Positions 1-64,000 of a stretch of DNA of 64,000 bases are shown here, piece after piece (within the stretch, counting starts at the first letter, position 1; each line of letters starts with the position of its first letter). Under the pieces are notes generated by a model. It did not search any database, was not told where the DNA came from, and saw only the letters and a program-made list of their open reading frames with translations. The stretch spans positions 640,001 through 704,000 of the forward strand of contig CAWJJC010000020.1 of NCBI GenBank assembly GCA_963843145.1, in the 5' to 3' direction. The DNA is from an uncultured delta proteobacterium (lineage in GTDB: Bacteria > Desulfobacterota > RBG-13-43-22). Made by a program: the position numbers and the translations under genes.

Positions 1-82
1 GGGCGGAGGGAGTCGCCCTACGATGGAACCGATCGAGCGGACGGCGAATAAAGATAAGGATGGCCCGTTTATTTATGTCCGA

Positions 83-897
83 TTAGATAGTCGAATAAGA
101 AGACTTTAATGGCCCTATATCTTCCTTTTTCAAAAAAAGTTTACCAATATTGTCTAATTTATTGATAATGAGCGGACCAGTAATAGATTTAGATTTTCGA
201 TCAAAGTTTGTTGAGATTATTGTGTCGTTATATATTTCCAAAATAACTTGATTTTCGTTATCAACAACAAAAAATTCTTTTTGGTTTTTTGCTTTATTAA
301 GTCCGATTCCGTAAGAAAACATAATCGACGTAAAAACCAAAAAACCCAAGATTAGGAACAGGCTTTGATACTTGATATTGATGAAACTGAGCAAGTCGTT
401 GTTAGCGACTTCCATTTCTGTAATTTCTTGCATCCGAAGTTTTTCTAAATAGCCATTTGCTTTTCTTTGAGAGGTTAGGGGAAATAAGAATTCCATAAAA
501 GCAAAAAAAATAATTAAAATAATAATAACCACCCAAGTAGCTCGATTATCTAAAAAATAGCCAAGTATTAATAAAAAAATAACTACGGAAAAAACATATT
601 TCAGAGACCTTAAAATTGGACTATCTTTTCGGGGCATAAATTGCACAATTAAATTTATCAAAAGAATAACAAGAAAAGTGCCCCGCATATGGACCCAGCC
701 GCGATAAAAATTGAAGACAAATTAATTGATATCAACTTTGTGGGAATTCCAAAATAGGTAGCATACCCCGACTCATATGCGAATGTTACCGAATAGGTGA
801 GCGCGGAAAAACCAGCCAAAATTAAACCTTCTGTGATCAAACGTTGGGAAGTTGAATTCTCTTTTTTCGTGGTCATTACTTGATCCTCCGACGGCAA
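83..897 (-). CDS. Hypothetical multi-pass membrane protein, split into two ORFs (658-897 and 83-688) by an apparent 1-nt indel
   Basis: Two overlapping hydrophobic ORFs; one extra T in the minus-strand T run near 660-664 joins ...GALFLLFF to LINLIVQF...; very AT-rich compared with the rest of the window. Confidence 0.55.
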
Positions 898-904
898 AAA
901 GAGG

Positions 905-1096
905 CTAATTACGTTTTTTTGGTTTCGATGGTTTCGGTACCGGTCGCGGCTGAGGCTTTATGGCGACTTCCTGTCCTTCAAGCCATTGGATCAGGATTAG
1001 GCGGATCAGGTTTGAAAGGGTGCGGTGATCCGCGTCGGCAATCTTTCTGAGCCGTTCTTCGAGGTCGTCGGGTAGTCGGAGGCCAATTGATCCCAT
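905..1096 (-). CDS. Ribbon-helix-helix (CopG/Arc-like) DNA-binding protein
   Basis: MGSIGLRLPDDLEERLRKIADADHRTLSNLIRLIL fits the RHH beta-alpha-alpha pattern; ATG at 1096 chosen as start. Confidence 0.75.
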   Translation of the reverse strand: MGSIGLRLPDDLEERLRKIADADHRTLSNLIRLILIQWLEGQEVAIKPQPRPVPKPSKPKKRN

Positions 1097-1823
1097 GCGG
1101 CAATCAATAACAAAATTTGACCTTGACAGCAACGTTAAAATTGTTTAACAATGTCAAACTACCTACCTGGAGGAAAATTAAATAACGAGTTTCCCGAGAC
1201 TTCCAGTTCCGCGATGGCCGGACCGGACCCGCACCCGGCTTGTCGAGTCTCGGGAATGATTAAATCCCGAAACCCGTGAGGGCCGGGCAGCGTCCAGGTG
1301 GGGGACTGGCATTTGGCATTTGGCATTGGGTCGGACCTGACCAATCCCTACAAATTTTAGGGAAAGTACACCATTTAATGCCAATATTTTGCCTCAGAAG
1401 GCCCTTTTGGGAGTTAAAAATGGCCATTTTAACCCTGGTGTTGCACCCCGGTAACTGCCGCTGTTCTCTATCCGTTACTACCATTTTGCTATCGGTATTC
1501 TGCTTAGAAGCTATCCGCCTTTTACCCCACTTCACGACATCCCGTTTATCGCCGGGCCCCCATTCAGGCTTACGCGGAGGCCTCTTTTCCAGCCGAAAGG
1601 CCGCTATCTCCGGAAGGCCGGCATTATGGCCGATCCGGTGCAGGTCATGGTTAGGCCGTGTACTTTAAAATCCGACAGGGTTGAATCAGCACTTCAGCGG
1701 AAATACCTAATCCATCATAGGGGTTTCGAATTATCTATCCGGTCTTAATCCTGGTGGGTTCCGACAAAACTGAATGGTTGGGCCGATTGCCATTTCAAGC
1801 CTATGGTTCGCCAATGCCGGCTG

Positions 1824-2204
1824 TTAAGCCGCACTGGAAAGCGGGTGTACTTCCTTATCCAGGCGATCATCCAGAGCTTCCAGCGCCACTTCCAAATCAT
1901 AATGTGTTTGCAGATTAAGCCAGAATTCCGCTTCCATAGTAAAGAAACGCCCCAGACGGAGTGCCGTGTCGGCGGTTATGGCGCGACGTCCGTGTATGAT
2001 TTCATTTATGCGGCGCGGGGTCAACCCAATATCTTTGGCCAATCGGTACTGGGTCACGCCCATCGGCTCCAGAAATTCTGTCGACAGGATTTCGCCAGGG
2101 TGGATCGGGGGAAAATCACGTTTAGCGTGCATTTGGGCGTCTTTGCCGCCGTTCACTGAAGGGACTGTGGCAGCTTGGCGGAAAAATTTCTTTCGCTTGG
2201 CCAA
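1824..2204 (-). CDS. higA: HigA/VapI family antitoxin (XRE HTH)
   Basis: PIHPGEIL..EFLEPMG.TQYRLAKDIG...RRINEIIHGRRAITADTALRL..FF...AEFWLNLQ..YDL signature; true start may be the internal ATG near 2132. Confidence 0.9.
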   Translation of the reverse strand: MAKRKKFFRQAATVPSVNGGKDAQMHAKRDFPPIHPGEILSTEFLEPMGVTQYRLAKDIGLTPRRINEIIHGRRAITADTALRLGRFFTMEAEFWLNLQTHYDLEVALEALDDRLDKEVHPLSSAA

Positions 2205-2360
2205 TGCCTACCTCACGAAACGAGGGAGGAGTTTAAAATAGAAAAAAGAATTGCGACTGACATTGATAATCCAATTAAAATTAGCTATTTGTCAAATAAA
2301 AAAATACAATTGGCCCAGTAAAAGGGGCAGTAGATCAATTAATATTATGGGACGAAAACG

Positions 2361-2388
2361 CTGGATGCCGGATCGGGTCCGGCATGAC
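2361..2388. repeat. REP-like palindrome half unit (CTGGATGCCGGA-TCGGG-TCCGGCATGAC)
   Basis: Hairpin with CTGGAT...ATGAC ends shared with copies at 3721-3804 and 4037-4063. Confidence 0.6.
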
Positions 2389-2547
2389 GACTTAAACCGG
2401 ATACGGAAAACATATCAAGGTCGCCATTCCCATGCACGTCGGGGAAGGGATCGGGTCCCTGGCCGACGCTCAACGATTTAAGGAAAGGGCGACGGTCCCG
2501 GTGATCGTTCTGCCGATAGAAAAATAGAATCGGTTCCGGCGCAAAAG

Positions 2548-3057
2548 TCAGGACTTGTCAATGACTTGATCACGCAGCTTGGTCCTTTTCGAGGCGATGT
2601 TCGCTCGGACTCGCTTCAACAAAGGACTTAGGAGCCCATCCTCGCGGGAATCCCGTTCGATCTCCTTGTCCCATTCGTCCGGATGGCCTATCTTCATCAG
2701 GTCACGCACCTTCGGGCGTTTCTTCCGTGCGTTTCCTTGATCGGACAAGGCATACTTGAGCACTTTCCGCTGGTCATTCCTGGTGGTGATTTTTGCGACC
2801 AGGAGATCCCGATGCCGGCGTTCGGAGCAGGCTCTGGCGACGGCGTGGGCAGCATGTTCCCTTTTGAATAGAGTGGCGGTGTCAAGCTGATCACAAAACG
2901 TACCGTCAGACACATTGAGAAAGAGTCGCCAGCGTCCGTTGGGCAGGAGATCGGAATAGATCACATACCGCACCGGGTTATGGAGATCGGCTATACGGGA
3001 TTTAAGCTCACGAATTTCCGCTGGAGACAGCTCCTCATCCTGTTTCTTAAAATTCAT
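2548..3057 (-). CDS. Hypothetical protein directly downstream of the RelE-type toxin
   Basis: 169-aa ORF starting 9 nt after the toxin stop on the same strand; no confident family. Confidence 0.55.
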   Translation of the reverse strand: MNFKKQDEELSPAEIRELKSRIADLHNPVRYVIYSDLLPNGRWRLFLNVSDGTFCDQLDTATLFKREHAAHAVARACSERRHRDLLVAKITTRNDQRKVLKYALSDQGNARKKRPKVRDLMKIGHPDEWDKEIERDSREDGLLSPLLKRVRANIASKRTKLRDQVIDKS

Positions 3058-3066
3058 AATGATATC

Positions 3067-3345
3067 TCACCGGTAAGCCTCTTCATGGGTCCCGATATTA
3101 ACGGGGATGATCGTTTTTTCGGTAACGATCAATTCGATGGTCACTCGGTAGGTAAAATTTATGGAAACGGAGTGAAGCGATTGCAGTTTTTCTCTCAGGG
3201 AATGAAGACCGAGGGATGGATGTTGGGGGTCCAATTCCAGGAGCTTGAGGGTTTTTTCGTATTGGCCGATCAGGTCCGGATGCTTCTTAAAGAATTGCGA
3301 GGCCCTTTTCGTGTAGCTTTTGGTGAAGATGATTTTATAAGGCAT
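3067..3345 (-). CDS. RelE/ParE (YafQ-like) family toxin
   Basis: MPYKIIFTKSY...HPSLGLHSL...HSVSIN..YRV...IGTHEEAY; start overlaps the Phd gene end. Confidence 0.85.
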   Translation of the reverse strand: MPYKIIFTKSYTKRASQFFKKHPDLIGQYEKTLKLLELDPQHPSLGLHSLREKLQSLHSVSINFTYRVTIELIVTEKTIIPVNIGTHEEAYR

Positions 3346-3592
3346 CGGCGATACGCCGGATATGTTCTTCAATCGTGTCGCTAAATATTTCCCCTCGTTC
3401 GAGTTCCTTTTTGGTTTCAACGATCGCCGCTTCAAGTTCGCACTCGCGAAGGTGATTGTATGTCTCAAAATCCATGACGACGTACTTGTTTTTGCCCCTT
3501 ACGGTGATCACGGCCGCCTTCTGCTCATCGATGATCGACTCCAGGGCCGATATTCCTCTGGTCTTCAGTTCATTGGCACTAATAGCAGCCAT
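3335..3592 (-). CDS. Phd/YefM family antitoxin
   Basis: ISANELKTRG...AVITVRGKNKYVVMD..TY; immediately upstream of and overlapping the toxin. Confidence 0.85.
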   Translation of the reverse strand: MAAISANELKTRGISALESIIDEQKAAVITVRGKNKYVVMDFETYNHLRECELEAAIVETKKELERGEIFSDTIEEHIRRIADAL

Positions 3593-3720
3593 TGATTCCC
3601 CCTAATCTGAGTTCTTAAATGCTTTTTCCTTTATTATTAATGATACTCTTAATAATACTGTAAATCGACCTTTTTCTTAACAGTCTCATAATAGAACCGA
3701 CTATCCTCTGGCCTTCATAT

Positions 3721-3804
3721 CGTCATCCCGCAGCGATTTTGGGCGGGAATCCAGTCCCTGCCTTGTGCGATTCTGGATCCCCGATTAAAAACTCGGGGAT
3801 GACG
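3721..3804. repeat. REP/RPE-like composite palindromic element
   Basis: CGTCATCCCGC...GCGGGAATCCAG spacer CTGGATCCCCGA...TCGGGGATGACG; two hairpins in inverted arrangement. Confidence 0.7.
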
Positions 3805-4036
3805 GTCGGTGTATGTACAGGCTATTGTGAGACCGAAAAATAATTGCCGGCCCTTCAGCGACAATGAAAAAATATTCATTTTCTGCGCACTCTGCGGGCT
3901 CTGGGAGAGATGGTCTCTACCTTCTTTCCCGATGACCGGCTTGGGACATTTTACCAAATAATCACCCGGTTCCCCGATCTGGTGGTTCGAAACCCGCTGA
4001 TTCGTTAATTTTTGTTCTCAGGTCAAACGGATAGGC

Positions 4037-4063
4037 CTGGATTCCCGCCTGCACAGGAATGAC
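4037..4063. repeat. REP-like palindrome half unit
   Basis: CTGGATTCCCGCCTGCACAGGAATGAC, same family as 3721-3804. Confidence 0.6.
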
Positions 4064-4122
4064 TAAATGATATGTATTTTCAAATTGTTACGAATTTAGC
4101 CCCTGCCCTTCTCCTTAAAAAA

Positions 4123-4152
4123 TTGACTTTGCCTCTTTAATCCCATTATATT
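4123..4152 (+). promoter_or_regulatory. Putative sigma70 promoter for the purL operon
   Basis: TTGACT-N18-TATATT about 120 nt upstream of purL. Confidence 0.4.
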
Positions 4153-4275
4153 CAAGACATTCTCTGAGAAATCTGTAAACGAACCGTTTATTCCTCTCGC
4201 CCGTTCCCTCCGATTACTTGAACGCTCAGAATGGCAGAGAGACCTTTTTTCGAACTTCGTCAGGGCAGATAAAAA

Positions 4276-7270
4276 ATGACCAAACGATTAGAGATTACCT
4301 TAAAGCCCGAGCTAAAGGACCCCGAGGGGGAAAACCTGCGGAAAAAGGCCCGAAATTATCTGGGCCTGACCCTGGAGGAGGTCCGCACCCTCCAGGTGCT
4401 GACCTTTGACACCTCGCTGACGGATGAGCAGTTGGAAGACGTCCGGGTTCGAATTTTTACCAATCCGGTAACCCAGGTTTCCTCCTTTGAACCGTTGGCC
4501 AAGGATTTTGACTGGCTGATCTGGATCGGTTTTTTGCCCGGGGTGCGGGACAATGCCGGCAGCACGGCCCTGGAAGCCGTCGAAGCCCTGCTGGGAATCC
4601 GCCTCCCGGAAGGGGAAGCCATTTATACCTCCCGGCAGTATCAACTCAAGGCCCCGCGCTTGAAAAAAAGGCAGGTGGAAAATATCGCCCGGGAATTGCT
4701 GGCCAATGACCTGATCCAGCAGTGGAAGCTTTTTCAGCGGTCCGACTGGGACCCGGAAACCGGGATCGGTTGGCCTGTCTCCAAGGTCGCCCTCCGGCAC
4801 CAGCCCTCGGTTTCAGTGATCCCGGTGGATTCCCTGGACTTCCTGCTAAAGATCAATAAAGAACGGTCCTGGGCCCTGCCGGCCGGGGATTTGAAAGTCA
4901 TTCAAGCCTACTTCAACAAGCCGGAGGTCCAGGCGGCCCGAAAAGCCGTGGGCCTTTCGCAGCCCACCGACGTGGAGCTGGAATACATCTCCCAGGCCCG
5001 GAGCGATCATTGCAATCACAATACTTTTCAGGGCCTTTTTAAGTACCGGGATCTGGATACGGGAGAAGAAGTCCTGATCGATAATCTTTTCAAAACCTTT
5101 ATCGAGGCCCCGACCCTGCAAATCCAAAGGGAAAAAGACTGGGTGGTCTCGGTCCTCTGGGACAATGCCGGCGTGGCCCGCTTTGACGAGCAGCACCATT
5201 ACGTGATTACGGCCGAGACCCATAACAGTCCTTCCAATATGGAACCCTATGGCGGTTCCCTGACCGGGATCGTGGGAGTTTACCGGGACCCACTGGGCAC
5301 GGGCAAAGGGCTCGAAACTCATCATGGGCAGTTACGGGTTCTGCGTTGGCCCGCGGGATTACTCCGGACCGCTTTCACCCCGCCTGCATCCCCGACGGCT
5401 TTTGGACGGGATCATCGAAGGGGTCCGGGACGGGGGGAACAAGAGCGGGATCCCCACTCCTTTCGGACAGGTCTTTTTCCATCCCGGGTATTTAGGGAAA
5501 TGCCTGGTTTTTGTGGCCGCCCTGGGTTTCATGCCGGCCCAAATCAACGGGGAGCCCAGCGACCGGAAACGCACCGAACCGGGAGACCTGATCGTCATGT
5601 GCGGCGGGCGGGTGGGCAAAGACGGGATCCACGGCGTCACCGCCTCCTCGGAGGTCTACAGCGCCGACACCCCGGCCGGTCACGTCCAGATCGGCGACCC
5701 CTACACCCAGAAAAAAATGCACGATTTTCTGCTGGAGGCCCGGGACGAGGGGCTGATTACCTACCTCACCGACAACGGGGGCGGGGGATTGTCCTCCTCG
5801 GTGGGAGAATCGGCCCGTTTCAGCAACGGCTGCGAGGTTTATCTGGACCGGGTGCCCCTGAAATATGACGGGCTGGATCAATGGGAAATCTGGGTCTCCG
5901 AATCCCAGGAACGGATGACCGTGGGCCTGAAACCGGGGTTCTGGGAAAAGTTCCAGGCCCTGGCCCAAAAGCATGACGTGGAAACCACGGTCATCGGCCG
6001 TTATACCGACTCCGGCAAGGTGCATCTCCTTTATCAAGACCGAACCTGCGGTTACGTGGACCTGGATTTTTTGAAAAGCGATTTCCCCCAATGGGTTTTT
6101 GAAGCGGAGTGGCAGCCCCCGGAAAAACGGGGATTTTTTGAACCGGTTTTTCAGGAACCGGCGGATTACGAGGACCTCCTGAAAGACCTGTTCTCCCGGC
6201 CCAATATCGCCTCTAAAAACTGGATCGCCCGTCAATACGACCACGAGGTCCAGGGAGGAAGCGTCCTTAAGCCTCTGGTTGGCAAATACCGGGATATCCC
6301 GGGCGACGCGGTGGTCTTACGGCCTTACCTCCCCTCCCGGCGCGGCCTGGCCTATACTCAGGCCCTCAACCCGACCTACTCGGTCTTGGATACCCAGGCC
6401 ATGGTCGCCGTGACCATCGACGAGGCCGTCCGCCGGCTGCTGGTGGTGGGGGCCGACCTGGAGCAGATCGGGGGAGTGGATAATTTCTGCTGGCCGGCCA
6501 TCCAGTACCACCCTCAAGAGAATCCGGATGGGAAGCTGAAGGCCGCTCAACTGGTGCGGGCCAATCAGGCCCTGAAGGAAGTCTGCCTCCATTTCGGCAT
6601 CCCCCTGCTGTCCGGCAAAGACAGCATGTACGTGGATGGTTATATCCAGGGGCCTTACGGGGAAGCCCACCGGGTTTCCGGCCCGCCTACCCTGCAGTTC
6701 ACCGCCACCGGCGTGGTGGCGGATGTGGTCCAGTGCCTGTCCCTGGATTTTAAATTTCCCGGAGATCTCATCTATATATTAGGGGAGACCCGGGACGAAC
6801 TCGGAGGATCCGAGTATTATGAAATGATGGGCTATGTCGGTCTTCAGGTGCCCCGCTTCCGTGGAGATAAGGAGAGAGACCATTACCGGGTCCTCCAGGA
6901 GGCCATCGGCCAAGGCCTGGTCTCGGCGGCTCACGGGGTTTATCGGGGCGGACTGGGGATCCATCTGATCCTCATGGCCCTGGCCGGGGACCTGGGGTTG
7001 GAAATGGATTTGTCGCGGGTCCCGGCCTCACCTAACCTCCGGCCGGACAAACTACTGTTTTCCGAGACCTGCGGGCGGGTGATCCTGACGGTGGACCCGC
7101 AAAAGCAGGAGGCCTTTGAACACTTGATGGCCGGTTGTATCTGCCGATCGGTGGGGCTGGTGACCAAGATCCGGCGGATAGTGTTCACCCATGAAGGGCA
7201 AAACCTGATTAAAACAAGATTAAAAAACTTTCGGGCCGCCTTCCACCGGCCCTTCGGAGATTTGGTATGA
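4276..7270 (+). CDS. purL: Phosphoribosylformylglycinamidine synthase subunit PurL with N-terminal PurS-like region; +1 frameshift at ~5308-5310
   Basis: SDHCNH, ETHNSPS, GKDGIHG, SESQERM, QYDHEV and GKDSM motifs across two ORFs; deleting one G from GGCAAAGGGCTC restores GTGKGSKLIMG. Confidence 0.92.
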
Positions 7271-8106
7271 ACGGTCCACGGGCGTTGGTCTTAACCGGAT
7301 ACGGGCTGAATTGCGACTGGGAAACCCAGCATAGCCTGACCCTGGCCGGGTTCCAGGCGGATCGGGTTCACATCAGCCAGTTGATCGCTTCCCGAGAGGA
7401 TCGGGATAAAGTCAACCTTCAGGACTATCACCTCCTGGCCCTGGACGGCGGCTTCAGTTGGGGAGACGATCACGGAGCCGGGGTTATTCTGGCCGCCCGA
7501 CTCAAGTATACCTTGCAGGAAGACCTGGAGACCTTTATCTCGGCCGGTAAATTGATCATCGGTATCTGTAACGGCTTTCAGGGCATGGTCAACCTGGGGC
7601 TGCTGCCCGGTTTCGCCGGCGATTATGGGAAAAGATTAGTGGCTTTGATCGCCAATGAGAGTGGAAATTTCCGAAACGACTGGGTGCGGCTGCGGGCCAA
7701 TCCGGATTCTCCCTGTATTTTTACCCGGGGAATTGAAAAAATTGAACTGCCTATCCGCCATGGAGAAGGCCGGTTTTATGCCCCTCCCGAAGTGCTGGAG
7801 CAACTGGTGGCCGGGCAGCAGGTAGCCCTGTCCTATGCCCTGCCGGCGGGAGAAAAGGCCCAGGGCCATTTCCCGGAAAATCCCAACGGCTCCTTGCTGG
7901 ATATCGCCGGGATTTGCGACCCCAGCGGGCGCATTTTCGGGTTGATGCCCCATCCGGAGGCCTTCCATCATTGGACCAACCATCCTCGCTGGACGCTGAT
8001 CAAAGAAGCGCTGCGGCGGGATGGAAAAAGTCTGGAAAAAGAGGAAGGCCAGGGCCTGCGCCTTTTCAAGAACGCCGCCGAATATATTCGCCAGAATTTG
8101 GTATGA
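7267..8106 (+). CDS. purQ: FGAM synthase glutaminase subunit PurQ
   Basis: GGFSWGD, GICNGFQ (catalytic Cys), HGEG, GLMPHPE; ATGA overlap with purL. Confidence 0.93.
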   Translation: MNGPRALVLTGYGLNCDWETQHSLTLAGFQADRVHISQLIASREDRDKVNLQDYHLLALDGGFSWGDDHGAGVILAARLKYTLQEDLETFISAGKLIIGICNGFQGMVNLGLLPGFAGDYGKRLVALIANESGNFRNDWVRLRANPDSPCIFTRGIEKIELPIRHGEGRFYAPPEVLEQLVAGQQVALSYALPAGEKAQGHFPENPNGSLLDIAGICDPSGRIFGLMPHPEAFHHWTNHPRWTLIKEALRRDGKSLEKEEGQGLRLFKNAAEYIRQNLV

Positions 8107-8136
8107 AAATAGAAACGAATAAGGAATCCTAACCTA

Positions 8137-8784
8137 TTGTTTGTCACCTTTGAAGGAATAGAAGGTTCCGGTAAAACCACCCAGATTAAGCGACTGCGAA
8201 AGGTCCTGAGAGAGCGGGGCTTGTCCTGCCTGGTAACCCGGGAACCGGGGGGAACGGCCATCGGAAAGCAGATCCGAACAATTTTGCTGGATCAGCACAA
8301 CAAAAGCATCCAGCCGAAAACGGAGCTGTTCCTTTACCTGGCCGACCGCTGCCAGCATGTGGCCGAAAAAATCCAACCGGCGCTCATCCGGGGGGATTGG
8401 GTGATCTGCGACCGTTTTTGGGATGCTACGCTGGTTTACCAGGGCTTGGCCCGGGGACTGAACCTGAGGACCCTGGAAAAGCTGCGCCCCCTGGTATTGA
8501 ATTCCCTGGTTCCGGACCTGACCTTTTTGCTGGACTGTCCGGTCACTATCGGCCTGCCTCGGGCCTGGAAAAGAATCCAGCGGTCCGCTCAGGGTCTGCG
8601 GGAGTCCCGCTTTGAAGAAGAGGCCCAGGCCTTTCACGAAAAAATCCGGCAGGGGTATTTGGTTCTGGCTCGGCGGGAACCCCGGCGCTTCCGGGTTCTG
8701 GACGCCACCCAGCTCCCTGAAAAAATTCACCAGGAAATCCAGCGGCATCTTTTTCCAAAGGACCCCGGCACCCATGTCTTTTAA
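8137..8784 (+). CDS. tmk: Thymidylate kinase
   Basis: FVTFEGIEGSGKTTQ P-loop, TREPGGT, CDRF..AT..YQG. Confidence 0.95.
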   Translation: MFVTFEGIEGSGKTTQIKRLRKVLRERGLSCLVTREPGGTAIGKQIRTILLDQHNKSIQPKTELFLYLADRCQHVAEKIQPALIRGDWVICDRFWDATLVYQGLARGLNLRTLEKLRPLVLNSLVPDLTFLLDCPVTIGLPRAWKRIQRSAQGLRESRFEEEAQAFHEKIRQGYLVLARREPRRFRVLDATQLPEKIHQEIQRHLFPKDPGTHVF

Positions 8785-9776
8785 AGACATTCAAGGACAA
8801 GAGCGGGCTATCGGACTGCTGCGGCGGGCCTTGGACCGGGACAAAGTCCACCATGCTTACCTGTTTACCGGTCCGGACGGGATCGGGAAAAAAAAGACGG
8901 CCCTGGAAATGGCCAAGGCCTTGAATTGTCTGCAGCCGGGCCCGGAAGGAGGCTGCGACTCCTGCGTTTCCTGTCTGAAAATAGAAAAAAATTGCCATCC
9001 GGACCTGGTGCATCTGAAACCGGAAAAAAATCAGATCACGATTGATCAAATTCGGGAACTGGAGGAACAAGTGGCCTATCCGCCCTATGGAGGCCGGTAT
9101 CGCCTGATCCTCTTGGATAAAGCGTCGGACTTGAATGTCTGGGCCGCCAACGCCTTTTTGAAAACCCTGGAGGAACCGCCGTCCGGAAATATTTTTGTCC
9201 TTTTGGTCAATGATCCGGGTGAACTCTTGCCCACCCTGGTTTCCCGGTGCCTGCGGCTTACTTTCAGCCCCCTCTCCCTGGACCTGATCAACCGAAAATT
9301 GATCGCGGATCTGGGATCAGACCCCGAAAAAGCCCAGGTCATCAGCCGTGCCTCCGGGGGGAGTTTGGGTCGGGCCTATCATTTGTTCGAGAAATTTTCG
9401 GAAGAGAAATCCTGGGATAAAGAATTTGGAATCCTGGCTACGGCAGTTGGAGTCCCTTTCCCTGGGTCGCCTGTCCCCCTTAATCGAAGGGGTGAAGGAT
9501 TGGCTGGGTTCCCGGGAGCAGATGCAGGAGGCCCTGGAAATCGGCAGTACCTGCTTACGGGATATCCTCTGGTTTCGTAACGGCCTGGACGACCTCGTTT
9601 TTCTCCCGACGAAATATAAGGAAAGGCTTAAGGGACTGGCCTTTCGCTGTCCGGAAAGAACCTGGCTCAAGGGCTACGACCTGATTACCCAGGCCGCCCA
9701 GGATCTACTTCGGCAGGTCAACCCCCAATTGACCTGGGAGATGCTCTGGATCAACATGGCCCGGGCCGCTCACTGA
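8774..9776 (+). CDS. holB: DNA polymerase III delta' subunit; frameshift at ~9390-9430
   Basis: HAYLFTGPDGIGK, C-x8-CDSC-x2-C zinc module, HPD, AANAFLKTLEEP, LLPTLVSRC; C-terminal part continues in ORF 9348-9776; conserved tmk-holB-ricT-metG order. Confidence 0.88.
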
Positions 9777-9832
9777 TTTTTCACTTATAAAATTTTACTT
9801 CCTATCGTATAATTATTTAAAAGAACACCTGA

Positions 9833-10678
9833 GTGCCTTCTATGGAAAAAGAATCCTTAAAAATAGTCGGAGTCCGGTTTCAACAGGCGGGCTGTATCTA
9901 TGATTTCGATTGCGGCCACTTCGTAATGAAATCCGGAGATAAGGTAATCGTTAAAACGGAACAGGGCTTGGGTCTGGGGAAAGTGGTCCGGGGTCCCTTC
10001 AAGGTCGATCCGCCCGAGGGGGGACGCGAGTTCAAAAAAATATTCCGCATGGCCCACGCCGAGGACCTGGCCCAATACGATAAGATCCGGGAGCGCGAGA
10101 AAGAGGCCTTCCGTTTTTGCCTGGAGCGCATCCGGGAACGGAACCTGCAAATGAAACTGGTCCGGGTCGAATGTTTTTTCGACGGCAGCAAGGTCATCTT
10201 CTATTTTACCGCGGACGGCCGCGTGGATTTTCGGGAATTGGTGAAAGACCTGGTTCATCGTTTTCATACCCGGATCGAAATGCGTCAAATCGGGGTGCGC
10301 AACGAGGCCAAGATGATCGGCGGTTTGGGCCCCTGCGGGCGGGAGTTATGTTGCGCTTCGTTCCTGCCGGATTTCGCGGCCGTTTCGGTCAAGATGGCCA
10401 AAGAGCAGAATCTACCCCTGAACCCCACCAAAATATCTGGAATTTGCGGCCGCTTGATGTGCTGCCTGACCTATGAGTATGAAACGTATCAGCAACTGAA
10501 AAAGGATTTTCCCAAGATCGGCAAAACCATTATGAGCCCACTGGGACCGGTGAAAGTGCTGAGACAAAACGTGATGGAAGGAACGATTCTGGCGGAAACG
10601 GCCCAGCGAGAGGAAAAGATCATCAAGGTCTCCGAACTCACCCCGGGGGTCGCCGAAAACAAAAAGGACAAGGGTTGA
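9833..10678 (+). CDS. ricT: PSP1/RicT (YaaT) family protein
   Basis: GRVDFRELVKDL, RIEMRQIGVR, GPCGRELCC, KISGICGRLMCCL. Confidence 0.9.
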   Translation: MPSMEKESLKIVGVRFQQAGCIYDFDCGHFVMKSGDKVIVKTEQGLGLGKVVRGPFKVDPPEGGREFKKIFRMAHAEDLAQYDKIREREKEAFRFCLERIRERNLQMKLVRVECFFDGSKVIFYFTADGRVDFRELVKDLVHRFHTRIEMRQIGVRNEAKMIGGLGPCGRELCCASFLPDFAAVSVKMAKEQNLPLNPTKISGICGRLMCCLTYEYETYQQLKKDFPKIGKTIMSPLGPVKVLRQNVMEGTILAETAQREEKIIKVSELTPGVAENKKDKG

Positions 10679-10702
10679 ACCGCTGAGAGGTGATCCACGA
10701 AG

Positions 10703-12616
10703 ATGACGCGTACTTTTTATGTAACCACTCCGATTTATTACGTCAACGCCGAACCCCATATCGGACATGCCTACAGTACGATCGTCGCCGATACGCTGAG
10801 CCGTTTCTATCGGGCCCAGGGGTATGAAACCCGCTTCCAGACCGGGACGGACGAACACGGGGAAAAGGTAGTCCAGGCGGCCCAGAAAGAAGGGAAAGAT
10901 CCTCAACAGTATGCTGACCGCATCAGTCAGCTTTTTCGACAAACCTGGCCGGAACTGAATATTCAACCCGATCATTTTATCCGCACTACCGACCCGGAGC
11001 ATGTGGCCGTGGTTACCGCCATTTTGTCGCGCGTCCACGAATCGGGGGATATTTATTTCAGCGAATACGGCGGACAGTATTGCGTCGGTTGCGAGCGCTT
11101 TTACACGGAACGGGAGATCGTCGACGGACGCTGTCCGGACCATCAGACCCCGCTGACCTTTATCAAGGAAGCCAATTATTTCTTTCGCATGAGCGCTTAT
11201 CAGGACTGGCTTATCCGGCACCTTCAGGAAAACCCCGATTGCATTCGCCCCGAACGCTACCGCAACGAAGTGCTATCCTTTCTGAAAGAACCGCTGGAGG
11301 ACTTGTGTATTTCCCGCCCCAAGTCCCGCCTGACCTGGGGGATACCCCTGCCCTTTGACGATAACTATGTGACCTATGTCTGGTTTGACGCCCTGATCAA
11401 TTATCTGACCGGTCTGGGCTACCCCGACGGCCCGCTGTTTCCCAAATTTTGGCCGGCGGTCGAGCACGTCATCGCCAAAGACATTTTAAAGCCCCATGGC
11501 ATTTACTGGCCGATCATGCTCCGGGCCGCCGGGATCGCGCCCTATCGGCACTTGAATGTCCATGGCTACTGGAACCTGGATCAATCCAAAATCTCCAAGA
11601 GCCTGGGCAACGTCATCCGTCCCCAGCAGCTCAAAGACCGATTCGGGGCCGATGCCGTTCGTTACTTCTTTTTGCGGGAAATGGTTTTTGGTTTGGATGC
11701 CCAGTTCAGTGAAGAAAGCCTGATCCAGCGGGTCAATGCCGATCTGGCCAACAACCTCGGCAATTGTTTCAGCCGGACCCTGACCATGATCGAAAAGTAT
11801 TGCGGGGGAGCCATTCCCGAACCGGGGGCGCTGGGACCCGAGGAGCAGGTAATGAAAGACCACTTGCTCCAAGTTCGGCAAACCGTCAGCCAGGAGGTGC
11901 GGAAGGTGGCCTTTCACAAGGCCCTGATGGCCCTCTGGGAAGTGATTGACGGAGCCAATAAATACATCGACAGCCAGGCGCCCTGGGCCCTGGCCAAGGA
12001 CCCGGCCCTCCAGGACCGGCTGAGGACGGTACTCTATCTTTTGGCTGAAACCCTGAGGCAAACGGCGGTCCTGCTCAGCCCCTTTATGCCCCAAACGGCC
12101 GGCTCCATGCTGGAACAACTGGGTTGCGGGCGGGGAAAAGAGCCGGTTTCCTGGGAGGAGGAATTGGTTTGGGGACGGTTGGCGCCGGGAACCCTATTGG
12201 CGCGCGGACCGGCCTTGTTTCCCCGCATCGAAGTCAAGAAAGATACGCCGCCGCCGCCCCCCAAGAAGGTCCCCGCCGTAGAAACGAAGGTCCCTCCCCT
12301 GTTGTCGATCGAGGAGTTTAAAAAATGGGACCTGCGGGTGGCCCGGGTGCTGTCCGCCGAACGGATACCCAAGACGGACAAACTGATAAAAATGAAAATC
12401 GACCTGGGAGAAGAAAGGACCCTGGTGGCGGGAATTGGCCGGGATTATGCCCCGGAAGATCTGGTCGGCAAGTCCATCGTGGTGGTGGCCAACCTAAAGC
12501 CCAGCCAACTGATGGGGGTGGAGTCCCAGGCCATGCTCCTGGCGGCCGGCGACGGGAAAAGTTTAGCGATCGTGGCCCCGGAGAAAGCGCTCCCGCCGGG
12601 AGCCAAAGTGAAATAG
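10703..12616 (+). CDS. metG: Methionyl-tRNA synthetase with C-terminal tRNA-binding domain
   Basis: HIGH, GTDEHG, YVWFDAL, KISKS; OB-fold C-terminus. Confidence 0.97.
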   Translation: MTRTFYVTTPIYYVNAEPHIGHAYSTIVADTLSRFYRAQGYETRFQTGTDEHGEKVVQAAQKEGKDPQQYADRISQLFRQTWPELNIQPDHFIRTTDPEHVAVVTAILSRVHESGDIYFSEYGGQYCVGCERFYTEREIVDGRCPDHQTPLTFIKEANYFFRMSAYQDWLIRHLQENPDCIRPERYRNEVLSFLKEPLEDLCISRPKSRLTWGIPLPFDDNYVTYVWFDALINYLTGLGYPDGPLFPKFWPAVEHVIAKDILKPHGIYWPIMLRAAGIAPYRHLNVHGYWNLDQSKISKSLGNVIRPQQLKDRFGADAVRYFFLREMVFGLDAQFSEESLIQRVNADLANNLGNCFSRTLTMIEKYCGGAIPEPGALGPEEQVMKDHLLQVRQTVSQEVRKVAFHKALMALWEVIDGANKYIDSQAPWALAKDPALQDRLRTVLYLLAETLRQTAVLLSPFMPQTAGSMLEQLGCGRGKEPVSWEEELVWGRLAPGTLLARGPALFPRIEVKKDTPPPPPKKVPAVETKVPPLLSIEEFKKWDLRVARVLSAERIPKTDKLIKMKIDLGEERTLVAGIGRDYAPEDLVGKSIVVVANLKPSQLMGVESQAMLLAAGDGKSLAIVAPEKALPPGAKVK

Positions 12617-12624
12617 TCTTTGCC

Positions 12625-13044
12625 ATGCTGTCTCCGGAAGTTCTGCCGCACCGCTATCCCTTTCTCTTCATTGATCGGATCGAACGGATCGTTCCGGGGA
12701 AGGAGGGAATTTTTTCGGCCAACCGATCAACCGACAATTTTTTCTCTGCCGACCGGGTCCCGCCGTCCTTCAGTCAATCCCTATTGCTGGAGATAATGGC
12801 CCAGGCGGCCGGAATCGTCCTGATCGGCCGGCAACCACTGGAAAAAGCCGCTGAAGTCCATCAGGGCTATCTACTCAAATTGGATCAGGTTTTGTTTTTT
12901 CAACTCCCCCGGATGGGAGACCGGATGTTGATCGCCATCGAAAAAACCCATAGTTTGGGAAGGCTCCATCGTTTTTCCGGTGAGGTCCGGACCGGGGAGA
13001 CCCTCCTGGTCCGCGGGGAACTCACCTTGTGGCAGGATGAATAA
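12625..13044 (+). CDS. FabZ/FabA-like hot-dog dehydratase subunit lacking the usual HFP histidine
   Basis: LPHRYPFLFID and LLEIMAQ motifs; start at ATG 12625. Confidence 0.75.
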   Translation: MLSPEVLPHRYPFLFIDRIERIVPGKEGIFSANRSTDNFFSADRVPPSFSQSLLLEIMAQAAGIVLIGRQPLEKAAEVHQGYLLKLDQVLFFQLPRMGDRMLIAIEKTHSLGRLHRFSGEVRTGETLLVRGELTLWQDE

Positions 13045-13083
13045 CCTGTTATTATTTGCCGAGTCTATTTCGCTCTGGTTTTT

Positions 13084-13824
13084 ATGCCCCACTTCGGACT
13101 GATCATTCCCGCTCATAATGTCGAAAAATCCCTGGTCGGAGTGATCCGCGGCGCCCGGAAATGGGTCCGGGATATCCTGGTGGTGAACGACGGTTCGACC
13201 GACCAAACCCAAGAAGCCGCCCGGGCAGAGGGGGTTCAGGTAGTGTCCTTTCCCACGAATGAAGGCAAGGGCCGGGCGCTGAAAACCGGATTCGCCCATT
13301 ACCTGGATCGCGGGGCTGAGGCCATCATTACTATGGACGGGGACGGACAGCATGATCCCGAGTTCCTTCCGGCCCTGATCGAAGAATATGGCCGGGGAGC
13401 GGCCCAAGTCATCATCGGCTCGCGACTGGGAGACCGGGAGCGAATACCTAAAATCCGCTATTATCCCAATCTGGTCGGGACGTATTGCCTAAGCTGGGCC
13501 ACGGGTCAATATATACCGGACTCCCAGAGCGGTTTCCGCCTCTACCAGGCCAAGGAGTTAAGAGGACTCCCTTTGAAGGCCGACGGCTTTGCCTTGGAGA
13601 CAGAGCTGCTGATCAAACTGGCTAAGAAAGGCGCCACGATTGCTTCCATTGCCGTTCCGGCCATCTATGACGAACCCCGGCCTCGTTCCCACTATCGACC
13701 CGTGGCCGATACCTATCAAATCAGCATCATGGTCCTGAGAAGCATCTTCTGGCCTCGACTGACGAAGCGCCCCAGAGGGGTCTTCTGGCTTCCTTTTCGA
13801 CAAAGAAGGCCGGCTCAGCCATGA
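13084..13824 (+). CDS. Glycosyltransferase family 2 (DPM1-like)
   Basis: IIPAHN, VVNDGSTD, GKGRAL, MDGDGQH, DSQSGFR. Confidence 0.9.
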   Translation: MPHFGLIIPAHNVEKSLVGVIRGARKWVRDILVVNDGSTDQTQEAARAEGVQVVSFPTNEGKGRALKTGFAHYLDRGAEAIITMDGDGQHDPEFLPALIEEYGRGAAQVIIGSRLGDRERIPKIRYYPNLVGTYCLSWATGQYIPDSQSGFRLYQAKELRGLPLKADGFALETELLIKLAKKGATIASIAVPAIYDEPRPRSHYRPVADTYQISIMVLRSIFWPRLTKRPRGVFWLPFRQRRPAQP

Positions 13825-15038
13825 ATCCCCGGAGGGTGGTGGTTACCGGTTTGGGGGTTATTACCTCGATCGGCCGTAACCGGGTTGAATTTTGGAAAAA
13901 CCTGATTGCCGGCCGGAGCGGGATCGGCCCTTTTGATCTTTTCGACCCCACCGGCTTCCGAGTTCAGATAGCCGCCCAGGTACGTAATTTTTCCGCAACC
14001 GACTATTTCAGCCGGCGGGAAATTCAGCGGCTTTCCCGGGCGGATCTATTTGGCCTGATAGCGGCCGGGGAGGCCCTGGGGGATGCCGGCCTGGAAAAAG
14101 GTTTTGAATCCCCGGATCGGGTAGCGGTGTTTTTGGGGGCCGCCGCCGGGGGAATTTATCCCACGGAGCTCTATCGTCAGGAAGTCTATCAGCGAAAAAA
14201 AAGAAGGCATCCCTCTATTCTTTTGTCCTTTCCGTTTTGCACCCTCACCGATCAGATAGGCAACCGCTACGGTGTATCCGGTCCCCGGGCCACAATCGAC
14301 ACGGCCTGCTCTTCAACGATCACCGCCATTGGTTTAGGCTTCGACTGGATTAGGGACGGTTTAGTGGATTTCGTCGTAACCGGGGGGACCGAATCGCTTT
14401 CTCAATTGACCTTTTCCGGGTTTAATACCCTGAAGGCCCTGGATCCCCAACCTTGCCGGCCCTTTGACCGGCAGCGTCAGGGTCTTTCGCTGGGAGAGGG
14501 GGCCGGGATGATGATCCTGGAACCGCTGGAACAGGCCCGGTCCAGGGGTGCGAAAATATATGCCGAGATTCTGGGGTACGGCACTTCGGCCGATGCCCAC
14601 CACATTACGGCGCCGCATCCCGAAGGCTACGGCGCGGTCTTATCCATGCAGCGGGCCATGCAGCAGGCCGGGATCACCGCGTCGTCCGTGGATTTCATCA
14701 GTGCCCACGGCACGGCCACCCCGGCCAATGATCCCATTGAGACCAAGGCCATCAAGGGAGTTTTCGGGGAGCGGGCCTCCAGGATCCCGGTCACCTCGAT
14801 AAAATCATCGATCGGACATTGCCTGGGATCTGCCGGGGTGTTGGGGGCCGAGTCGGCCATCCTAGCCCTGCTTCACGGGGTCCTGCCCCCCACCTTGCAT
14901 TTTAAGGAGCGGGACCCGGATTGCGACCTGGACGTAGTGTTCAACCAAGCCCGAAAAAAGGAGGTGGCTACCGTAATCTGCAACGCCTTTGCCTTCGGGG
15001 GCAATAACAGTTCCATTATTTTTTCCAAACTGAGATGA
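13821..15038 (+). CDS. fabF: Beta-ketoacyl-ACP synthase (FabF/KS-alpha type), catalytic triad intact
   Basis: DTACSS, SAHGTAT, KSSIGH, AFAFGGNN. Confidence 0.88.
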   Translation: MNPRRVVVTGLGVITSIGRNRVEFWKNLIAGRSGIGPFDLFDPTGFRVQIAAQVRNFSATDYFSRREIQRLSRADLFGLIAAGEALGDAGLEKGFESPDRVAVFLGAAAGGIYPTELYRQEVYQRKKRRHPSILLSFPFCTLTDQIGNRYGVSGPRATIDTACSSTITAIGLGFDWIRDGLVDFVVTGGTESLSQLTFSGFNTLKALDPQPCRPFDRQRQGLSLGEGAGMMILEPLEQARSRGAKIYAEILGYGTSADAHHITAPHPEGYGAVLSMQRAMQQAGITASSVDFISAHGTATPANDPIETKAIKGVFGERASRIPVTSIKSSIGHCLGSAGVLGAESAILALLHGVLPPTLHFKERDPDCDLDVVFNQARKKEVATVICNAFAFGGNNSSIIFSKLR

Positions 15039-15197
15039 TTGACGGATTCGCAAGAAGTCCGTCAACAGCGCGAGCGCGATTAAGTGCCGGGCTGGGGTGG
15101 GGGTGGGACCATTTGAATTCACTTCAAATGGCGGGGGAGGGCGTGCCCTTCCCCGCCGAGCAGAAAGTCGTATTTGGACTTTTTGCGAGGTTATCAT
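15035..15197. mobile_element. MITE-like element between the two ketosynthase genes
   Basis: Imperfect terminal inverted repeats GACGGATTCGCAAGAAGTC ... GACTTTTTGCGAGGTTATC; related ends at 16560-16655, 29190-29347 and 30839. Confidence 0.65.
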
Positions 15198-16422
15198 GAT
15201 TGACGGACTCGCCAGCACCGGAATAGTCGTCACCGGTATCGGGATTATCGGTTCCCTGGGGATAGGGCGGGAGACCTTTTGGAATAATTTTCTGTCCGGC
15301 CAATCCGGGATTAAACCGATCCAGGAATTCCTTCCCCTGGAAACAAAGATTCACTTCGGCGGGGAGGTGGAAGGGTTCCGTCCCAAGGAGTATCTCTCGC
15401 CCCTGGTTTATCGAAAGATGGGCCGGTCTTCCCGGCTGGCCGTAGTGGCCAGCCTGGAGGCCCTGCAGGATGCCGGACTGGAAATCAATGACCTCAATAG
15501 GGATCGCATCGGAGTCTTTGCCGGCACGGGTTACGGCAATTCCGGGCTGACGGACGAATATTTTGTCAGTTTCATGGAAGGCGGCCCCCAGGGGACCAAT
15601 CCCCTTTTATTTGCCGATACGGTCCCCAATACGGCCGGCAGCCACATCAGCCTCTATCATCGCTTGCGGGGCCCCATCACCACCTTTTGCCAGAATTTAA
15701 TCTCCGCCGAACTGGCCTTGATTTATGCCTGCCGGCAGTTGCAGGCCGGATCGGCCGAGGCCATCCTGGTGGTGGGGGTGGATGAGCTTTCTCCCATCGT
15801 TATGCATGCCTTTTCGGTGTTAAAGGGGCTGAATCCCTCCATCAATCCTATTCTGGGGGGGGGGCCGGTTCTAGGAGAAGGGGCCTGCGTTCTGGTTTTG
15901 GAACGCCGGGAGCAGGCCCTCATCCGCCGGGCTCCGATTTACGGGGAGATCTCCGCTCTGGCCCTGAACAGCGGGGTTACCCGGGCGGGCCACTATGAGG
16001 AGGAAGGCCGGGCCATGAAAAAGGTGGTTCAGGAATGCCTGGATAAAGAGGGGACTCGCGGCAGGACGCCGGATCTGATCAGCCTCTCGGCCGATTTTTC
16101 AGGGGAGCTGGATCCACGCGAATTCCAGGTTCTGCGGGAGATCTTCGGGAACGCCTGGTCCGGGATTGCCCTTTCCCCGTTGAAATATTTCGCCGGGGAA
16201 TATGGGGGAATGGGGGCGCTTCGTTTAGCTATACTACTCCTGGCCATGCGGGACCAGGTGATCCCTCCCACGGTGAACCCGGATCAATTGGAAACGGGAA
16301 CTCCCTGGGATCGGCGCTTCCTGCCCACTCGCCCCGGGGAAATCAAACAGGGCCTACTGACCGGCTTCACCTTCGGAGGCGGGAACGCCTGCCTGGCCGT
16401 CCAAAAAAGTCCCGGTTTATAG
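15196..16422 (+). CDS. Catalytically inactive ketosynthase homologue (chain-length-factor-like)
   Basis: Thiolase-fold motifs (IVVTGIG, GEGA.VLVLE, FTFGGGN); aligned to the upstream KS, Cys becomes Leu (CQNLIS), His becomes Ser (SLSADF) and His becomes Glu (KYFAGE). Confidence 0.8.
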   Translation: MIDGLASTGIVVTGIGIIGSLGIGRETFWNNFLSGQSGIKPIQEFLPLETKIHFGGEVEGFRPKEYLSPLVYRKMGRSSRLAVVASLEALQDAGLEINDLNRDRIGVFAGTGYGNSGLTDEYFVSFMEGGPQGTNPLLFADTVPNTAGSHISLYHRLRGPITTFCQNLISAELALIYACRQLQAGSAEAILVVGVDELSPIVMHAFSVLKGLNPSINPILGGGPVLGEGACVLVLERREQALIRRAPIYGEISALALNSGVTRAGHYEEEGRAMKKVVQECLDKEGTRGRTPDLISLSADFSGELDPREFQVLREIFGNAWSGIALSPLKYFAGEYGGMGALRLAILLLAMRDQVIPPTVNPDQLETGTPWDRRFLPTRPGEIKQGLLTGFTFGGGNACLAVQKSPGL

Positions 16423-16557
16423 GAATCCGGCGCCTTCCGCCCGTTCCCGCTCTTTTCGGCCTTCCGTCAAATCCACCCTTTTGAGGAGCAGGAACCCGAT
16501 GACAGACAGGATTCCAATGGATAGAATTCCCCGACGGTTATAGGCAGGATCAGCCAT
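16417..16557 (-). pseudogene. Possible 3' remnant of an MFS transporter gene abutting a MITE
   Basis: Translates as MADPAYNRRGILSIGILSVIGFLLLKRVDLTEGRKERERAEGAGFL*, resembling the last helix and tail of UMF1/Atg22-like MFS proteins (recalled, not searched). Confidence 0.35.
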
Positions 16558-16559
16558 CA

Positions 16560-16655
16560 ATGATCACCTCGCAAAAAGTCAAAATACAACTTTCTGCTCG
16601 GCCTGTTGACGACCTTCTTCCGAGTCCGTCCATGATAACCTCGCAAAAAGTCTCC
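16560..16655. mobile_element. Internally deleted inverted copy of the 15035 MITE plus one more MITE end
   Basis: 16561-16601 is the reverse complement of ~15156-15196 with 3 mismatches; 16602-16633 matches the other end; a second ACCTCGCAAAAAGTC follows. Confidence 0.65.
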
Positions 16656-16658
16656 CGG

Positions 16659-18434
16659 TTAGAAGAGGGACAATTGTCGACGGCGAGGGCGGTGCGGCTT
16701 CAAGGTTTCCGGTAGGGAGACGGTTGATTTCAGCATTTCCTCGATATCTCCTAAAAAAGGAGAGGGCGACTGCCACAGCGTTTGCCCGTACAAGCGTCTT
16801 TTTTTCGCCCAGGTTAAAAAAATATTTTGGGTGGCCCGGGTCAGGCCGACATAAAAAAGGCGCCGCTCTTCCTCCGGGTCACTTTCTCTAAAAACGGTCA
16901 GGGGCAACAGGTTGGCCTCGCACCCGGAAAGGATGACAAAGGGAAACTCCAGTCCCTTGGCGGCGTGGAGGGTCAGGAGTTTAACATTTTCCTGATCCGG
17001 TTCATAGGAATCCAAACCGGTCTGCAGGGAAAGGATCTCCAGGAAAGATTCCAGACCGCCTTGGAAGGTGGCGGCCAGAAAACGAAGTTTCTTGAGGGCC
17101 TCGCCGGGTTGGTTCGGGTCGGTTCCCGAAGCCCGGCGCTGGGGGACGTTCGGGTCCCGACTCGGAAGGGTGATGGCTTGCTCAACCGCCTTCAGCGCTG
17201 TTCCTTGAAAGGGAAGCAGGGTTTTCATTCGGGCAAACAACTGCCGAACTTCAGGGCAATCGGACCAATGCCTTTCCTGAACTTTCTTATAGGGAACGCC
17301 TTTTTCATCAAAGACCCGGCCGATTATTTCCCCCTGGGCATGAAGCCGGTAAAGAACGGCAAAGTCCGCCAGGCTGACCGGTTGTTCATCGGTAGCCGCA
17401 GGTCCCGAGGTCAGGAAAGAAAAGCCGCCCAGGCGCTGTTCGATCAATTCCGCCAGATAACGGGCTTCTTCCTCGGCCGAAGGCAGCTCCGCTACAGGCA
17501 GGGTCGGATCTCCGATTTTGGCGGTCTTCATTCGGTAGGGGACGGCCCGTGAAGAGGCGGAGATGACCTGGCTGGAGGCTTTCAGGATGGTTTGATTCAG
17601 CCGAAAGGTGTCTTCTAAATGAATTTCGGTTAACCGGGGGACTTCCCCCCTCAGTCGATCAAAAAAATCCGCCCCCGCCCCGCGGAAACCGTAAATAGCC
17701 TGATTCGGGTCACCGATCACCAGCCACCCACCCTGGTCGCCGGTCAGCAGGCGGAAGAGGCGGTACTGGGCGGTATTAATGTCCTGAAATTCATCGACTA
17801 ACACCTGGGGAACCCGGAGCTGCCACTGTTTTCGAAAAACCGGTTGTTCCTGCAGAAGAAAGACCGTTTGCTGGATCAGATCATCAAAATCCCACCAGTT
17901 TTGATCGGAGAGCCGGTTCTGGTAGGTCCGATAAACTGCGGGCCACTCCGGTAAACCGTCCCACTCAGGCAGGTGATCCGCCTCTTCGGGCGTGCGGAGA
18001 GAGCCTTTGGCTAAAGAAATGCGCCGGGCTAGCTCTTTCAGTTGCTTCGCCGGCAATTTTTTCCGGTGACCCCGCAGGGAGCTGCTTAGAACCTCTAAGG
18101 CCTCGTTTTCAGACAATAACTTATGGTTGGGGAAAAAGGACTGCCGGAGGAGCCGGTAGCTGAAACCATGAAATGTGGTTATCCAGGGATGGTCGGCGCC
18201 CGAATCCCGGGGAAGGAGTTGCGCCGCCCGAACCCGCATTTCTTCCGCGGCTTGATTAGTAAAGGTAACGGCTAAAATGTTTTTCGGGGAAAGACCCTGC
18301 TCAAGGACCAAATAGGCCAAGCGATGGGTTAAGGTCCGGGTTTTCCCCGTCCCCGGGCCGGCTAAGACCATTAGAGGGCCGCCGCGGTAGGTCACCGCCT
18401 GCCATTGTTGGGGTGTTAAGGCCGCCTGGTTCAT
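16659..18434 (-). CDS. UvrD/REP family SF1A helicase
   Basis: AGPGTGKT, VTFTN.AA.EM, DEFQD, GDPNQAIYGFRGA, TLHAAKGLEF, EERRLFYVGLTRA. Confidence 0.92.
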   Translation of the reverse strand: MNQAALTPQQWQAVTYRGGPLMVLAGPGTGKTRTLTHRLAYLVLEQGLSPKNILAVTFTNQAAEEMRVRAAQLLPRDSGADHPWITTFHGFSYRLLRQSFFPNHKLLSENEALEVLSSSLRGHRKKLPAKQLKELARRISLAKGSLRTPEEADHLPEWDGLPEWPAVYRTYQNRLSDQNWWDFDDLIQQTVFLLQEQPVFRKQWQLRVPQVLVDEFQDINTAQYRLFRLLTGDQGGWLVIGDPNQAIYGFRGAGADFFDRLRGEVPRLTEIHLEDTFRLNQTILKASSQVISASSRAVPYRMKTAKIGDPTLPVAELPSAEEEARYLAELIEQRLGGFSFLTSGPAATDEQPVSLADFAVLYRLHAQGEIIGRVFDEKGVPYKKVQERHWSDCPEVRQLFARMKTLLPFQGTALKAVEQAITLPSRDPNVPQRRASGTDPNQPGEALKKLRFLAATFQGGLESFLEILSLQTGLDSYEPDQENVKLLTLHAAKGLEFPFVILSGCEANLLPLTVFRESDPEEERRLFYVGLTRATQNIFLTWAKKRRLYGQTLWQSPSPFLGDIEEMLKSTVSLPETLKPHRPRRRQLSLF

Positions 18435-18483
18435 GGTTGGTCGTCAGAAATGGCGGAGGTGATTGTCGCCTTCCGGAGCCTGC

Positions 18484-18526
18484 AAAAAGGGAAAGGCCCG
18501 GAAATATTCCGGGCCTTTCCAAAAAA
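18484..18526 (-). terminator. Intrinsic terminator downstream of the ferredoxin gene
   Basis: GGAAAGGCCCGGAA-ATA-TTCCGGGCCTTTCC perfect stem with a minus-strand U tract. Confidence 0.75.
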
Positions 18527-18542
18527 GCACTGTGAAAAAAGG

Positions 18543-18728
18543 TTAGACTTCTTTTACAGTGATTGCAGCAGTTTCACAAACTTCCACGCAACTTTCGCAG
18601 CCCAGGCATTCATCCATATTAACGGGAACGGCCTTGTTGTCCTGCAATTCGAATACCCCTACCGGACAAGTATCGACGCAATTGGAATCCCCAGTGCATT
18701 TGTCCGTGTCCACGGTTACCTGAAACAT
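18543..18728 (-). CDS. Small dicluster-type ferredoxin
   Basis: CTGDSNC...CP and CLGCESC...C motifs; minus-strand GGAGG RBS. Confidence 0.92.
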   Translation of the reverse strand: MFQVTVDTDKCTGDSNCVDTCPVGVFELQDNKAVPVNMDECLGCESCVEVCETAAITVKEV

Positions 18729-18986
18729 TGATGTTTCCTCCTTGCTTTTTGGTTGGTTTGTTCACCAAAGAACGGTGTCTTGATTTATAAAGGCCTTATT
18801 CTGGTGGTCAAACGATAAACGACGAGAGACTAAAACATTTTTCAATAAAGGTCAAATATTTTTTTCCATTGCCTAGAACGGCGGGGCAATAAGCGTTGAC
18901 CGCCGAAATAATTGTGATAAACTGATCCATTAAAGAAGAATAAATCTTTCATCAATGATTTGAACAAATTATCAGAGGAGCCGTCG

Positions 18987-19715
18987 ATGTTAAGTGATCG
19001 GGAAGTCCAACGGTACGACCGCCAGATCATGCTTCAGGGGTTTGGGATCGAAGGACAGGAAAAATTAAAAAAAAGCCGCGTGCTGGTGGCCGGCGTGGGC
19101 GGGTTAGGTTCCCCGGCGGCCATCTATTTGGCGGCGGCCGGGATAGGATCATTGCGTCTGGTAGATCGGGATCAAGTGGAACTGAGCAATTTGAATCGCC
19201 AAATCCTTCATTGGGAAGAGGATTTGGGCCGCTATAAGGTGGAATCCGCCCGGAGGAAGCTTTCCGGACTCAACCCGGAAGTGGCGATCGAGATTGTTCA
19301 GGAGGATATCCGGGAAGATAACCTCTCCGACTTGATGGCTGGATGTGACCTGATCGTTGACGGACTGGATAATTTCCCGACCCGCTATCTCATCAATCGA
19401 TTTATCCAGAAAAATGGCCTGCCCTTTATCTATGGGGGCATCCTGGGGATGATGGGCATGGCCACATTCATCTGGCCGGGGCAAACACCCTGTCTGAAAT
19501 GCCTCTTCCCCCAAGCCCCTGAACCTAAAAAATTCCCGGTACTGGGCACCACTCCCGGAATCATTGGACTGATTGAAGCCAACGAGGCGATCAAATATCT
19601 GGTGGGATTGGGTAAGCTATTGACCGGGAGGCTTTTGGTTTACAATGGCCAGGAACTGCGTTTTTCCGAGGTGCCGATCGACCGAAACCCGGAGTGCCCG
19701 GCCTGTACGGCTTAG
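18987..19715 (+). CDS. ThiF/MoeB/HesA family adenylyltransferase
   Basis: RYDRQI, GVGGLGS, SNLNRQILH, CLKC and CPAC zinc motifs. Confidence 0.92.
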   Translation: MLSDREVQRYDRQIMLQGFGIEGQEKLKKSRVLVAGVGGLGSPAAIYLAAAGIGSLRLVDRDQVELSNLNRQILHWEEDLGRYKVESARRKLSGLNPEVAIEIVQEDIREDNLSDLMAGCDLIVDGLDNFPTRYLINRFIQKNGLPFIYGGILGMMGMATFIWPGQTPCLKCLFPQAPEPKKFPVLGTTPGIIGLIEANEAIKYLVGLGKLLTGRLLVYNGQELRFSEVPIDRNPECPACTA

Positions 19716-19764
19716 TTTTCTTTGGGAAAAGCGTAGGGGTTTAATACGAAAATCGAATACCTCT

Positions 19765-19861
19765 GTCATTGCGAGTGAAGCGAAGCAATCCCCCGGTCGA
19801 GCTTGGGAAAGGTTGTAAGCTGCCCGGGGGATTGCTTCGTCGCTTCTCTCCTCGCAATGAC
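19765..19861. repeat. RPE-like palindromic element
   Basis: GTCATTGCGAG..CGAAGCAATCCCC ... GGGGATTGCTTCG..CTCGCAATGAC; same family at 29219-29318. Confidence 0.75.
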
Positions 19862-19936
19862 TGGAGATCTGTTTTCTTCATGCCCCGGGGTGCCCACCCC
19901 GGGCATGGGTTAATACGAAAATGAAATCAGAGGATA

Positions 19937-20635
19937 ATGGGAATGCCCATGACCGATCCTTTAAAAATAAATCCCCTTTTCAGTGGGTTGGATGATGAGG
20001 GTTTGCTCCGTATCAAGGAAATTTCCGGCCGCCGGGAGATAAAGAAAGGGGAAAGTCTCTTCAGCCAAGGAGAGGAGGCTAAAGGTTTTTATCTGGTCCT
20101 GCAGGGACGAATAAAAATTTATCGTTTGTCTCCCCAGGGGAAAGAGTATGTCTTGCGTATCGTCGGCCCTGGAGAAACGTTGGCAGAAGCGGCTGTTTTT
20201 TCAGGAAAAACATATCCAGCCTCAGCCGATTCGCTGGAGGACAGCCGACTTTATTATTTTAAAAAGAGCGATTTCGTTCACCTCATCCGACAGGACCCCC
20301 AATTGGCCCTGAATATGCTTTCCGGCCTCTCCCTCCTGCTTCGGAATCTGGCCCAGCAGGTGGAGGACCTTTCCCTGCATGAGGTCTCCTCCCGTTTGGC
20401 CCGTTATCTACTGGATCAAGCCGATAAAAAGAATTCCCCCCTGATTGACGGAGTCCAAATTCCGCTCGAAGTGAAGAAAAATCTGCTGGCCAGCCGATTG
20501 GGGACCATTGGGGAGACCCTTTCCAGGACATTGGCCAAAATGAAACAGCGGGGACTTCTGGAGATCAAAAAAGATGCCGTTATCATTCAGAACCTTGAGT
20601 TGCTAAAAGAGGTTGCCGAGGGGTTCAAATTATAA
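19937..20635 (+). CDS. Crp/Fnr family transcriptional regulator
   Basis: cNMP-binding fold and HTH LASRLGTIGETLSR. Confidence 0.92.
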   Translation: MGMPMTDPLKINPLFSGLDDEGLLRIKEISGRREIKKGESLFSQGEEAKGFYLVLQGRIKIYRLSPQGKEYVLRIVGPGETLAEAAVFSGKTYPASADSLEDSRLYYFKKSDFVHLIRQDPQLALNMLSGLSLLLRNLAQQVEDLSLHEVSSRLARYLLDQADKKNSPLIDGVQIPLEVKKNLLASRLGTIGETLSRTLAKMKQRGLLEIKKDAVIIQNLELLKEVAEGFKL

Positions 20636-20660
20636 TACAGTTTTTATCAGGAGGTTGATT

Positions 20661-21584
20661 TTGGATTTGATTTTTTTAGGAACGGGATCGGCTTGGGGGG
20701 TACCCGAACTGGGCTGCCCCTGCCGGATTTGTCAAAAGATGCGGTCCCTCCAGGAAGAACGGACCCGGAGCGCCTTTTTGCTTTCAGGCCGGGAAACCCT
20801 GCTCTTGGATTGCGGGCCGGATATCCGCCGGCAGTTGGCGAACTGGCCCATAGACCGATTGGATGCCATCCTCATCAGCCATGAACACGCCGACCATTAC
20901 TTCGGGCTGGATGAGCTCTTAGCTTTCCGCCGCCGACTCCCCCGGGAGAAATGGCGGCCCATCCCGACTTACGCCACCAGGGCTTCCTGGACCTCCATCA
21001 AAAAAACCTTCGGTTATTTGCTGGACTCGCTGCTGGAACCGAGGATCGCCAACCCGGGAGAACGGTTGGCGGGCCTGGCCACGGACGTCTATCCCTTTAA
21101 AACCTTTCATGGCGAATCAGCCCCCGGGTCAGTCGGTTATATCGTCGAAGAAACCGGTTCCGGAAACCATCACAAACTGGTGTACACTTCGGACTTTTTC
21201 GATTTGCCGAAGGAGGAACCCCGAGTAACGGACCCGGACATTTTGATTCTGCAATGCCATTGGCTTAACGAGCCGGTAATCAACCGGCCTCATCAAATGA
21301 GCCTGGAGCGGGGGATTGAATTTGTCAAATTATGGAAACCCCGGAGAGCGGTTTATTTGGTTCATCTTTCGGAGGCCTACCCGATTGACGGCGACCCCGC
21401 CAATGACGCCCTGAAGAAAGTGGCCGCCCGGAAGCCGAAGCGGGACCCGCAAACCGACCTGCCCTATCCCCTTCCGGGTTGTCAGGCGGAATGGCAGGAG
21501 GTGGCCGGCCGGCTTTTCAGCAACGAAGGACTTGACGTCCCGGTCATCGTTCCCCGGGATGGGCTCAAGGTAACCCTCTGGTAA
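20661..21584 (+). CDS. Metallo-beta-lactamase fold hydrolase (PhnP-like)
   Basis: FLGTGSAWGVP..GC.C..C, SHEHADH; TTG start after GGAGG. Confidence 0.85.
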   Translation: MDLIFLGTGSAWGVPELGCPCRICQKMRSLQEERTRSAFLLSGRETLLLDCGPDIRRQLANWPIDRLDAILISHEHADHYFGLDELLAFRRRLPREKWRPIPTYATRASWTSIKKTFGYLLDSLLEPRIANPGERLAGLATDVYPFKTFHGESAPGSVGYIVEETGSGNHHKLVYTSDFFDLPKEEPRVTDPDILILQCHWLNEPVINRPHQMSLERGIEFVKLWKPRRAVYLVHLSEAYPIDGDPANDALKKVAARKPKRDPQTDLPYPLPGCQAEWQEVAGRLFSNEGLDVPVIVPRDGLKVTLW

Positions 21585-21605
21585 ATCGGTTTTGCAGGAG
21601 GAATT

Positions 21606-22583
21606 ATGCTTTTCCCTGATTATCGCCCGCGGCGCTTGCGAAAGAACGAAACTTTTCGCCGCCTGATTCGAGAAACCACCTTGTCGGTGGATAATCTGAT
21701 TTATCCCCTGTTCGTAGTCCCGGGCAAAGGAGTGCGGCGCCCGATAGTCTCCATGCCCGGAGTGTTTCAGCTCTCCGTTGATGAGTTGATCAAAGAGGCC
21801 CAGGAAATCCTGGCGGCCCGAATACCGGCCATTATCCTCTTCGGGATCCCCGATAAAAAAGATGATCGGGCTTCCGGAGCCTACGCCGCCGAAGGGATCA
21901 TCCAGCGGGCGATTAAAGCCCTTAAAGATAAGGTACCGGATTTATTGGTTATAGGAGATGTCTGCCTCTGCGAGTATATGAGCCATGGCCATTGCGGACT
22001 TATCCGCCAGGGGGAAGTGGATAACGACGCCACCTTGGAACTCCTGGCCCGGACGGCTCTCTCTCAGGTCAAGGCCGGGGCGGATATGGTCGCCCCCAGC
22101 GATATGATGGACGGCCGGGTGGCCGAAATCCGTCAGGCTTTGGATGAGAACGGTTTTGAGCAGATCCCCATCATGGCCTATTCCGCCAAATACGCCTCGG
22201 CCTTTTACGGGCCCTTCCGCGAGGCCGCCGAATCGGCCCCTCAGTTCGGCGACCGAAAATCGTATCAGATGGATCCCCCCAATGTGCGGGAGGCGATCCG
22301 GGAGGCCAGCCTGGATATGGAGGAAGGGGCGGACATCCTGATGGTCAAACCGGCCCTGCCCTACCTGGATGTGATTGCCAAGGTCCGGGAGGAGTTTGAC
22401 CTGCCGGTGGCCGCCTATAACGTGAGCGGTGAGTACGCCATGGTCAAGGCCGCCGCCCTCCAGGGGTGGCTGGATGAAGAAAAAGTGATGATGGAAATGC
22501 TCATCGCCATCCGCCGGGCCGGGGCCGACTTGATCTTGACTTATTTTGCCAAGCAAGCGGCGGCCCTGCTGCAGAACCGCTAA
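21606..22583 (+). CDS. hemB: Porphobilinogen synthase
   Basis: [41 protein letters not shown]. Confidence 0.97.
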
Positions 22584-23687
22584 ATGCATCCGAACGCTGA
22601 AACCGCCGCGAGCGGACCGTCGATTCCTCCGGTACGGCTGGTCGCCTGGGAGGTGACCCGGCAGTGCAACCTGTCCTGCCTCCACTGCCGGGCCTCCGCG
22701 GTCCTGGGGCCCTATGCCGACGAACTGACCACGCACGAGGGACTGAAACTTTTAGACCAGATCCGGGAAGTGGGTCAGCCGGTGATCATCCTCACCGGCG
22801 GAGAACCCTTGCTGCGCCCGGATATATTTGAACTGGCCCGTTACGGCCACGAACTGGGATTGCGGATGGTCATGGCCGTGAACGGGACCCTGCTGGATCC
22901 GGCCACGGCGTTGAAATTAAAAACCGCCGGCATCCAACGAATCAGCATCAGCCTCGACGGCGCCACGGCCGAAGGCCACGATCACTTCCGCCAGATGCCG
23001 GGGGCCTTTGCCGGGGTCCTTAAAGGAGTCGAGGCCGCCAAAACCGTGGGCCTGGAATTTCAAATCAATACCACCATCACCCGTCTCAATTTGGAGGAAA
23101 TTCCCCAAATCCAGGAGCTGGTTAAACAACTGGGGGCCGTGGCCCACCATATTTTCATGCTGGTTCCCACCGGGCGGGGCCGGTCTTTAACAGAGCAGAC
23201 CATTTCCGCGGAGGAATATGAGCAAACGTTGACCGGACTGGTTAAGAGAAAGGATGAATTTCCCCTGCCCATTAAAGCCACCTGCGCTCCCCATTATTAC
23301 CGGATCCTTCGGGAGCTGGCCCAGCAGGAAGGGCAGGAAATTACCGTTAAAACCCATGGCCTCGATGCCATGACCCGGGGCTGCCTGGGCGGGACCGGTT
23401 TTTGTTTCATTTCCCATCGGGGGCAGGTCCAACCTTGCGGCTATTTGGAACTCGAAGCCGGCAACGTCCGCCAGGAAACCTTTAAAACCATCTGGGAAGA
23501 CTCGCCACTCTTTTCAGCCCTGCGGGACAAATCGCAGTATCAGGGCAAGTGCGGGCAGTGTGAATATTTTCGGGTTTGTGGGGGGTGCCGGGCCCGCGCC
23601 TTTGCGGCTACTGGAAATTATTTAGGCGAGGAACCCCTCTGCAGCTACCAACCCAAACGCCGGGTGGGCGCCAAGAGCCATGCATGA
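22584..23687 (+). CDS. ahbD: Radical SAM/SPASM heme b synthase of the alternative heme pathway
   Basis: RLVAWEVTRQCNLSCLHCRA, TCAPHY.R, GCLGG.GFCFISH.G.VQPCGY, CGGCRARA; lies between hemB and ahbA. Confidence 0.82.
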   Translation: MHPNAETAASGPSIPPVRLVAWEVTRQCNLSCLHCRASAVLGPYADELTTHEGLKLLDQIREVGQPVIILTGGEPLLRPDIFELARYGHELGLRMVMAVNGTLLDPATALKLKTAGIQRISISLDGATAEGHDHFRQMPGAFAGVLKGVEAAKTVGLEFQINTTITRLNLEEIPQIQELVKQLGAVAHHIFMLVPTGRGRSLTEQTISAEEYEQTLTGLVKRKDEFPLPIKATCAPHYYRILRELAQQEGQEITVKTHGLDAMTRGCLGGTGFCFISHRGQVQPCGYLELEAGNVRQETFKTIWEDSPLFSALRDKSQYQGKCGQCEYFRVCGGCRARAFAATGNYLGEEPLCSYQPKRRVGAKSHA

Positions 23688-24166
23688 ACCCCACCGCCGA
23701 GAAAGCTTCTAAGTCTAAGATGGATCGGATCGATCGGGAGATCTTGAACGAGATCCAATCCCACTTCCCCCTACGGTCCCGCCCTTTCCGGGAAGTGGGG
23801 AAGAAGCTTCGACTCTCCGAAAAAGAGGTCATCTGGCGAGTATCCCGATTAAAGAATGAAGGGATCATCCGCCGTATCGGAGCTAATTTCAATTCCCGCC
23901 GTCTGGGATTTACCAGCACCCTGTGCGCGGCCAAAGTCCCGGAAGACAAGCTGCCCGACTTCATCGCCACAGTCAATCGCTACCCGGGCGTAACCCACAA
24001 CTATGAGCGGGACGGGGATTATAACATCTGGTTCACTTTTATCGGCGAATCCATGGAGACCATTGAGCAGGCCTTGGAGGAGATTAAGGCCGGTACGGGA
24101 GTTAATGATTTGATCAGTTTACCGGCCGAGAAAATTTTCAAAATCCGGGTTGATTTTGAAGTGTAG
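23684..24166 (+). CDS. ahbA: Siroheme decarboxylase subunit alpha (AsnC/Lrp-like)
   Basis: IQSHFPL..RPF, GIIRRIG, STLCAAKVP, VTHNYER...YNIWFT. Confidence 0.88.
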   Translation: MNPTAEKASKSKMDRIDREILNEIQSHFPLRSRPFREVGKKLRLSEKEVIWRVSRLKNEGIIRRIGANFNSRRLGFTSTLCAAKVPEDKLPDFIATVNRYPGVTHNYERDGDYNIWFTFIGESMETIEQALEEIKAGTGVNDLISLPAEKIFKIRVDFEV

Positions 24167-24193
24167 CCGCTCTGCTCATTGAAGGAGAAAGGA

Positions 24194-24901
24194 ATGGAAA
24201 AAAAAGCGCCCCCGGAGGATCGGGTGGAACCCAGGGTAGAAATAGACTCCGACTTGGAGGAATTCGAAGAACAGCGCCGTCCGGATTGGGCGGTCAGACC
24301 GGGCCCGGAAAAGAAGCCCATTACCCGCTGGGTGCTTGGTCCGATCTTGTTGGCCGCCCTGGCGGCCTTGGGTTATGCCTTTTGGCTTATCTGGGGCATG
24401 AAACCCCTACCCTCGGCCAAGCCTTCCATCCCCCCGGAAATAGTGGCTTTAAGAGGAGAGGTCCAAAAATTGAACACGGATTTAGGCGGCCTGATCAAAG
24501 ATCTGGGGGATTTGAAGGCGGAGCAAAAGACAACGGCCGGAAAGCTGGCCGGGTTACAGGGCCAATTGGCCAATTTGTCCAGAAAAATGGAAGCGGCGCA
24601 GGCCAGAAAGATAGAATCGGCCCCTGCTAAAAAGACAGAATCGGTCCCGGTCAAAAAGGTAGAACCGGAGCAGGCCAGAAAAATAGAAAAAGCGCCCGCC
24701 AAAAAAAAAGAGAAAAACCAGGAGAAGAAACCCGTCCGTAAAACTTTTGTCTATAAAATACGCCCCCATGACACCTTGCCTTCCTTGGCCAAAAAATTCG
24801 GTGTGGTGCCCGAAGATATTCGCCGTTGGAACAATTTATCTCCCAAAGAAGGGCTGGAAGTCGGCCAGTTGCTGACCATTTATTCAGGCCTGGCCCGATA
24901 G
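24194..24901 (+). CDS. Membrane-anchored coiled-coil protein with C-terminal LysM domain
   Basis: One TM helix, heptad region, YKIRPHDTLPSLAKKFGV..EDIRRWNNL...L.VGQ.L. Confidence 0.8.
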   Translation: MEKKAPPEDRVEPRVEIDSDLEEFEEQRRPDWAVRPGPEKKPITRWVLGPILLAALAALGYAFWLIWGMKPLPSAKPSIPPEIVALRGEVQKLNTDLGGLIKDLGDLKAEQKTTAGKLAGLQGQLANLSRKMEAAQARKIESAPAKKTESVPVKKVEPEQARKIEKAPAKKKEKNQEKKPVRKTFVYKIRPHDTLPSLAKKFGVVPEDIRRWNNLSPKEGLEVGQLLTIYSGLAR

Positions 24902-24996
24902 TCCCGGTTGATCAGATCTGTTGTTGGGTGAATCCCCTTTTTAAGTGGGTACCCCCCCTATCGGGTCTGGCTACCCAAAAGGGCGAAGAATTTATT

Positions 24997-26202
24997 TTAT
25001 AAGTCCCTGAACCCGAACAGCACCTTTTCGTAAGGCTCAAACATCATTTGATAGAGGTCCATGGCGTAGCGGTCGGTCATGCCGGAGATATAATCCACAA
25101 TCACCCGCCGAAGGGCTGGATCGGCTCCCGCCTTCGCGATCCGGGCGAATAAGGCCCTCGGCAGCATCTCCGGTCTTTTTTCCAGATGGCGAAAAATACG
25201 AGTCAGGATAAGCCTCCCTTTTTCGTTCATAATGCAGACTTGGGGGCTTTTATAAACGTGTTCAAAAAGAAACCGCTTCAAGGCCTTGAAATCCTCCCAG
25301 TCTTTTTCCGGCGCCGTGACCATGGGCCCTGCTGTTTTCCAGACCTGTTCCCGGGAATTGATTCCATATTGATCGATACGGGCGAGGGTCCGGGTAATAA
25401 CCATGACATTGGTTTCCTCGATGAGTGTCCGCACCAACAGCCGGGCCTGAATGATGGTCCCCCCTTCTTCGAAACCATCGTAATGGGTCCGGCATTTCTG
25501 AAACACCCGTTGCAACAGTGGGTTATCCAACTCATGAATGGTTTTGATGGACAGGAAGCCGGCGTTCAGGGCGTCCTCCAAATCGTGAGCGCAGTAGGCC
25601 AAGGGGTCGGCGATGTTGACCACCTGGGCCTCCAGGCTCGGCTGGCCCCGGCGCTGGAATTCTGACGGGATGCTGGGGTGGTCATAGGTGGTCGCGTGGC
25701 GGGCGATCCCTTCCCGGGTTTCATAGCAGAGGTTCAGCCCCTCGTAAGCCGGATAGCGTTTTTCCAGAAGGTCCACGATCCGCAGGCTCTGGAGGTTATG
25801 CTCAAAGCCCCCCTCCTGCTTCATGATTTCGTTCAGCGTCTCTTCACCGGTATGGCCGAAGGGTGTGTGGCCCATGTCATGGGCGTAGGCTATGGCCTCG
25901 CACAAATCTTCGTTAAGCCTTAGCGCGCGGGCCAAGGTCCGGGCATGCTGGGCCACCTCCAGGGTGTGGGTTAAGCGAGTGCGGTAGAAATCCCCCTCGC
26001 TGATCAGAAAAACCTGGGTCTTGTATTGCAGGTCCTTAAAAGCCTTGCTGTATAGAATTCGGTCCCGGTCCCTCTGAAAATTAGTCCGAAATTCATCCGG
26101 CTCGTCCCCATGCAGGGTCCGGCCCAGACTCCGGGCGCTTTTCGAGGCATAGGGCGCCAAGGTCATTTCTTCAATTTCTTCCAACCTTTCCCGAGGGATC
26201 AT
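24997..26202 (-). CDS. dgt: Deoxyguanosinetriphosphate triphosphohydrolase
   Basis: RT.FQRDRDRI, KTQV, RTRLTHTLEV, HDMGH.PFGH.GE, DYISGMTD.YA. Confidence 0.93.
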   Translation of the reverse strand: MIPRERLEEIEEMTLAPYASKSARSLGRTLHGDEPDEFRTNFQRDRDRILYSKAFKDLQYKTQVFLISEGDFYRTRLTHTLEVAQHARTLARALRLNEDLCEAIAYAHDMGHTPFGHTGEETLNEIMKQEGGFEHNLQSLRIVDLLEKRYPAYEGLNLCYETREGIARHATTYDHPSIPSEFQRRGQPSLEAQVVNIADPLAYCAHDLEDALNAGFLSIKTIHELDNPLLQRVFQKCRTHYDGFEEGGTIIQARLLVRTLIEETNVMVITRTLARIDQYGINSREQVWKTAGPMVTAPEKDWEDFKALKRFLFEHVYKSPQVCIMNEKGRLILTRIFRHLEKRPEMLPRALFARIAKAGADPALRRVIVDYISGMTDRYAMDLYQMMFEPYEKVLFGFRDL

Positions 26203-26298
26203 GATGGCCGCCCTTTCGTTTGTTGCCTGGATACTTGGGCTAATATATTGGAAAAACTTAAATTAATAAACCGAAAAAATTTTTTTTGTATTTAGGGC

Positions 26299-26352
26299 TT
26301 GAAATTTAAATAATAACGCCTTATATTAGCACTGTCACATGATGAGTGCCAA
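26299..26352 (+). promoter_or_regulatory. groESL promoter with CIRCE (HrcA operator)
   Basis: TTAGCACTG-N9-GAGTGCCAA at 26326-26352, one mismatch per arm from CIRCE; TTGAAA-N17-TATATT promoter overlaps it. Confidence 0.88.
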
Positions 26353-26409
26353 TAACCCAATTCTGTTCTGTAGTAAAAAATCAAACTATGCAGGAAGGAG
26401 AGTACCAGT

Positions 26410-26697
26410 ATGAAGATCAGGCCATTGCATGATCGAGTCATCGTTCAGCGGATTGCTGAGGAAGAGGTGACCAAGGGTGGAATCATTATTCCGGATACCG
26501 CCAAAGAGAAACCCCAAGAGGGTAAAGTGATCGCCGTGGGCCCCGGAAAAGTTCTGGACAGCGGAACCAAGGTTCCCATGGACGTCAAGGCAGGGGATAA
26601 GGTTCTTTTTGGGAAATATTCCGGGACCGAGATCAAGATCGACGGGGAAGAGTATTTAATGATGCGCGAAGATGATATCTTAGGCGTAGTGGAATAA
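26410..26697 (+). CDS. groES: Co-chaperonin GroES
   Basis: [10 protein letters not shown]...[16 protein letters not shown]. Confidence 0.98.
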
Positions 26698-26708
26698 GGA
26701 GGGATAAT

Positions 26709-28358
26709 ATGTCTGCTAAAGAAATTCGCTATAGTGTCAAGGCCCGCGAGGCTATGGCCAAGGGCATTGATACCTTGGCCGATGCGGTAAAGGTAACCTT
26801 GGGCCCCAAGGGCCGCAATGTGATTTTGGACAAATCTTTCGGTTCCCCGACGATTACCAAGGATGGCGTTACGGTAGCCAAGGAGATCGAATTAGAGGAT
26901 AAGTTTGAAAATATGGGGGCCCAGATGGTGAAGGAAGTGGCCTCCAAGACCAGCGATGTGGCCGGTGACGGGACCACCACCGCGACTCTGTTGGCTCAGT
27001 CCATCTATCGCGAAGGTTCCAAGTTAGTGGCGGCCGGAAGCAATCCCATGGCCATCAAGCGGGGGATTGAAAAGGCTGTGGAACAGGTAATAGAAGAACT
27101 GAAAAAGATCAGCAAACCCACCAAAGATCACAAAGAAATCGCCCAGGTCGGGACCATTTCGGCCAACAACGACTCCACCATCGGCAATATTATTGCCGAG
27201 GCCATGGAAAAAGTCGGTAAAGAAGGCGTCATTACCGTAGAAGAGGCCAAAAGCATGGAAACCACCCTGGAGGTGGTTGAAGGCATGCAGTTCGATCGGG
27301 GCTATATCTCCCCCTATTTCGTGACCGACCCGGAAAAAATGACCGCCGTTTTAAACGATCCCTACATCCTGATCAACGAAAAAAAGATCAGTAACATGAA
27401 AGACCTGCTGCCTCTGTTGGAGCAGATCGCCAAGATGGGCCGTCCCCTGCTCATCATTGCCGAGGAAGTCGAGGGCGAAGCCCTGGCCACCCTGGTGGTG
27501 AATAAACTGCGGGGCACCTTCTCCTGCGCCGCCGTCAAGGCCCCGGGCTTCGGGGATCGACGGAAGGCCATGCTGGAAGACATCGCCATTCTAACCGGCG
27601 GCCAGATGATCTCCGAAGACTTAGGGATCAAGCTGGAAAATGTAGCCTTAAAGGATTTAGGAACCGCCAAACGGGTCAGTATCGATAAGGATAATACGAC
27701 CATCGTCGACGGCGGCGGGGAAAAATCGGCTCTCGAAGGCCGGGTGAAACAGATCCGGGCCCAGATCGATGAGACCACCTCCGATTATGACCGCGAGAAA
27801 CTGCAGGAGCGCCTGGCCAAGTTGATCGGCGGCGTGGCCGTCATCAATGTGGGGGCCGCCACCGAAACCGAGATGAAGGAAAAGAAGGCCCGCGTGGAAG
27901 ACGCCTTGAACGCCACCCGAGCGGCGGTTGAGGAAGGCATTGTTCCCGGCGGAGGCGTGGCCTTGCTGCGCAGCATCGCCGGACTGGACAAAATCAAGGC
28001 GGAAGGCGAAGAGGCCTTAGGGGTCAACATCATTCGCCGAGCCTTAGAGGAACCGGTCCGTCAAATCGCCAACAACGCCGGCTTTGAGGGTTCCGTAGTG
28101 GTAGAGAAACTGAAGTCCGAAAAGGGCGCGACCGGCTTCAACGCCGAAACCGGCGTTTATGAAGACCTGATGAAAGCCGGGGTCATCGACCCGACCAAAG
28201 TCACCCGTTTTGCCTTGCAGAATGCGGCTTCCGTAGCCTCGCTGCTTTTGACCACCGAAGCCATGGTGGCCGAGAAGCCTGCTCCCAAGGAAGCCATGCC
28301 GGGGATGCCTCCGGGCGGCGGTATGGGTGGTATGGGCGGTATGGGTGGTATGTACTAG
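26709..28358 (+). CDS. groEL: Chaperonin GroEL
   Basis: [20 protein letters not shown]-repeat tail. Confidence 0.99.
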
Positions 28359-28376
28359 ACCGTACTCAATCCAACA

Positions 28377-28412
28377 AAAACAAAAAGCCCCCGCTTGGGG
28401 GCTTTTTGTTTT
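28377..28412 (+). terminator. Intrinsic terminator after groEL
   Basis: AAAACAAAAAGCCCCC-GCTT-GGGGGCTTTTTGTTTT. Confidence 0.9.
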
Positions 28413-28449
28413 CAAATTCGCTTCTGCTTGATTTCCGGACCTAATTCGG

Positions 28450-28478
28450 TTGACTTGCCGTTTTTAATTCATTAGAAT
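28450..28478 (+). promoter_or_regulatory. Putative sigma70 promoter
   Basis: TTGACT-N17-TAGAAT about 40 nt before the SH3 gene. Confidence 0.6.
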
Positions 28479-28519
28479 TCATTCTCCGCTAAACTACTAA
28501 CCCGAAAAAGGGAGCCGCC

Positions 28520-29176
28520 ATGATGAAACGCTTATGGTCTGCCGTACTAGGGTTGATGATTCTATCCGCTTCACCCCTCTGGGCTAAAACCATGTTCATA
28601 ACCGATCGCATTGAAGTCGGAGTCCGGTCCGGCATCGGGATTGAGCAGAAGTTTGTAGCCACGGCCAAGACCGGGGACCGGGTGGAGGTCCTGGAAGGCG
28701 ATCAAAATTGGACGAAAGTCAAACTGACCAATGGAGTCGTCGGTTGGGTGGCCACCCGTTTTCTGGTGGACCAGGTCAGAACGACGGCTGCCCCGGACCC
28801 AAAGATGCAGGAGGAATTCAAGGGAGTAAGAGATCAAAATTTGGCCCTCTCGAAAATCCTCGAAGGCTATAAACAGGAACGGGAAAAACTGCTGAAGGAA
28901 AACGCGGAGGGGAAGAAAGCCCTGCAGGACCTGCAGCAGGAAAAGCAGAGCCGGGTGTCCCCGGAACTGAATCAACTGAAGGCCCACAACGATCAACTCG
29001 AGAAGCAGATTAATGAGTTAAAGCAGCAGGCGACTGCCAACCAACAAAGGGGAAAGAACCAGCGCCTCAACGAACAGATCTGGTGGTTTTTATCCGGTTC
29101 AGGCGTGCTCTTTATCGGGCTTATCCTTGGTTGGTTGGCCAGCCGGGGGAAAAAGAAAACTGCCAAGTATTACTAG
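28520..29176 (+). CDS. SH3 domain membrane protein (YgiM/TIGR04211-like)
   Basis: Signal peptide, SH3b (VRSG.G...GWV..RFL), coiled coil, C-terminal TM WFLSGSGVL. Confidence 0.85.
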   Translation: MMKRLWSAVLGLMILSASPLWAKTMFITDRIEVGVRSGIGIEQKFVATAKTGDRVEVLEGDQNWTKVKLTNGVVGWVATRFLVDQVRTTAAPDPKMQEEFKGVRDQNLALSKILEGYKQEREKLLKENAEGKKALQDLQQEKQSRVSPELNQLKAHNDQLEKQINELKQQATANQQRGKNQRLNEQIWWFLSGSGVLFIGLILGWLASRGKKKTAKYY

Positions 29177-29189
29177 CCTCTTTCCTGCC

Positions 29190-29347
29190 TGATGACCTCG
29201 CAGAAAGTCTCCAGGGCAGTCATTGCGAGGAGTGAAGCGACGAAGCAATCCCCAATAATCAGCTACTTGCCAAGACGGGGATTAGCATCCCCCGGATCAA
29301 GTCCGGGGTCGCAATGACGGTTTTTTCGACTTTTTGCGAAATCATCA
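29190..29347. mobile_element. MITE-like element enclosing an RPE-like palindrome at the left edge of the defence island
   Basis: 20-bp TIRs TGATGACCTCGCAGAAAGTC / GACTTTTTGCGAAATCATCA (3 mismatches) around GTCATTGCGAG...CGCAATGAC. Confidence 0.7.
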
Positions 29348-29372
29348 TGCCTGACAACCTCTGAAATTGTCC

Positions 29373-29402
29373 AAAAGCCTCCAAATAGGGGGCTTTTTTT
29401 TG
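29373..29402 (+). terminator. Intrinsic terminator
   Basis: AAAAGCCTCC-AAATA-GGGGGCTTTT followed by a long T tract. Confidence 0.7.
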
Positions 29403-29570
29403 GTATGCCGGGGGCTGTCCTCCAAACCTCCCCCCGCTTGACCTGAAACAAATTATTCCCAGCCGCGATAACCCTTCAAATCAAAACCCTTTGATTTTTT
29501 TATTTTATTTTGTTTTAATGGGCCAACATCTATGTTTTGATTTGTTCATTCTTGAATTAATTTTAGGTTG

Positions 29571-29663
29571 GAATCCCCAGAGATGAGGAAACGGTTCGAG
29601 GAATTTCTGGATCAACTCACCAAGGGCAAGGAGCCCGACAAAGTGCGCATTGTCTTGGAGTGA
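29571..29663 (+). pseudogene. Orphan C-terminal fragment resembling the end of DUF6079 (BREX type 3-associated ATPase) proteins
   Basis: [30 protein letters not shown] ends 3 nt before the Fic start, preceded by unrelated AT-rich DNA; family recalled from memory. Confidence 0.55.
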
Positions 29664-29666
29664 ACC

Positions 29667-30713
29667 ATGAAATCATTTGAAACCAATTATCTTGAAAAAC
29701 ATCCCTTGCCGCATTCGCTGTTACGAACTATCCGATTATTGGGCGAATATCGCGGAAAAGAATCGCTTTTTAAACAGCAGACACCCCAAGTACTCGAATC
29801 CTTGCGCCAGGCGGCCATGATCCAGAGTACCGAATCCTCCAACCGTATCGAGGGGATCGAAGCCCCGGCCGAAAGAATCAAGAAAATCGTGGAGCAAAAG
29901 ACCACGCCGAAGAATCGTTCCGAACAGGAGATCGCCGGATATCGTGATGCACTGGCGACGATTCACGCCAACTACCCCAACATGCCCTTTACCCCAGGCC
30001 TTGTCCTTCAACTCCACCGCGATCTTTATCAGTTCGTGGCCCAGCAGGGCGGACGCTGGAAAATGACGGACAATGAGATTTCCGAAACCCGCGCCGACGG
30101 CACAAAGGTTACTCGGTTCAGACCGATTCCCGCTCATCAAACGCCCGAGGCCATGGATAGGCTCCATACCCTTTTTAAGGAACAATGGGACCGGGAAGAA
30201 ATCGATCCACTGCTGCTGATCCCTGCCTACGTGCTCGATTTCCTCTGTATTCATCCATTCACCGATGGTAACGGGAGGATGGCGCGGCTGCTGACTCTGC
30301 TTCTCCTCTATCAAGCCGGTTTTGAAGTTGGCCGTTACATCAGTTTGGAACATCTGATCGAGAACCAGCGGGAAGGGTACTACGATGCGCTCTATAAATC
30401 TTCTCAGGGGTGGCACGATGGCGAACATTCATTACTGCCCTGGTGGGAATATTTTCTGGGTGTTATGCTCCAGGGCGCCTACCATGAATTCGAGCGCCGA
30501 ACCGGTGAACTGACCACAGCTCACGGGGCCAAGCGGGAGAGGATCATCGACGTTATATCGCGGTTTTCGGACAAATTTCAGGTGGCAGACATTGAACGGG
30601 CCTGTCCGGGCGTCAGCCGCCCGACTATCAATCGCGCCCTTCGAGACCTTCGCCAGGCGGGTAAAATCAGTTGCCTTAAAGGAGGGCGAGACGCCGTTTG
30701 GCAGAAAACGTGA
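29667..30713 (+). CDS. Fic family protein with C-terminal HTH
   Basis: HPFTDGNGRMAR motif; N-terminal SNRIEG inhibitory-type motif. Confidence 0.92.
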   Translation: MKSFETNYLEKHPLPHSLLRTIRLLGEYRGKESLFKQQTPQVLESLRQAAMIQSTESSNRIEGIEAPAERIKKIVEQKTTPKNRSEQEIAGYRDALATIHANYPNMPFTPGLVLQLHRDLYQFVAQQGGRWKMTDNEISETRADGTKVTRFRPIPAHQTPEAMDRLHTLFKEQWDREEIDPLLLIPAYVLDFLCIHPFTDGNGRMARLLTLLLLYQAGFEVGRYISLEHLIENQREGYYDALYKSSQGWHDGEHSLLPWWEYFLGVMLQGAYHEFERRTGELTTAHGAKRERIIDVISRFSDKFQVADIERACPGVSRPTINRALRDLRQAGKISCLKGGRDAVWQKT

Positions 30714-30838
30714 TCAGAACCCCAATAACGTGATCATTCCTGGCGGTTTGATTATGTTATGGGAACAGGATCATGAATATATTAATATGATCAAAACAGG
30801 TTAAATGATCATGTTTATTTTTGATTAGGTACAATACA

Positions 30839-30880
30839 TGATGACCTCGCAAAAAGTCTCCAGGGCAGTCATTGCGAGGA
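30839..30880. mobile_element. Truncated MITE end, 42-bp direct repeat of 29190-29231
   Basis: TGATGACCTCGCA(A/G)AAAGTCTCCAGGGCAGTCATTGCGAGGA, 41 of 42 identical. Confidence 0.75.
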
Positions 30881-31116
30881 CCGATCCGTGAAACAAAAGT
30901 CTCCTAATAAGAAGAGAAACGGACGGAGTAAGGGGCGGAGATTGTGTCATCAAGGGTGACACAATAGGAGTTGGAAAAGAGGTAATGCCTTTAAAAGAGG
31001 GTAATAATAAGGGTGATAAGTCAGGATAAATTTTTCGAACAAGAACCACTATTAACGATTTGATCCTGTTGAGTTCTCAATCATTTTACAGATAGCGGAT
31101 CAGGGAGATAGTAGAT

Positions 31117-32697
31117 ATGGGTAAGGCCACCGGCGCCAGAACCAACAACGGGGCTAATGTGGGCTATGAGGCGGAGCTTTGGCAGATGGCCGATGCTTTG
31201 CGGGGCAGCATGGACGCCGCCGAGTACAAGCATGTTGTCCTGGGACTGATCTTCCTCAAGTATATCTCGGATGCCTTTGAAGAACAGCACGCCAAGCTGG
31301 AGGCGGAGAAGACGCAAGGGGCCGACCCGGAGGACCCGGATGAGTACCGGGCGGTGAGCATCTTTTGGGTACCGCCCGAAGCGCGCTGGACACATCTAAA
31401 GGCCCAGGCGAAGCAAGCGACCATAGGCCAGCTCGTTGATGATGCCATGGCGGGTATCGAACGGGACAATCCCCAGCTTAAGAGCGTGCTGCCCAAGGGA
31501 TACGCCCGTCCCGCCCTCGATAAGCAGCGCCTCGGCCAGCTCATTGACCTGGTGAGCAACATTAGAATCGGCGACAAAGAGAGCCGCTCCAAGGATGTCC
31601 TCGGCCGGATCTATGAATATTTCCTTTCCTAGTTTGCCAGCGCCGAAGGCAAAAAAGGCGGCGAGTTTTACACGCCGCGTTGCGTGGTCAAGCTGTTGGT
31701 GGAGATGCTCGAACCCTATAAGGGCCGGGTGTACGACCCCTGTTGCGGCTCCTCGGGCATGTTTGTCCAGTCGATTGAGTTCATTCGCGCCCACCGAAGC
31801 GGTAATGGTAATGGCGGCAAAGCCAAAGGCGACATCAGCATTTACGGCCAGGAATCGAACTATACCACCTGGCGACTGGCCAAGATGAATCTGGCCATCC
31901 GCGGAATCGAGGGCCAGATCGCCCACGGAGACACCTTCCACAATGACCGCCATCCCGACCTCAGGGCCGACTATATCCTGGCCAATCCTCCCTTTAACGT
32001 GAGCGACTGGCGCGGCGAGTTACTGCGCCACGACAAGCGTTGGCAGTACGGGGCGCCCCCTGCCGGGAATGCCAACTTCGCCTGGGTGCAACACATGATC
32101 TACCACCTCGCATCCACCGGTGTGGCGGGCTTTGTACTGGCCAATGGGTCCATGTCATCCAATCAATCCGGCGAAGGGGAGATCCGTAAAAACATCATAG
32201 AAGCTAACCTGGTAGACTGCATGATCGCCTTGCCGGGACAACTCTTTTACTCCACGCAAATTCCCGCCTGCCTCTGGTTCCTGGCCCGCGACAGGAAGAA
32301 CGGAAAATTCCGTGACCGTCGGGGCCAGGTACTTTTTGTCGATTCCCGGAAGCTCGGCCGGATGGTGGACCGGACCCACCGCGAGCTGACCGGCCAGGAC
32401 ATCGCCCGCATCGCCGGGACCTATCACGCCTGGCGCGGCGAGAAGGATGCTGGTGATTACCAGGATGTGCCGGGGTTCTGCAAGAGCGCCACACTTGATG
32501 AGATCAGAAAGCACGGCCATGTGCTTACGCCCGGCAGATATGTAGGAGCGGCGGCAGTTGAGGACGATGGGGAGCCTTTTCAGGAGAAGATGACGAGGCT
32601 TACAACGACCCTCAGAGACCAGTTTGCTGAATCAGCACGGCTGGATTCTGAAATAAAAAAGAACCTTGCGATGCTCGGTTTCCCGATGGAGCGTTAA
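31117..32697 (+). pseudogene. hsdM: Type I R-M methyltransferase subunit with in-frame TAG at 31630-31632
   Basis: [42 protein letters not shown]; same frame on both sides of the stop. Confidence 0.9.
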
Positions 32698-32701
32698 AAG
32701 A

Positions 32702-33805
32702 ATGAAAAAGAATGCCTTATCTGGCAGGTTCCCCCCTGATCTCGATTGGGTAGATCTGATCTCTATTATCGGCAAGGCTAACGCCGTGTTAGCCCGATAT
32801 GATGGCCTCCTTCAAGGTATCATCAATCCCGAGATTCTGCTGGCGCCATTAACCCTTCAAGAAGCTGTTCTCTCATCTCGCATCGAAGGGACTCAAGCTT
32901 CATTGTCCGAAGTCCTCAAACACGAAGCGGGAGAACGTTTCGAGGAGAGGAAGGAGCAGGATATCCAGGAAATTGTCAATTACCGCAAAGCCCTTGTTTT
33001 TGCAGAGAATCGACTCAAGAAGCGCCCTTTAAGTTTGAATCTTATAAAAGAGATACACACCATTTTACTTGACAGCGTTCGAGGACAGAACAGGGGAAGA
33101 GGAGAATTCAGACGGATTCAAAACTGGATAGGGCCGAAGGGATATCCCATTGAGAAGGCCACTTATGTGCCTCCCAACCCCTCCCAACTGATGACCTATC
33201 TTGATGCCTGGGAGAAGTATATCCACAGCGAAGAAAAGGACCCTCTCGTCCAACTGGCAGTTATCCATGCCCAATTTGAGAGTATCCATCCATTTCTTGA
33301 CGGTAATGGCCGGATTGGACGCATTCTTATACCTCTTTTTCTTGCGGAAAAGGGGATGCTTTCGAGACCCATGTTTTATTTGAGTGCCTATCTGGAGGCA
33401 CATCGCGATCAATATTACGCGGGGCTGCTTGGCATCACTTCCCGGAATGACTGGCAAACCTGGGTAAAATTTTTCCTGCAGGCCATTATAGAACAAGCGG
33501 GGGAGTGTGTTGATAAAGCAACAAAAATTCGAAAGCTTTATGATTCCATGAAGCAAAAGATCGTTGAGGCTACCCGATCCCAATTTGCCCTGGCGACGAT
33601 TGACGCCCTCTTTTACCGGCCCATATTTAAACCGAGGGATTTCCTTGAACAGTCCAAGATTCCAAAACGCACTGCGACAACGATTTTAAGCCAGCTTGAA
33701 GATAAAGGGATTATTAAGGAGATACGCCAGGCGGTCGGCCGTCGCTCTGCGGCCTATGGTTTCACCGATCTGATAGATATTGTGGAAGAAAATCGGTTTG
33801 TGTGA
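32702..33805 (+). CDS. Fic family protein with C-terminal wHTH
   Basis: EAVLSSRIEGTQ, HPFLDGNGRIGR. Confidence 0.92.
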   Translation: MKKNALSGRFPPDLDWVDLISIIGKANAVLARYDGLLQGIINPEILLAPLTLQEAVLSSRIEGTQASLSEVLKHEAGERFEERKEQDIQEIVNYRKALVFAENRLKKRPLSLNLIKEIHTILLDSVRGQNRGRGEFRRIQNWIGPKGYPIEKATYVPPNPSQLMTYLDAWEKYIHSEEKDPLVQLAVIHAQFESIHPFLDGNGRIGRILIPLFLAEKGMLSRPMFYLSAYLEAHRDQYYAGLLGITSRNDWQTWVKFFLQAIIEQAGECVDKATKIRKLYDSMKQKIVEATRSQFALATIDALFYRPIFKPRDFLEQSKIPKRTATTILSQLEDKGIIKEIRQAVGRRSAAYGFTDLIDIVEENRFV

Positions 33806-34051
33806 AGTAGACAGCCCGCAACATAATATGTGAGAAGTAATAATCCGTTTACTTCCCACAAAAGGATTTGCGAGAAATATGCTTCCCACAAAAGGAAAAA
33901 AAGGTTGTGCAAGTTGAGATAAACGTGTCCAGAAAATACATTTTCTTAGACACGTTTTGTGAAAGTATCCATGGCGTCGGCATAAACTTGCCAAAAGAAA
34001 TAGCTGCGAAGGTTGGACGTATAGTCTGGGGAAATTCGAAGGAGTTGGGTT

Positions 34052-35371
34052 ATGGGGGGTAGGTGTGCTCCGGTGCGTCTCGGTGATGTTTGCACAAAGA
34101 TCGGGAGTGGCGCGACGCCACGAGGTGGCAGTGATGTCTACTTAGAAACGGGTCCTTATACCTTGATTAGAAGCCAGAATATTTACAACGATAGCTTCCA
34201 CCATAACGGCCTAGTTTATATCGACGAGAAGCAGGCTATTGCCCTTGAGAATGTAGTGGTCCTCGAAGGCGACGTTCTTCTAAACATCACTGGTGATTCC
34301 GTTGCTCGGGTGTGTCAGGTTGATCCAGAGATACTTCCCGCCCGCGTAAACCAGCATGTTGCGATCATTCGACCCGACCCCGAAAAGTTGGACCCGCAAT
34401 TCCTTCGGTACTTTCTCGTTTCTCCTGAATTACAAACCAAGCTACTATCATGGGCAGGCTCTGGGGGAACTAGGAATGCTCTGACCAAGGGGATGATCGA
34501 GTCGTTAGAAGTGCTGGCACCGACAGAAGTCTCTGAACAACAGGCCATCGCCCATATACTCGGCACAATGGACGACAAGATCAAACTGAACCGGCGGATC
34601 AACGAGACGCTAGAGGCTTTGGCACGAACCCTTTTCAAATCCTGGTTCATTGATTTTGACCCCGTCCGCGCCAAAGCCGAAGACCGCGACTCTGGTTTGC
34701 CTAAAGGGATAGCCGACCTCTTTCCTAACAGCCTCGTAGACTCTGAACTAGGCGAAATACCAAAGGGATGGACGGTTGCCCAGCTACCTGAAATCATTGA
34801 TGTCAACCCTTCACGCTCGCTCAGCAAAGGAGAGATCGCTCCTTATCTTGACATGGCCAATATGCCGATTCGGGGACATGCACCTGACGTCGTGATTGAC
34901 CGGCCCTTTGGCTCGGGCATGCGGTTCATAAACGGAGACACCCTCGTCGCTCGGATTACCCCATGTCTTGAGAATGGCAAGACCGCCTATGTTGATTTCT
35001 TGAAGGAGGGCCAAGTCGCCTGGGGTTCGACAGAATATATCGTTATGCGTCCGAAGCCGTCAATTCCAGAGGAGTTCGCTTATTGCCTCGCACGGAGTGA
35101 AGGATTTCGAGAGTTCGCAATCCAAAGCATGACTGGCTCCAGCGGCAGACAACGCGTCCCCGCCGAAACGATGTCCCATTTCCTACTCACCCTGCCATCA
35201 GACCAAGTAGCAAAAAGTTTTGGCTTTTTTGTCCGGTCGCTGTTCTCGCGGGCTAGAGCAGCCAAAGATGAAGCCATCACGCTAGCTACCCTGCGCGATA
35301 TACTGCTGCCCAAACTTATTTCTGGTGAAATACGGGTGAACTCAATAGAAAAAGACAGTAAATCCTTATGA
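34052..35371 (+). CDS. hsdS: Type I R-M specificity subunit
   Basis: Two TRDs, EQQAIA.ILG..DDKI.LN spacer, RDILLPKLISGEIRV C-terminus. Confidence 0.92.
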   Translation: MGGRCAPVRLGDVCTKIGSGATPRGGSDVYLETGPYTLIRSQNIYNDSFHHNGLVYIDEKQAIALENVVVLEGDVLLNITGDSVARVCQVDPEILPARVNQHVAIIRPDPEKLDPQFLRYFLVSPELQTKLLSWAGSGGTRNALTKGMIESLEVLAPTEVSEQQAIAHILGTMDDKIKLNRRINETLEALARTLFKSWFIDFDPVRAKAEDRDSGLPKGIADLFPNSLVDSELGEIPKGWTVAQLPEIIDVNPSRSLSKGEIAPYLDMANMPIRGHAPDVVIDRPFGSGMRFINGDTLVARITPCLENGKTAYVDFLKEGQVAWGSTEYIVMRPKPSIPEEFAYCLARSEGFREFAIQSMTGSSGRQRVPAETMSHFLLTLPSDQVAKSFGFFVRSLFSRARAAKDEAITLATLRDILLPKLISGEIRVNSIEKDSKSL

Positions 35372-36435
35372 AAAATTCCCAAAGTCAGTTTATTCTTCCG
35401 AAAAGCATTGAGCACTATTTAGCTGCACTATCAAAATTGTACGCCCTAGAGGGCGAACGACAAAAACAAGAGATTCTTGTCAACGCTCAGGTTAGAGTGG
35501 TTGAAGAGTGGAGCTGTGATAACTGGTATGGTGGCACGTATGGCCATGCATTATACCTTGCCTTGCCAGAGGGCCTATATCTAGCCACCATAAGGCAGAA
35601 GGAGGATCTCCAAAAACAGATAAAGGACGACATCAACAAGATCCACAACCTCCAGAACGAATTTATCGAAGAAGTTTTTCTTGAAATGTCCTTGCCGGGA
35701 GATCAAGACTGGCGACGTGAATCCGGGCTAATCCAGTTGGGAAAGGTTGTCATTTCTCCGGATACGACAAAGCGGATTTGGGGGGATAACGCCTATCGAG
35801 TATTCTTGAGCCACAAGTCTGAGGTAAAGAAGGAGGCCGGAGAACTTAAAGTGCGATTGAAGATGTTTGGTGTTTCTTGTTTTGTTGCCCACGAAGACAT
35901 AAACCCAACAAAGGAATGGCAAGACGAAATTGAGAATGCACTCAGATCAATGGATGCTTTCATCGCCCTATTGACGGAAGAGTACCATGATAGCCTGTGG
36001 ACAGATCAAGAGGTGGGTTTTGCACTTTGCAAGGGTGTGCCTATAATTGCAGTTCGTCTCGGAAGAGATCCATATGGATTTATCGGGAAGTTCCAGGCCC
36101 TTTCTTGTGACTGGAAAACTGCCCCTCGCGAAATTGTCAAACTTCTCATAAAATATGAACGGATGTTGAATACCTACGTCATAGCGGTTAAGGAGTGTGG
36201 CAGTTTTGATCAAGCAAACCTTCTGGCAGAAATGCTTCCCAATTTAACTGATCTTTCCGAGAAACAGATTCAAAATCTGATTGTAGCATTTAATGAGAAC
36301 AATCAAGTACGAGACTCTTATGGTTTTAATGGCAAAAAGCCTTTTGTATACGGCGAGGGCCTAGTTCCACATCTCAATAGGTTGAGCAGAAGCAGGTATG
36401 AGTTGTCGTCTAGTGGCAAAATTGAGGTCAAATAA
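35368..36435 (+). CDS. TIR domain protein
   Basis: RVFLSH...FVAHEDI.PT.EWQ.EI..AL...SLWTDQEVG.A (putative catalytic Glu); ATGA overlap with hsdS. Confidence 0.85.
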   Translation: MKNSQSQFILPKSIEHYLAALSKLYALEGERQKQEILVNAQVRVVEEWSCDNWYGGTYGHALYLALPEGLYLATIRQKEDLQKQIKDDINKIHNLQNEFIEEVFLEMSLPGDQDWRRESGLIQLGKVVISPDTTKRIWGDNAYRVFLSHKSEVKKEAGELKVRLKMFGVSCFVAHEDINPTKEWQDEIENALRSMDAFIALLTEEYHDSLWTDQEVGFALCKGVPIIAVRLGRDPYGFIGKFQALSCDWKTAPREIVKLLIKYERMLNTYVIAVKECGSFDQANLLAEMLPNLTDLSEKQIQNLIVAFNENNQVRDSYGFNGKKPFVYGEGLVPHLNRLSRSRYELSSSGKIEVK

Positions 36436-36613
36436 TGAGCCCTCTGTCCATCTCCATATTTTTCGCGAGGGGTTTGGGGACAAATGGGCCGTTCCCGCTC
36501 CCCAAGACAAATTCCCAAATGCTGATACAAGTCCTTGGGATACGCTGAATGATTTCATGTTATTCTGTAATATAACCAAACAACCGTTGATACAGAAGGG
36601 GTTATGGACATGA
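36431..36613 (+). pseudogene. 3' remnant of the small gene usually found upstream of DUF1828/1829 genes (DUF6978-like)
   Basis: HLHIFREGFGDKWA...TLNDFM.FCNI...P.IQKGL; no in-frame start after the TIR stop; overlaps the next gene start. Confidence 0.55.
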
Positions 36614-37374
36614 TCGGCGAGGTACAGGAACTGTTGGATCAATACTGGTTATGGCTTAAGGATAAAACCACGCTTCGTAAGGTTAACGATTGGGTTGAAA
36701 TTACCACTCCTTATCTTGACCGGCACAATGACTATATACAGATATATGCAAAGCGGCAGAATGGGGGCATCATTCTTACCGATGACGGATATACGGTTGG
36801 CGACCTGAGGCACTCAGGCTGCGAATTGGAGAGCAAAAAAAGAAAGGATCTCCTCTCAATTACCCTTAACGGTTTTGGTGTGAAACTAGATGGTGATTCG
36901 CTTACGGTCAATGCCTCGAATGATAATTTTTCACTAAAGAAACACAACCTTGTTCAAGCCATGTTGGCTATCAACGATCTCTTCTATCTTTCAACCCCCA
37001 TGGTAGCGAGTCTCTTTCTTGAAGATGTGGCCCTTTGGCTCGATGCCAACGATATCCGTTATACCCCTAAAGTAAAATTCACCGGGAAGAGCGGATACGA
37101 TCATCTTTTTGATTTTGTCATCCCAGCGTCGAGGAGGCAACCTGAGAGGATACTTAAAGCTATCAATAGGCCCAGCAGGGATATGGCGGAAGCTGTAGCC
37201 TTTTCGTGGATAGATACAAAGGAGGTAAGGCCAACGAACTCACGGGCCTACGCTTTCCTGAATGACGTGGAGCATACTGCATCACCATCTGTGTTGGACG
37301 CGATGAGAAATTATGATGTTCATCCGGTTTTATGGAGTGCTCGGCAGGATGTTGTGGAAGATCTTGCGGCCTAA
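36604..37374 (+). CDS. DUF1828/DUF1829-like protein with a possible nuclease-fold C-terminus
   Basis: [40 protein letters not shown]. Confidence 0.75.
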
Positions 37375-37496
37375 GCGGGAACTCATGAATGGGCGATCTG
37401 ATCCTGTTGAGTGGGAAGGTGGAGGGACTGGATCAGAAGTTTTTTGAGGAAGGCGGGTTTACGGAGCACTCTTACCGGAAGCGCTGGGAACAGAAA

Positions 37497-40400
37497 ATGA
37501 ATGCATTTACCGAATCCGTTGTCGAAGATGCTGCCCTTGCCTGGCTGGAGAGTCTCGGCTATGTGATTAAACATGGCTTGGAGATCGCCCCCGGCGAACT
37601 TTTCGCCGAGCGTACCGACTACGGCCAAATAGTGATAGGGCAAAGACTACGAGACGCTCTCGCTCGAATTAACCCGCAGCTTCCTGCAGAGGCGGTCAGC
37701 GAAGCCTTCCGCAGGCTGACCCGGCCGGAAGGGCCGGCACTGGAGGCTCGAAACCGGGCCGTCCATCGGATGCTGGTGGATGGGGTAACGGTAGAATATC
37801 GGGATCGTGACGGCTCCATCCGAGGGGCACAGGCGGGGGTGATCGATTTTGACGATCCGGATAACAACGACTGGTTGGTAGTCAATCAGTTTACCGTCAG
37901 CGAGAATAAACATACCCGCCGCCCAGACTTGGTGGTCTTTATCAATGGGCTGCCTCTTGCAATGGTGGAGCTGAAAAACGCCGCTGACGAGAACGCCACC
38001 ATCTGGTCAGCCTTTGACCAGTTTCAAACCTACAAGGCTGAGCTGCCCACCCTTTTCGCCTTCAACGCGCTGCTGGTCGTCTCCGATGGTATCGAGGGTC
38101 GCATCGGCACCTTTACGGCGGGGCGGGAGTGGTTCAAACCCTGGCGGACAATCTCGGGTGAGGCCCTAGCCGATCCTCATCTGCCGGAGTTGCAGATAAT
38201 CATCGAGGGCTTGTTCGAGAAACGCCGTTTTCTCGATTTGATCAGAAATTTCATTGTGTTTGAGGACACGGGCGACGGGTTGTTGGTTAAGAAGATGGCG
38301 GGATACCACCAGTTTCACGCGGTGAATGTGGCTGTAGGGGAGACGCTCCGGGCCGCACGGCTTCAGGCAGTTGGAGGTTGGGGTGAGGAGCATGGCCGGT
38401 ACGAGGCCGGGTTAAAACACGGCGGCACTCGAGGCGATCGGCGGATCGGGGTGGTCTGGCACACCCAGGGGTCCGGCAAGAGTCTGACCATGGCCTTTTA
38501 TGCGGGGCGGGTGATCGGGAACCGGCGATGGAGAACCCGACGCTCGTCGTGCTTACCGACCGCAACGATCTCGACGACCAGCTTTTCGGCACTTTCTCAC
38601 GCTGCCAGGAACTCCTGCGCCAGCCGCCCGGTCCAGGCGGAGAACCGCGCGGACCTTCGAGAGCAAGCTGTCATGTCGACTCCGGCGGGGTGGTCTTCAC
38701 CACGATCCAGAAGTTCTTGCCCGAGGAAAAGGGCGACATGCATCCGGTGCTTTCCGACCGGCGCAACATCGTGGTCATCGCCGACGAGGCCCACCGCAGC
38801 CAATACGACTTCATCGACGGCTTTGCCCGGCACATGCGCGACGCCCTGCCCAACGCCTCGTTCATCGGCTTCACCGGCACGCCGATCGAGCTGACCGACA
38901 AGAACACCCGGGCCGTCTTCGGCGATTACATCAGCATTTACGACATCCAGCGGGCCGTCGAAGACAAGGCCACGGTGCCGATCTACTACGAGAGCCGGCT
39001 GGCCAAGCTGGAGCTGGACGAGTCCGAGAAGCCGACGCATCGACCCGAATTTGAGGAAGTGACCGAAGGCGAGGAGGTCGAGCGCAAGGAGAAGCTCAAG
39101 AGCAAATGGGCGCAGCTTGAAGCCATGGTCGGCGCCGAGAAACGCCTCGAGCTGGTCGCCCAGGACATCGTGGAGCACTTCGAGGAGCGGCTGTCGAGCG
39201 ATGGACGGCAAGGCGATGGTGGTCTGCATGAGCCGGCGCATCTGCGTGGACCTCTACAAGGAGATCGTCGAACTGCGCCCCGACTGGCACGACGAGGACG
39301 ACGACAAAGGCAAGCATGAAGGTCGTCATGACCGGCAACGCCTCGACGGCCCTCGAGTGGCAGCAGCACATCCGCAACAAGCCCCGGCGCGAGGCACTGG
39401 CCAAGCGGTTCAAGAATCCCGACGGACCCGTTCAAGATGGTGATCGTCCGCGACATGTGGCTGACCGGCTTCGACGCCCCGTGCCTGCACACGATGTACG
39501 TGGACAAGCCCATGCGGGGCCACGGGCTGATGCAGGCCATCGCCCGGGTGAACCGCGTCTTCCAGGACAAGCCCGGCGGGCTGGTGGTGGACTACCTCGG
39601 GCTCGCCGCACGAGCTGAAGGCCGCGCTGGCGACCTACACCGAAAGCGGCGGCACGGGGAAGACAGCGATCGACCAGGAAGAAGCGGTCGCAGTGATGCT
39701 GGAGAAACACGAAATCTGCTGCGGCCTGTTCCACGGCTTCGACTGGTCGCAAGTGGGTGACCGGCACGCCCGCCGAGCGACTGGCGCTGCTGCCGGCGGC
39801 CCAGGAGCACATCCTGGCCGCAGGAAGACGGCAAGGACCGGCTGCTTCGCGCCGTGCCGAACTGTCGGAGGCCTTTGCCCTGGCCGTTCCGCACGAGAAA
39901 GCGCTGCGAGATCCGCGACGACGTGGCCTTCTTCCAGGCGGTGAGGGCCGTGCCTGGCAAAGCGCGCGCCGGGCGAGGCGAAAGACCGAAGAGGAACTCG
40001 ATCACGCCGTCCGGCAGATCGTGTCGCGGGCGGTGGCCTCCGAGGGCGTCATCGACATCTTCGCCGCCGCCGGGCTTGAAGAAGCCCGACATCTCGATCC
40101 TCTCCGAGGAGTTCCTGGCCGAGGTCCGGGGCATGCCGCAGCGCAATCTGGCCGTGGAGCTGCTCCGCAAGCTGCTGTACGGACGAGATCGAGACCCGCA
40201 CGAAGCAAGAACTCGTTCAAGCGCAGTCTTTCGCCGAGATGCTGGAGCAGACGATCCGCCGCTACCAGAACCGGGCCATCGAGGCGGCCCAGGTCATCGA
40301 GGAGCTGATCGAGCTGGCCAGGGAGATGCGCGAGGCGAACGCCCGCGGCGAAGCCCTGGGCCTGACCGAAGACGAGTCGCCTTCTACGACGCCCTGGAAA

Positions 40401-40646
40401 CCAACGACAGCGCCGTGAAGGTGCTGGGGGACGAAACCCTCGACCATCGCCCGGGAACTGGTCGAGACGGTCCGCGCCAACGTCACCATCGACTGGACGG
40501 TCCGGGAGAACGTGCGCGCCCAGCTGCGCGTCATGGTCAAGCGTATCCTCCGCAAGTACGGCTATCCCCCCGACAAGCAGGAGAAGGCCACCCAGACGGT
40601 GCTGGAGCAGGCAGAGGTGCTTTCGGCGGAATGGGCGCAGGCATGA
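37497..40646 (+). pseudogene. hsdR: Type I R-M restriction subunit, many frameshifts after ~38515
   Basis: [71 protein letters not shown] spread over all three frames. Confidence 0.9.
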
Positions 40647-40817
40647 AGAGGAGAATGGAAGTCTTAAAAAAACTAACCCAAGCCAAGCTGGCGGAAAAGA
40701 AACTGCAAAGGGGGCGATCTATTTCGTCATTGCCGCCTCGTTATGATAAAGTCTTTTTTGAAGGGATGGGATGGCTGGACAGTCTGGCGGGGAAGCCGTT
40801 TGATCGGAGGGTTCGAT

Positions 40818-41112
40818 ATGAAAACCAGGGAAGAAATTCTTAGCATTCTCCAAGAGCGCAAGCCTGATTTGGTAAAAAAATTCGGCCTGCAAACGGTTGG
40901 CTCTGTTTGGTTCTTTTGCCCGGGGGGATAATAAAGAAGGCAGCGATGTGGATATTCTGGTCGAAGTTCCTCCGACCATTGGTCTCGGATTTGTGGATTT
41001 GGCTGAAGAAATCGAAACGTTTCTGGGAATGCCGGCGGACGTCGTCTCTCGGCGGGCTATCAAGCCCAGACATTGGAACGTAATACAGGAGGATCTGATC
41101 GATGTCGCGTAG
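40818..41112 (+). pseudogene. Minimal nucleotidyltransferase (MNT) antitoxin, frameshifted near 40895
   Basis: MKTREEIL...KFGLQT joined to ALFGSFARGD...SDVDILVE. Confidence 0.75.
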
Positions 41113-41359
41113 GTCGTAGACTTTCTGATCGAGGATCTCTGGGAAGCGGTTGAAAAAGTTGAGTTGTTTGGGAAAAATATCTGGATTAGAGGGGCGGAAA
41201 CCCCCGACAAAAAATTAATGGAAAAAGATTATCGGTTTGAGACATAGGATCGTCCACGATTATTTCGACATCGACGTTGAAATAATCTGGCAGATCATTA
41301 AAAAAGATATCCCTCTCTTTAAACAGAATCTTTTCTTGATCCGGGAGTCAAAATTATAA
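41102..41359 (+). pseudogene. HEPN/DUF86 (HepT-like) toxin relic
   Basis: 3' part reads WKKIIGLRHRIVHDYFDIDVEIIWQII (R-x4-H-x-Y); 5' part broken and the locus is short. Confidence 0.75.
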
Positions 41360-41389
41360 CCAGACCTAACCTTAAAGGCGTCGATCAAT

Positions 41390-42418
41390 ATGGAAAATTC
41401 AAAACCGACCAACGAACAATGGACCGCCCTGTATGAAGCGGCCGCGGCTTTTAAGCAAACCGCCCCCTGGAAATGGATGTACGACAGCGAGCTCTTCGGG
41501 GTGCAGGACCCGGAAAGCGGGGAGGTGGGTTACTGCTGTGTTCTAGGCAGCCTGGGGGAAGTGCTGGGATTGAATGTTTATCTGGGGGCTCGGGGATTGA
41601 GCAGATATCTGGAGATGTATGAAGCGGAGCATCCTGAAAAAGATCCTGATATGCCCTATAAACAGGACCTCCTGGTGGCCCATTTCGATGACCGGTCCTT
41701 TATGGAACCCGAGGATTTGAAGCGGGTCAAGGTCCTGGGGTATTCCTTCAAAGGTAAAAAAGCCTGGCCCTGGTTTCGAAGATACGAACCGGGGTTCTAT
41801 CCAAGGCAAATTAATGAATCCGAAGTGGTCTTTCTAACGCAGGCCTTGAGGCAAGCCATTGAAATGGCCAAACGATTGAAAGAGAATCCAGCCATGTTGG
41901 AAAAAGCCGGGAACCAAGTCTGTCTGGTCCGGGTTCCGTCGATCCAGGAAGAACAGATAACCTGGGAAGACGTTTGGCAAGAGATTCCTTTGCTTAAACC
42001 GGCGGCCATCCAAGTCCCGCCGGTTGATGAACTACGCCTGAAAAAATTAAAGAAGGAAGTTCGTCGCCTTGGAGGGGTTTGGGAAGGGGATTATTTTTTC
42101 AGTCCGGCGGTAATTCAAGAAGGGGGACGGCCCTATTATCCGCAAACCGTCCTCTGGGTTCACCAGGAATCCGGCCAGATCCTGGCCGGGGAATTTTTCC
42201 CTCATCAGGGGTTCGAAAAGGCCTTTCAAGATCATTTTATGACCCTGATCGAGAAACTGGATGCGGTCCCTCAGGAAATCCAGGTTAAGAGGATCGAGGT
42301 GTTACAGTTGCTGCAGCCGGTCATTGACTATTTGAAAATATCCGCAGCTTTAAAGAAAAATCTTCCCGGTTTGGAGGAAGCCCGCCGGGCGATGGAGGAA
42401 TTTTTAAGACGGAAATAG
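41390..42418 (+). CDS. Conserved hypothetical protein
   Basis: 342-aa ORF with W..LYEAA..FK..APW.WM...FGVQDPE.GE.GYC.VLG pattern; followed by a terminator. Confidence 0.75.
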   Translation: MENSKPTNEQWTALYEAAAAFKQTAPWKWMYDSELFGVQDPESGEVGYCCVLGSLGEVLGLNVYLGARGLSRYLEMYEAEHPEKDPDMPYKQDLLVAHFDDRSFMEPEDLKRVKVLGYSFKGKKAWPWFRRYEPGFYPRQINESEVVFLTQALRQAIEMAKRLKENPAMLEKAGNQVCLVRVPSIQEEQITWEDVWQEIPLLKPAAIQVPPVDELRLKKLKKEVRRLGGVWEGDYFFSPAVIQEGGRPYYPQTVLWVHQESGQILAGEFFPHQGFEKAFQDHFMTLIEKLDAVPQEIQVKRIEVLQLLQPVIDYLKISAALKKNLPGLEEARRAMEEFLRRK

Positions 42419-42428
42419 GCCCAAAATA

Positions 42429-42455
42429 AAAGGGCCTCAAAAACCGAGGCCCTTT
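42429..42455. terminator. Probable bidirectional terminator between convergent genes
   Basis: AAAGGGCCTC-N7-GAGGCCCTTT. Confidence 0.7.
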
Positions 42456-42494
42456 ACGTTAATTCGATTTTCTCTTTTTTCAGCGCGGGGTCAT

Positions 42495-43121
42495 TTATTT
42501 TTTTGGCAGTATCCTCACGTCAATTTCCCCCTTCAGCAGTTTCTTGAACTCCTCCGCATCCTGGTCCGAACCGACGATGGCGCCATAATGGATGGGGATG
42601 GCAATTTGAGGCTTGATGGCCCGGGCGGCCTCGGCGGCCTGTTTAGCCGTCATGACGTAGGTGCCGGAAACCGGCAGGAAAGCGATGTCCGTTTTCAAGG
42701 TTTTCATTTCCGGGATGAAATCGGCGTCGCCCGGGTGATAGATCCGGACCCCTTCGATAGTGACGATGAAACCCAGCCAGTTGTTTTTTTTGGGGTGAAA
42801 ATCCTTGTCCGTATTATAGGCCGGGACGGCTTCGATGGTCATCCCTTCCCATTGTTTCACCTCGCCCGGTTTCATGGTCTCCACTTGGCCGCTTAGTTTT
42901 TTAGCGGAGGCCGGCTCGGTGATGATCAGGGTGTCCTTGGTCTGGATCTTGGCCACGTCCTCCGGGGAGCAGTGGTCGAAATGGTCATGGGTGATCAGGA
43001 TCAGGTCCGCCGGAGGCCCCCCGGCAATCTGGAAGGGGTCAAAATAGATGGTTTTTTTGTTCTGGTAGAGGATGCCGTCGTGACCCAGCCAGGATAGCTT
43101 TTTGAAAACTTCCTCAATCAT
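42495..43121 (-). CDS. MBL-fold metallo-hydrolase
   Basis: WLGH, THDHFDH, YHPGD, PIHYG. Confidence 0.88.
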   Translation of the reverse strand: MIEEVFKKLSWLGHDGILYQNKKTIYFDPFQIAGGPPADLILITHDHFDHCSPEDVAKIQTKDTLIITEPASAKKLSGQVETMKPGEVKQWEGMTIEAVPAYNTDKDFHPKKNNWLGFIVTIEGVRIYHPGDADFIPEMKTLKTDIAFLPVSGTYVMTAKQAAEAARAIKPQIAIPIHYGAIVGSDQDAEEFKKLLKGEIDVRILPKK

Positions 43122-43160
43122 AAAATCCTCCTTAAAGGGAAAAGCGGTCCGCCGCCCGAA

Positions 43161-43349
43161 TTATTTCGATTCCAGGATAATTTTGTGATCTACCAAAGAC
43201 AATTTTTTTATTTTCGCCGGCAGTACCTTCTGCTCGCCGAAGATATTCACCAAGCGGATATTCCCATTTTCCTGTTCGAGGATATCCACGCTTTCCAGGA
43301 CCAGTTCCTCCTGGCCGTCCCGCAGGATAAAGGCCGATGCTTCACACAT
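43161..43349 (-). CDS. cooT: CooT family nickel-binding protein
   Basis: MCEASAF...LVNIFGEQK...LVDHKI (Cys2 and C-terminal His). Confidence 0.85.
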   Translation of the reverse strand: MCEASAFILRDGQEELVLESVDILEQENGNIRLVNIFGEQKVLPAKIKKLSLVDHKIILESK

Positions 43350-43350
43350 G

Positions 43351-43758
43351 TTACTGAACCTCCTTTAAACGAAGAATTATCTTATCTACTAAATGAGGGA
43401 GCGGTTCCGATACAAACCCCATGATTTCCACGTTTTCCTGAGAAAGGGGAATGAGCAGTTTCAGGGCCGGGCATTCGGCCACGGCCTGGGCGATAGCCGG
43501 CGATACTTCCCCCATCATGGCTTGAGCCAGGACGATCCCGATGGGGCCCACGATAACGTCCATTTTAGGCGCCGTTTGAATGATGGCGTTCTCCCCGGTA
43601 GCCCCTTTGTTGGCCCGGGCCTTGATCATCTGGGCCGTGGCAATGGAATTGGTGCCTAAGGCGATGATCTGGACGGATTCGCCGAATTCCTCGCGCAACC
43701 TTTTGATCACGGCGCTCCCGATCCCGCCGCCTTGTCCGTCCACCACCGCGATTTTCAT
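43351..43758 (-). CDS. DUF3842 family protein
   Basis: IAVVDGQGGGIG, ALGTNSIAT, ATGENA, MMGEVSP. Confidence 0.85.
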   Translation of the reverse strand: MKIAVVDGQGGGIGSAVIKRLREEFGESVQIIALGTNSIATAQMIKARANKGATGENAIIQTAPKMDVIVGPIGIVLAQAMMGEVSPAIAQAVAECPALKLLIPLSQENVEIMGFVSEPLPHLVDKIILRLKEVQ

Positions 43759-43850
43759 TGATATCATTCCTTTATTCCAGTTGTTTTATTATCTTAACAA
43801 AAAATACGCCTGGAAACAAGCTCAAGGATCAAACCGCCATATTCCGTTCG

Positions 43851-44873
43851 CTAAAATTCATCGCCAATCTGCAATAACACTTTAACGGCCAGACCGGGGT
43901 CAATTCTTTCCCGGTACACTTCCGGTAACTTTTCCAAGGGGATCAGGTCGGAAACCAGGGGGTGGGCATCAACCTGGCCTGCGGCCATCCAATTCAAACA
44001 CTGTATATTCTCCGCATGGGTATTGGAGATGGAGGCCGTCAGCTTAACTTCCTTGAAATTGATCAGGTAAGGTTCGGGTATTTCCAGGGGTTTGAACAGT
44101 ACGCTGACGATGCAGATCTGCCCGCAGTCAGCCGCCAGATGAACGGCGCGACCGACATTGGCCGTTACCCCCGAGCATTCGAATATCTTATTAAACCCGC
44201 CTTCGACCATAGAGCTGACCTGCAAATCGAGATCCTTTTCCCCGGGATCAAATACCCCGTCGGCCCCGAATCCCAGGGCGATCTCTCTTTTTTCTTTGAG
44301 CGGCTCGAAGAGGACCACGGGGTGGTAACCAAGAATTTTCAGGATCCTGACTGCGGAGAGGCCGATGGGGCCGCCGCCCATGACCAAGGCAGGACCGATT
44401 TCAGATCCGGTACAGTTTACGGCGTGTAAGGCGGAAGCAAAGGTCTCGGCCAGGGCCGCGTTGCGGGAATCCACCCCTTCGGGTATGGGAATCAACATCT
44501 GAGGGAAGACCTTGACATATTCGGCAAAACCGCCGGGTAAGTCACCGATGCCCGTGGTTCGACGATGAACCCGGCAAAGGTGCGGTCTACCCCTAAGGCA
44601 GTTGGCGCACTGGCCACAATAGGTCGGACGGATGCAGACCTTCGTGCCCAGGGGAGGTCCGTCGGCGTCTGCGCCTTTTTCAACCAAAACGGCACTGATC
44701 TCGTGACCCAGTATCGTGCCGTCGGGCATGAACCCGCCGGCCACCAATGAATGATCCGACCCGCAAAAGCCGGTATTGACCACTTTGACCAAAACCTCAT
44801 CTGCCTTTAGCTGGTAATCGGGAACCTCCTCATAGACCAGCCCGCTGGACGGGCGAAAAACAACGGCCTTCAT
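43851..44873 (-). CDS. Zinc-dependent medium-chain alcohol dehydrogenase
   Basis: CGSDH, GHE, C-x2-C-x2-C-x7-C, GGGPIG. Confidence 0.9.
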   Translation of the reverse strand: MKAVVFRPSSGLVYEEVPDYQLKADEVLVKVVNTGFCGSDHSLVAGGFMPDGTILGHEISAVLVEKGADADGPPLGTKVCIRPTYCGQCANCLRGRPHLCRVHRRTTGIGDLPGGFAEYVKVFPQMLIPIPEGVDSRNAALAETFASALHAVNCTGSEIGPALVMGGGPIGLSAVRILKILGYHPVVLFEPLKEKREIALGFGADGVFDPGEKDLDLQVSSMVEGGFNKIFECSGVTANVGRAVHLAADCGQICIVSVLFKPLEIPEPYLINFKEVKLTASISNTHAENIQCLNWMAAGQVDAHPLVSDLIPLEKLPEVYRERIDPGLAVKVLLQIGDEF

Positions 44874-44901
44874 CGTTTGCTCCTATATTCATTTTCTTCC
44901 G

Positions 44902-46200
44902 TTAATCCTCGCATTCTAGCGTAACCTTTTCCACCTTGTTCAGATCTTTTTCATAAAAGAAGGACCCGGCAAAAAAAAGCAGGGCCGACAGCAGAAGAAA
45001 AATGGGCAGGATAGTCATGGCCACTTTGATGCCGTATACATCGGAAATCGCCCCGATCACGATCGGAGCCAGCGAGGCCCCGAGGAGATTCTGAAAAACG
45101 ACACAGATGGAATAAGAGATCGCCCGAAGTCCGGGGTGGACCACCTCCTGGGTAACGGTGATGGCCGCCGGGGAAAAGGCGCTGGCTACGATGCCCATAA
45201 GCAGGAGCAGCAGGTACTGGGCCTTTCCCTCAAGAAAGGAAAAGGCGATAAACAGGATGACGGCATTCAAGGCGGTCGTAATGGCCGGGAAGAGGAGTCG
45301 TGCACTCACCCGCTTCTTAAACCACATATCGGCCAACCATCCCCCCAGTGGGAGGCCGATGATGGCCAGCAGCATGAGCAGACCTGTTTTCATGCCCGCC
45401 TGACTGATAGGGAGACCGTCCACACGGTGAAAATAGGTGGGGAGCCAGGTAATGATAGCATTGTTGGCAAAGATGCAGCCGACAAATCCGAGATTGGTCA
45501 GAATCAGGGAAGGAACATGGAGGAAGGCGCGAAAGATATCCATCTTGCTCATTTTGACCCGGTTCCGGCCGGGTTCACAGGAATCCACCGTCTTGACCAG
45601 TTCTACGGTCTTATAGTCCTTGACGAAGAAGAAAAGGATGGCCACGAGCGCTCCGGGAAGGGCTACCAGGCCGAAGGCATGCCGCCACCCCCAGGTTTGG
45701 GCCACGTAGCCGCCGATACCAATGCCGACGGCGATACCGAGGGGAATAGAGATATTCCAAAGACCCATCATGCGGGAACGTTTTTCCGGGGGAAACAGAC
45801 CCGAGAGCATAGCCGTGCCGGCGGGGGCATAGCCGGCCTCCCCGATACCAATGCCGGAGCGGGCCATCAGCAACTGGGGGAAGCTCTTGGTAAAGGCGCA
45901 GGCTACCGTGGCGGCCGTCCAGAGCAGGGCCATGACGCCGATGGTTTTTTTTCGGCTCCAGCGGTCCACGAGGATCGAGACGGGAAAGACAAAGGCGACA
46001 ATGGACCAGTAAACGGCCGACACAAGCATGCCGGATTCGGCGTCCGTCAGTCCATATTCTATTTTAATGAACGGGAAAAGGGAGGTTACGATCATCCGGT
46101 CGACATAATCGAAAAAATAAAGCAGGAACAGCAGGGTGAAGATATAATAGGAACTTCCTTTGGACAGCTTGTATTCCTTGGGTGTAGTCAGGCCATTCAT
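44902..46200 (-). CDS. MFS transporter (spinster-like)
   Basis: About 12 hydrophobic segments, DYVDR, DRWSRK, R..IGIGEA. Confidence 0.9.
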   Translation of the reverse strand: MNGLTTPKEYKLSKGSSYYIFTLLFLLYFFDYVDRMIVTSLFPFIKIEYGLTDAESGMLVSAVYWSIVAFVFPVSILVDRWSRKKTIGVMALLWTAATVACAFTKSFPQLLMARSGIGIGEAGYAPAGTAMLSGLFPPEKRSRMMGLWNISIPLGIAVGIGIGGYVAQTWGWRHAFGLVALPGALVAILFFFVKDYKTVELVKTVDSCEPGRNRVKMSKMDIFRAFLHVPSLILTNLGFVGCIFANNAIITWLPTYFHRVDGLPISQAGMKTGLLMLLAIIGLPLGGWLADMWFKKRVSARLLFPAITTALNAVILFIAFSFLEGKAQYLLLLLMGIVASAFSPAAITVTQEVVHPGLRAISYSICVVFQNLLGASLAPIVIGAISDVYGIKVAMTILPIFLLLSALLFFAGSFFYEKDLNKVEKVTLECED

Positions 46201-46508
46201 AAGGGCTCCTTATATCATTAAAAGGTTCACTGGGCAAACAGGTCTTTAACGCTCAGGTCCGATCGACCGGTCGAACGACCTGATTCGGTTCTCCAGCGGT
46301 GCTTTAACTAACCTGATTTTTTTATCAAGGCTGGCGAAAAGGTCTCCTCGTTCGAATTTGCCGAATATAGCATAAAATCCTCCTGATAGGGGTGTAAAGC
46401 CTCTTTCCCCTGGGTTGATTGGACGTTGACAAATCGAGGAATTCCAACCAATATAAAACCCGGCAAGTTTACCAGTTAAACGGAGCCTAACGTTTCTGCC
46501 TTAATAGA

Positions 46509-47222
46509 ATGGTCCGGTTTAGTATGACGACCTTAAAAAGCAATGTTAGGGAAGCGCCGGCAACCGAATTTCTGAAAGAAGTTCCGGCCAGTCCGACATT
46601 CCTGAACCTTCCGGAAGCCAAGCGGGATCGAATTATCTTGGCGGCCACCCGGGAATTTTCAGAAAAGGGATACCAGGGAGCTTCCATCAACACCCTGGTG
46701 GACGACCTGGGAATCTCCAAGGGATCGATATTCCAATATTTTTCTAACAAGAAAGGCCTTTTTCTCTTTATCTTCCAGGCGGCGGTGGCCCAGGTCCGCA
46801 AAACCCTGGTAATGGTAAAAGAAGAAACCGAGGAACTGGAGGTCTTTGAACGAATCAGGAGTTCACTCCTGGCCGGAGTCGATTTCGTTCGTCGGCATCC
46901 CCATATCTATAGAATCTATTTGAAATTACTATTCGATCGGGACGCCCCTTTCCGCAATGAGCTGCTTCAGGCCGTTCGATTATTTTCCGCCGAATATCTG
47001 GGTTCTCTGGTGCGAAAGGGGATGGACCGGGGGGAGATCCGCCGGGATATCGCCCCGGAACAGGCGGTCTTTATCCTGGACGCGGTGCTGGACCGATACC
47101 TGCAAGCCTATATGGTTCCTTATCTGGACCACAGAGGCAATATCTACCGGGTGGATCAAAAAAAGGTGGAAGAGTGGGCGGTCGGACTGGTTACTATTTT
47201 GCGAAAAGGCTTGCAAGGATAG
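46509..47222 (+). CDS. TetR/AcrR family transcriptional regulator
   Basis: TFLNLPEAKR..I..AA..EF...GY..AS....V..LGISKGSIFQYF..K..LF. Confidence 0.92.
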   Translation: MVRFSMTTLKSNVREAPATEFLKEVPASPTFLNLPEAKRDRIILAATREFSEKGYQGASINTLVDDLGISKGSIFQYFSNKKGLFLFIFQAAVAQVRKTLVMVKEETEELEVFERIRSSLLAGVDFVRRHPHIYRIYLKLLFDRDAPFRNELLQAVRLFSAEYLGSLVRKGMDRGEIRRDIAPEQAVFILDAVLDRYLQAYMVPYLDHRGNIYRVDQKKVEEWAVGLVTILRKGLQG

Positions 47223-47259
47223 TTTTTTTTCTTTATAAAATGACCAGGTGGTCATTTTA
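47211..47259 (+). promoter_or_regulatory. Putative sigma70 promoter of mqnE overlapped by a perfect 11-bp inverted repeat (candidate TetR operator)
   Basis: TTGCAA-N17-TATAAA; TAAAATGACCA-GG-TGGTCATTTTA at 47236-47259; GGAGG RBS follows. Confidence 0.7.
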
Positions 47260-47275
47260 GTGGAGGTGTTTAAAA

Positions 47276-48364
47276 GTGCTTGAAGTCAGAGATGCGCGTC
47301 TAATGCCCATCCGGGAAAAGGTTTTATCGGGTGGGCGCTTGGGAAAGGAAGATGGTTTGGCCCTCTATCAAAGCCCTGACCTGCTGGGTGTGGGGGCTTT
47401 GGCCAACCTGGTCCGAGAGAACCGGAACGGCAACCGGGCCTATTACATCGTCAACCAGCATATTAACTATTCGAATATCTGTCAGAACCGCTGCCGTTTC
47501 TGCGCCTTCGGTCGGGACCCGGAGGATCCGCTGGCTTATCAAATGAGCCTGGAGGATATCGAGGCGAAAGTCCGGGAACGGCTGTCCGACCCGATCAGCG
47601 AAATTCACATCGTCGGGGGTATCCATCCCACCCTTCCCTTTGCCTACTACCTGGAAATGCTTCAACGGATTAAAAGAATCCGCCCGTCGGTTCACCTGCA
47701 AGCCTTCACGGCCGTGGAAATCGCCCATTTGGCTCACCTGGCCCAAAAATCCATTGAAGACACCTTGTCGGTCTTGATGGAAGCCGGGTTGGGATCTTTG
47801 CCGGGGGGCGGGGCGGAGGTCTTCAGCTCCCGTATCCGGGAAAACCTCTGCGCCAAAAAACTCCCTTCCCAGGATTGGATTTCCGTTTGCCAGACGGCCC
47901 ACCGTCTCGGACTCCATACCAATGCCACCCTGCTCTACGGCCATCTGGAGACCCTGGAAGAGCGGGTGGACCACTTGCTGGCCCTGCGGAAGGCCCAGGA
48001 TGAGACCGGAGGTTTTCTGACCTTTATCCCGCTCGCTTTCCATCCCAAGAATACCGAGTTGGCGGGAATGGCCGGCACGACCGGCGTGGATGATCTGAAA
48101 AATATCGCCGTGGCTCGCCTGATGCTGGACAACTTTCCCCACATCAAGTCCTTCTGGATCATGATCGGTCCCAAACTGGCCCAGATTTCCCTGTCCTTTG
48201 GAGCCGACGATATAGATGGAACGGTCATTGAAGAACGGATTACCCATATGGCCGGGGCGGAAACCGCCCAAGCCATGACCCGGGAGGAAATTCTTCACCT
48301 GATCCGGGAAGCCGGACGTGAACCGGTGGAGCGGGATACTTTATATAATACTCTAGTCTATTAA
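47276..48364 (+). CDS. mqnE: Aminofutalosine synthase (radical SAM)
   Basis: NYSNICQNRCRFCAF, EIHIVGG, KSFWIM, DIDGTVIEERITHMAGA. Confidence 0.88.
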   Translation: MLEVRDARLMPIREKVLSGGRLGKEDGLALYQSPDLLGVGALANLVRENRNGNRAYYIVNQHINYSNICQNRCRFCAFGRDPEDPLAYQMSLEDIEAKVRERLSDPISEIHIVGGIHPTLPFAYYLEMLQRIKRIRPSVHLQAFTAVEIAHLAHLAQKSIEDTLSVLMEAGLGSLPGGGAEVFSSRIRENLCAKKLPSQDWISVCQTAHRLGLHTNATLLYGHLETLEERVDHLLALRKAQDETGGFLTFIPLAFHPKNTELAGMAGTTGVDDLKNIAVARLMLDNFPHIKSFWIMIGPKLAQISLSFGADDIDGTVIEERITHMAGAETAQAMTREEILHLIREAGREPVERDTLYNTLVY

Positions 48365-48386
48365 ACCTGGTTGCCGCTCAAACCCG

Positions 48387-49407
48387 ATGCGCCTCAATTT
48401 CCAACAAGCCCTGGACTGGTACCAATCGGATCTCCTGACACTCGGGCAAGCCGCCCAGGAGGTTCGCTGGAAGCTCCACCCCGAACCGGTGGTCACTTAT
48501 GTGGTGGACCGGAACATTAATTACACCAATGTCTGCCTTTCCGGCTGCCGTTTTTGCGCTTTTTATCGGCCGGCGGATTCCCCGGAAGCCTATGTGCTGG
48601 ACCGGGAGGTCTTGGGCAAAAAAATTGAAGAAACATTGGCCCTGGGAGGCACCCAGATACTACTTCAGGGCGGGATGCACCCTGCTCTGCCCTTTTCATT
48701 TTATGAGGACTTGCTTCAATGGATCAAGGCCCGTTACCCGATCCACATCCACGGGTTTTCGCCCCCCGAAATCAATCACCTGTCCCGTATAGCGGGGCTG
48801 CCCCTGGAAACGGTTCTAATCCGGCTCAGGGATTCCGGGCTTGGCTCCATTCCCGGGCGGTGGGGCTGAAATACTGGTGGACCGGGTCAGGGAACGGGTT
48901 TCTCCCCGAAAAGGGACGAGCGCCGAGTGGCTTCAGGTCATGGAAACGGCCCACCGTCTCGGGTTGCGAACCACCGCCACCATGATGTTCGGCCATCTGG
49001 AAACGGTCGCAGACCGGATTGAGCACCTCCTGGTCGTTCGAGAACTGCAGGATCGTACCGGCGGCTTCACCGCTTTCATCCCCTGGACCTTCCAGCCGGG
49101 GAATACCGATCTACGGCGGATTCCGGCCGGGGGGACGGAGTACTTGCGTATGCTGGCCTTGTCCCGGTTGGTCCTCGACAACATTCCCAACATCCAGGCT
49201 TCCTGGGTTACCCAGGGGCCCAAGGTCGGACAAATCGCCCTTCTGTTCGGAGCCAACGACCTGGGCAGCACGATGATCGAAGAAAATGTGGTGGCCGCCG
49301 CCGGGGTGGCTTACCGCTTATCTATTGAAGAGCTGGCCCGCCTGATCACGGCCGCCTGTTTTATCCCCCAACAGCGGGACACCTTTTACCAAAAGGTGGC
49401 GGCATGA
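48387..49407 (+). CDS. mqnC: Cyclic dehypoxanthinyl futalosine synthase (radical SAM); +1 frameshift at ~48852-48857
   Basis: DRNINYTNVC...CRFCAFYR, LLQGGMHP, QASWVTQG, GANDLGSTMIEENVV; removing one base restores IPGGGAEIL. Confidence 0.88.
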
Positions 49408-50270
49408 CCCCCCGTGTGGCGGTTATCGCCAGGGTTGGAGCTCATCGGTCTTTTCTGGAACAGGGCGCCCGAGAGTTAAATGTTCAGCCCTTGAACACTC
49501 CATTCGGATTAAGCGTTCCGATCCATTTTTTGGAGTCGGAGGGCATCCCCTTTGTGGTCTTATCCCGCCACGGGGAGGACCGATATGCTACCGCGGCCCC
49601 CTTCGTAAACGACCTGGCCAACATCTGGGCACTGAAAGAAGCCGGCATCGAAAAAATCCTGTCCTGGTCGGCCCCCGGTTCTCTGAATCCGAATTTGGCG
49701 CCTGGTTCCCTGGTGGTGGTGGATGATTTGCTGGATGAAACCCGGTCGGGCCCGCGGTCTTTTTTCGAGGGAAAGGGTATCGGGGTAATCCGGCAGGAGG
49801 CTGTGTTTTGTCCGGAGATCAGAGTCTTGATGGTGGAAAAGCTGGCGAACGGACGGTTTCCCCTTCATTCGAAAGGAGTGTATGTCTCCGTGGAAGGGCC
49901 ACGACTGGAAACCAAGGCGGAGATCCGCAAGTATCGTCTGCTAGGAGGAGACCTGATCGGCATGAACCTGGCGCCGGAGGCCTTCCTGGCCAAGGAGCTG
50001 GAGATGTGTTACGGGGCCTTGTGCTATCCCGTCAATTTCGCCGAAGGGGTCAAGGTGCGCCCTTACGTGCGGGGGGTCCTGTTTGAAGGACTGGCCTATC
50101 CCGAGGAAATGGCGCTGGTCAAAGAAGTGGAAGAGGCCTTCCCGGATCTGATCCTGCCTTTATTGGCCCCCTTGACGGAAACCCCCCGCGCCTGCCCCTG
50201 TCCCGTCGCTATGGAGCGCTATAAAATTCGGGGGGACATCGGGGAGGACTTTCACACGTGGATCAAATAA
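49404..50270 (+). CDS. MTAP/MTIP-family purine nucleoside phosphorylase-fold protein
   Basis: SRHG, ANIWALK..G, SAPGSL, EGPRLETKAE, GMN..PE..LA.EL, VNFAEG; ATGA overlap with mqnC. Confidence 0.85.
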   Translation: MTPRVAVIARVGAHRSFLEQGARELNVQPLNTPFGLSVPIHFLESEGIPFVVLSRHGEDRYATAAPFVNDLANIWALKEAGIEKILSWSAPGSLNPNLAPGSLVVVDDLLDETRSGPRSFFEGKGIGVIRQEAVFCPEIRVLMVEKLANGRFPLHSKGVYVSVEGPRLETKAEIRKYRLLGGDLIGMNLAPEAFLAKELEMCYGALCYPVNFAEGVKVRPYVRGVLFEGLAYPEEMALVKEVEEAFPDLILPLLAPLTETPRACPCPVAMERYKIRGDIGEDFHTWIK

Positions 50271-51460
50271 CACTCTACCAGGCCCGCTGGATCGTCCCGG
50301 TAAGCCGCCCCCCCATTGAGCAAGGGATCATCGCGGTCCGAAACGGCGAGATAACCGCGGTAGGGAGGGGAAAGGAAATTTCCACGGCCTTTCCCGGGGA
50401 ACGGCGGGACTTGGGCCAGGGAGCGATCCTTCCCGGCTTGATCAATGCGCACACCCATGTGGAACTGTCCCAGTTTAAAGGTCTCATTCCGGAAGGTTTG
50501 GGGTTTGTTTCCTGGGTGAGGAACCTGTTGTCTCTCAAAGAAAAAACCAAGGCGGAGAATCCGGACGAGGCCGTGGGACCGGCCTGGGATGAAATCAGCC
50601 GTACCGGCACCTGTGCCGCCGGGGACTGGATCAGTCTGGGGCGCTTGATCCCGCGAGGGTCTTTATCGAAAATATTCCGTCGGTTATTCTTTGAAGTGAT
50701 CGGGTTTGACTCCTCGGCGTTGACTTTGCCGGAGGGCCTCGACGAGAGACCGGCGCCGGACCTATTCGGAAGTTTAACCCTGGGGGCCCACGCCCCCCAT
50801 AGCACCTCGGCCGCTTTGCTCCAGGCCGCCAAAACCTGGACCCGGCGAAGGGGTCTGCCGCTCGCCGTTCATGTGGCGGAATCGCCGGAGGAAACTGAGT
50901 TTCTGTTCTCCGGCAGCGGCCTCTGGAAGGATTTTTTGATCGAGCGGGGTAAATGGGTCGAGGGTTGGAGAGCCCCGGGGACCACTCCGGTAAAATACCT
51001 GGACCACCTGGGTCTGCTGGATGAAAAGACGCTGGCGGTTCACCTGACCCAGGCGGATGAAGCGGATCTTTCCCTGCTCCGAAAAAGAAACGTCCGGATA
51101 GCGGTTTGTCCCCGCAGCAACCAATTCATTGTCGGCGCCCTCCCCAAAATTCCTTTTATGCTGCGGATGGGCCTGAACCCGGCCTTGAGCACCGACAGCC
51201 TGGCGAGCAACCGGGACCTCAGTCTCTGGGGAGAAATGGAAACCGTGCAGCAGGCCTTCCCGGAGATCGAACCCGAGGAAATTATCCGGATGGCAACGAT
51301 CAACGGGGCTTCGGCCCTGGATCTTTCCGAAGAGCTGGGAGACTTGACGCCGGGGAAAAAGGCCCGCATGTTCTTTCTTCCTTTGCCTGAGGTCAATAAG
51401 GCGAATTTATTGTCCGCCATCATTCAATCCCGGGGCCACGGATTGGAATGGGTGTCGTAA
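50258..51460 (+). CDS. Amidohydrolase, probable aminodeoxyfutalosine deaminase
   Basis: PGLINAHTHVELS, HAPHS, HVAESPEE, CPRSN, TDSLASN; operon context. Confidence 0.78.
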   Translation: MDQITLYQARWIVPVSRPPIEQGIIAVRNGEITAVGRGKEISTAFPGERRDLGQGAILPGLINAHTHVELSQFKGLIPEGLGFVSWVRNLLSLKEKTKAENPDEAVGPAWDEISRTGTCAAGDWISLGRLIPRGSLSKIFRRLFFEVIGFDSSALTLPEGLDERPAPDLFGSLTLGAHAPHSTSAALLQAAKTWTRRRGLPLAVHVAESPEETEFLFSGSGLWKDFLIERGKWVEGWRAPGTTPVKYLDHLGLLDEKTLAVHLTQADEADLSLLRKRNVRIAVCPRSNQFIVGALPKIPFMLRMGLNPALSTDSLASNRDLSLWGEMETVQQAFPEIEPEEIIRMATINGASALDLSEELGDLTPGKKARMFFLPLPEVNKANLLSAIIQSRGHGLEWVS

Positions 51461-51493
51461 CCAAACCTATCATTTTAAAAATGGGAAGTAACC

Positions 51494-52942
51494 ATGGCCT
51501 ATGCTGATTTACAGTCGTTTATATCCAGGCTGGAAAAGGAGGGGGAACTGGTTCGCATCAGGGAACCGCTGGATCCCTATTTGGAGATCTGCGAGGTAAC
51601 CGACCGGGTCTGCAAGGCGGGCGGTCCCGCACTCCTTTTTGAGGCGGTGAAGGGGAACACCGTTCCGGTGCTGACCAACGCCTTCGGTTCATTAAAACGG
51701 ATGTGCCGGGCTCTGGAAGTGGAGCGCCTGGATCAGATCGGAGAGGAAATTCACCAGTTGTTGGCCCTCAAACCTCCCCAAGGTTTCATGGACAAACTCC
51801 GGCTGCTCCCCCGGCTCAAACGGCTTCGGGACCTGCTGCCGCGCACGGTGGACCAGGGGCCCTGCCAGGAAGTCGTTTTTCAGGAAAACCCGGACCTGTC
51901 CGCCTACCCGGTCCTGACCACCTGGCCCCTGGATGGCGGTCCATTCATCACCCTTCCCCTGGTCATCACTCGGGATCCGTTGACCGGGAAACGCAACGTG
52001 GGCATGTACCGCCTCCAGGTATTTGACGCCAGGACCCTGGGGGTCCACTGGCAACTCCATAAAGTGGGGGCCCAGCATTTTCGCGCCGCCGAAGCCTCGG
52101 GGAAGGACCTGCCCGTGGCCGTGGCTCTGGGACCAGACCCGGCCCTGACCTACGCGGCCACCGCCCCGCTGCCGGAAGAGCTGGATGAATTCATGTTCGC
52201 CGGATTCCTGCGCCGGGAGCCCGTCAAACTGGTCAAATGTCGAACCATCGATCTGGAGGTGCCGGCCAACGCCCAGATCGTCATTGAAGGGATCGTCCCG
52301 GCCGGGAAGCGGCGACGAGAAGGGCCTTTCGGGGATCACACGGGCTATTATTCCCTGGCGGATGACTATCCGCTGATGGAGGTAACCTGCATCACTCAGC
52401 GAAAGAACCCTGTTTACCCGGCTACGGTAGTAGGGGTGCCGCCCATGGAAGACGCCTTCCTGGGCAAAGCCACGGAGCGGATTTTCCTGCCCCTGCTTCG
52501 TCAGACCCTGCCGGAAATCCGGGATATGCATCTGCCGGCCGCCGGCGCTTTCCATAACTTCGCCCTGGTGTCCATAAACAAGCGCTATCCCGGGCACGCC
52601 AAAAAGGTCATGATGGCCCTCTGGGGGCTGGGACAGATGATGTTTTCCAAATTCATCGTGGTCTTTGACGGGGAGGTGGACGTCCAGGACCTGAACCAGG
52701 TCCTCTGGCAATGGGGGGCCAATGTGGACCCCCGGCGGGACTCGGTACTGGTGGAAGGCCCGGTGGATGCGCTGGATCACGCCGCACCGCTGCCGGCTCT
52801 GGGCAGCAAAATCGGGTTTGATGCCACAACCAAATGGCCGGAGGAAGGATTCGGCCGGCCCTGGCCGGATAAGATCCGCATGGATCCTCAGGTGAGCAAG
52901 AGGATCAATCAAATCTGGTCCAGGCTGGGGCTGCCGCGATGA
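51494..52942 (+). CDS. mqnL: UbiD-family menaquinone biosynthesis decarboxylase
   Basis: NVGMYRLQ, EGPFGDHTGYY, VGVPPMED, DALDHA; operon context. Confidence 0.85.
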   Translation: MAYADLQSFISRLEKEGELVRIREPLDPYLEICEVTDRVCKAGGPALLFEAVKGNTVPVLTNAFGSLKRMCRALEVERLDQIGEEIHQLLALKPPQGFMDKLRLLPRLKRLRDLLPRTVDQGPCQEVVFQENPDLSAYPVLTTWPLDGGPFITLPLVITRDPLTGKRNVGMYRLQVFDARTLGVHWQLHKVGAQHFRAAEASGKDLPVAVALGPDPALTYAATAPLPEELDEFMFAGFLRREPVKLVKCRTIDLEVPANAQIVIEGIVPAGKRRREGPFGDHTGYYSLADDYPLMEVTCITQRKNPVYPATVVGVPPMEDAFLGKATERIFLPLLRQTLPEIRDMHLPAAGAFHNFALVSINKRYPGHAKKVMMALWGLGQMMFSKFIVVFDGEVDVQDLNQVLWQWGANVDPRRDSVLVEGPVDALDHAAPLPALGSKIGFDATTKWPEEGFGRPWPDKIRMDPQVSKRINQIWSRLGLPR

Positions 52943-53799
52943 AGCAGCTCGCGACGATTTTTGAACTAGTCAAATTTGAACATACGATTTTTGCCCTGCC
53001 CTTTGCCTATCTGGGGGCCTGGCTGGCGGCTTCCGGTCCGCCCACCCTGAAGGTGGGGCTGCTGATCCTGGGGGCCATGGTCGGCGCCCGGACGGCGGCC
53101 ATGGCCTTCAACCGGATCGCCGATGCCAAAATCGACGCACTCAACCCGCGAACGGCCGGCCGGCCGATTCCCTCTGGACGCCTATCCTCGGCCGCAGCCT
53201 GGCTTGTCTGTCTAGCGGCGGCAGCGGCTTTTTTTCTGGCCAGTTGGGCCCTAAACCCCCTGGCTTTGGCCCTTTCGCCCCTGGCCCTGGGGGTGATCCT
53301 GGCCTATTCCTACACGAAACGGTTTACGGCGACCTCTCACCTGATACTGGGACTGGCCTTGGCGATAGCTCCCATCGGGGGTTGGGTGGCGGTGCGAAAT
53401 GAACTGGGGCTGCTCCCCTTGGTCTTGGGGGCCGGGGTCTTGTTTTGGGTGGCCGGCTTCGATGTCCTCTATGCCTGCCAGGACGAATCCTTTGATCGCC
53501 GGCACGGGCTGTATTCCCTTCCGGCCCGCAGGGGAGCCGCGGCGGCCTTTCGGGTGGCCGGTTTTTTTCATTTTCTGGCTTTTCTGTTTTTTGCCCTCAC
53601 GGGCCGACTGGCCAACCTGGGGGGATTCTTTTTTATCGGTTTAACCCTGGTCTTTATCTTTCTCTTTCTGGAACACCTGATTATTTCCCCCCGAGATCTT
53701 TCCAAGCTGCAGACTGCTTTTTTCACCTTGAACGGGGCGGTCAGTCTGGTTCTTTTTTTGGCCACCTGGCTGGAATTTTGGAAAGGACGTTCGTACTAA
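52939..53799 (+). CDS. mqnP: UbiA-family prenyltransferase of the futalosine pathway
   Basis: KFEHTIFALPFA, AMAFNRIADAKIDALNPRT..RP, YSYTKRF, FDVLYACQD. Confidence 0.85.
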   Translation: MKQLATIFELVKFEHTIFALPFAYLGAWLAASGPPTLKVGLLILGAMVGARTAAMAFNRIADAKIDALNPRTAGRPIPSGRLSSAAAWLVCLAAAAAFFLASWALNPLALALSPLALGVILAYSYTKRFTATSHLILGLALAIAPIGGWVAVRNELGLLPLVLGAGVLFWVAGFDVLYACQDESFDRRHGLYSLPARRGAAAAFRVAGFFHFLAFLFFALTGRLANLGGFFFIGLTLVFIFLFLEHLIISPRDLSKLQTAFFTLNGAVSLVLFLATWLEFWKGRSY

Positions 53800-53856
53800 A
53801 ACCTCTTGCCCCAGGGGGTACCTGCGGAGCATGAAAAAAATAAAGGAGGAGGTCCG

Positions 53857-54864
53857 ATGAATAAAAAAATTTTCCTCTTGTTAGGGGCCGCTTTCTGGCT
53901 GGTGAGTTTCTGTCCCCAGCCGGCCTCGGCCCTGACCACGGTCAAAGTGGGGATGCTCAAAGTTTCCAGCAGCGCTCCTCTTTTTGTGGGACTGGAAAAA
54001 GGATATTTTCAGGAGGAGGGGATCAAGATCGAGCCGATCTGGTTCAAGTCGGCCCAGCCCATTGCCATGGCTCTGGCCAGCGGGGATATTGATGTCGGGG
54101 CCACCGGTCTGACCGCCGGGCTATACAACGCCGCCGCCCAAGGAACCAAGCTGGCGGTCGTGGCGGATAAGGGTCGGGAATGGCCCGGCTATAAATTGAC
54201 CGCCCTGGTGGTGGATTCGAACCAAGCCAAGGCCGGAATCAAAGATCTCGCTCAACTCAAGGGTAAGCGGATCGGCATCACCCAGATAGGCTCCACCTTT
54301 CACTATATGCTGGGCAACCTGCTGGAGAAAAGGGGCCTGTCTCTCAAGGACGTCAAAGTCGTTCCCCTGAACAGCCTCAATACGATGCGGGACGCCGTTT
54401 TCAGCCACCAGATCGAGGCCGCCTTCATGGTCCAGCCCCATGTCACCCCGGCGGAAAAAGCGGACTTGGCCGAAGTGCTGCTCTGGGTGGGTGATCACCT
54501 GCCTTACCAGTTGGGAGGGATCTTTTATGGAGAAAAACTGATCAAGAACCACTCCCTGGCCGTCTCTTTTCTTAAGGGCTATATTCGCAGTTGCCGGTAT
54601 TATCATGAAAACGGATTGAGCAAGAAAGCGGGGGTGCCGACTCCGGAACTCCTGACCCTGATCGCTCGGTATACGGAAGAGAAACCCGAGGACGTGGCCG
54701 CCGGGCTCCCCTATATTGATCCCAACGGAGAGCTGCTCAGTGGTGACATTCAAAAACAGATTGACTGGTACGCGGCCCATGGCCTGGTGATCCGAAGGAT
54801 GCCTTCCTCCGAAATCATGGACCTTTCGCTTTACCGTGAGGCTCTGAAACAGCTTAAAAAATAA
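53857..54864 (+). CDS. ABC transporter substrate-binding protein (SsuA/NMT1-like)
   Basis: Sec signal peptide, APLFVGLEKGYFQEEG, LKGKRIG.TQ.GST. Confidence 0.88.
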   Translation: MNKKIFLLLGAAFWLVSFCPQPASALTTVKVGMLKVSSSAPLFVGLEKGYFQEEGIKIEPIWFKSAQPIAMALASGDIDVGATGLTAGLYNAAAQGTKLAVVADKGREWPGYKLTALVVDSNQAKAGIKDLAQLKGKRIGITQIGSTFHYMLGNLLEKRGLSLKDVKVVPLNSLNTMRDAVFSHQIEAAFMVQPHVTPAEKADLAEVLLWVGDHLPYQLGGIFYGEKLIKNHSLAVSFLKGYIRSCRYYHENGLSKKAGVPTPELLTLIARYTEEKPEDVAAGLPYIDPNGELLSGDIQKQIDWYAAHGLVIRRMPSSEIMDLSLYREALKQLKK

Positions 54865-55640
54865 TGCCGGTCTTGATCGAACAGCTTACCAAAACCTATC
54901 TGGACCGGAAGGGGCGGACCTTGACGGCGCTGGAAGGAGTGGATTTGACTGTCCGCGAGAGCGAATTCCTGACCCTCCTGGGGCCCAGCGGCAGCGGAAA
55001 AACAACACTGCTCAATATCATCGCCGGGTTGCTATCCCCCACTTCCGGCCGGGTGGTCTTCGAGGGAGCGAGTCTCAATGGTCGGCCGCTGACGGCGGTT
55101 GTTTTTCAGGAAGGCGCCCTTTTCCCCTGGCGGACCGTGGCAAAAAACATTCAGTTCGGACTGGAGGAAAAGGGCCTGGGAAAAACACAGCGCCGATCCC
55201 TGGCCGCTGAATTTATCCAATTGACGGGCCTGGCCGGCTTTGAGGATCGGTATCCCCACCAGCTCTCCGGAGGGTTAAAACAGCGGGTGGCCTTGGCTCG
55301 GGCCCTGGCCGTGAATCCCTATCTCCTGTTGATGGATGAACCGTTATCGGCCCTGGATGCCCAGACCCGGCTGCTGATGCAGCGGGAAATTTCGCAAATT
55401 TGGGAAAAGGCCAGAAACAGTGTCTTATACGTCACCCACAATATTCGGGAGGCCGTTTTCCTCAGCGATCGGGTGGCCGTCCTCTCGCGGAGACCGGGAC
55501 GGATCATAGACCTGGTCTCCATCGACCTGCCCCGTCCCCGCAGCGAGGATCTAACCCGTGAGCAGCCCTTCCAGCGATACGTGGATCGCTTATGGGCCCG
55601 GATCAAGGACCAAGCCCGCGAGGCCGTTGAGGAGGGATGA
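54864..55640 (+). CDS. ABC transporter ATP-binding protein (TauB/SsuB-like)
   Basis: [28 protein letters not shown]. Confidence 0.93.
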
Positions 55641-56500
55641 TGGCAGAGAAAAAGACCGCCTCTTTCTTAATCAGCCATCGGACGCCCCAGCCGTCCTATG
55701 CGGCGGCCCGAACCGGGACGGTTCGGGACAAGACCGCTTTTATCGATGACCGGCCCCAGCCTTATTTGAGCTGGATCGCTTTTGCGGTCTTGCTGGGCCT
55801 CTGGGAAGCGGCCGGCCGTCTCTCCCTGGTCTCCCCCCTCTTTTTGCCGGCTCCCAGCGATATTCTCCTGGAAGCCTGGGGACTGCTGATCTCCGGCCAG
55901 CTTTTCCGGCACCTGGGGATCAGCCTGTTCCGAATTGGAAGTGGTTTTATGCTAGCCGCCGGACTGGGCGTTCTGTCCGGGATCCTGCTGGGTTCTTCGC
56001 GCCTGGCAGAGGCGCTGGGGAATCCGATTCTGGCCGCCCTCTTTCCCATCCCTAAAATCGCCATCCTCCCCTTGCTGATTCTCTGGTTGGGAATCGGGGA
56101 AGCCCCGAAGATTGCGGTAATCGGTCTGGGGGTCTTTTTCCCCCTGGCCATCAACGTCTATACGGGCGTTAAGAACGTGGATCCCCTGTTGATCCGGGTG
56201 GCCCTGAGCCTCGGTTCCAGTCGTCTGGGCCTGATCAGAAAGGTTGTCTGGCCCGCCATTCTGCCCATGATCTTTGCCGGTCTGAAGCTGGGCCTGGGGA
56301 TCTCGCTCCTTTTGGTGGTGGCCGCCGAGATGATCGCCGCCGACGCCGGGATCGGGTATCTCATCCTCACCGCCGCCGACTTGATGCAGACCAAGAAACT
56401 GATGGTGGGGATCGGGATGCTGTCCGGGCTCGGAATTTTGTTTAACTGGCTGCTGGGGAAAATGGAACGGTGGCTGATTCCCTGGAAAGAGGGTCTCTAA
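55637..56500 (+). CDS. ABC transporter permease (TauC/SsuC-like)
   Basis: FLPAP, PIPKIAILPL...WLGIGE..K, VVAAEM. Confidence 0.92.
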   Translation: MMAEKKTASFLISHRTPQPSYAAARTGTVRDKTAFIDDRPQPYLSWIAFAVLLGLWEAAGRLSLVSPLFLPAPSDILLEAWGLLISGQLFRHLGISLFRIGSGFMLAAGLGVLSGILLGSSRLAEALGNPILAALFPIPKIAILPLLILWLGIGEAPKIAVIGLGVFFPLAINVYTGVKNVDPLLIRVALSLGSSRLGLIRKVVWPAILPMIFAGLKLGLGISLLLVVAAEMIAADAGIGYLILTAADLMQTKKLMVGIGMLSGLGILFNWLLGKMERWLIPWKEGL

Positions 56501-56508
56501 AGAGGAAA

Positions 56509-58329
56509 TTACAAGTCGGCCACGGCGATTTCCCAGCGCGTTACCGCCTGGCCGGATTCGTCCGTAACCGTGGCCTGTCTTTCACTAAACTGGACCCGTT
56601 TTAAATCCGACGGGACGATCAGAGAAACCTGTTTTCCCTTAATCGTGGTTCCGACATGAATAATCTGTCGGACCTTGACGAAAGATTCCAGGTTAGCCTG
56701 GTTGGCCTCTTGTTTAATTCTTTCAATCTGCGCCTTACGCCCCTGGATGGCCTGTTCCTGTTCCTCAATAGCCCGTTGCTGGGCCAGGATGGTTTCGGTA
56801 ACCTGATCCTGTTGTTCCAGCAACTGATTTAACGATCCCTCCACGGACTTGATTTTTCGTTCCAGATTTCTATATTCCCACTCCGCCTGGGACAGGCGGG
56901 CCAATTCGTTTTTTTGCCTCAATTCTTCAAGCTGAACCTGGAGGGGTTTCTGCTCCAGGATCCCGCGATCTTGGACCTGGGCCAGGTGGGCTATCTGGCC
57001 GTCATAGTTTTTGGATTCCCGTTTCAACTTTTCAATTTTTTTTCTTCCGGCCTCTTGTTCCTTTTTTAAGTTTTCAATTTCCAGGCCGATTTGTTTGCTC
57101 AATTCCTTAGCCTGAGAATCGACCCCAATAATCAAGGTACAGGGCCGGGAAGCTTCGGAACCGACAATCGCCAGGTCCATTCCTTTGCGGGCCGAAATGG
57201 TGGAGGAGATGATTTTCCCCGACGGGGAACTCATCGATAAAAGGCCGTTGATCTCGATATCCCCATGCAACACCTCATCCCGGACACTGATATCCCCCAA
57301 GGCCCAAATGGTGGAGGCTTCTATATAGCGGGCTTTAATATTCCCGCTGGCCTTGACCCGGGAACCAATGATGCCGCCCTGAATATCGATATCTCCCTCA
57401 ATGTCCACTTCGGCCTTGTTGATTTCCAAAGCCGTTAAACGACCGCCCTTAACCCGAAATCCTTCCTGGATGATCCCGCGGACATTGATGTGGCCATTAA
57501 ACTGGATGTGGCCGGTCTCCAATCCCACGTCCCCCTCGATTCTCAGTTCCGGGTAAACTGAGATCCGGCCATCTTTGGCCAGGGCCGGCCGCCCGCCGGT
57601 CTTGGCGGAGAGCTTCAGTCCATCCTCTGAAACCTTGGTGTTTTCCCCCGTCAGCAAATGGGCATCCTGCGCCTTGTCTACCGGGATCATTTGACCAAAG
57701 ACATCTTTCCCGGGGACCTCTTCGACCAAGGGAACTTTTTCGGCCAAAAGGTCTCCTTCCTTGACTTGCTGGATTTCTCCTTTATCCCTGAAGTCGATTA
57801 TTCCGCTATCGCGAACGGTCCCGACTTTATGGGCTTCCGTGTCAAACTGATAGATAATATTCGCATCTTCTCCCGACTGGGGAGGAGTTCCTTCGGCAAT
57901 CAACCAGCCCTCTTCCTTCGGTTCCAGGGAGGTTAAAAAGTTGGAGAGGTCGTTATCTCCTATCAATCCGAAAACGATTCCTTTTGAGGAAACATACTCT
58001 TTCAATGTCTCCAGGGTGATGGAATCCGGCGCCGACTCCGGAGGGAATAATCGGGCGCTTAATCGGTCATCTGGGATCACTATTTTAAACCCCAATGATT
58101 CAAGTTCCGGGATGTTCGTTTCCTGGGGCTCGGCCTCTTTCGAAGGGTCAGCGGTTGTTGATTTTTCTGTCTCCACGGACGGGGGTCCGGTAGGCGCCCC
58201 ATCCTCAAAAACAATTTTGAATTTTTGGCCGCATTTTAAGCAGGGAGCAATCTTATGCAGGGCGGTTTCCGGGACGCGGTATCTGGTCCCGCAGGCGGGG
58301 CAAAGGGCGGGTCGTTTCTGAATCTCCAT
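56509..58329 (-). CDS. FapA/DUF342 family protein with N-terminal zinc ribbon
   Basis: CPAC...CLKC; IAEGTPP..GED, DFR......V..GD.LA.K.P...G, GDV...TG.I.F.G repeats, coiled coil. Confidence 0.82.
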   Translation of the reverse strand: MEIQKRPALCPACGTRYRVPETALHKIAPCLKCGQKFKIVFEDGAPTGPPSVETEKSTTADPSKEAEPQETNIPELESLGFKIVIPDDRLSARLFPPESAPDSITLETLKEYVSSKGIVFGLIGDNDLSNFLTSLEPKEEGWLIAEGTPPQSGEDANIIYQFDTEAHKVGTVRDSGIIDFRDKGEIQQVKEGDLLAEKVPLVEEVPGKDVFGQMIPVDKAQDAHLLTGENTKVSEDGLKLSAKTGGRPALAKDGRISVYPELRIEGDVGLETGHIQFNGHINVRGIIQEGFRVKGGRLTALEINKAEVDIEGDIDIQGGIIGSRVKASGNIKARYIEASTIWALGDISVRDEVLHGDIEINGLLSMSSPSGKIISSTISARKGMDLAIVGSEASRPCTLIIGVDSQAKELSKQIGLEIENLKKEQEAGRKKIEKLKRESKNYDGQIAHLAQVQDRGILEQKPLQVQLEELRQKNELARLSQAEWEYRNLERKIKSVEGSLNQLLEQQDQVTETILAQQRAIEEQEQAIQGRKAQIERIKQEANQANLESFVKVRQIIHVGTTIKGKQVSLIVPSDLKRVQFSERQATVTDESGQAVTRWEIAVADL

Positions 58330-58605
58330 AGGGCTCCCAAGAAAGTGTACGGATATTGCGGAACCAATTGAATATTAGTATAGCCGAACTCGGTTGCCAA
58401 GGAAAAACGTAACCCGGATCAATGAGGAAACGGCAATTTTTTCCCTCAGGCGGTGCCGGAAAGGAATTCCAGCAATCCGCAATTTCAAAATTATGGTCGA
58501 GGAACAATCCCCTTTTTGTTTGCAGGGAAGTAGGTTTATTTAATAAAATCGAATTTCTATCCGGTTCTCGAAAAAAATGAAGGCCATTTCATTATTGGGC
58601 GGCAC

Positions 58606-58623
58606 ACGGCATCTAAATTGCAT
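58606..58623 (+). promoter_or_regulatory. Sigma54 (-24/-12) promoter
   Basis: CGGCATCTAAATTGCA, GG-N10-GC, about 35 nt before the 58657 start. Confidence 0.7.
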
Positions 58624-58656
58624 AAAAAAGTTAAAAAAACTAAGGAGCTATTGCCT

Positions 58657-59139
58657 ATGGATATCCAAAAAATCGGAATTTCTCCTTCCCTGCCCTCGAT
58701 GGGGCAGAACCAGGAGACCAAAAAGACATCGGATTTTCAACGGATCCTCCAGGAGGCCCATCAATCCGTCAGCGCTTCAAAACCAGATCCGAGTCTCCTG
58801 CTCACCCCCCCCACTCAACCCCTGGCCCCAGGATTTGAAATCGGCCCGCTGAAGGGAGTTATAGAAGTTCAATCCGCAGACCAACTGCGAGCCCAAGGAG
58901 TTTCGGCGGCCGAAAAGACCCTGGATTTACTGGGGCAATACCAGCAGGCCCTGTCAGATCCGGCTCAATCGCTCAAGCAAATCAGCCCCCTGGTTGAATC
59001 CCTGTCACAAAGGGTAGACCAATTGCAAGGGTTGACCCAGCAATTCGCCGCGGGGGATCCTTTGCATAAAATTATCCAGGATGTCGGGGTGGTCTCGGCC
59101 GCGGAGATCGCCAAATTTAATCGCGGAGATTATGTCTAA
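58657..59139 (+). CDS. Hypothetical protein, probably flagellar-associated
   Basis: AGGAG RBS, sigma54 promoter; ends ..EIAKFNRGDYV. Confidence 0.7.
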   Translation: MDIQKIGISPSLPSMGQNQETKKTSDFQRILQEAHQSVSASKPDPSLLLTPPTQPLAPGFEIGPLKGVIEVQSADQLRAQGVSAAEKTLDLLGQYQQALSDPAQSLKQISPLVESLSQRVDQLQGLTQQFAAGDPLHKIIQDVGVVSAAEIAKFNRGDYV

Positions 59140-59151
59140 AAGAGAACGTAC

Positions 59152-59760
59152 ATGACCATTTCCATAGGCTCGACCTTGCCGACCGTGGAAGAACTCCCGG
59201 CAGTAGCCACCAGGGGGATTCCCCTGAGCGCTCCTCGAAATTCCACTTTTCCTCAACTATTGGAGACCAAACTGTCCCAGCCCGGCCCGTCAGGGGAAGG
59301 GCCGAGGCAGACGAGTATCGAATATATAGTCCAACCCGGCGACACTTTATGGAAACTGGGTGTCAAAAAATTTCAGACAGACCCCTACCAAATCGCGCGG
59401 GATAACGGAATCAAGAATCCGGACCGAATTTATCCCGGGCAAAAACTGACGATCCGGAAAGAGGTAAATCCAGGTTCTCAGGAGGTGACCGCCAGTTGGT
59501 ATGGGGCGGACTACCAAAATAAACCCACCGCCAGCGGGGAACGATTCGATATGTATAAGAATACGCTGGCCCATAAGACCTTACCCCTGGGAACCGAGGT
59601 TAGATTGACCAATCCCAAAAATGGTCTGCAGGTCGTGGCCAAAATCAATGACCGAGGCCCTTTCATTTCCGGAAGGGATGTGGATCTTTCTTACGGGCTG
59701 GCTCGGAAACTGGATATGGTTACCCAAGGCGTGGGAAAATTGAAGATGGAAATCTTATGA
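59152..59760 (+). CDS. LysM plus RlpA (DPBB) lytic transglycosylase-like protein
   Basis: YIVQPGDTLW...NGIKNPDRIYPGQ; ASWYG, TASGE, AHKTLPLGT, INDRGPF, DLS. Confidence 0.88.
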   Translation: MTISIGSTLPTVEELPAVATRGIPLSAPRNSTFPQLLETKLSQPGPSGEGPRQTSIEYIVQPGDTLWKLGVKKFQTDPYQIARDNGIKNPDRIYPGQKLTIRKEVNPGSQEVTASWYGADYQNKPTASGERFDMYKNTLAHKTLPLGTEVRLTNPKNGLQVVAKINDRGPFISGRDVDLSYGLARKLDMVTQGVGKLKMEIL

Positions 59761-60092
59761 TCTTCTGCCCCAGATTTTTCATCGTTTTTTTAACTTCGTT
59801 CGTCCTGCTGGCCATGGCCTTCGAAGTCTTTTCCGGTGGAATCGACCAACCCCCTTTCCCCCGGGATACACGCACTGTTGAGCAACCGGCACCGGTCAGG
59901 CCAGCCGAGCTGAATATGAACAGGCCCTCTGCGGTAGGGGTTCAAGAGGTCTCCCGTCCTGACGGGGGAAGCGATGTCATCTATTATTCCATTACTCCGC
60001 CGGAAGAGAAGCAGGCCAGGCGGCAGGCAGAAATCCAAAAACAGGAAAAATCGCTGGAGCTATTGGATCGAGCGGTTATCATCAAACGGTAA
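59757..60092 (+). CDS. Hypothetical exported protein
   Basis: N-terminal hydrophobic segment; ATGA overlap with the upstream gene. Confidence 0.55.
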   Translation: MIFCPRFFIVFLTSFVLLAMAFEVFSGGIDQPPFPRDTRTVEQPAPVRPAELNMNRPSAVGVQEVSRPDGGSDVIYYSITPPEEKQARRQAEIQKQEKSLELLDRAVIIKR

Positions 60093-60324
60093 CAGGGTTT
60101 TTTAATCTTGTAGTCCAATAGGCTGCTGTTCAAAGGGGATCCGTAACGTTTCTTTAGAGAAGCTCACGTTTTACAGTCTGTCTGTTTTTCCTGGTTGGCT
60201 CCCGTCCCTTCCGTCCATTGCTCCCCCTTTCTCCCTAACAAAATAAATTCATTGACTAAAAGGCCGGGTTAGGCAAAAATACGGCACTGAGTAGTGAGTC
60301 TAATCCTATTGCCAAGAGGTCCCA

Positions 60325-61713
60325 TTGAATTCAGAAAAAATCCTGATCATTGACGATACCGCCTATATCCTCGATTTGTTATCCGAGTTTTTGGGGGCCA
60401 AGGGGTACGAGGTGAAAATCGCCCAAGATGGGGCAACCGGGATTGCCGGCTTGGAAAAGGATTCCTATGATCTGGTTTTGACTGACCTAAAAATGCCGGG
60501 ATTGGGCGGTATGGACGTTTTGAACTATGTCATCAATCACTGCCCGGAGACCCTCTGCATCATTTTGACCGGACATGGGTCCATTAAAAACGCGGTTGAA
60601 GCGGTTAAAGCCGGGGCCTACGACTACCTGACCAAACCGGTGGATCTGGAAGAAATTCTGATCGCGATTAAGCGGGCGATCGAATTCCGCAACCTAAAAA
60701 GGGAAAACGTTCTGCTTCGGAACCAGTTAAGGAAAAAGTATAGATTTGATAATATCATCGGTGACAGCGGCCCCATGCAAAAGGTATTTCAAACCATTGA
60801 AAAAGTGGCCGACACCGACAGCACCATCATGATTTTGGGAGAAAGCGGCACAGGGAAGGAACTCGTGGCCCGAGCGCTTCATTATAATAATAGCAGCCGG
60901 GCCAAGGGCCCCATTGTGCCGGTCAATTGCGCGGCTATTCCCTCTGAGTTGTTGGAGAGCGAACTTTTCGGCCATGAGAAGGGGGCTTTTACCAATGCCA
61001 TCCGGACCCGGATCGGTCGATTTGAATTGGCCAACGGGGGCACAATTTTTTTAGACGAAATAGGTGACATGGATCCGGTGCTGCAGAGCAAACTATTACG
61101 GGTGTTGCAGGACCGGGCCTTTGAACGCATTGGGGGCACCCGAACCATTCACGTCGATATCCGGGTGATCACGGCCACGCACCGTAATCTGAAAAAGGCG
61201 GTGGAGAACGGCCATTTTCGAGAAGACTTGTATTATCGACTCAACGTAATTCCCATTGAGATCCCACCGCTACGGGAGCATAAATCCGATATTCCGCTTT
61301 TAGTCCATCATTTTATTGACCAGTTTAACAAAGGCAAGAAAAGAAATATCCAGGGCCTCGAGGAGGAGGCCCTAAAGAAGCTCCAGGATTACGAATGGCC
61401 CGGAAATATTCGCGAGTTGGAAAATATGATTGAACGGATCGCGATCCTGACCAATAACGAGGTGATTACTCTTTCGGATCTACCGGAAAGGATTCAAAAG
61501 ATCCCGCCGCAAGATCAGGCCGTGCCCCCTGACATTCCGGAAGAGGGAATCTTTCTGGATACCGCCGTCAATGAATTCGAACGAAAATTGATTCTCCAGG
61601 CCCTGATCAAGACCGGGTGGGTTAAAAACAAGGCGGCCCAATTGTTGAACCTCAACCGAACGACCTTAATCGAAAAAATAAAACGCCAAAACCTCCAGGC
61701 CCCCCCGACGTAG
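60325..61713 (+). CDS. Sigma54-dependent response regulator (REC-AAA-HTH), FleQ/FgrM-like
   Basis: LTDLKMP, GESGTGKE, GAFTNA, FREDLYYRL, HTH NRTTLIEK. Confidence 0.9.
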   Translation: MNSEKILIIDDTAYILDLLSEFLGAKGYEVKIAQDGATGIAGLEKDSYDLVLTDLKMPGLGGMDVLNYVINHCPETLCIILTGHGSIKNAVEAVKAGAYDYLTKPVDLEEILIAIKRAIEFRNLKRENVLLRNQLRKKYRFDNIIGDSGPMQKVFQTIEKVADTDSTIMILGESGTGKELVARALHYNNSSRAKGPIVPVNCAAIPSELLESELFGHEKGAFTNAIRTRIGRFELANGGTIFLDEIGDMDPVLQSKLLRVLQDRAFERIGGTRTIHVDIRVITATHRNLKKAVENGHFREDLYYRLNVIPIEIPPLREHKSDIPLLVHHFIDQFNKGKKRNIQGLEEEALKKLQDYEWPGNIRELENMIERIAILTNNEVITLSDLPERIQKIPPQDQAVPPDIPEEGIFLDTAVNEFERKLILQALIKTGWVKNKAAQLLNLNRTTLIEKIKRQNLQAPPT

Positions 61714-61747
61714 CCCCAACCCCACTTCAGGATGTTTGGGCAAGCGA

Positions 61748-61881
61748 GTCAAAAATTTGACACATTGAACGAGCACCGTCGATATTTTTACTTTCTTCAG
61801 CCATCCCACTAGGTCCCTTCTTTCTAACAATTTGATTTCAATCACCATGCCGGACCCGGAGCTATTGGCATACTCCTTGCT
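61748..61881 (+). promoter_or_regulatory. Sigma54 promoter with two upstream activator boxes and an IHF site
   Basis: GTCAAAAATTTGAC (61748-61761), GTCGATATTTTTAC (61778-61791), minus-strand AATCAA-N4-TTA (61825-61837), TTGGCATACTCCTTGCT (61865-61881). Confidence 0.78.
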
Positions 61882-61947
61882 CAAAGCACACATGGGACCC
61901 AGCCGAAAAAGTTGGCCTAAGGGTCCGGGGAAAGGATTCTGCGGATT

Positions 61948-63750
61948 TTGTTTCGAGCCAGGCCAAGCTATTTATTGCGCATCGGTTTGATCTTTGTCGG
62001 ATTGGCGGGAGCATTCCCGGGTTCGTTCCTGCGAGCGCAGGATCCGGAAGCGCCCGTGGGGGAATTATTTCAAATCAAGTCGGAATCCGCGGAAGGGAAG
62101 CTCCGGGTGGTCTTGAAAGTCAGGCACCCGGTTAAGCATACTATCTTCACCCTGACCAATCCCGACCGGGTCGTTATTAATTTGACCCCTAGCCTACTAA
62201 AATTAAGCACTATTCCAGAACTGAAAACCGGGCCGATTCAACGACTGCGCTGTTCCCAATTCAACGAAAAGACGGTACGCCTGGTTCTGGATATGAAGCA
62301 AAAGACCCTTTTTTCCGTATCCACCCCGGAGGATAATCCTTTGCAACTTTGGATCGATCTTGAATCTAAACCGAAGAAAGCCGAGACCCCGGCAGCGGCT
62401 CAAATCTCAAACGAATCCGTTTCCCTTGCCCGGAATAAGGAGGCAGAGGTCCGGAAAACCGGGAAAACGGTCAAAAAAACCTCCCCACCGGTGTCCAAGG
62501 TGAAAGAAGCCGTCGCTTCGGTGACTCCGGATTCCACCCCCAAGGGCAGCCCTCCGGAACCACTGCTGGAGACCGGGCGCGGCCTCCTGGAGCAAAAAAA
62601 ATACGCCCAGGGAAGGGAGGCGTTTTTCCATTATCTGAATGTAGTCCCCTTGGAAAAACTTGATTTGCGGGTTGTGGAAGAAATCGTTCACAGTTATCGT
62701 TTGGAGGGAAACGCCCCTCAGGGCGAAAAGGCCCGCCGTCAAATTCTTCAAGCCTTCTCCCAGGCTCATGGACCCGCCGCCTTTCCTGCTTTAGCACAAC
62801 TTGTTGATTTTTATATTGAATCAAAGCAATGCCCGCTGGCCATCCAGATCATCACTTCCTTGGAATCCTTTCCTCAGGAAAAAAATGAAAGGAAAAAAAT
62901 CTTTCAATCCCAGCTTCAAAGAGCCTTGATTCCGGTGCTGGAAGGGTTGTTCGCTCAGTCCAACTATACGGAAGTGATTCGCTCGTATTATCGGCATCGG
63001 GAAACCTTGCCGGATAATCCGGAACCCCGGCTATTCGTTCTATTGGGAAAAAGTTTCAAGGCCGTGGGACTGCCTGACCAGGCCGGCCGATATTTCCAGG
63101 CGGCCTGGCAGCAGGGAAACCAGGAACCCCGGGAAATGCTGGTGGATTGGGCGGAAATACTTATCGAAAAAGGCGATCAGGCCTCCGCCGTCCCGCTCCT
63201 ACGAAAGTTGATTGATCACCCGTCCGTTCCAGAAATTGAAAAACAGCGGGCTTACCTGCTTTTAGGCCAGGGTTGGTACCGGCAAGGTAACTATGCAGAA
63301 GGACTGAAGATACTGGAGGAGTCCATCGCCCGGTATCCTTCCGCGGAGGCCTATCCTGAGCGCTGGTATCTTTTGGGGTCCCTTTATTCTGAAAGCCCGA
63401 CATTGAACCTCAAGGCCTATGAGGCCCTAAGGAAATTTATTGTCCGAAGCCAGGACCCGGCCAAAACCGCCTTGGCTTATGAGCGGATCGGAGACCTCTA
63501 TTTCAGGGAAAAAAAGGGGGCCGCGGCCTGGGAGGCTTACCACCAGGCCCAGCAATTAAACCGACGGCCGGCTTCCCCCTTCTTGGCGCAAAAGATAACC
63601 CAATGCCGCTTGCTTTTGGAACCGAAGGGCCAGGGATCAATCCCGGCGAATCCGTCCGGCGAAATAGACCCTTTTTGGAAAAAGGTTTATGACTCGAGGG
63701 CGAGCCAGCAAATCCTGGAGAAAAAGATCAGCGAATTGAGGCTAAACTGA
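61948..63750 (+). CDS. Exported AMIN domain plus TPR repeat protein
   Basis: Signal peptide, FTLTNPDRVVINL and VRLVLDM (AMIN), multiple TPR-like helices; start uncertain. Confidence 0.75.
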   Translation: MFRARPSYLLRIGLIFVGLAGAFPGSFLRAQDPEAPVGELFQIKSESAEGKLRVVLKVRHPVKHTIFTLTNPDRVVINLTPSLLKLSTIPELKTGPIQRLRCSQFNEKTVRLVLDMKQKTLFSVSTPEDNPLQLWIDLESKPKKAETPAAAQISNESVSLARNKEAEVRKTGKTVKKTSPPVSKVKEAVASVTPDSTPKGSPPEPLLETGRGLLEQKKYAQGREAFFHYLNVVPLEKLDLRVVEEIVHSYRLEGNAPQGEKARRQILQAFSQAHGPAAFPALAQLVDFYIESKQCPLAIQIITSLESFPQEKNERKKIFQSQLQRALIPVLEGLFAQSNYTEVIRSYYRHRETLPDNPEPRLFVLLGKSFKAVGLPDQAGRYFQAAWQQGNQEPREMLVDWAEILIEKGDQASAVPLLRKLIDHPSVPEIEKQRAYLLLGQGWYRQGNYAEGLKILEESIARYPSAEAYPERWYLLGSLYSESPTLNLKAYEALRKFIVRSQDPAKTALAYERIGDLYFREKKGAAAWEAYHQAQQLNRRPASPFLAQKITQCRLLLEPKGQGSIPANPSGEIDPFWKKVYDSRASQQILEKKISELRLN

Positions 63751-63753
63751 CCC

Positions 63754-64000
63754 ATGGGCGAAAAGGCATTATTAATTGCGGAAAACGACCCGGAAGCCCG
63801 GGAGGTTTTTGTAGAAAGCTACCCCAAAAACGGTTTTTGGATCCAATGGGTCAATAGGGGGGAAGAAGCCCTCCGCTGGTTGGACCAAAGACCTTTCGAT
63901 CTGGTGATTACCGAAATGGAACTGGAAGATTTAAGCGGCCTACAGCTTTTGGGTCAGGTCAAACAGCGTTTTCCGGAGACGCCGGTCATCGTCATGACCG
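63754..64000 (+). CDS. Response regulator receiver domain protein, partial at window end
   Basis: MGEKALLIAENDPEAREVF...GEEAL..L....FDLVITEMELEDLSGLQLL..VK..FPETPVIVMT. Confidence 0.75.
   Translation, partial: MGEKALLIAENDPEAREVFVESYPKNGFWIQWVNRGEEALRWLDQRPFDLVITEMELEDLSGLQLLGQVKQRFPETPVIVMT

What the first reader, a model, noticed from the sequence alone, without database searches (positions are those of the whole stretch)
49404..51460. Candidate new futalosine-pathway variant: MTAP-fold enzyme replacing MqnB
Seen: gene order mqnE-mqnC-[MTAP-fold]-[deaminase]-mqnL-mqnP with mostly overlapping or close junctions and no mqnB/MTAN in the window. The MTAP-fold protein has the 6-oxopurine residues (Glu in GPRLET; Asn in VNFAEG where MTAP has Asp220). 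Two phosphate-site positions are altered: GGTG becomes ARVG (Thr18 position) and MT becomes MN (Thr197 position), while RH is kept. Established: deamination of aminofutalosine gives the hypoxanthine nucleoside futalosine, and MqnC needs the unphosphorylated dehypoxanthine product. Inference: a phosphorylase scaffold converted into a futalosine hydrolase. Alternative: salvage of radical-SAM 5'-deoxyadenosine via deoxyinosine.
Basis: partly seen in the sequence, partly recalled or inferred. Interest (0 to 1): 0.8.

Follow-up and report, generated by a model that had tools for sequence, protein, structure and literature searches.

The report
MTAP-like enzyme inside a menaquinone operon
A relative of methylthioadenosine phosphorylase sits between the vitamin-K2 (futalosine-pathway) genes mqnC and a deaminase, and it probably removes the purine base from futalosine in bacteria that lack the usual enzymes MqnB and MqnD.

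Summary
mqnC is split by one extra C in a CCC run.

The genome (97.9% complete) has no MqnB, MTAN, MqnA or MqnD above family cut-offs.

In 301 genomes of the phylum:
- X occurs in 24, all of them MqnE-positive.
- 0 of the 24 have MqnB, against 104 of the other 128 MqnE-positive genomes.
- The 24 carry one PF02621 gene (20) or none (4). MqnB genomes nearly always carry two.

The single PF02621 copy checked, in one X genome, is MqnA.

Five X-bearing genomes from other phyla repeat the pattern. Eight loci encode MqnC-X fusion proteins.

X is therefore most likely a dedicated futalosine-cleaving enzyme. The 'hydrolase' part is unproven. Across the family Arg-His (79 of 80) and the Thr197 equivalent (76 of 80) are kept, and Met-Asn is peculiar to this small clade.

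Prior art exists. Ravcheev and Thiele (2016) predicted 'MqnZ', a PF01048 protein clustered with mqnC/mqnE in genomes without mqnD, and assigned it to the MqnD step. I found no experimental follow-up.

Verdict: a real, uncharacterised variant of the futalosine pathway, partly anticipated in print.

The parts
46509..47222 (+). TetR-family regulator, the first gene of the conserved operon
   Evidence: Pfam TetR_N 49.1 bits. A TetR gene precedes mqnE in most of the 80 related loci.
47276..48364 (+). mqnE, aminofutalosine synthase (radical SAM)
   Evidence: TIGR03700 502.3 bits, above the cut-off of 434.55. dN/dS against G003 is 0.136.
48387..49407 (+). mqnC, cyclic dehypoxanthinyl-futalosine synthase. 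It is read in two frames (48387-48869 and 48841-49407) because of one extra C in a CCC run at about 48852.
   Evidence: TIGR03699 gives 206.0 and 287.4 bits for the two halves. The gene is intact (339 aa) in same-genus G003. The one-base difference and a dN/dS of 0.126 with that base removed come. A contig of a roughly 93%-identical relative lacks the extra base.
49404..50270 (+). X: a 288-aa MTAP-fold protein with 6-oxopurine-type base-binding residues and a family-specific C-terminal extension. It is the proposed futalosine-cleaving enzyme.
   Evidence: - It falls below all curated cut-offs: MTAP 167.5 against 274.85, MTIP 131.3 against 223.
- The AF2 model has pLDDT 86.3. The best Foldseek hit is human MTAP at E 1.6e-22, TM 0.71.
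- It forms a separate clade with support 99.
- Distribution and context.
- dN/dS is 0.112.
50258..51460 (+). Amidohydrolase, probably an aminofutalosine deaminase
   Evidence: - NF006269 'aminofutalosine deaminase family' scores 137 bits, below its cut-off of 320.
- The best solved relative is DR_0824 (2imr, 100.4 bits). It also matches 7lkj, deposited as 'Aminofutalosine deaminase', at 52.9 bits.
- The HxH, HVAE, VH and TDS metal and catalytic motifs align with DR_0824.
- It lies directly downstream of X in 54 of 72 assessable loci.
51494..52942 (+). mqnL, UbiD-type menaquinone-pathway decarboxylase
   Evidence: TIGR03701 649 bits, above the cut-off of 495.9.
52939..53799 (+). mqnP-like UbiA-family prenyltransferase
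   Evidence: TIGR01475 295.8 bits, above the cut-off of 180.8. The MqnP exception models score 250-279 bits, below their cut-offs.

Best explanation
**What X is.** X (49404-50270) belongs to a distinct, widespread clade of the trimeric MTAP/PNP family that is dedicated to the futalosine route to menaquinone.

**Proposed sequence of steps.**
1. MqnE makes aminofutalosine.
2. The adjacent amidohydrolase deaminates it to futalosine, the hypoxanthine nucleoside.
3. X binds futalosine through a PNP-like Glu169/Asn211 pair and cleaves the N-ribosidic bond.
4. The ribosyl product passes to MqnC.

X thus takes the place of MqnB, or of MTAN in the Campylobacter-type route.

**What is shown.** The gene context, the phyletic pattern, the fusions, the fold and the residue pattern.

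**What is inferred.** The substrate and the reaction.

**Water or phosphate is open.** Given the core claim, I put phosphorolysis (product: dehypoxanthine-futalosine 1-phosphate) at about 60% and hydrolysis at about 40%.
- For phosphorolysis: the family keeps Arg-His and mostly the Thr197 equivalent.
- For hydrolysis: the window's own clade has lost two phosphate ligands (Thr18 to Val, Thr197 to Asn).

**Missing partners.** Genomes with X also lack MqnD, so the step after MqnC must differ or use an unrecognised enzyme. In this family of genomes MqnA is missing too.
For: **(1) Order of 21 genomes.** X orthologues (at least 365 bits) occur in G000, G003, G009, G017 and G020 only. These are exactly the 5 of 21 with MqnE above its cut-off, and in each one X abuts mqnC. 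MqnB and PF02621 are above cut-off in 0 of 21.

**(2) Phylum sample of 301 genomes** (sets computed).
- 152 genomes are MqnE-positive.
- X at E<=1e-40 occurs in 24, spread over 7 families, and all 24 are MqnE-positive.
- MqnB-like hits at E<=1e-15 occur in 104 of the MqnE-positive genomes. The overlap with X is 0.
- MTAN is above cut-off in 4 of 301 genomes, none of them with X.
- PF02621 copies: X genomes have one (20) or none (4). MqnB genomes have two in 99 of 104.

**(3) The single PF02621 gene of X genome G029 is MqnA.** It scores 146 bits against S. coelicolor chorismate dehydratase and 33.9 bits against MqnD TTHA1568.

**(4) Five X genomes from other phyla.** MqnE is above cut-off in 5 of 5, MqnB in 0 of 5, and each has exactly one PF02621 gene.

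**(5) Context in 80 loci from species genomes.**
- mqnC is directly upstream or fused in 49 of 67 assessable loci.
- The amidohydrolase is directly downstream in 54 of 72.
- Eight ORFs of 663-701 aa are full MqnC plus a linker plus full X.

**(6) Residues.** Glu169 is present in 80 of 80 and Asn211 in at least 78 of 80. These are the positions of PNP Glu201/Asn243 (recalled), where MTAP has Ser178/Asp220.

**(7) X is not the housekeeping MTAP.** G003 and G017 carry a canonical MTAP as well (34-36% identity). G000 has a PunA-type PNP beside an MtaD-like deaminase elsewhere.

**(8) Purifying selection.** dN/dS of G000 against G003 is 0.112 for X and 0.23 for the amidohydrolase.

**(9) A third, more distant MTAP-like type ('X3').** It has the same N[YF]AEG signature and follows mqnC directly in 3 further genomes that lack MqnB and have a single PF02621 gene.
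Against: - No biochemical datum exists for any member. No paper on futalosine phosphorolysis, or on an MTAP-type futalosine enzyme, turned up in searches.
- In Nitrospinota and Nitrospirota loci X has no mqn neighbour within 6 kb.
- Two of the five outside genomes carry an unclassified MTAN/HpnG-like nucleosidase. It scores 81-85 bits on the MqnB model and is below all cut-offs. It could do the job there.
- The Glu/Asn pair is not unique to X. 95 of 131 cluster representatives, many of them about 260 aa and MTIP-like, have it. It therefore shows a 6-oxopurine nucleoside, not futalosine.
- In this genome the pathway looks incomplete: no MqnA, no MqnD, and mqnC frameshifted in the assembly.
- The counts across genomes are not phylogenetically independent.
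Confidence: 0.7

Rival explanations
1. One reading: X has become a futalosine hydrolase. Water is the nucleophile and the product is free dehypoxanthine futalosine, exactly as with MqnB.
For: - In the window's clade two of the six MTAP phosphate ligands are changed: Thr18 to Val11 and Thr197 to Asn188.
- In the larger ARVG clade the Thr18 and Thr93 equivalents are often Val or Cys.
- More distant relatives with the same C-terminal motif have lost Arg-His and Met-Thr altogether.
- In the mqnC-linked X3 type the Arg60 position is Met.
- Canonical MqnC uses the unphosphorylated sugar (established for the characterised systems; recalled).
Against: - Arg55-His56 are kept in 79 of 80 members and the Thr197 equivalent in 76 of 80. 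Asn at that place occurs in only 4 of 80.
- About 24 of 80 keep a canonical GGS(G/Q) loop.
- An extra Arg at the Gly17 position could compensate for the lost Thr18.
- No hydrolase is known in the trimeric MTAP/PNP branch (recalled).
- The phosphate-site-degenerate relatives showed no mqn neighbours in the loci of 3.5 kb or more.
- The absence of MqnD hints that the downstream intermediate differs from the canonical one.
Confidence: 0.28
2. The published 'MqnZ' reading: the PF01048 protein replaces MqnD, converting cyclic dehypoxanthine futalosine to 1,4-dihydroxy-6-naphthoate, and is not a nucleoside-cleaving enzyme.
For: - X genomes lack MqnD. PF02621 occurs once (20) or not at all (4) in the 24 X genomes, and the single copy tested is MqnA.
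- Ravcheev and Thiele proposed exactly this from co-localisation and anti-correlation with mqnD (PMC4746308).
- No other conserved unknown gene sits in the clusters.
Against: - The purine-binding Glu/Asn pair and the ribose and phosphate-site residues are conserved, as in nucleoside phosphorylases.
- A deaminase that would make the 6-oxopurine substrate is its commonest downstream neighbour (54 of 72).
- X genomes also lack MqnB and MTAN, so a nucleoside-cleaving enzyme is needed anyway.
- I could not test by sequence whether MqnZ is the same family.
Confidence: 0.08
3. Salvage: X and the amidohydrolase clear 5'-deoxyadenosine or MTA made by radical-SAM enzymes. The route is deamination to 5'-deoxyinosine or MTI followed by phosphorolysis, as with the MTIP-type enzymes.
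For: - MqnC releases 5'-deoxyadenosine (established; recalled).
- The Glu/Asn signature is shared with many roughly 260-aa MTIP-like family members.
- X-amidohydrolase pairs occur without mqn neighbours in some loci, for example L102, L109, L115 and L119.
Against: - X is found only in MqnE-positive genomes (24 of 24) although radical-SAM enzymes are universal.
- X never coexists with MqnB. Salvage would not predict that.
- MqnC-X fusions exist.
- The genome has a separate PNP plus MtaD-like deaminase pair, and relatives have canonical MTAP besides X.
Confidence: 0.07
4. Relic: in this genome the cluster is a decaying remnant and X has no current role. This is not exclusive of the family-level function.
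For: - Only 5 of 21 genomes of the order keep the cluster.
- MqnA and MqnD are not found.
- mqnC carries a frameshift in the assembly.
- There is no classical Men pathway either: the best MenD hit is 68.9 bits against a cut-off of 244.2.
Against: - dN/dS is 0.07-0.23 for all six genes between G000 and G003.
- The frameshift is a single base in a homopolymer and is absent from a relative's contig, so a sequencing error is likely.
- Near-identical contigs from an RNA library cover parts of mqnE and X. This is weak, because DNA can be present in such libraries.
Confidence: 0.1

Closest known systems
MqnB, futalosine hydrolase (TIGR03664; Thermus and Streptomyces type)
   Same: The proposed place in the pathway, removing hypoxanthine from futalosine before MqnC. 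It belongs to the same broad PF01048 superfamily.
   Different: MqnB belongs to the MTAN-like nucleosidase branch. X has no match to the MqnB model in the genome search or in the scan of X itself, and it folds like trimeric MTAP. The two are mutually exclusive across genomes. X genomes also lack MqnD.
Methylthioinosine phosphorylase (MTIP; P. aeruginosa, PDB 3ozb; NF006599)
   Same: MTAP-family fold. It acts on a 6-oxopurine nucleoside with a modified 5' group, after a deaminase has acted (logic as described in PMC6302742; passages read). 3ozb is among the Foldseek hits.
   Different: X scores 131.3 bits against a cut-off of 223. X has Trp88, the N[FY]AEG motif and a roughly 25-residue C-terminal extension (C.C..RY..DW..W) that the roughly 260-aa MTIP-like proteins lack. 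X sits in mqn operons.
Human and archaeal MTAP (TIGR01694; PDB 1cb0, 5tc5)
   Same: The best sequence and structure matches: 114 bits and Foldseek E 1.6e-22. Arg60-His61 and Ala94 are conserved.
   Different: The score is below the family cut-off (167.5 against 274.85). The base-binding residues are Ser178 to Glu and Asp220 to Asn. Thr18 and Thr197 are changed in this clade. The genomic context differs.
'MqnZ' of Ravcheev and Thiele 2016 (PMC4746308)
   Same: A PF01048 protein co-localised with mqnC/mqnE or the mqnEAC operon, found only where mqnD is absent. I see the same pattern: mqnE-mqnA-mqnC-X in L103, L107, L114, L120 and L126, and no MqnD.
   Different: The paper gives it the MqnD step on phyletic grounds alone and does not discuss MqnB, the deaminase or active-site residues ('mqnb' and 'deaminase' have 0 occurrences in the main text). 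Identity of the two families could not be tested by sequence. Its members are Firmicutes that I could not fetch, and its supplements are closed.
MTAN acting on aminofutalosine (Campylobacter and Helicobacter route)
   Same: It bypasses MqnB by using a general nucleoside-cleaving enzyme of the same superfamily.
   Different: MTAN takes the adenine nucleoside directly and needs no deaminase. MTAN is found in only 4 of 301 genomes of this phylum and in no X genome.

Membership tests
PNP_UDP_1 superfamily (PF01048), trimeric MTAP/PNP branch | Pfam match above the gathering score, and an MTAP-like fold | tested here: met
   PF01048 scores 103.9 bits against 25.1. The AF2 model has pLDDT 86.3. The top Foldseek hits are all MTAPs, with TM about 0.7.
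MTAP proper (TIGR01694 equivalog) | Score above the curated cut-off of 274.85 bits | tested here: not met
   167.5 bits.
MTAP proper (TIGR01694 equivalog) | Adenine-specific Ser178/Asp220/Asp222 (human numbering) | tested here: not met
   The corresponding residues are Glu169, Asn211 and Ala213.
MTAP/PNP phosphorylases | Phosphate ligands Thr18, Arg60, His61, Thr93, Ala94 and Thr197 | tested here: inconclusive
   In the window these are Val11, Arg55, His56, Ser89, Ala90 and Asn188. That is four kept or conservatively replaced and two changed. Across the family, RH is kept in 79 of 80 and the Thr197 equivalent in 76 of 80, while the Thr18 and Thr93 equivalents vary.
MTIP (NF006599) | Score above the cut-off of 223 bits | tested here: not met
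   131.3 bits.
MTIP (NF006599) | Phosphorolysis of 5'-methylthioinosine | not testable with these tools
   This needs an enzyme assay.
MqnB futalosine hydrolase (TIGR03664) | Sequence membership (cut-off 124.7 bits) | tested here: not met
   X has no listed match. The best hit in the genome is 23.7 bits, at another locus.
MqnB futalosine hydrolase (TIGR03664) | Function: releases hypoxanthine from futalosine to feed MqnC | not testable with these tools
   Only indirect support: phyletic exclusivity, adjacency and fusions.
'MqnZ' (Ravcheev and Thiele 2016) | A PF01048 protein co-localised with mqnC/mqnE in genomes without mqnD | tested here: met
'MqnZ' (Ravcheev and Thiele 2016) | Sequence relatedness to the named members (for example the Megamonas locus in the paper) | not tested
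Aminofutalosine deaminase family (NF006269), for the neighbouring gene | Score above the cut-off of 320 bits | tested here: not met
   137 bits. The best solved relative is DR_0824 at 100.4 bits, and the metal and catalytic motifs align. That DR_0824 deaminates aminofutalosine is recalled from Goble et al. 2013, which is not held.

The most novel reading that the evidence does not exclude
The X-type route is a phospho-variant of the futalosine pathway.
1. X phosphorolyses futalosine to dehypoxanthine-futalosine 1-phosphate.
2. MqnC cyclises the phosphorylated sugar.
3. The three-carbon remnant is released without MqnD. One possibility is an MtnA-type 1-phosphate isomerase followed by retro-aldol cleavage to DHAP, as in the DHAP shunt for 5-deoxyribose.

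This would explain why MqnB and MqnD disappear together wherever X (or the related X3 type) appears.
Probability: 0.2. Interest if true: 0.85.

Novelty: new variant of a known kind. Interest (0 to 1): 0.66.

Why it matters
The futalosine pathway makes menaquinone in many anaerobes and in some pathogens, and it is a drug target because humans lack it. Its early steps are taken to be MqnA, MqnE, a deaminase, then MqnB (or MTAN), MqnC and MqnD.

- **Many genomes depart from that scheme.** In the phylum sampled here, 24 of 152 MqnE-positive genomes carry X and have neither MqnB nor MTAN. X also occurs in Nitrospinota, Nitrospirota, Planctomycetota, Armatimonadota and Acidobacteriota. In the one X genome where the PF02621 gene was typed it is MqnA, so these genomes appear to lack MqnD as well.
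- **Annotation.** These organisms are scored as having incomplete pathways, and the gene is named 'MTAP family purine nucleoside phosphorylase'. Assigning it would correct metabolic reconstructions.
- **New enzymology.** It would give a new substrate class for the MTAP fold.
- **An open question becomes testable.** Because MqnD is missing too, the chemistry after MqnC may be new. Cultured hosts (Desulfobacca acetoxidans) and simple assays are available.

Tried and rejected
**(a) Another nucleosidase in the genome doing MqnB's job.**
- The AMN-like protein at G000:C28:159220-160176 occurs in 18 of 21 genomes of the order whether or not mqn genes are present. It is housekeeping.
- The only MTAN-like sequence (C28:34.7-35.3 kb) is a short domain broken by a stop and joined to an unrelated C-terminal region.

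**(b) A hidden MqnA.** PF02621 at E up to 10 gave only an 11.3-bit hit. tblastn with five MqnA proteins from X genomes gave nothing better than E 0.09.

**(c) A classical Men pathway as the real source of menaquinone.** No MenD is above its cut-off. A MenA-like UbiA protein scores 99.1 bits against a cut-off of 102.15.

**(d) Testing the phospho-intermediate idea through MtnA-like isomerases.** PF01008 is present in 293 of 301 genomes, so it cannot discriminate.

**(e) Whether phosphate-site-degenerate relatives ('Xdiv') are mqn-linked.** The scan returned 80 metagenome loci, and I annotated the 51 of 3.5 kb or more.
- The closer ones (L136-L191, 34 loci of that length) showed no mqn neighbours, and 4 had an amidohydrolase downstream.
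- The conserved neighbours are dnaN, dciA and ribBA.
- This neither supports nor refutes hydrolysis in X.

**(g) The reads.**
- The near-identical DNA run X1 has a contig that carries CCC but stops 5 nt later.
- Only a roughly 93%-identical relative (run X2) shows the one-base-shorter, in-frame version.
- The frameshift in this strain therefore remains undecided.
- Small-share runs were not used to infer habitat.

**(h) The Fisher test.** p = 5.9e-15 ignores relatedness and should not be read as a probability.

**(i) Not used.** Complex prediction, the protein-atlas search, the Rfam tools and a second structure job were not run, because none bore on the open question.

**(j) Papers.**
- Goble et al. 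2013 could not be read. What I say about DR_0824 activity is recalled.
- The supplements of PMC4746308, which probably list the MqnZ locus tags and distribution, are closed.

Full report
**What is in the window.**

On the + strand, seven genes run head to tail:
- tetR, 46509-47222
- mqnE, 47276-48364
- mqnC, 48387-49407
- a 288-aa MTAP-like gene that I call X, 49404-50270
- an amidohydrolase, 50258-51460
- mqnL, 51494-52942
- mqnP, 52939-53799

Three junctions overlap, by 4, 13 and 4 nt. Two are short gaps of 22 and 33 nt.

NCBIfam places MqnE (502.3 bits) and MqnL (649 bits) above their equivalog cut-offs. The two halves of MqnC add up to more than the cut-off.

X is below every curated cut-off. 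It scores 167.5 against 274.85 for MTAP and 131.3 against 223 for MTIP. It is a clear PF01048 protein.

The amidohydrolase resembles the 'aminofutalosine deaminase family' at 137 bits, below the cut-off of 320. Among solved structures it is closest to DR_0824, with the metal and catalytic motifs aligned. It also matches an entry deposited as aminofutalosine deaminase.

There is one addition. mqnC is split by a +1 frameshift. Compared with the same-genus genome G003, where the gene is intact, the window has CCC instead of CC at about 48852. With that base removed, the gene shows dN/dS 0.126. A contig of a roughly 93%-identical relative lacks the extra base. The near-identical run's contig carries it but ends 5 nt later. 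A homopolymer sequencing error is likely but not shown.

**The rest of the genome.**

The assembly is 97.9% complete. It has:
- no MqnB (best hit 23.7 bits);
- no MTAN (best hit 26.8 bits);
- no PF02621 protein at all, meaning neither MqnA nor MqnD. tblastn with five MqnA proteins also found nothing;
- no MenD above its cut-off.

Its other PF01048 genes are three.
- A PunA-type PNP (351.8 bits) sits next to a 447-aa MtaD-like deaminase. This is a plausible general salvage pair.
- An AMN-like protein is present in 18 of 21 genomes of the order regardless of mqn.
- A broken MTAN-like domain lies at C28:34.7-35.3 kb.

**Phyletic pattern.**

In the order (21 genomes):
- X orthologues occur in exactly the five genomes that have MqnE, each time abutting mqnC.
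- None has MqnB or PF02621 above cut-off.

In an even sample of 301 genomes of the phylum (sets computed):
- 152 genomes have MqnE.
- 24 have X (E<=1e-40, at least 45% identity, 7 families), and all 24 are MqnE-positive.
- 104 MqnE-positive genomes have an MqnB-like gene. None has both X and MqnB.
- 24 have neither.
- MTAN is rare (4 of 301) and absent from X genomes.

Unexpectedly, X genomes carry one PF02621 gene (20) or none (4). MqnB genomes carry two in 99 of 104. The single copy in X genome G029 is MqnA: 146 bits against S. coelicolor chorismate dehydratase and 34 bits against MqnD. On that one typed case, X genomes appear to lack MqnD as well as MqnB.

Five X-bearing genomes from Nitrospinota, Nitrospirota, Armatimonadota, Planctomycetota and Acidobacteriota repeat the pattern:
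- MqnE above cut-off in 5 of 5;
- MqnB above cut-off in 0 of 5;
- exactly one PF02621 gene in 5 of 5.

Two of them have an unclassified MTAN/HpnG-like nucleosidase that is below all cut-offs.

These genomes are related to one another, so the counts overstate independence.

**Context and fusions.**

The best 80 were kept.
- The usual operon in Desulfobaccales-like MAGs is tetR-mqnE-mqnC-X-amidohydrolase-mqnA-mqnL-mqnP.
- In other phyla it is mqnL-ubiX-mqnP-mqnE-mqnA-mqnC-X.
- mqnC is directly upstream or fused in 49 of 67 assessable loci.
- The amidohydrolase is directly downstream in 54 of 72.
- The exceptions are mostly Nitrospinota and Nitrospirota, where pathway genes are dispersed.

Eight loci encode one polypeptide of 663-701 aa. 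Each is made of a full MqnC, a 20-55-residue linker and a full X.

In the window's own family the mqnA gene has dropped out of the operon.

**The protein family.**

X forms a clade separated by a long, well-supported branch from canonical MTAPs of the same order and from PNPs. Support is 99 in a FastTree run with few outgroups.

The AF2 model is confident (pLDDT 86.3) and matches MTAP structures best.

Family hallmarks:
- Trp88;
- GPRLET, with Glu169 in 80 of 80;
- N[FY]AEG, with Asn211 in at least 78 of 80;
- a C-terminal extension, R.C.C..M.RY..G.I..DW..W, that is absent from MTAP.

The Glu/Asn pair is the 6-oxopurine signature of PNP (recalled). It is shared with many roughly 260-aa MTIP-like family members (95 of 131 representatives). 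It therefore points to an inosine-type nucleoside, not specifically to futalosine.

Phosphate ligands across the family:
- Arg-His is kept in 79 of 80 (SRHG 78, FRHG 1).
- The Thr197 equivalent is Thr in 76 of 80 and Asn in 4, the window's clade only.
- The Thr18 loop is A/G-R-V/T-G in about 52 of 80 and GGS(G/Q) in about 24.
- The Thr93 equivalent is Val in 30, Ser in 30, Cys in 17, Thr in 2 and Ala in 1.

The anion site is thus largely conserved in the family and partly eroded in this clade.

Two more distant groups share the C.C motif and the YAE(G/T)G core.
- 'Xdiv' has lost Arg-His and Met-Thr. It showed no mqn neighbours in the metagenome loci of 3.5 kb or more.
- 'X3' is 273-283 aa and about 29% identical to X, and the Arg60 position is Met. 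It follows mqnC directly in three of the genomes that have MqnE and one PF02621 gene but neither MqnB nor X.

An MTAP-like gene after mqnC is therefore a recurrent feature of genomes without MqnB and MqnD.

**Interpretation.**

The most economical reading has three steps:
1. The amidohydrolase deaminates aminofutalosine.
2. X cleaves futalosine.
3. The ribosyl product goes to MqnC.

Whether X uses water or phosphate is open. I lean to phosphate for the family (about 60:40) because the Arg-His/Thr site is under selection. The window's clade is the best candidate for a shift towards hydrolysis.

The co-absence of MqnD is unexplained. It was noticed before. Ravcheev and Thiele (2016; PMC4746308; passages read) named a PF01048 protein clustered with mqnC/mqnE/mqnEAC 'MqnZ' and proposed that it replaces MqnD. 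Their main text does not mention MqnB or a deaminase. The only other biological paper with the term in my search cites it once in its text (listing only).

The conserved purine-binding residues and the deaminase neighbour make a nucleoside-cleaving role more likely than an MqnD-like one. A pathway that runs through 1-phosphate intermediates and needs no MqnD is the boldest reading still allowed.

I found no paper on futalosine phosphorolysis beyond a speculative remark in a review (PMC6302742; passages read).

**State of the pathway in this organism.**

All six genes are under purifying selection against G003, with dN/dS of 0.07-0.23. Near-identical contigs from an RNA library cover parts of mqnE and X. 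That is weak evidence, because DNA can contaminate such libraries.

Yet MqnA and MqnD are missing, and only 5 of 21 genomes of the order keep the cluster. The pathway here is either completed by unknown enzymes or is being lost.

**Limits.**
- No assay, and no structure with ligand.
- The trees have few outgroups.
- MqnZ sequences were not compared.
- Supplements were closed, and Goble et al. 2013 is not held.

Noticed in passing
window 48841-48869 (about 48852): mqnC is split by one extra C in a CCC run, compared with same-genus G003. A relative's contig has the in-frame version. The near-identical run's contig carries CCC but ends 5 nt later.
   Followed up: yes
whole genome G000, and the order (21 genomes): There is no PF02621 gene (MqnA or MqnD) in any of the five mqn-bearing genomes of this family. 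X genomes of other families keep mqnA between the amidohydrolase and mqnL. How MqnE gets its substrate here is unexplained.
   Followed up: partly
G000:C27:203273-207013 (L001: 1450-2406 and 21-1364, both on the - strand): A second nucleoside-phosphorylase plus deaminase pair: a PunA-type PNP (NF006054 351.8 bits) followed by a 447-aa MtaD-like amidohydrolase. It is probably general 5'-deoxyadenosine/MTA or purine salvage.
   Followed up: partly
G000:C28:34722-35317 (L004: 1441-1749 and 1896-2597): An MTAN-like nucleosidase domain is interrupted by a stop and continues into a long unrelated C-terminal region. A large ATPase-like ORF follows. It looks like a degraded defence-type fusion and is not an MqnB.
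   Followed up: no
window 53806-56500: A signal-peptide NMT1/SsuA-like binding protein, an ABC ATPase and a permease follow mqnP. The same arrangement occurs in same-genus G003 but not in G009 or G017, so it is probably unrelated to the mqn operon.
   Followed up: partly
L221:1339-2190 (-), L223:1387-2220 (+), L224:1336-2157 (-): A third MTAP-like type ('X3') lies directly after mqnC in genomes G255, G082 and G042, which lack MqnB and X and have one PF02621 gene. It is about 29% identical to X. Its motifs are GGSS, [RK]MHGW, FES, GQS and VN[YF]AEG.
   Followed up: partly
L136-L193 (metagenome loci), for example L147:6001-6864: A divergent sister group ('Xdiv') keeps the C-terminal C.C..DW..W motif and NYAETGS but has lost the Arg-His and Met-Thr phosphate residues. 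It usually lies near dnaN, dciA and ribBA. Four loci have an amidohydrolase downstream. Its function is unknown.
   Followed up: partly
G000:C5:23917-24741: A MenA-like UbiA prenyltransferase scores 99.1 bits, just under the TIGR00751 cut-off of 102.15, in a genome without MenD.
   Followed up: no
window 38001-40000 and 1-4000: G+C rises to 0.636 at 38-40 kb and falls to 0.44-0.49 in the first 4 kb, against 0.50-0.60 elsewhere. Not examined.
   Followed up: no
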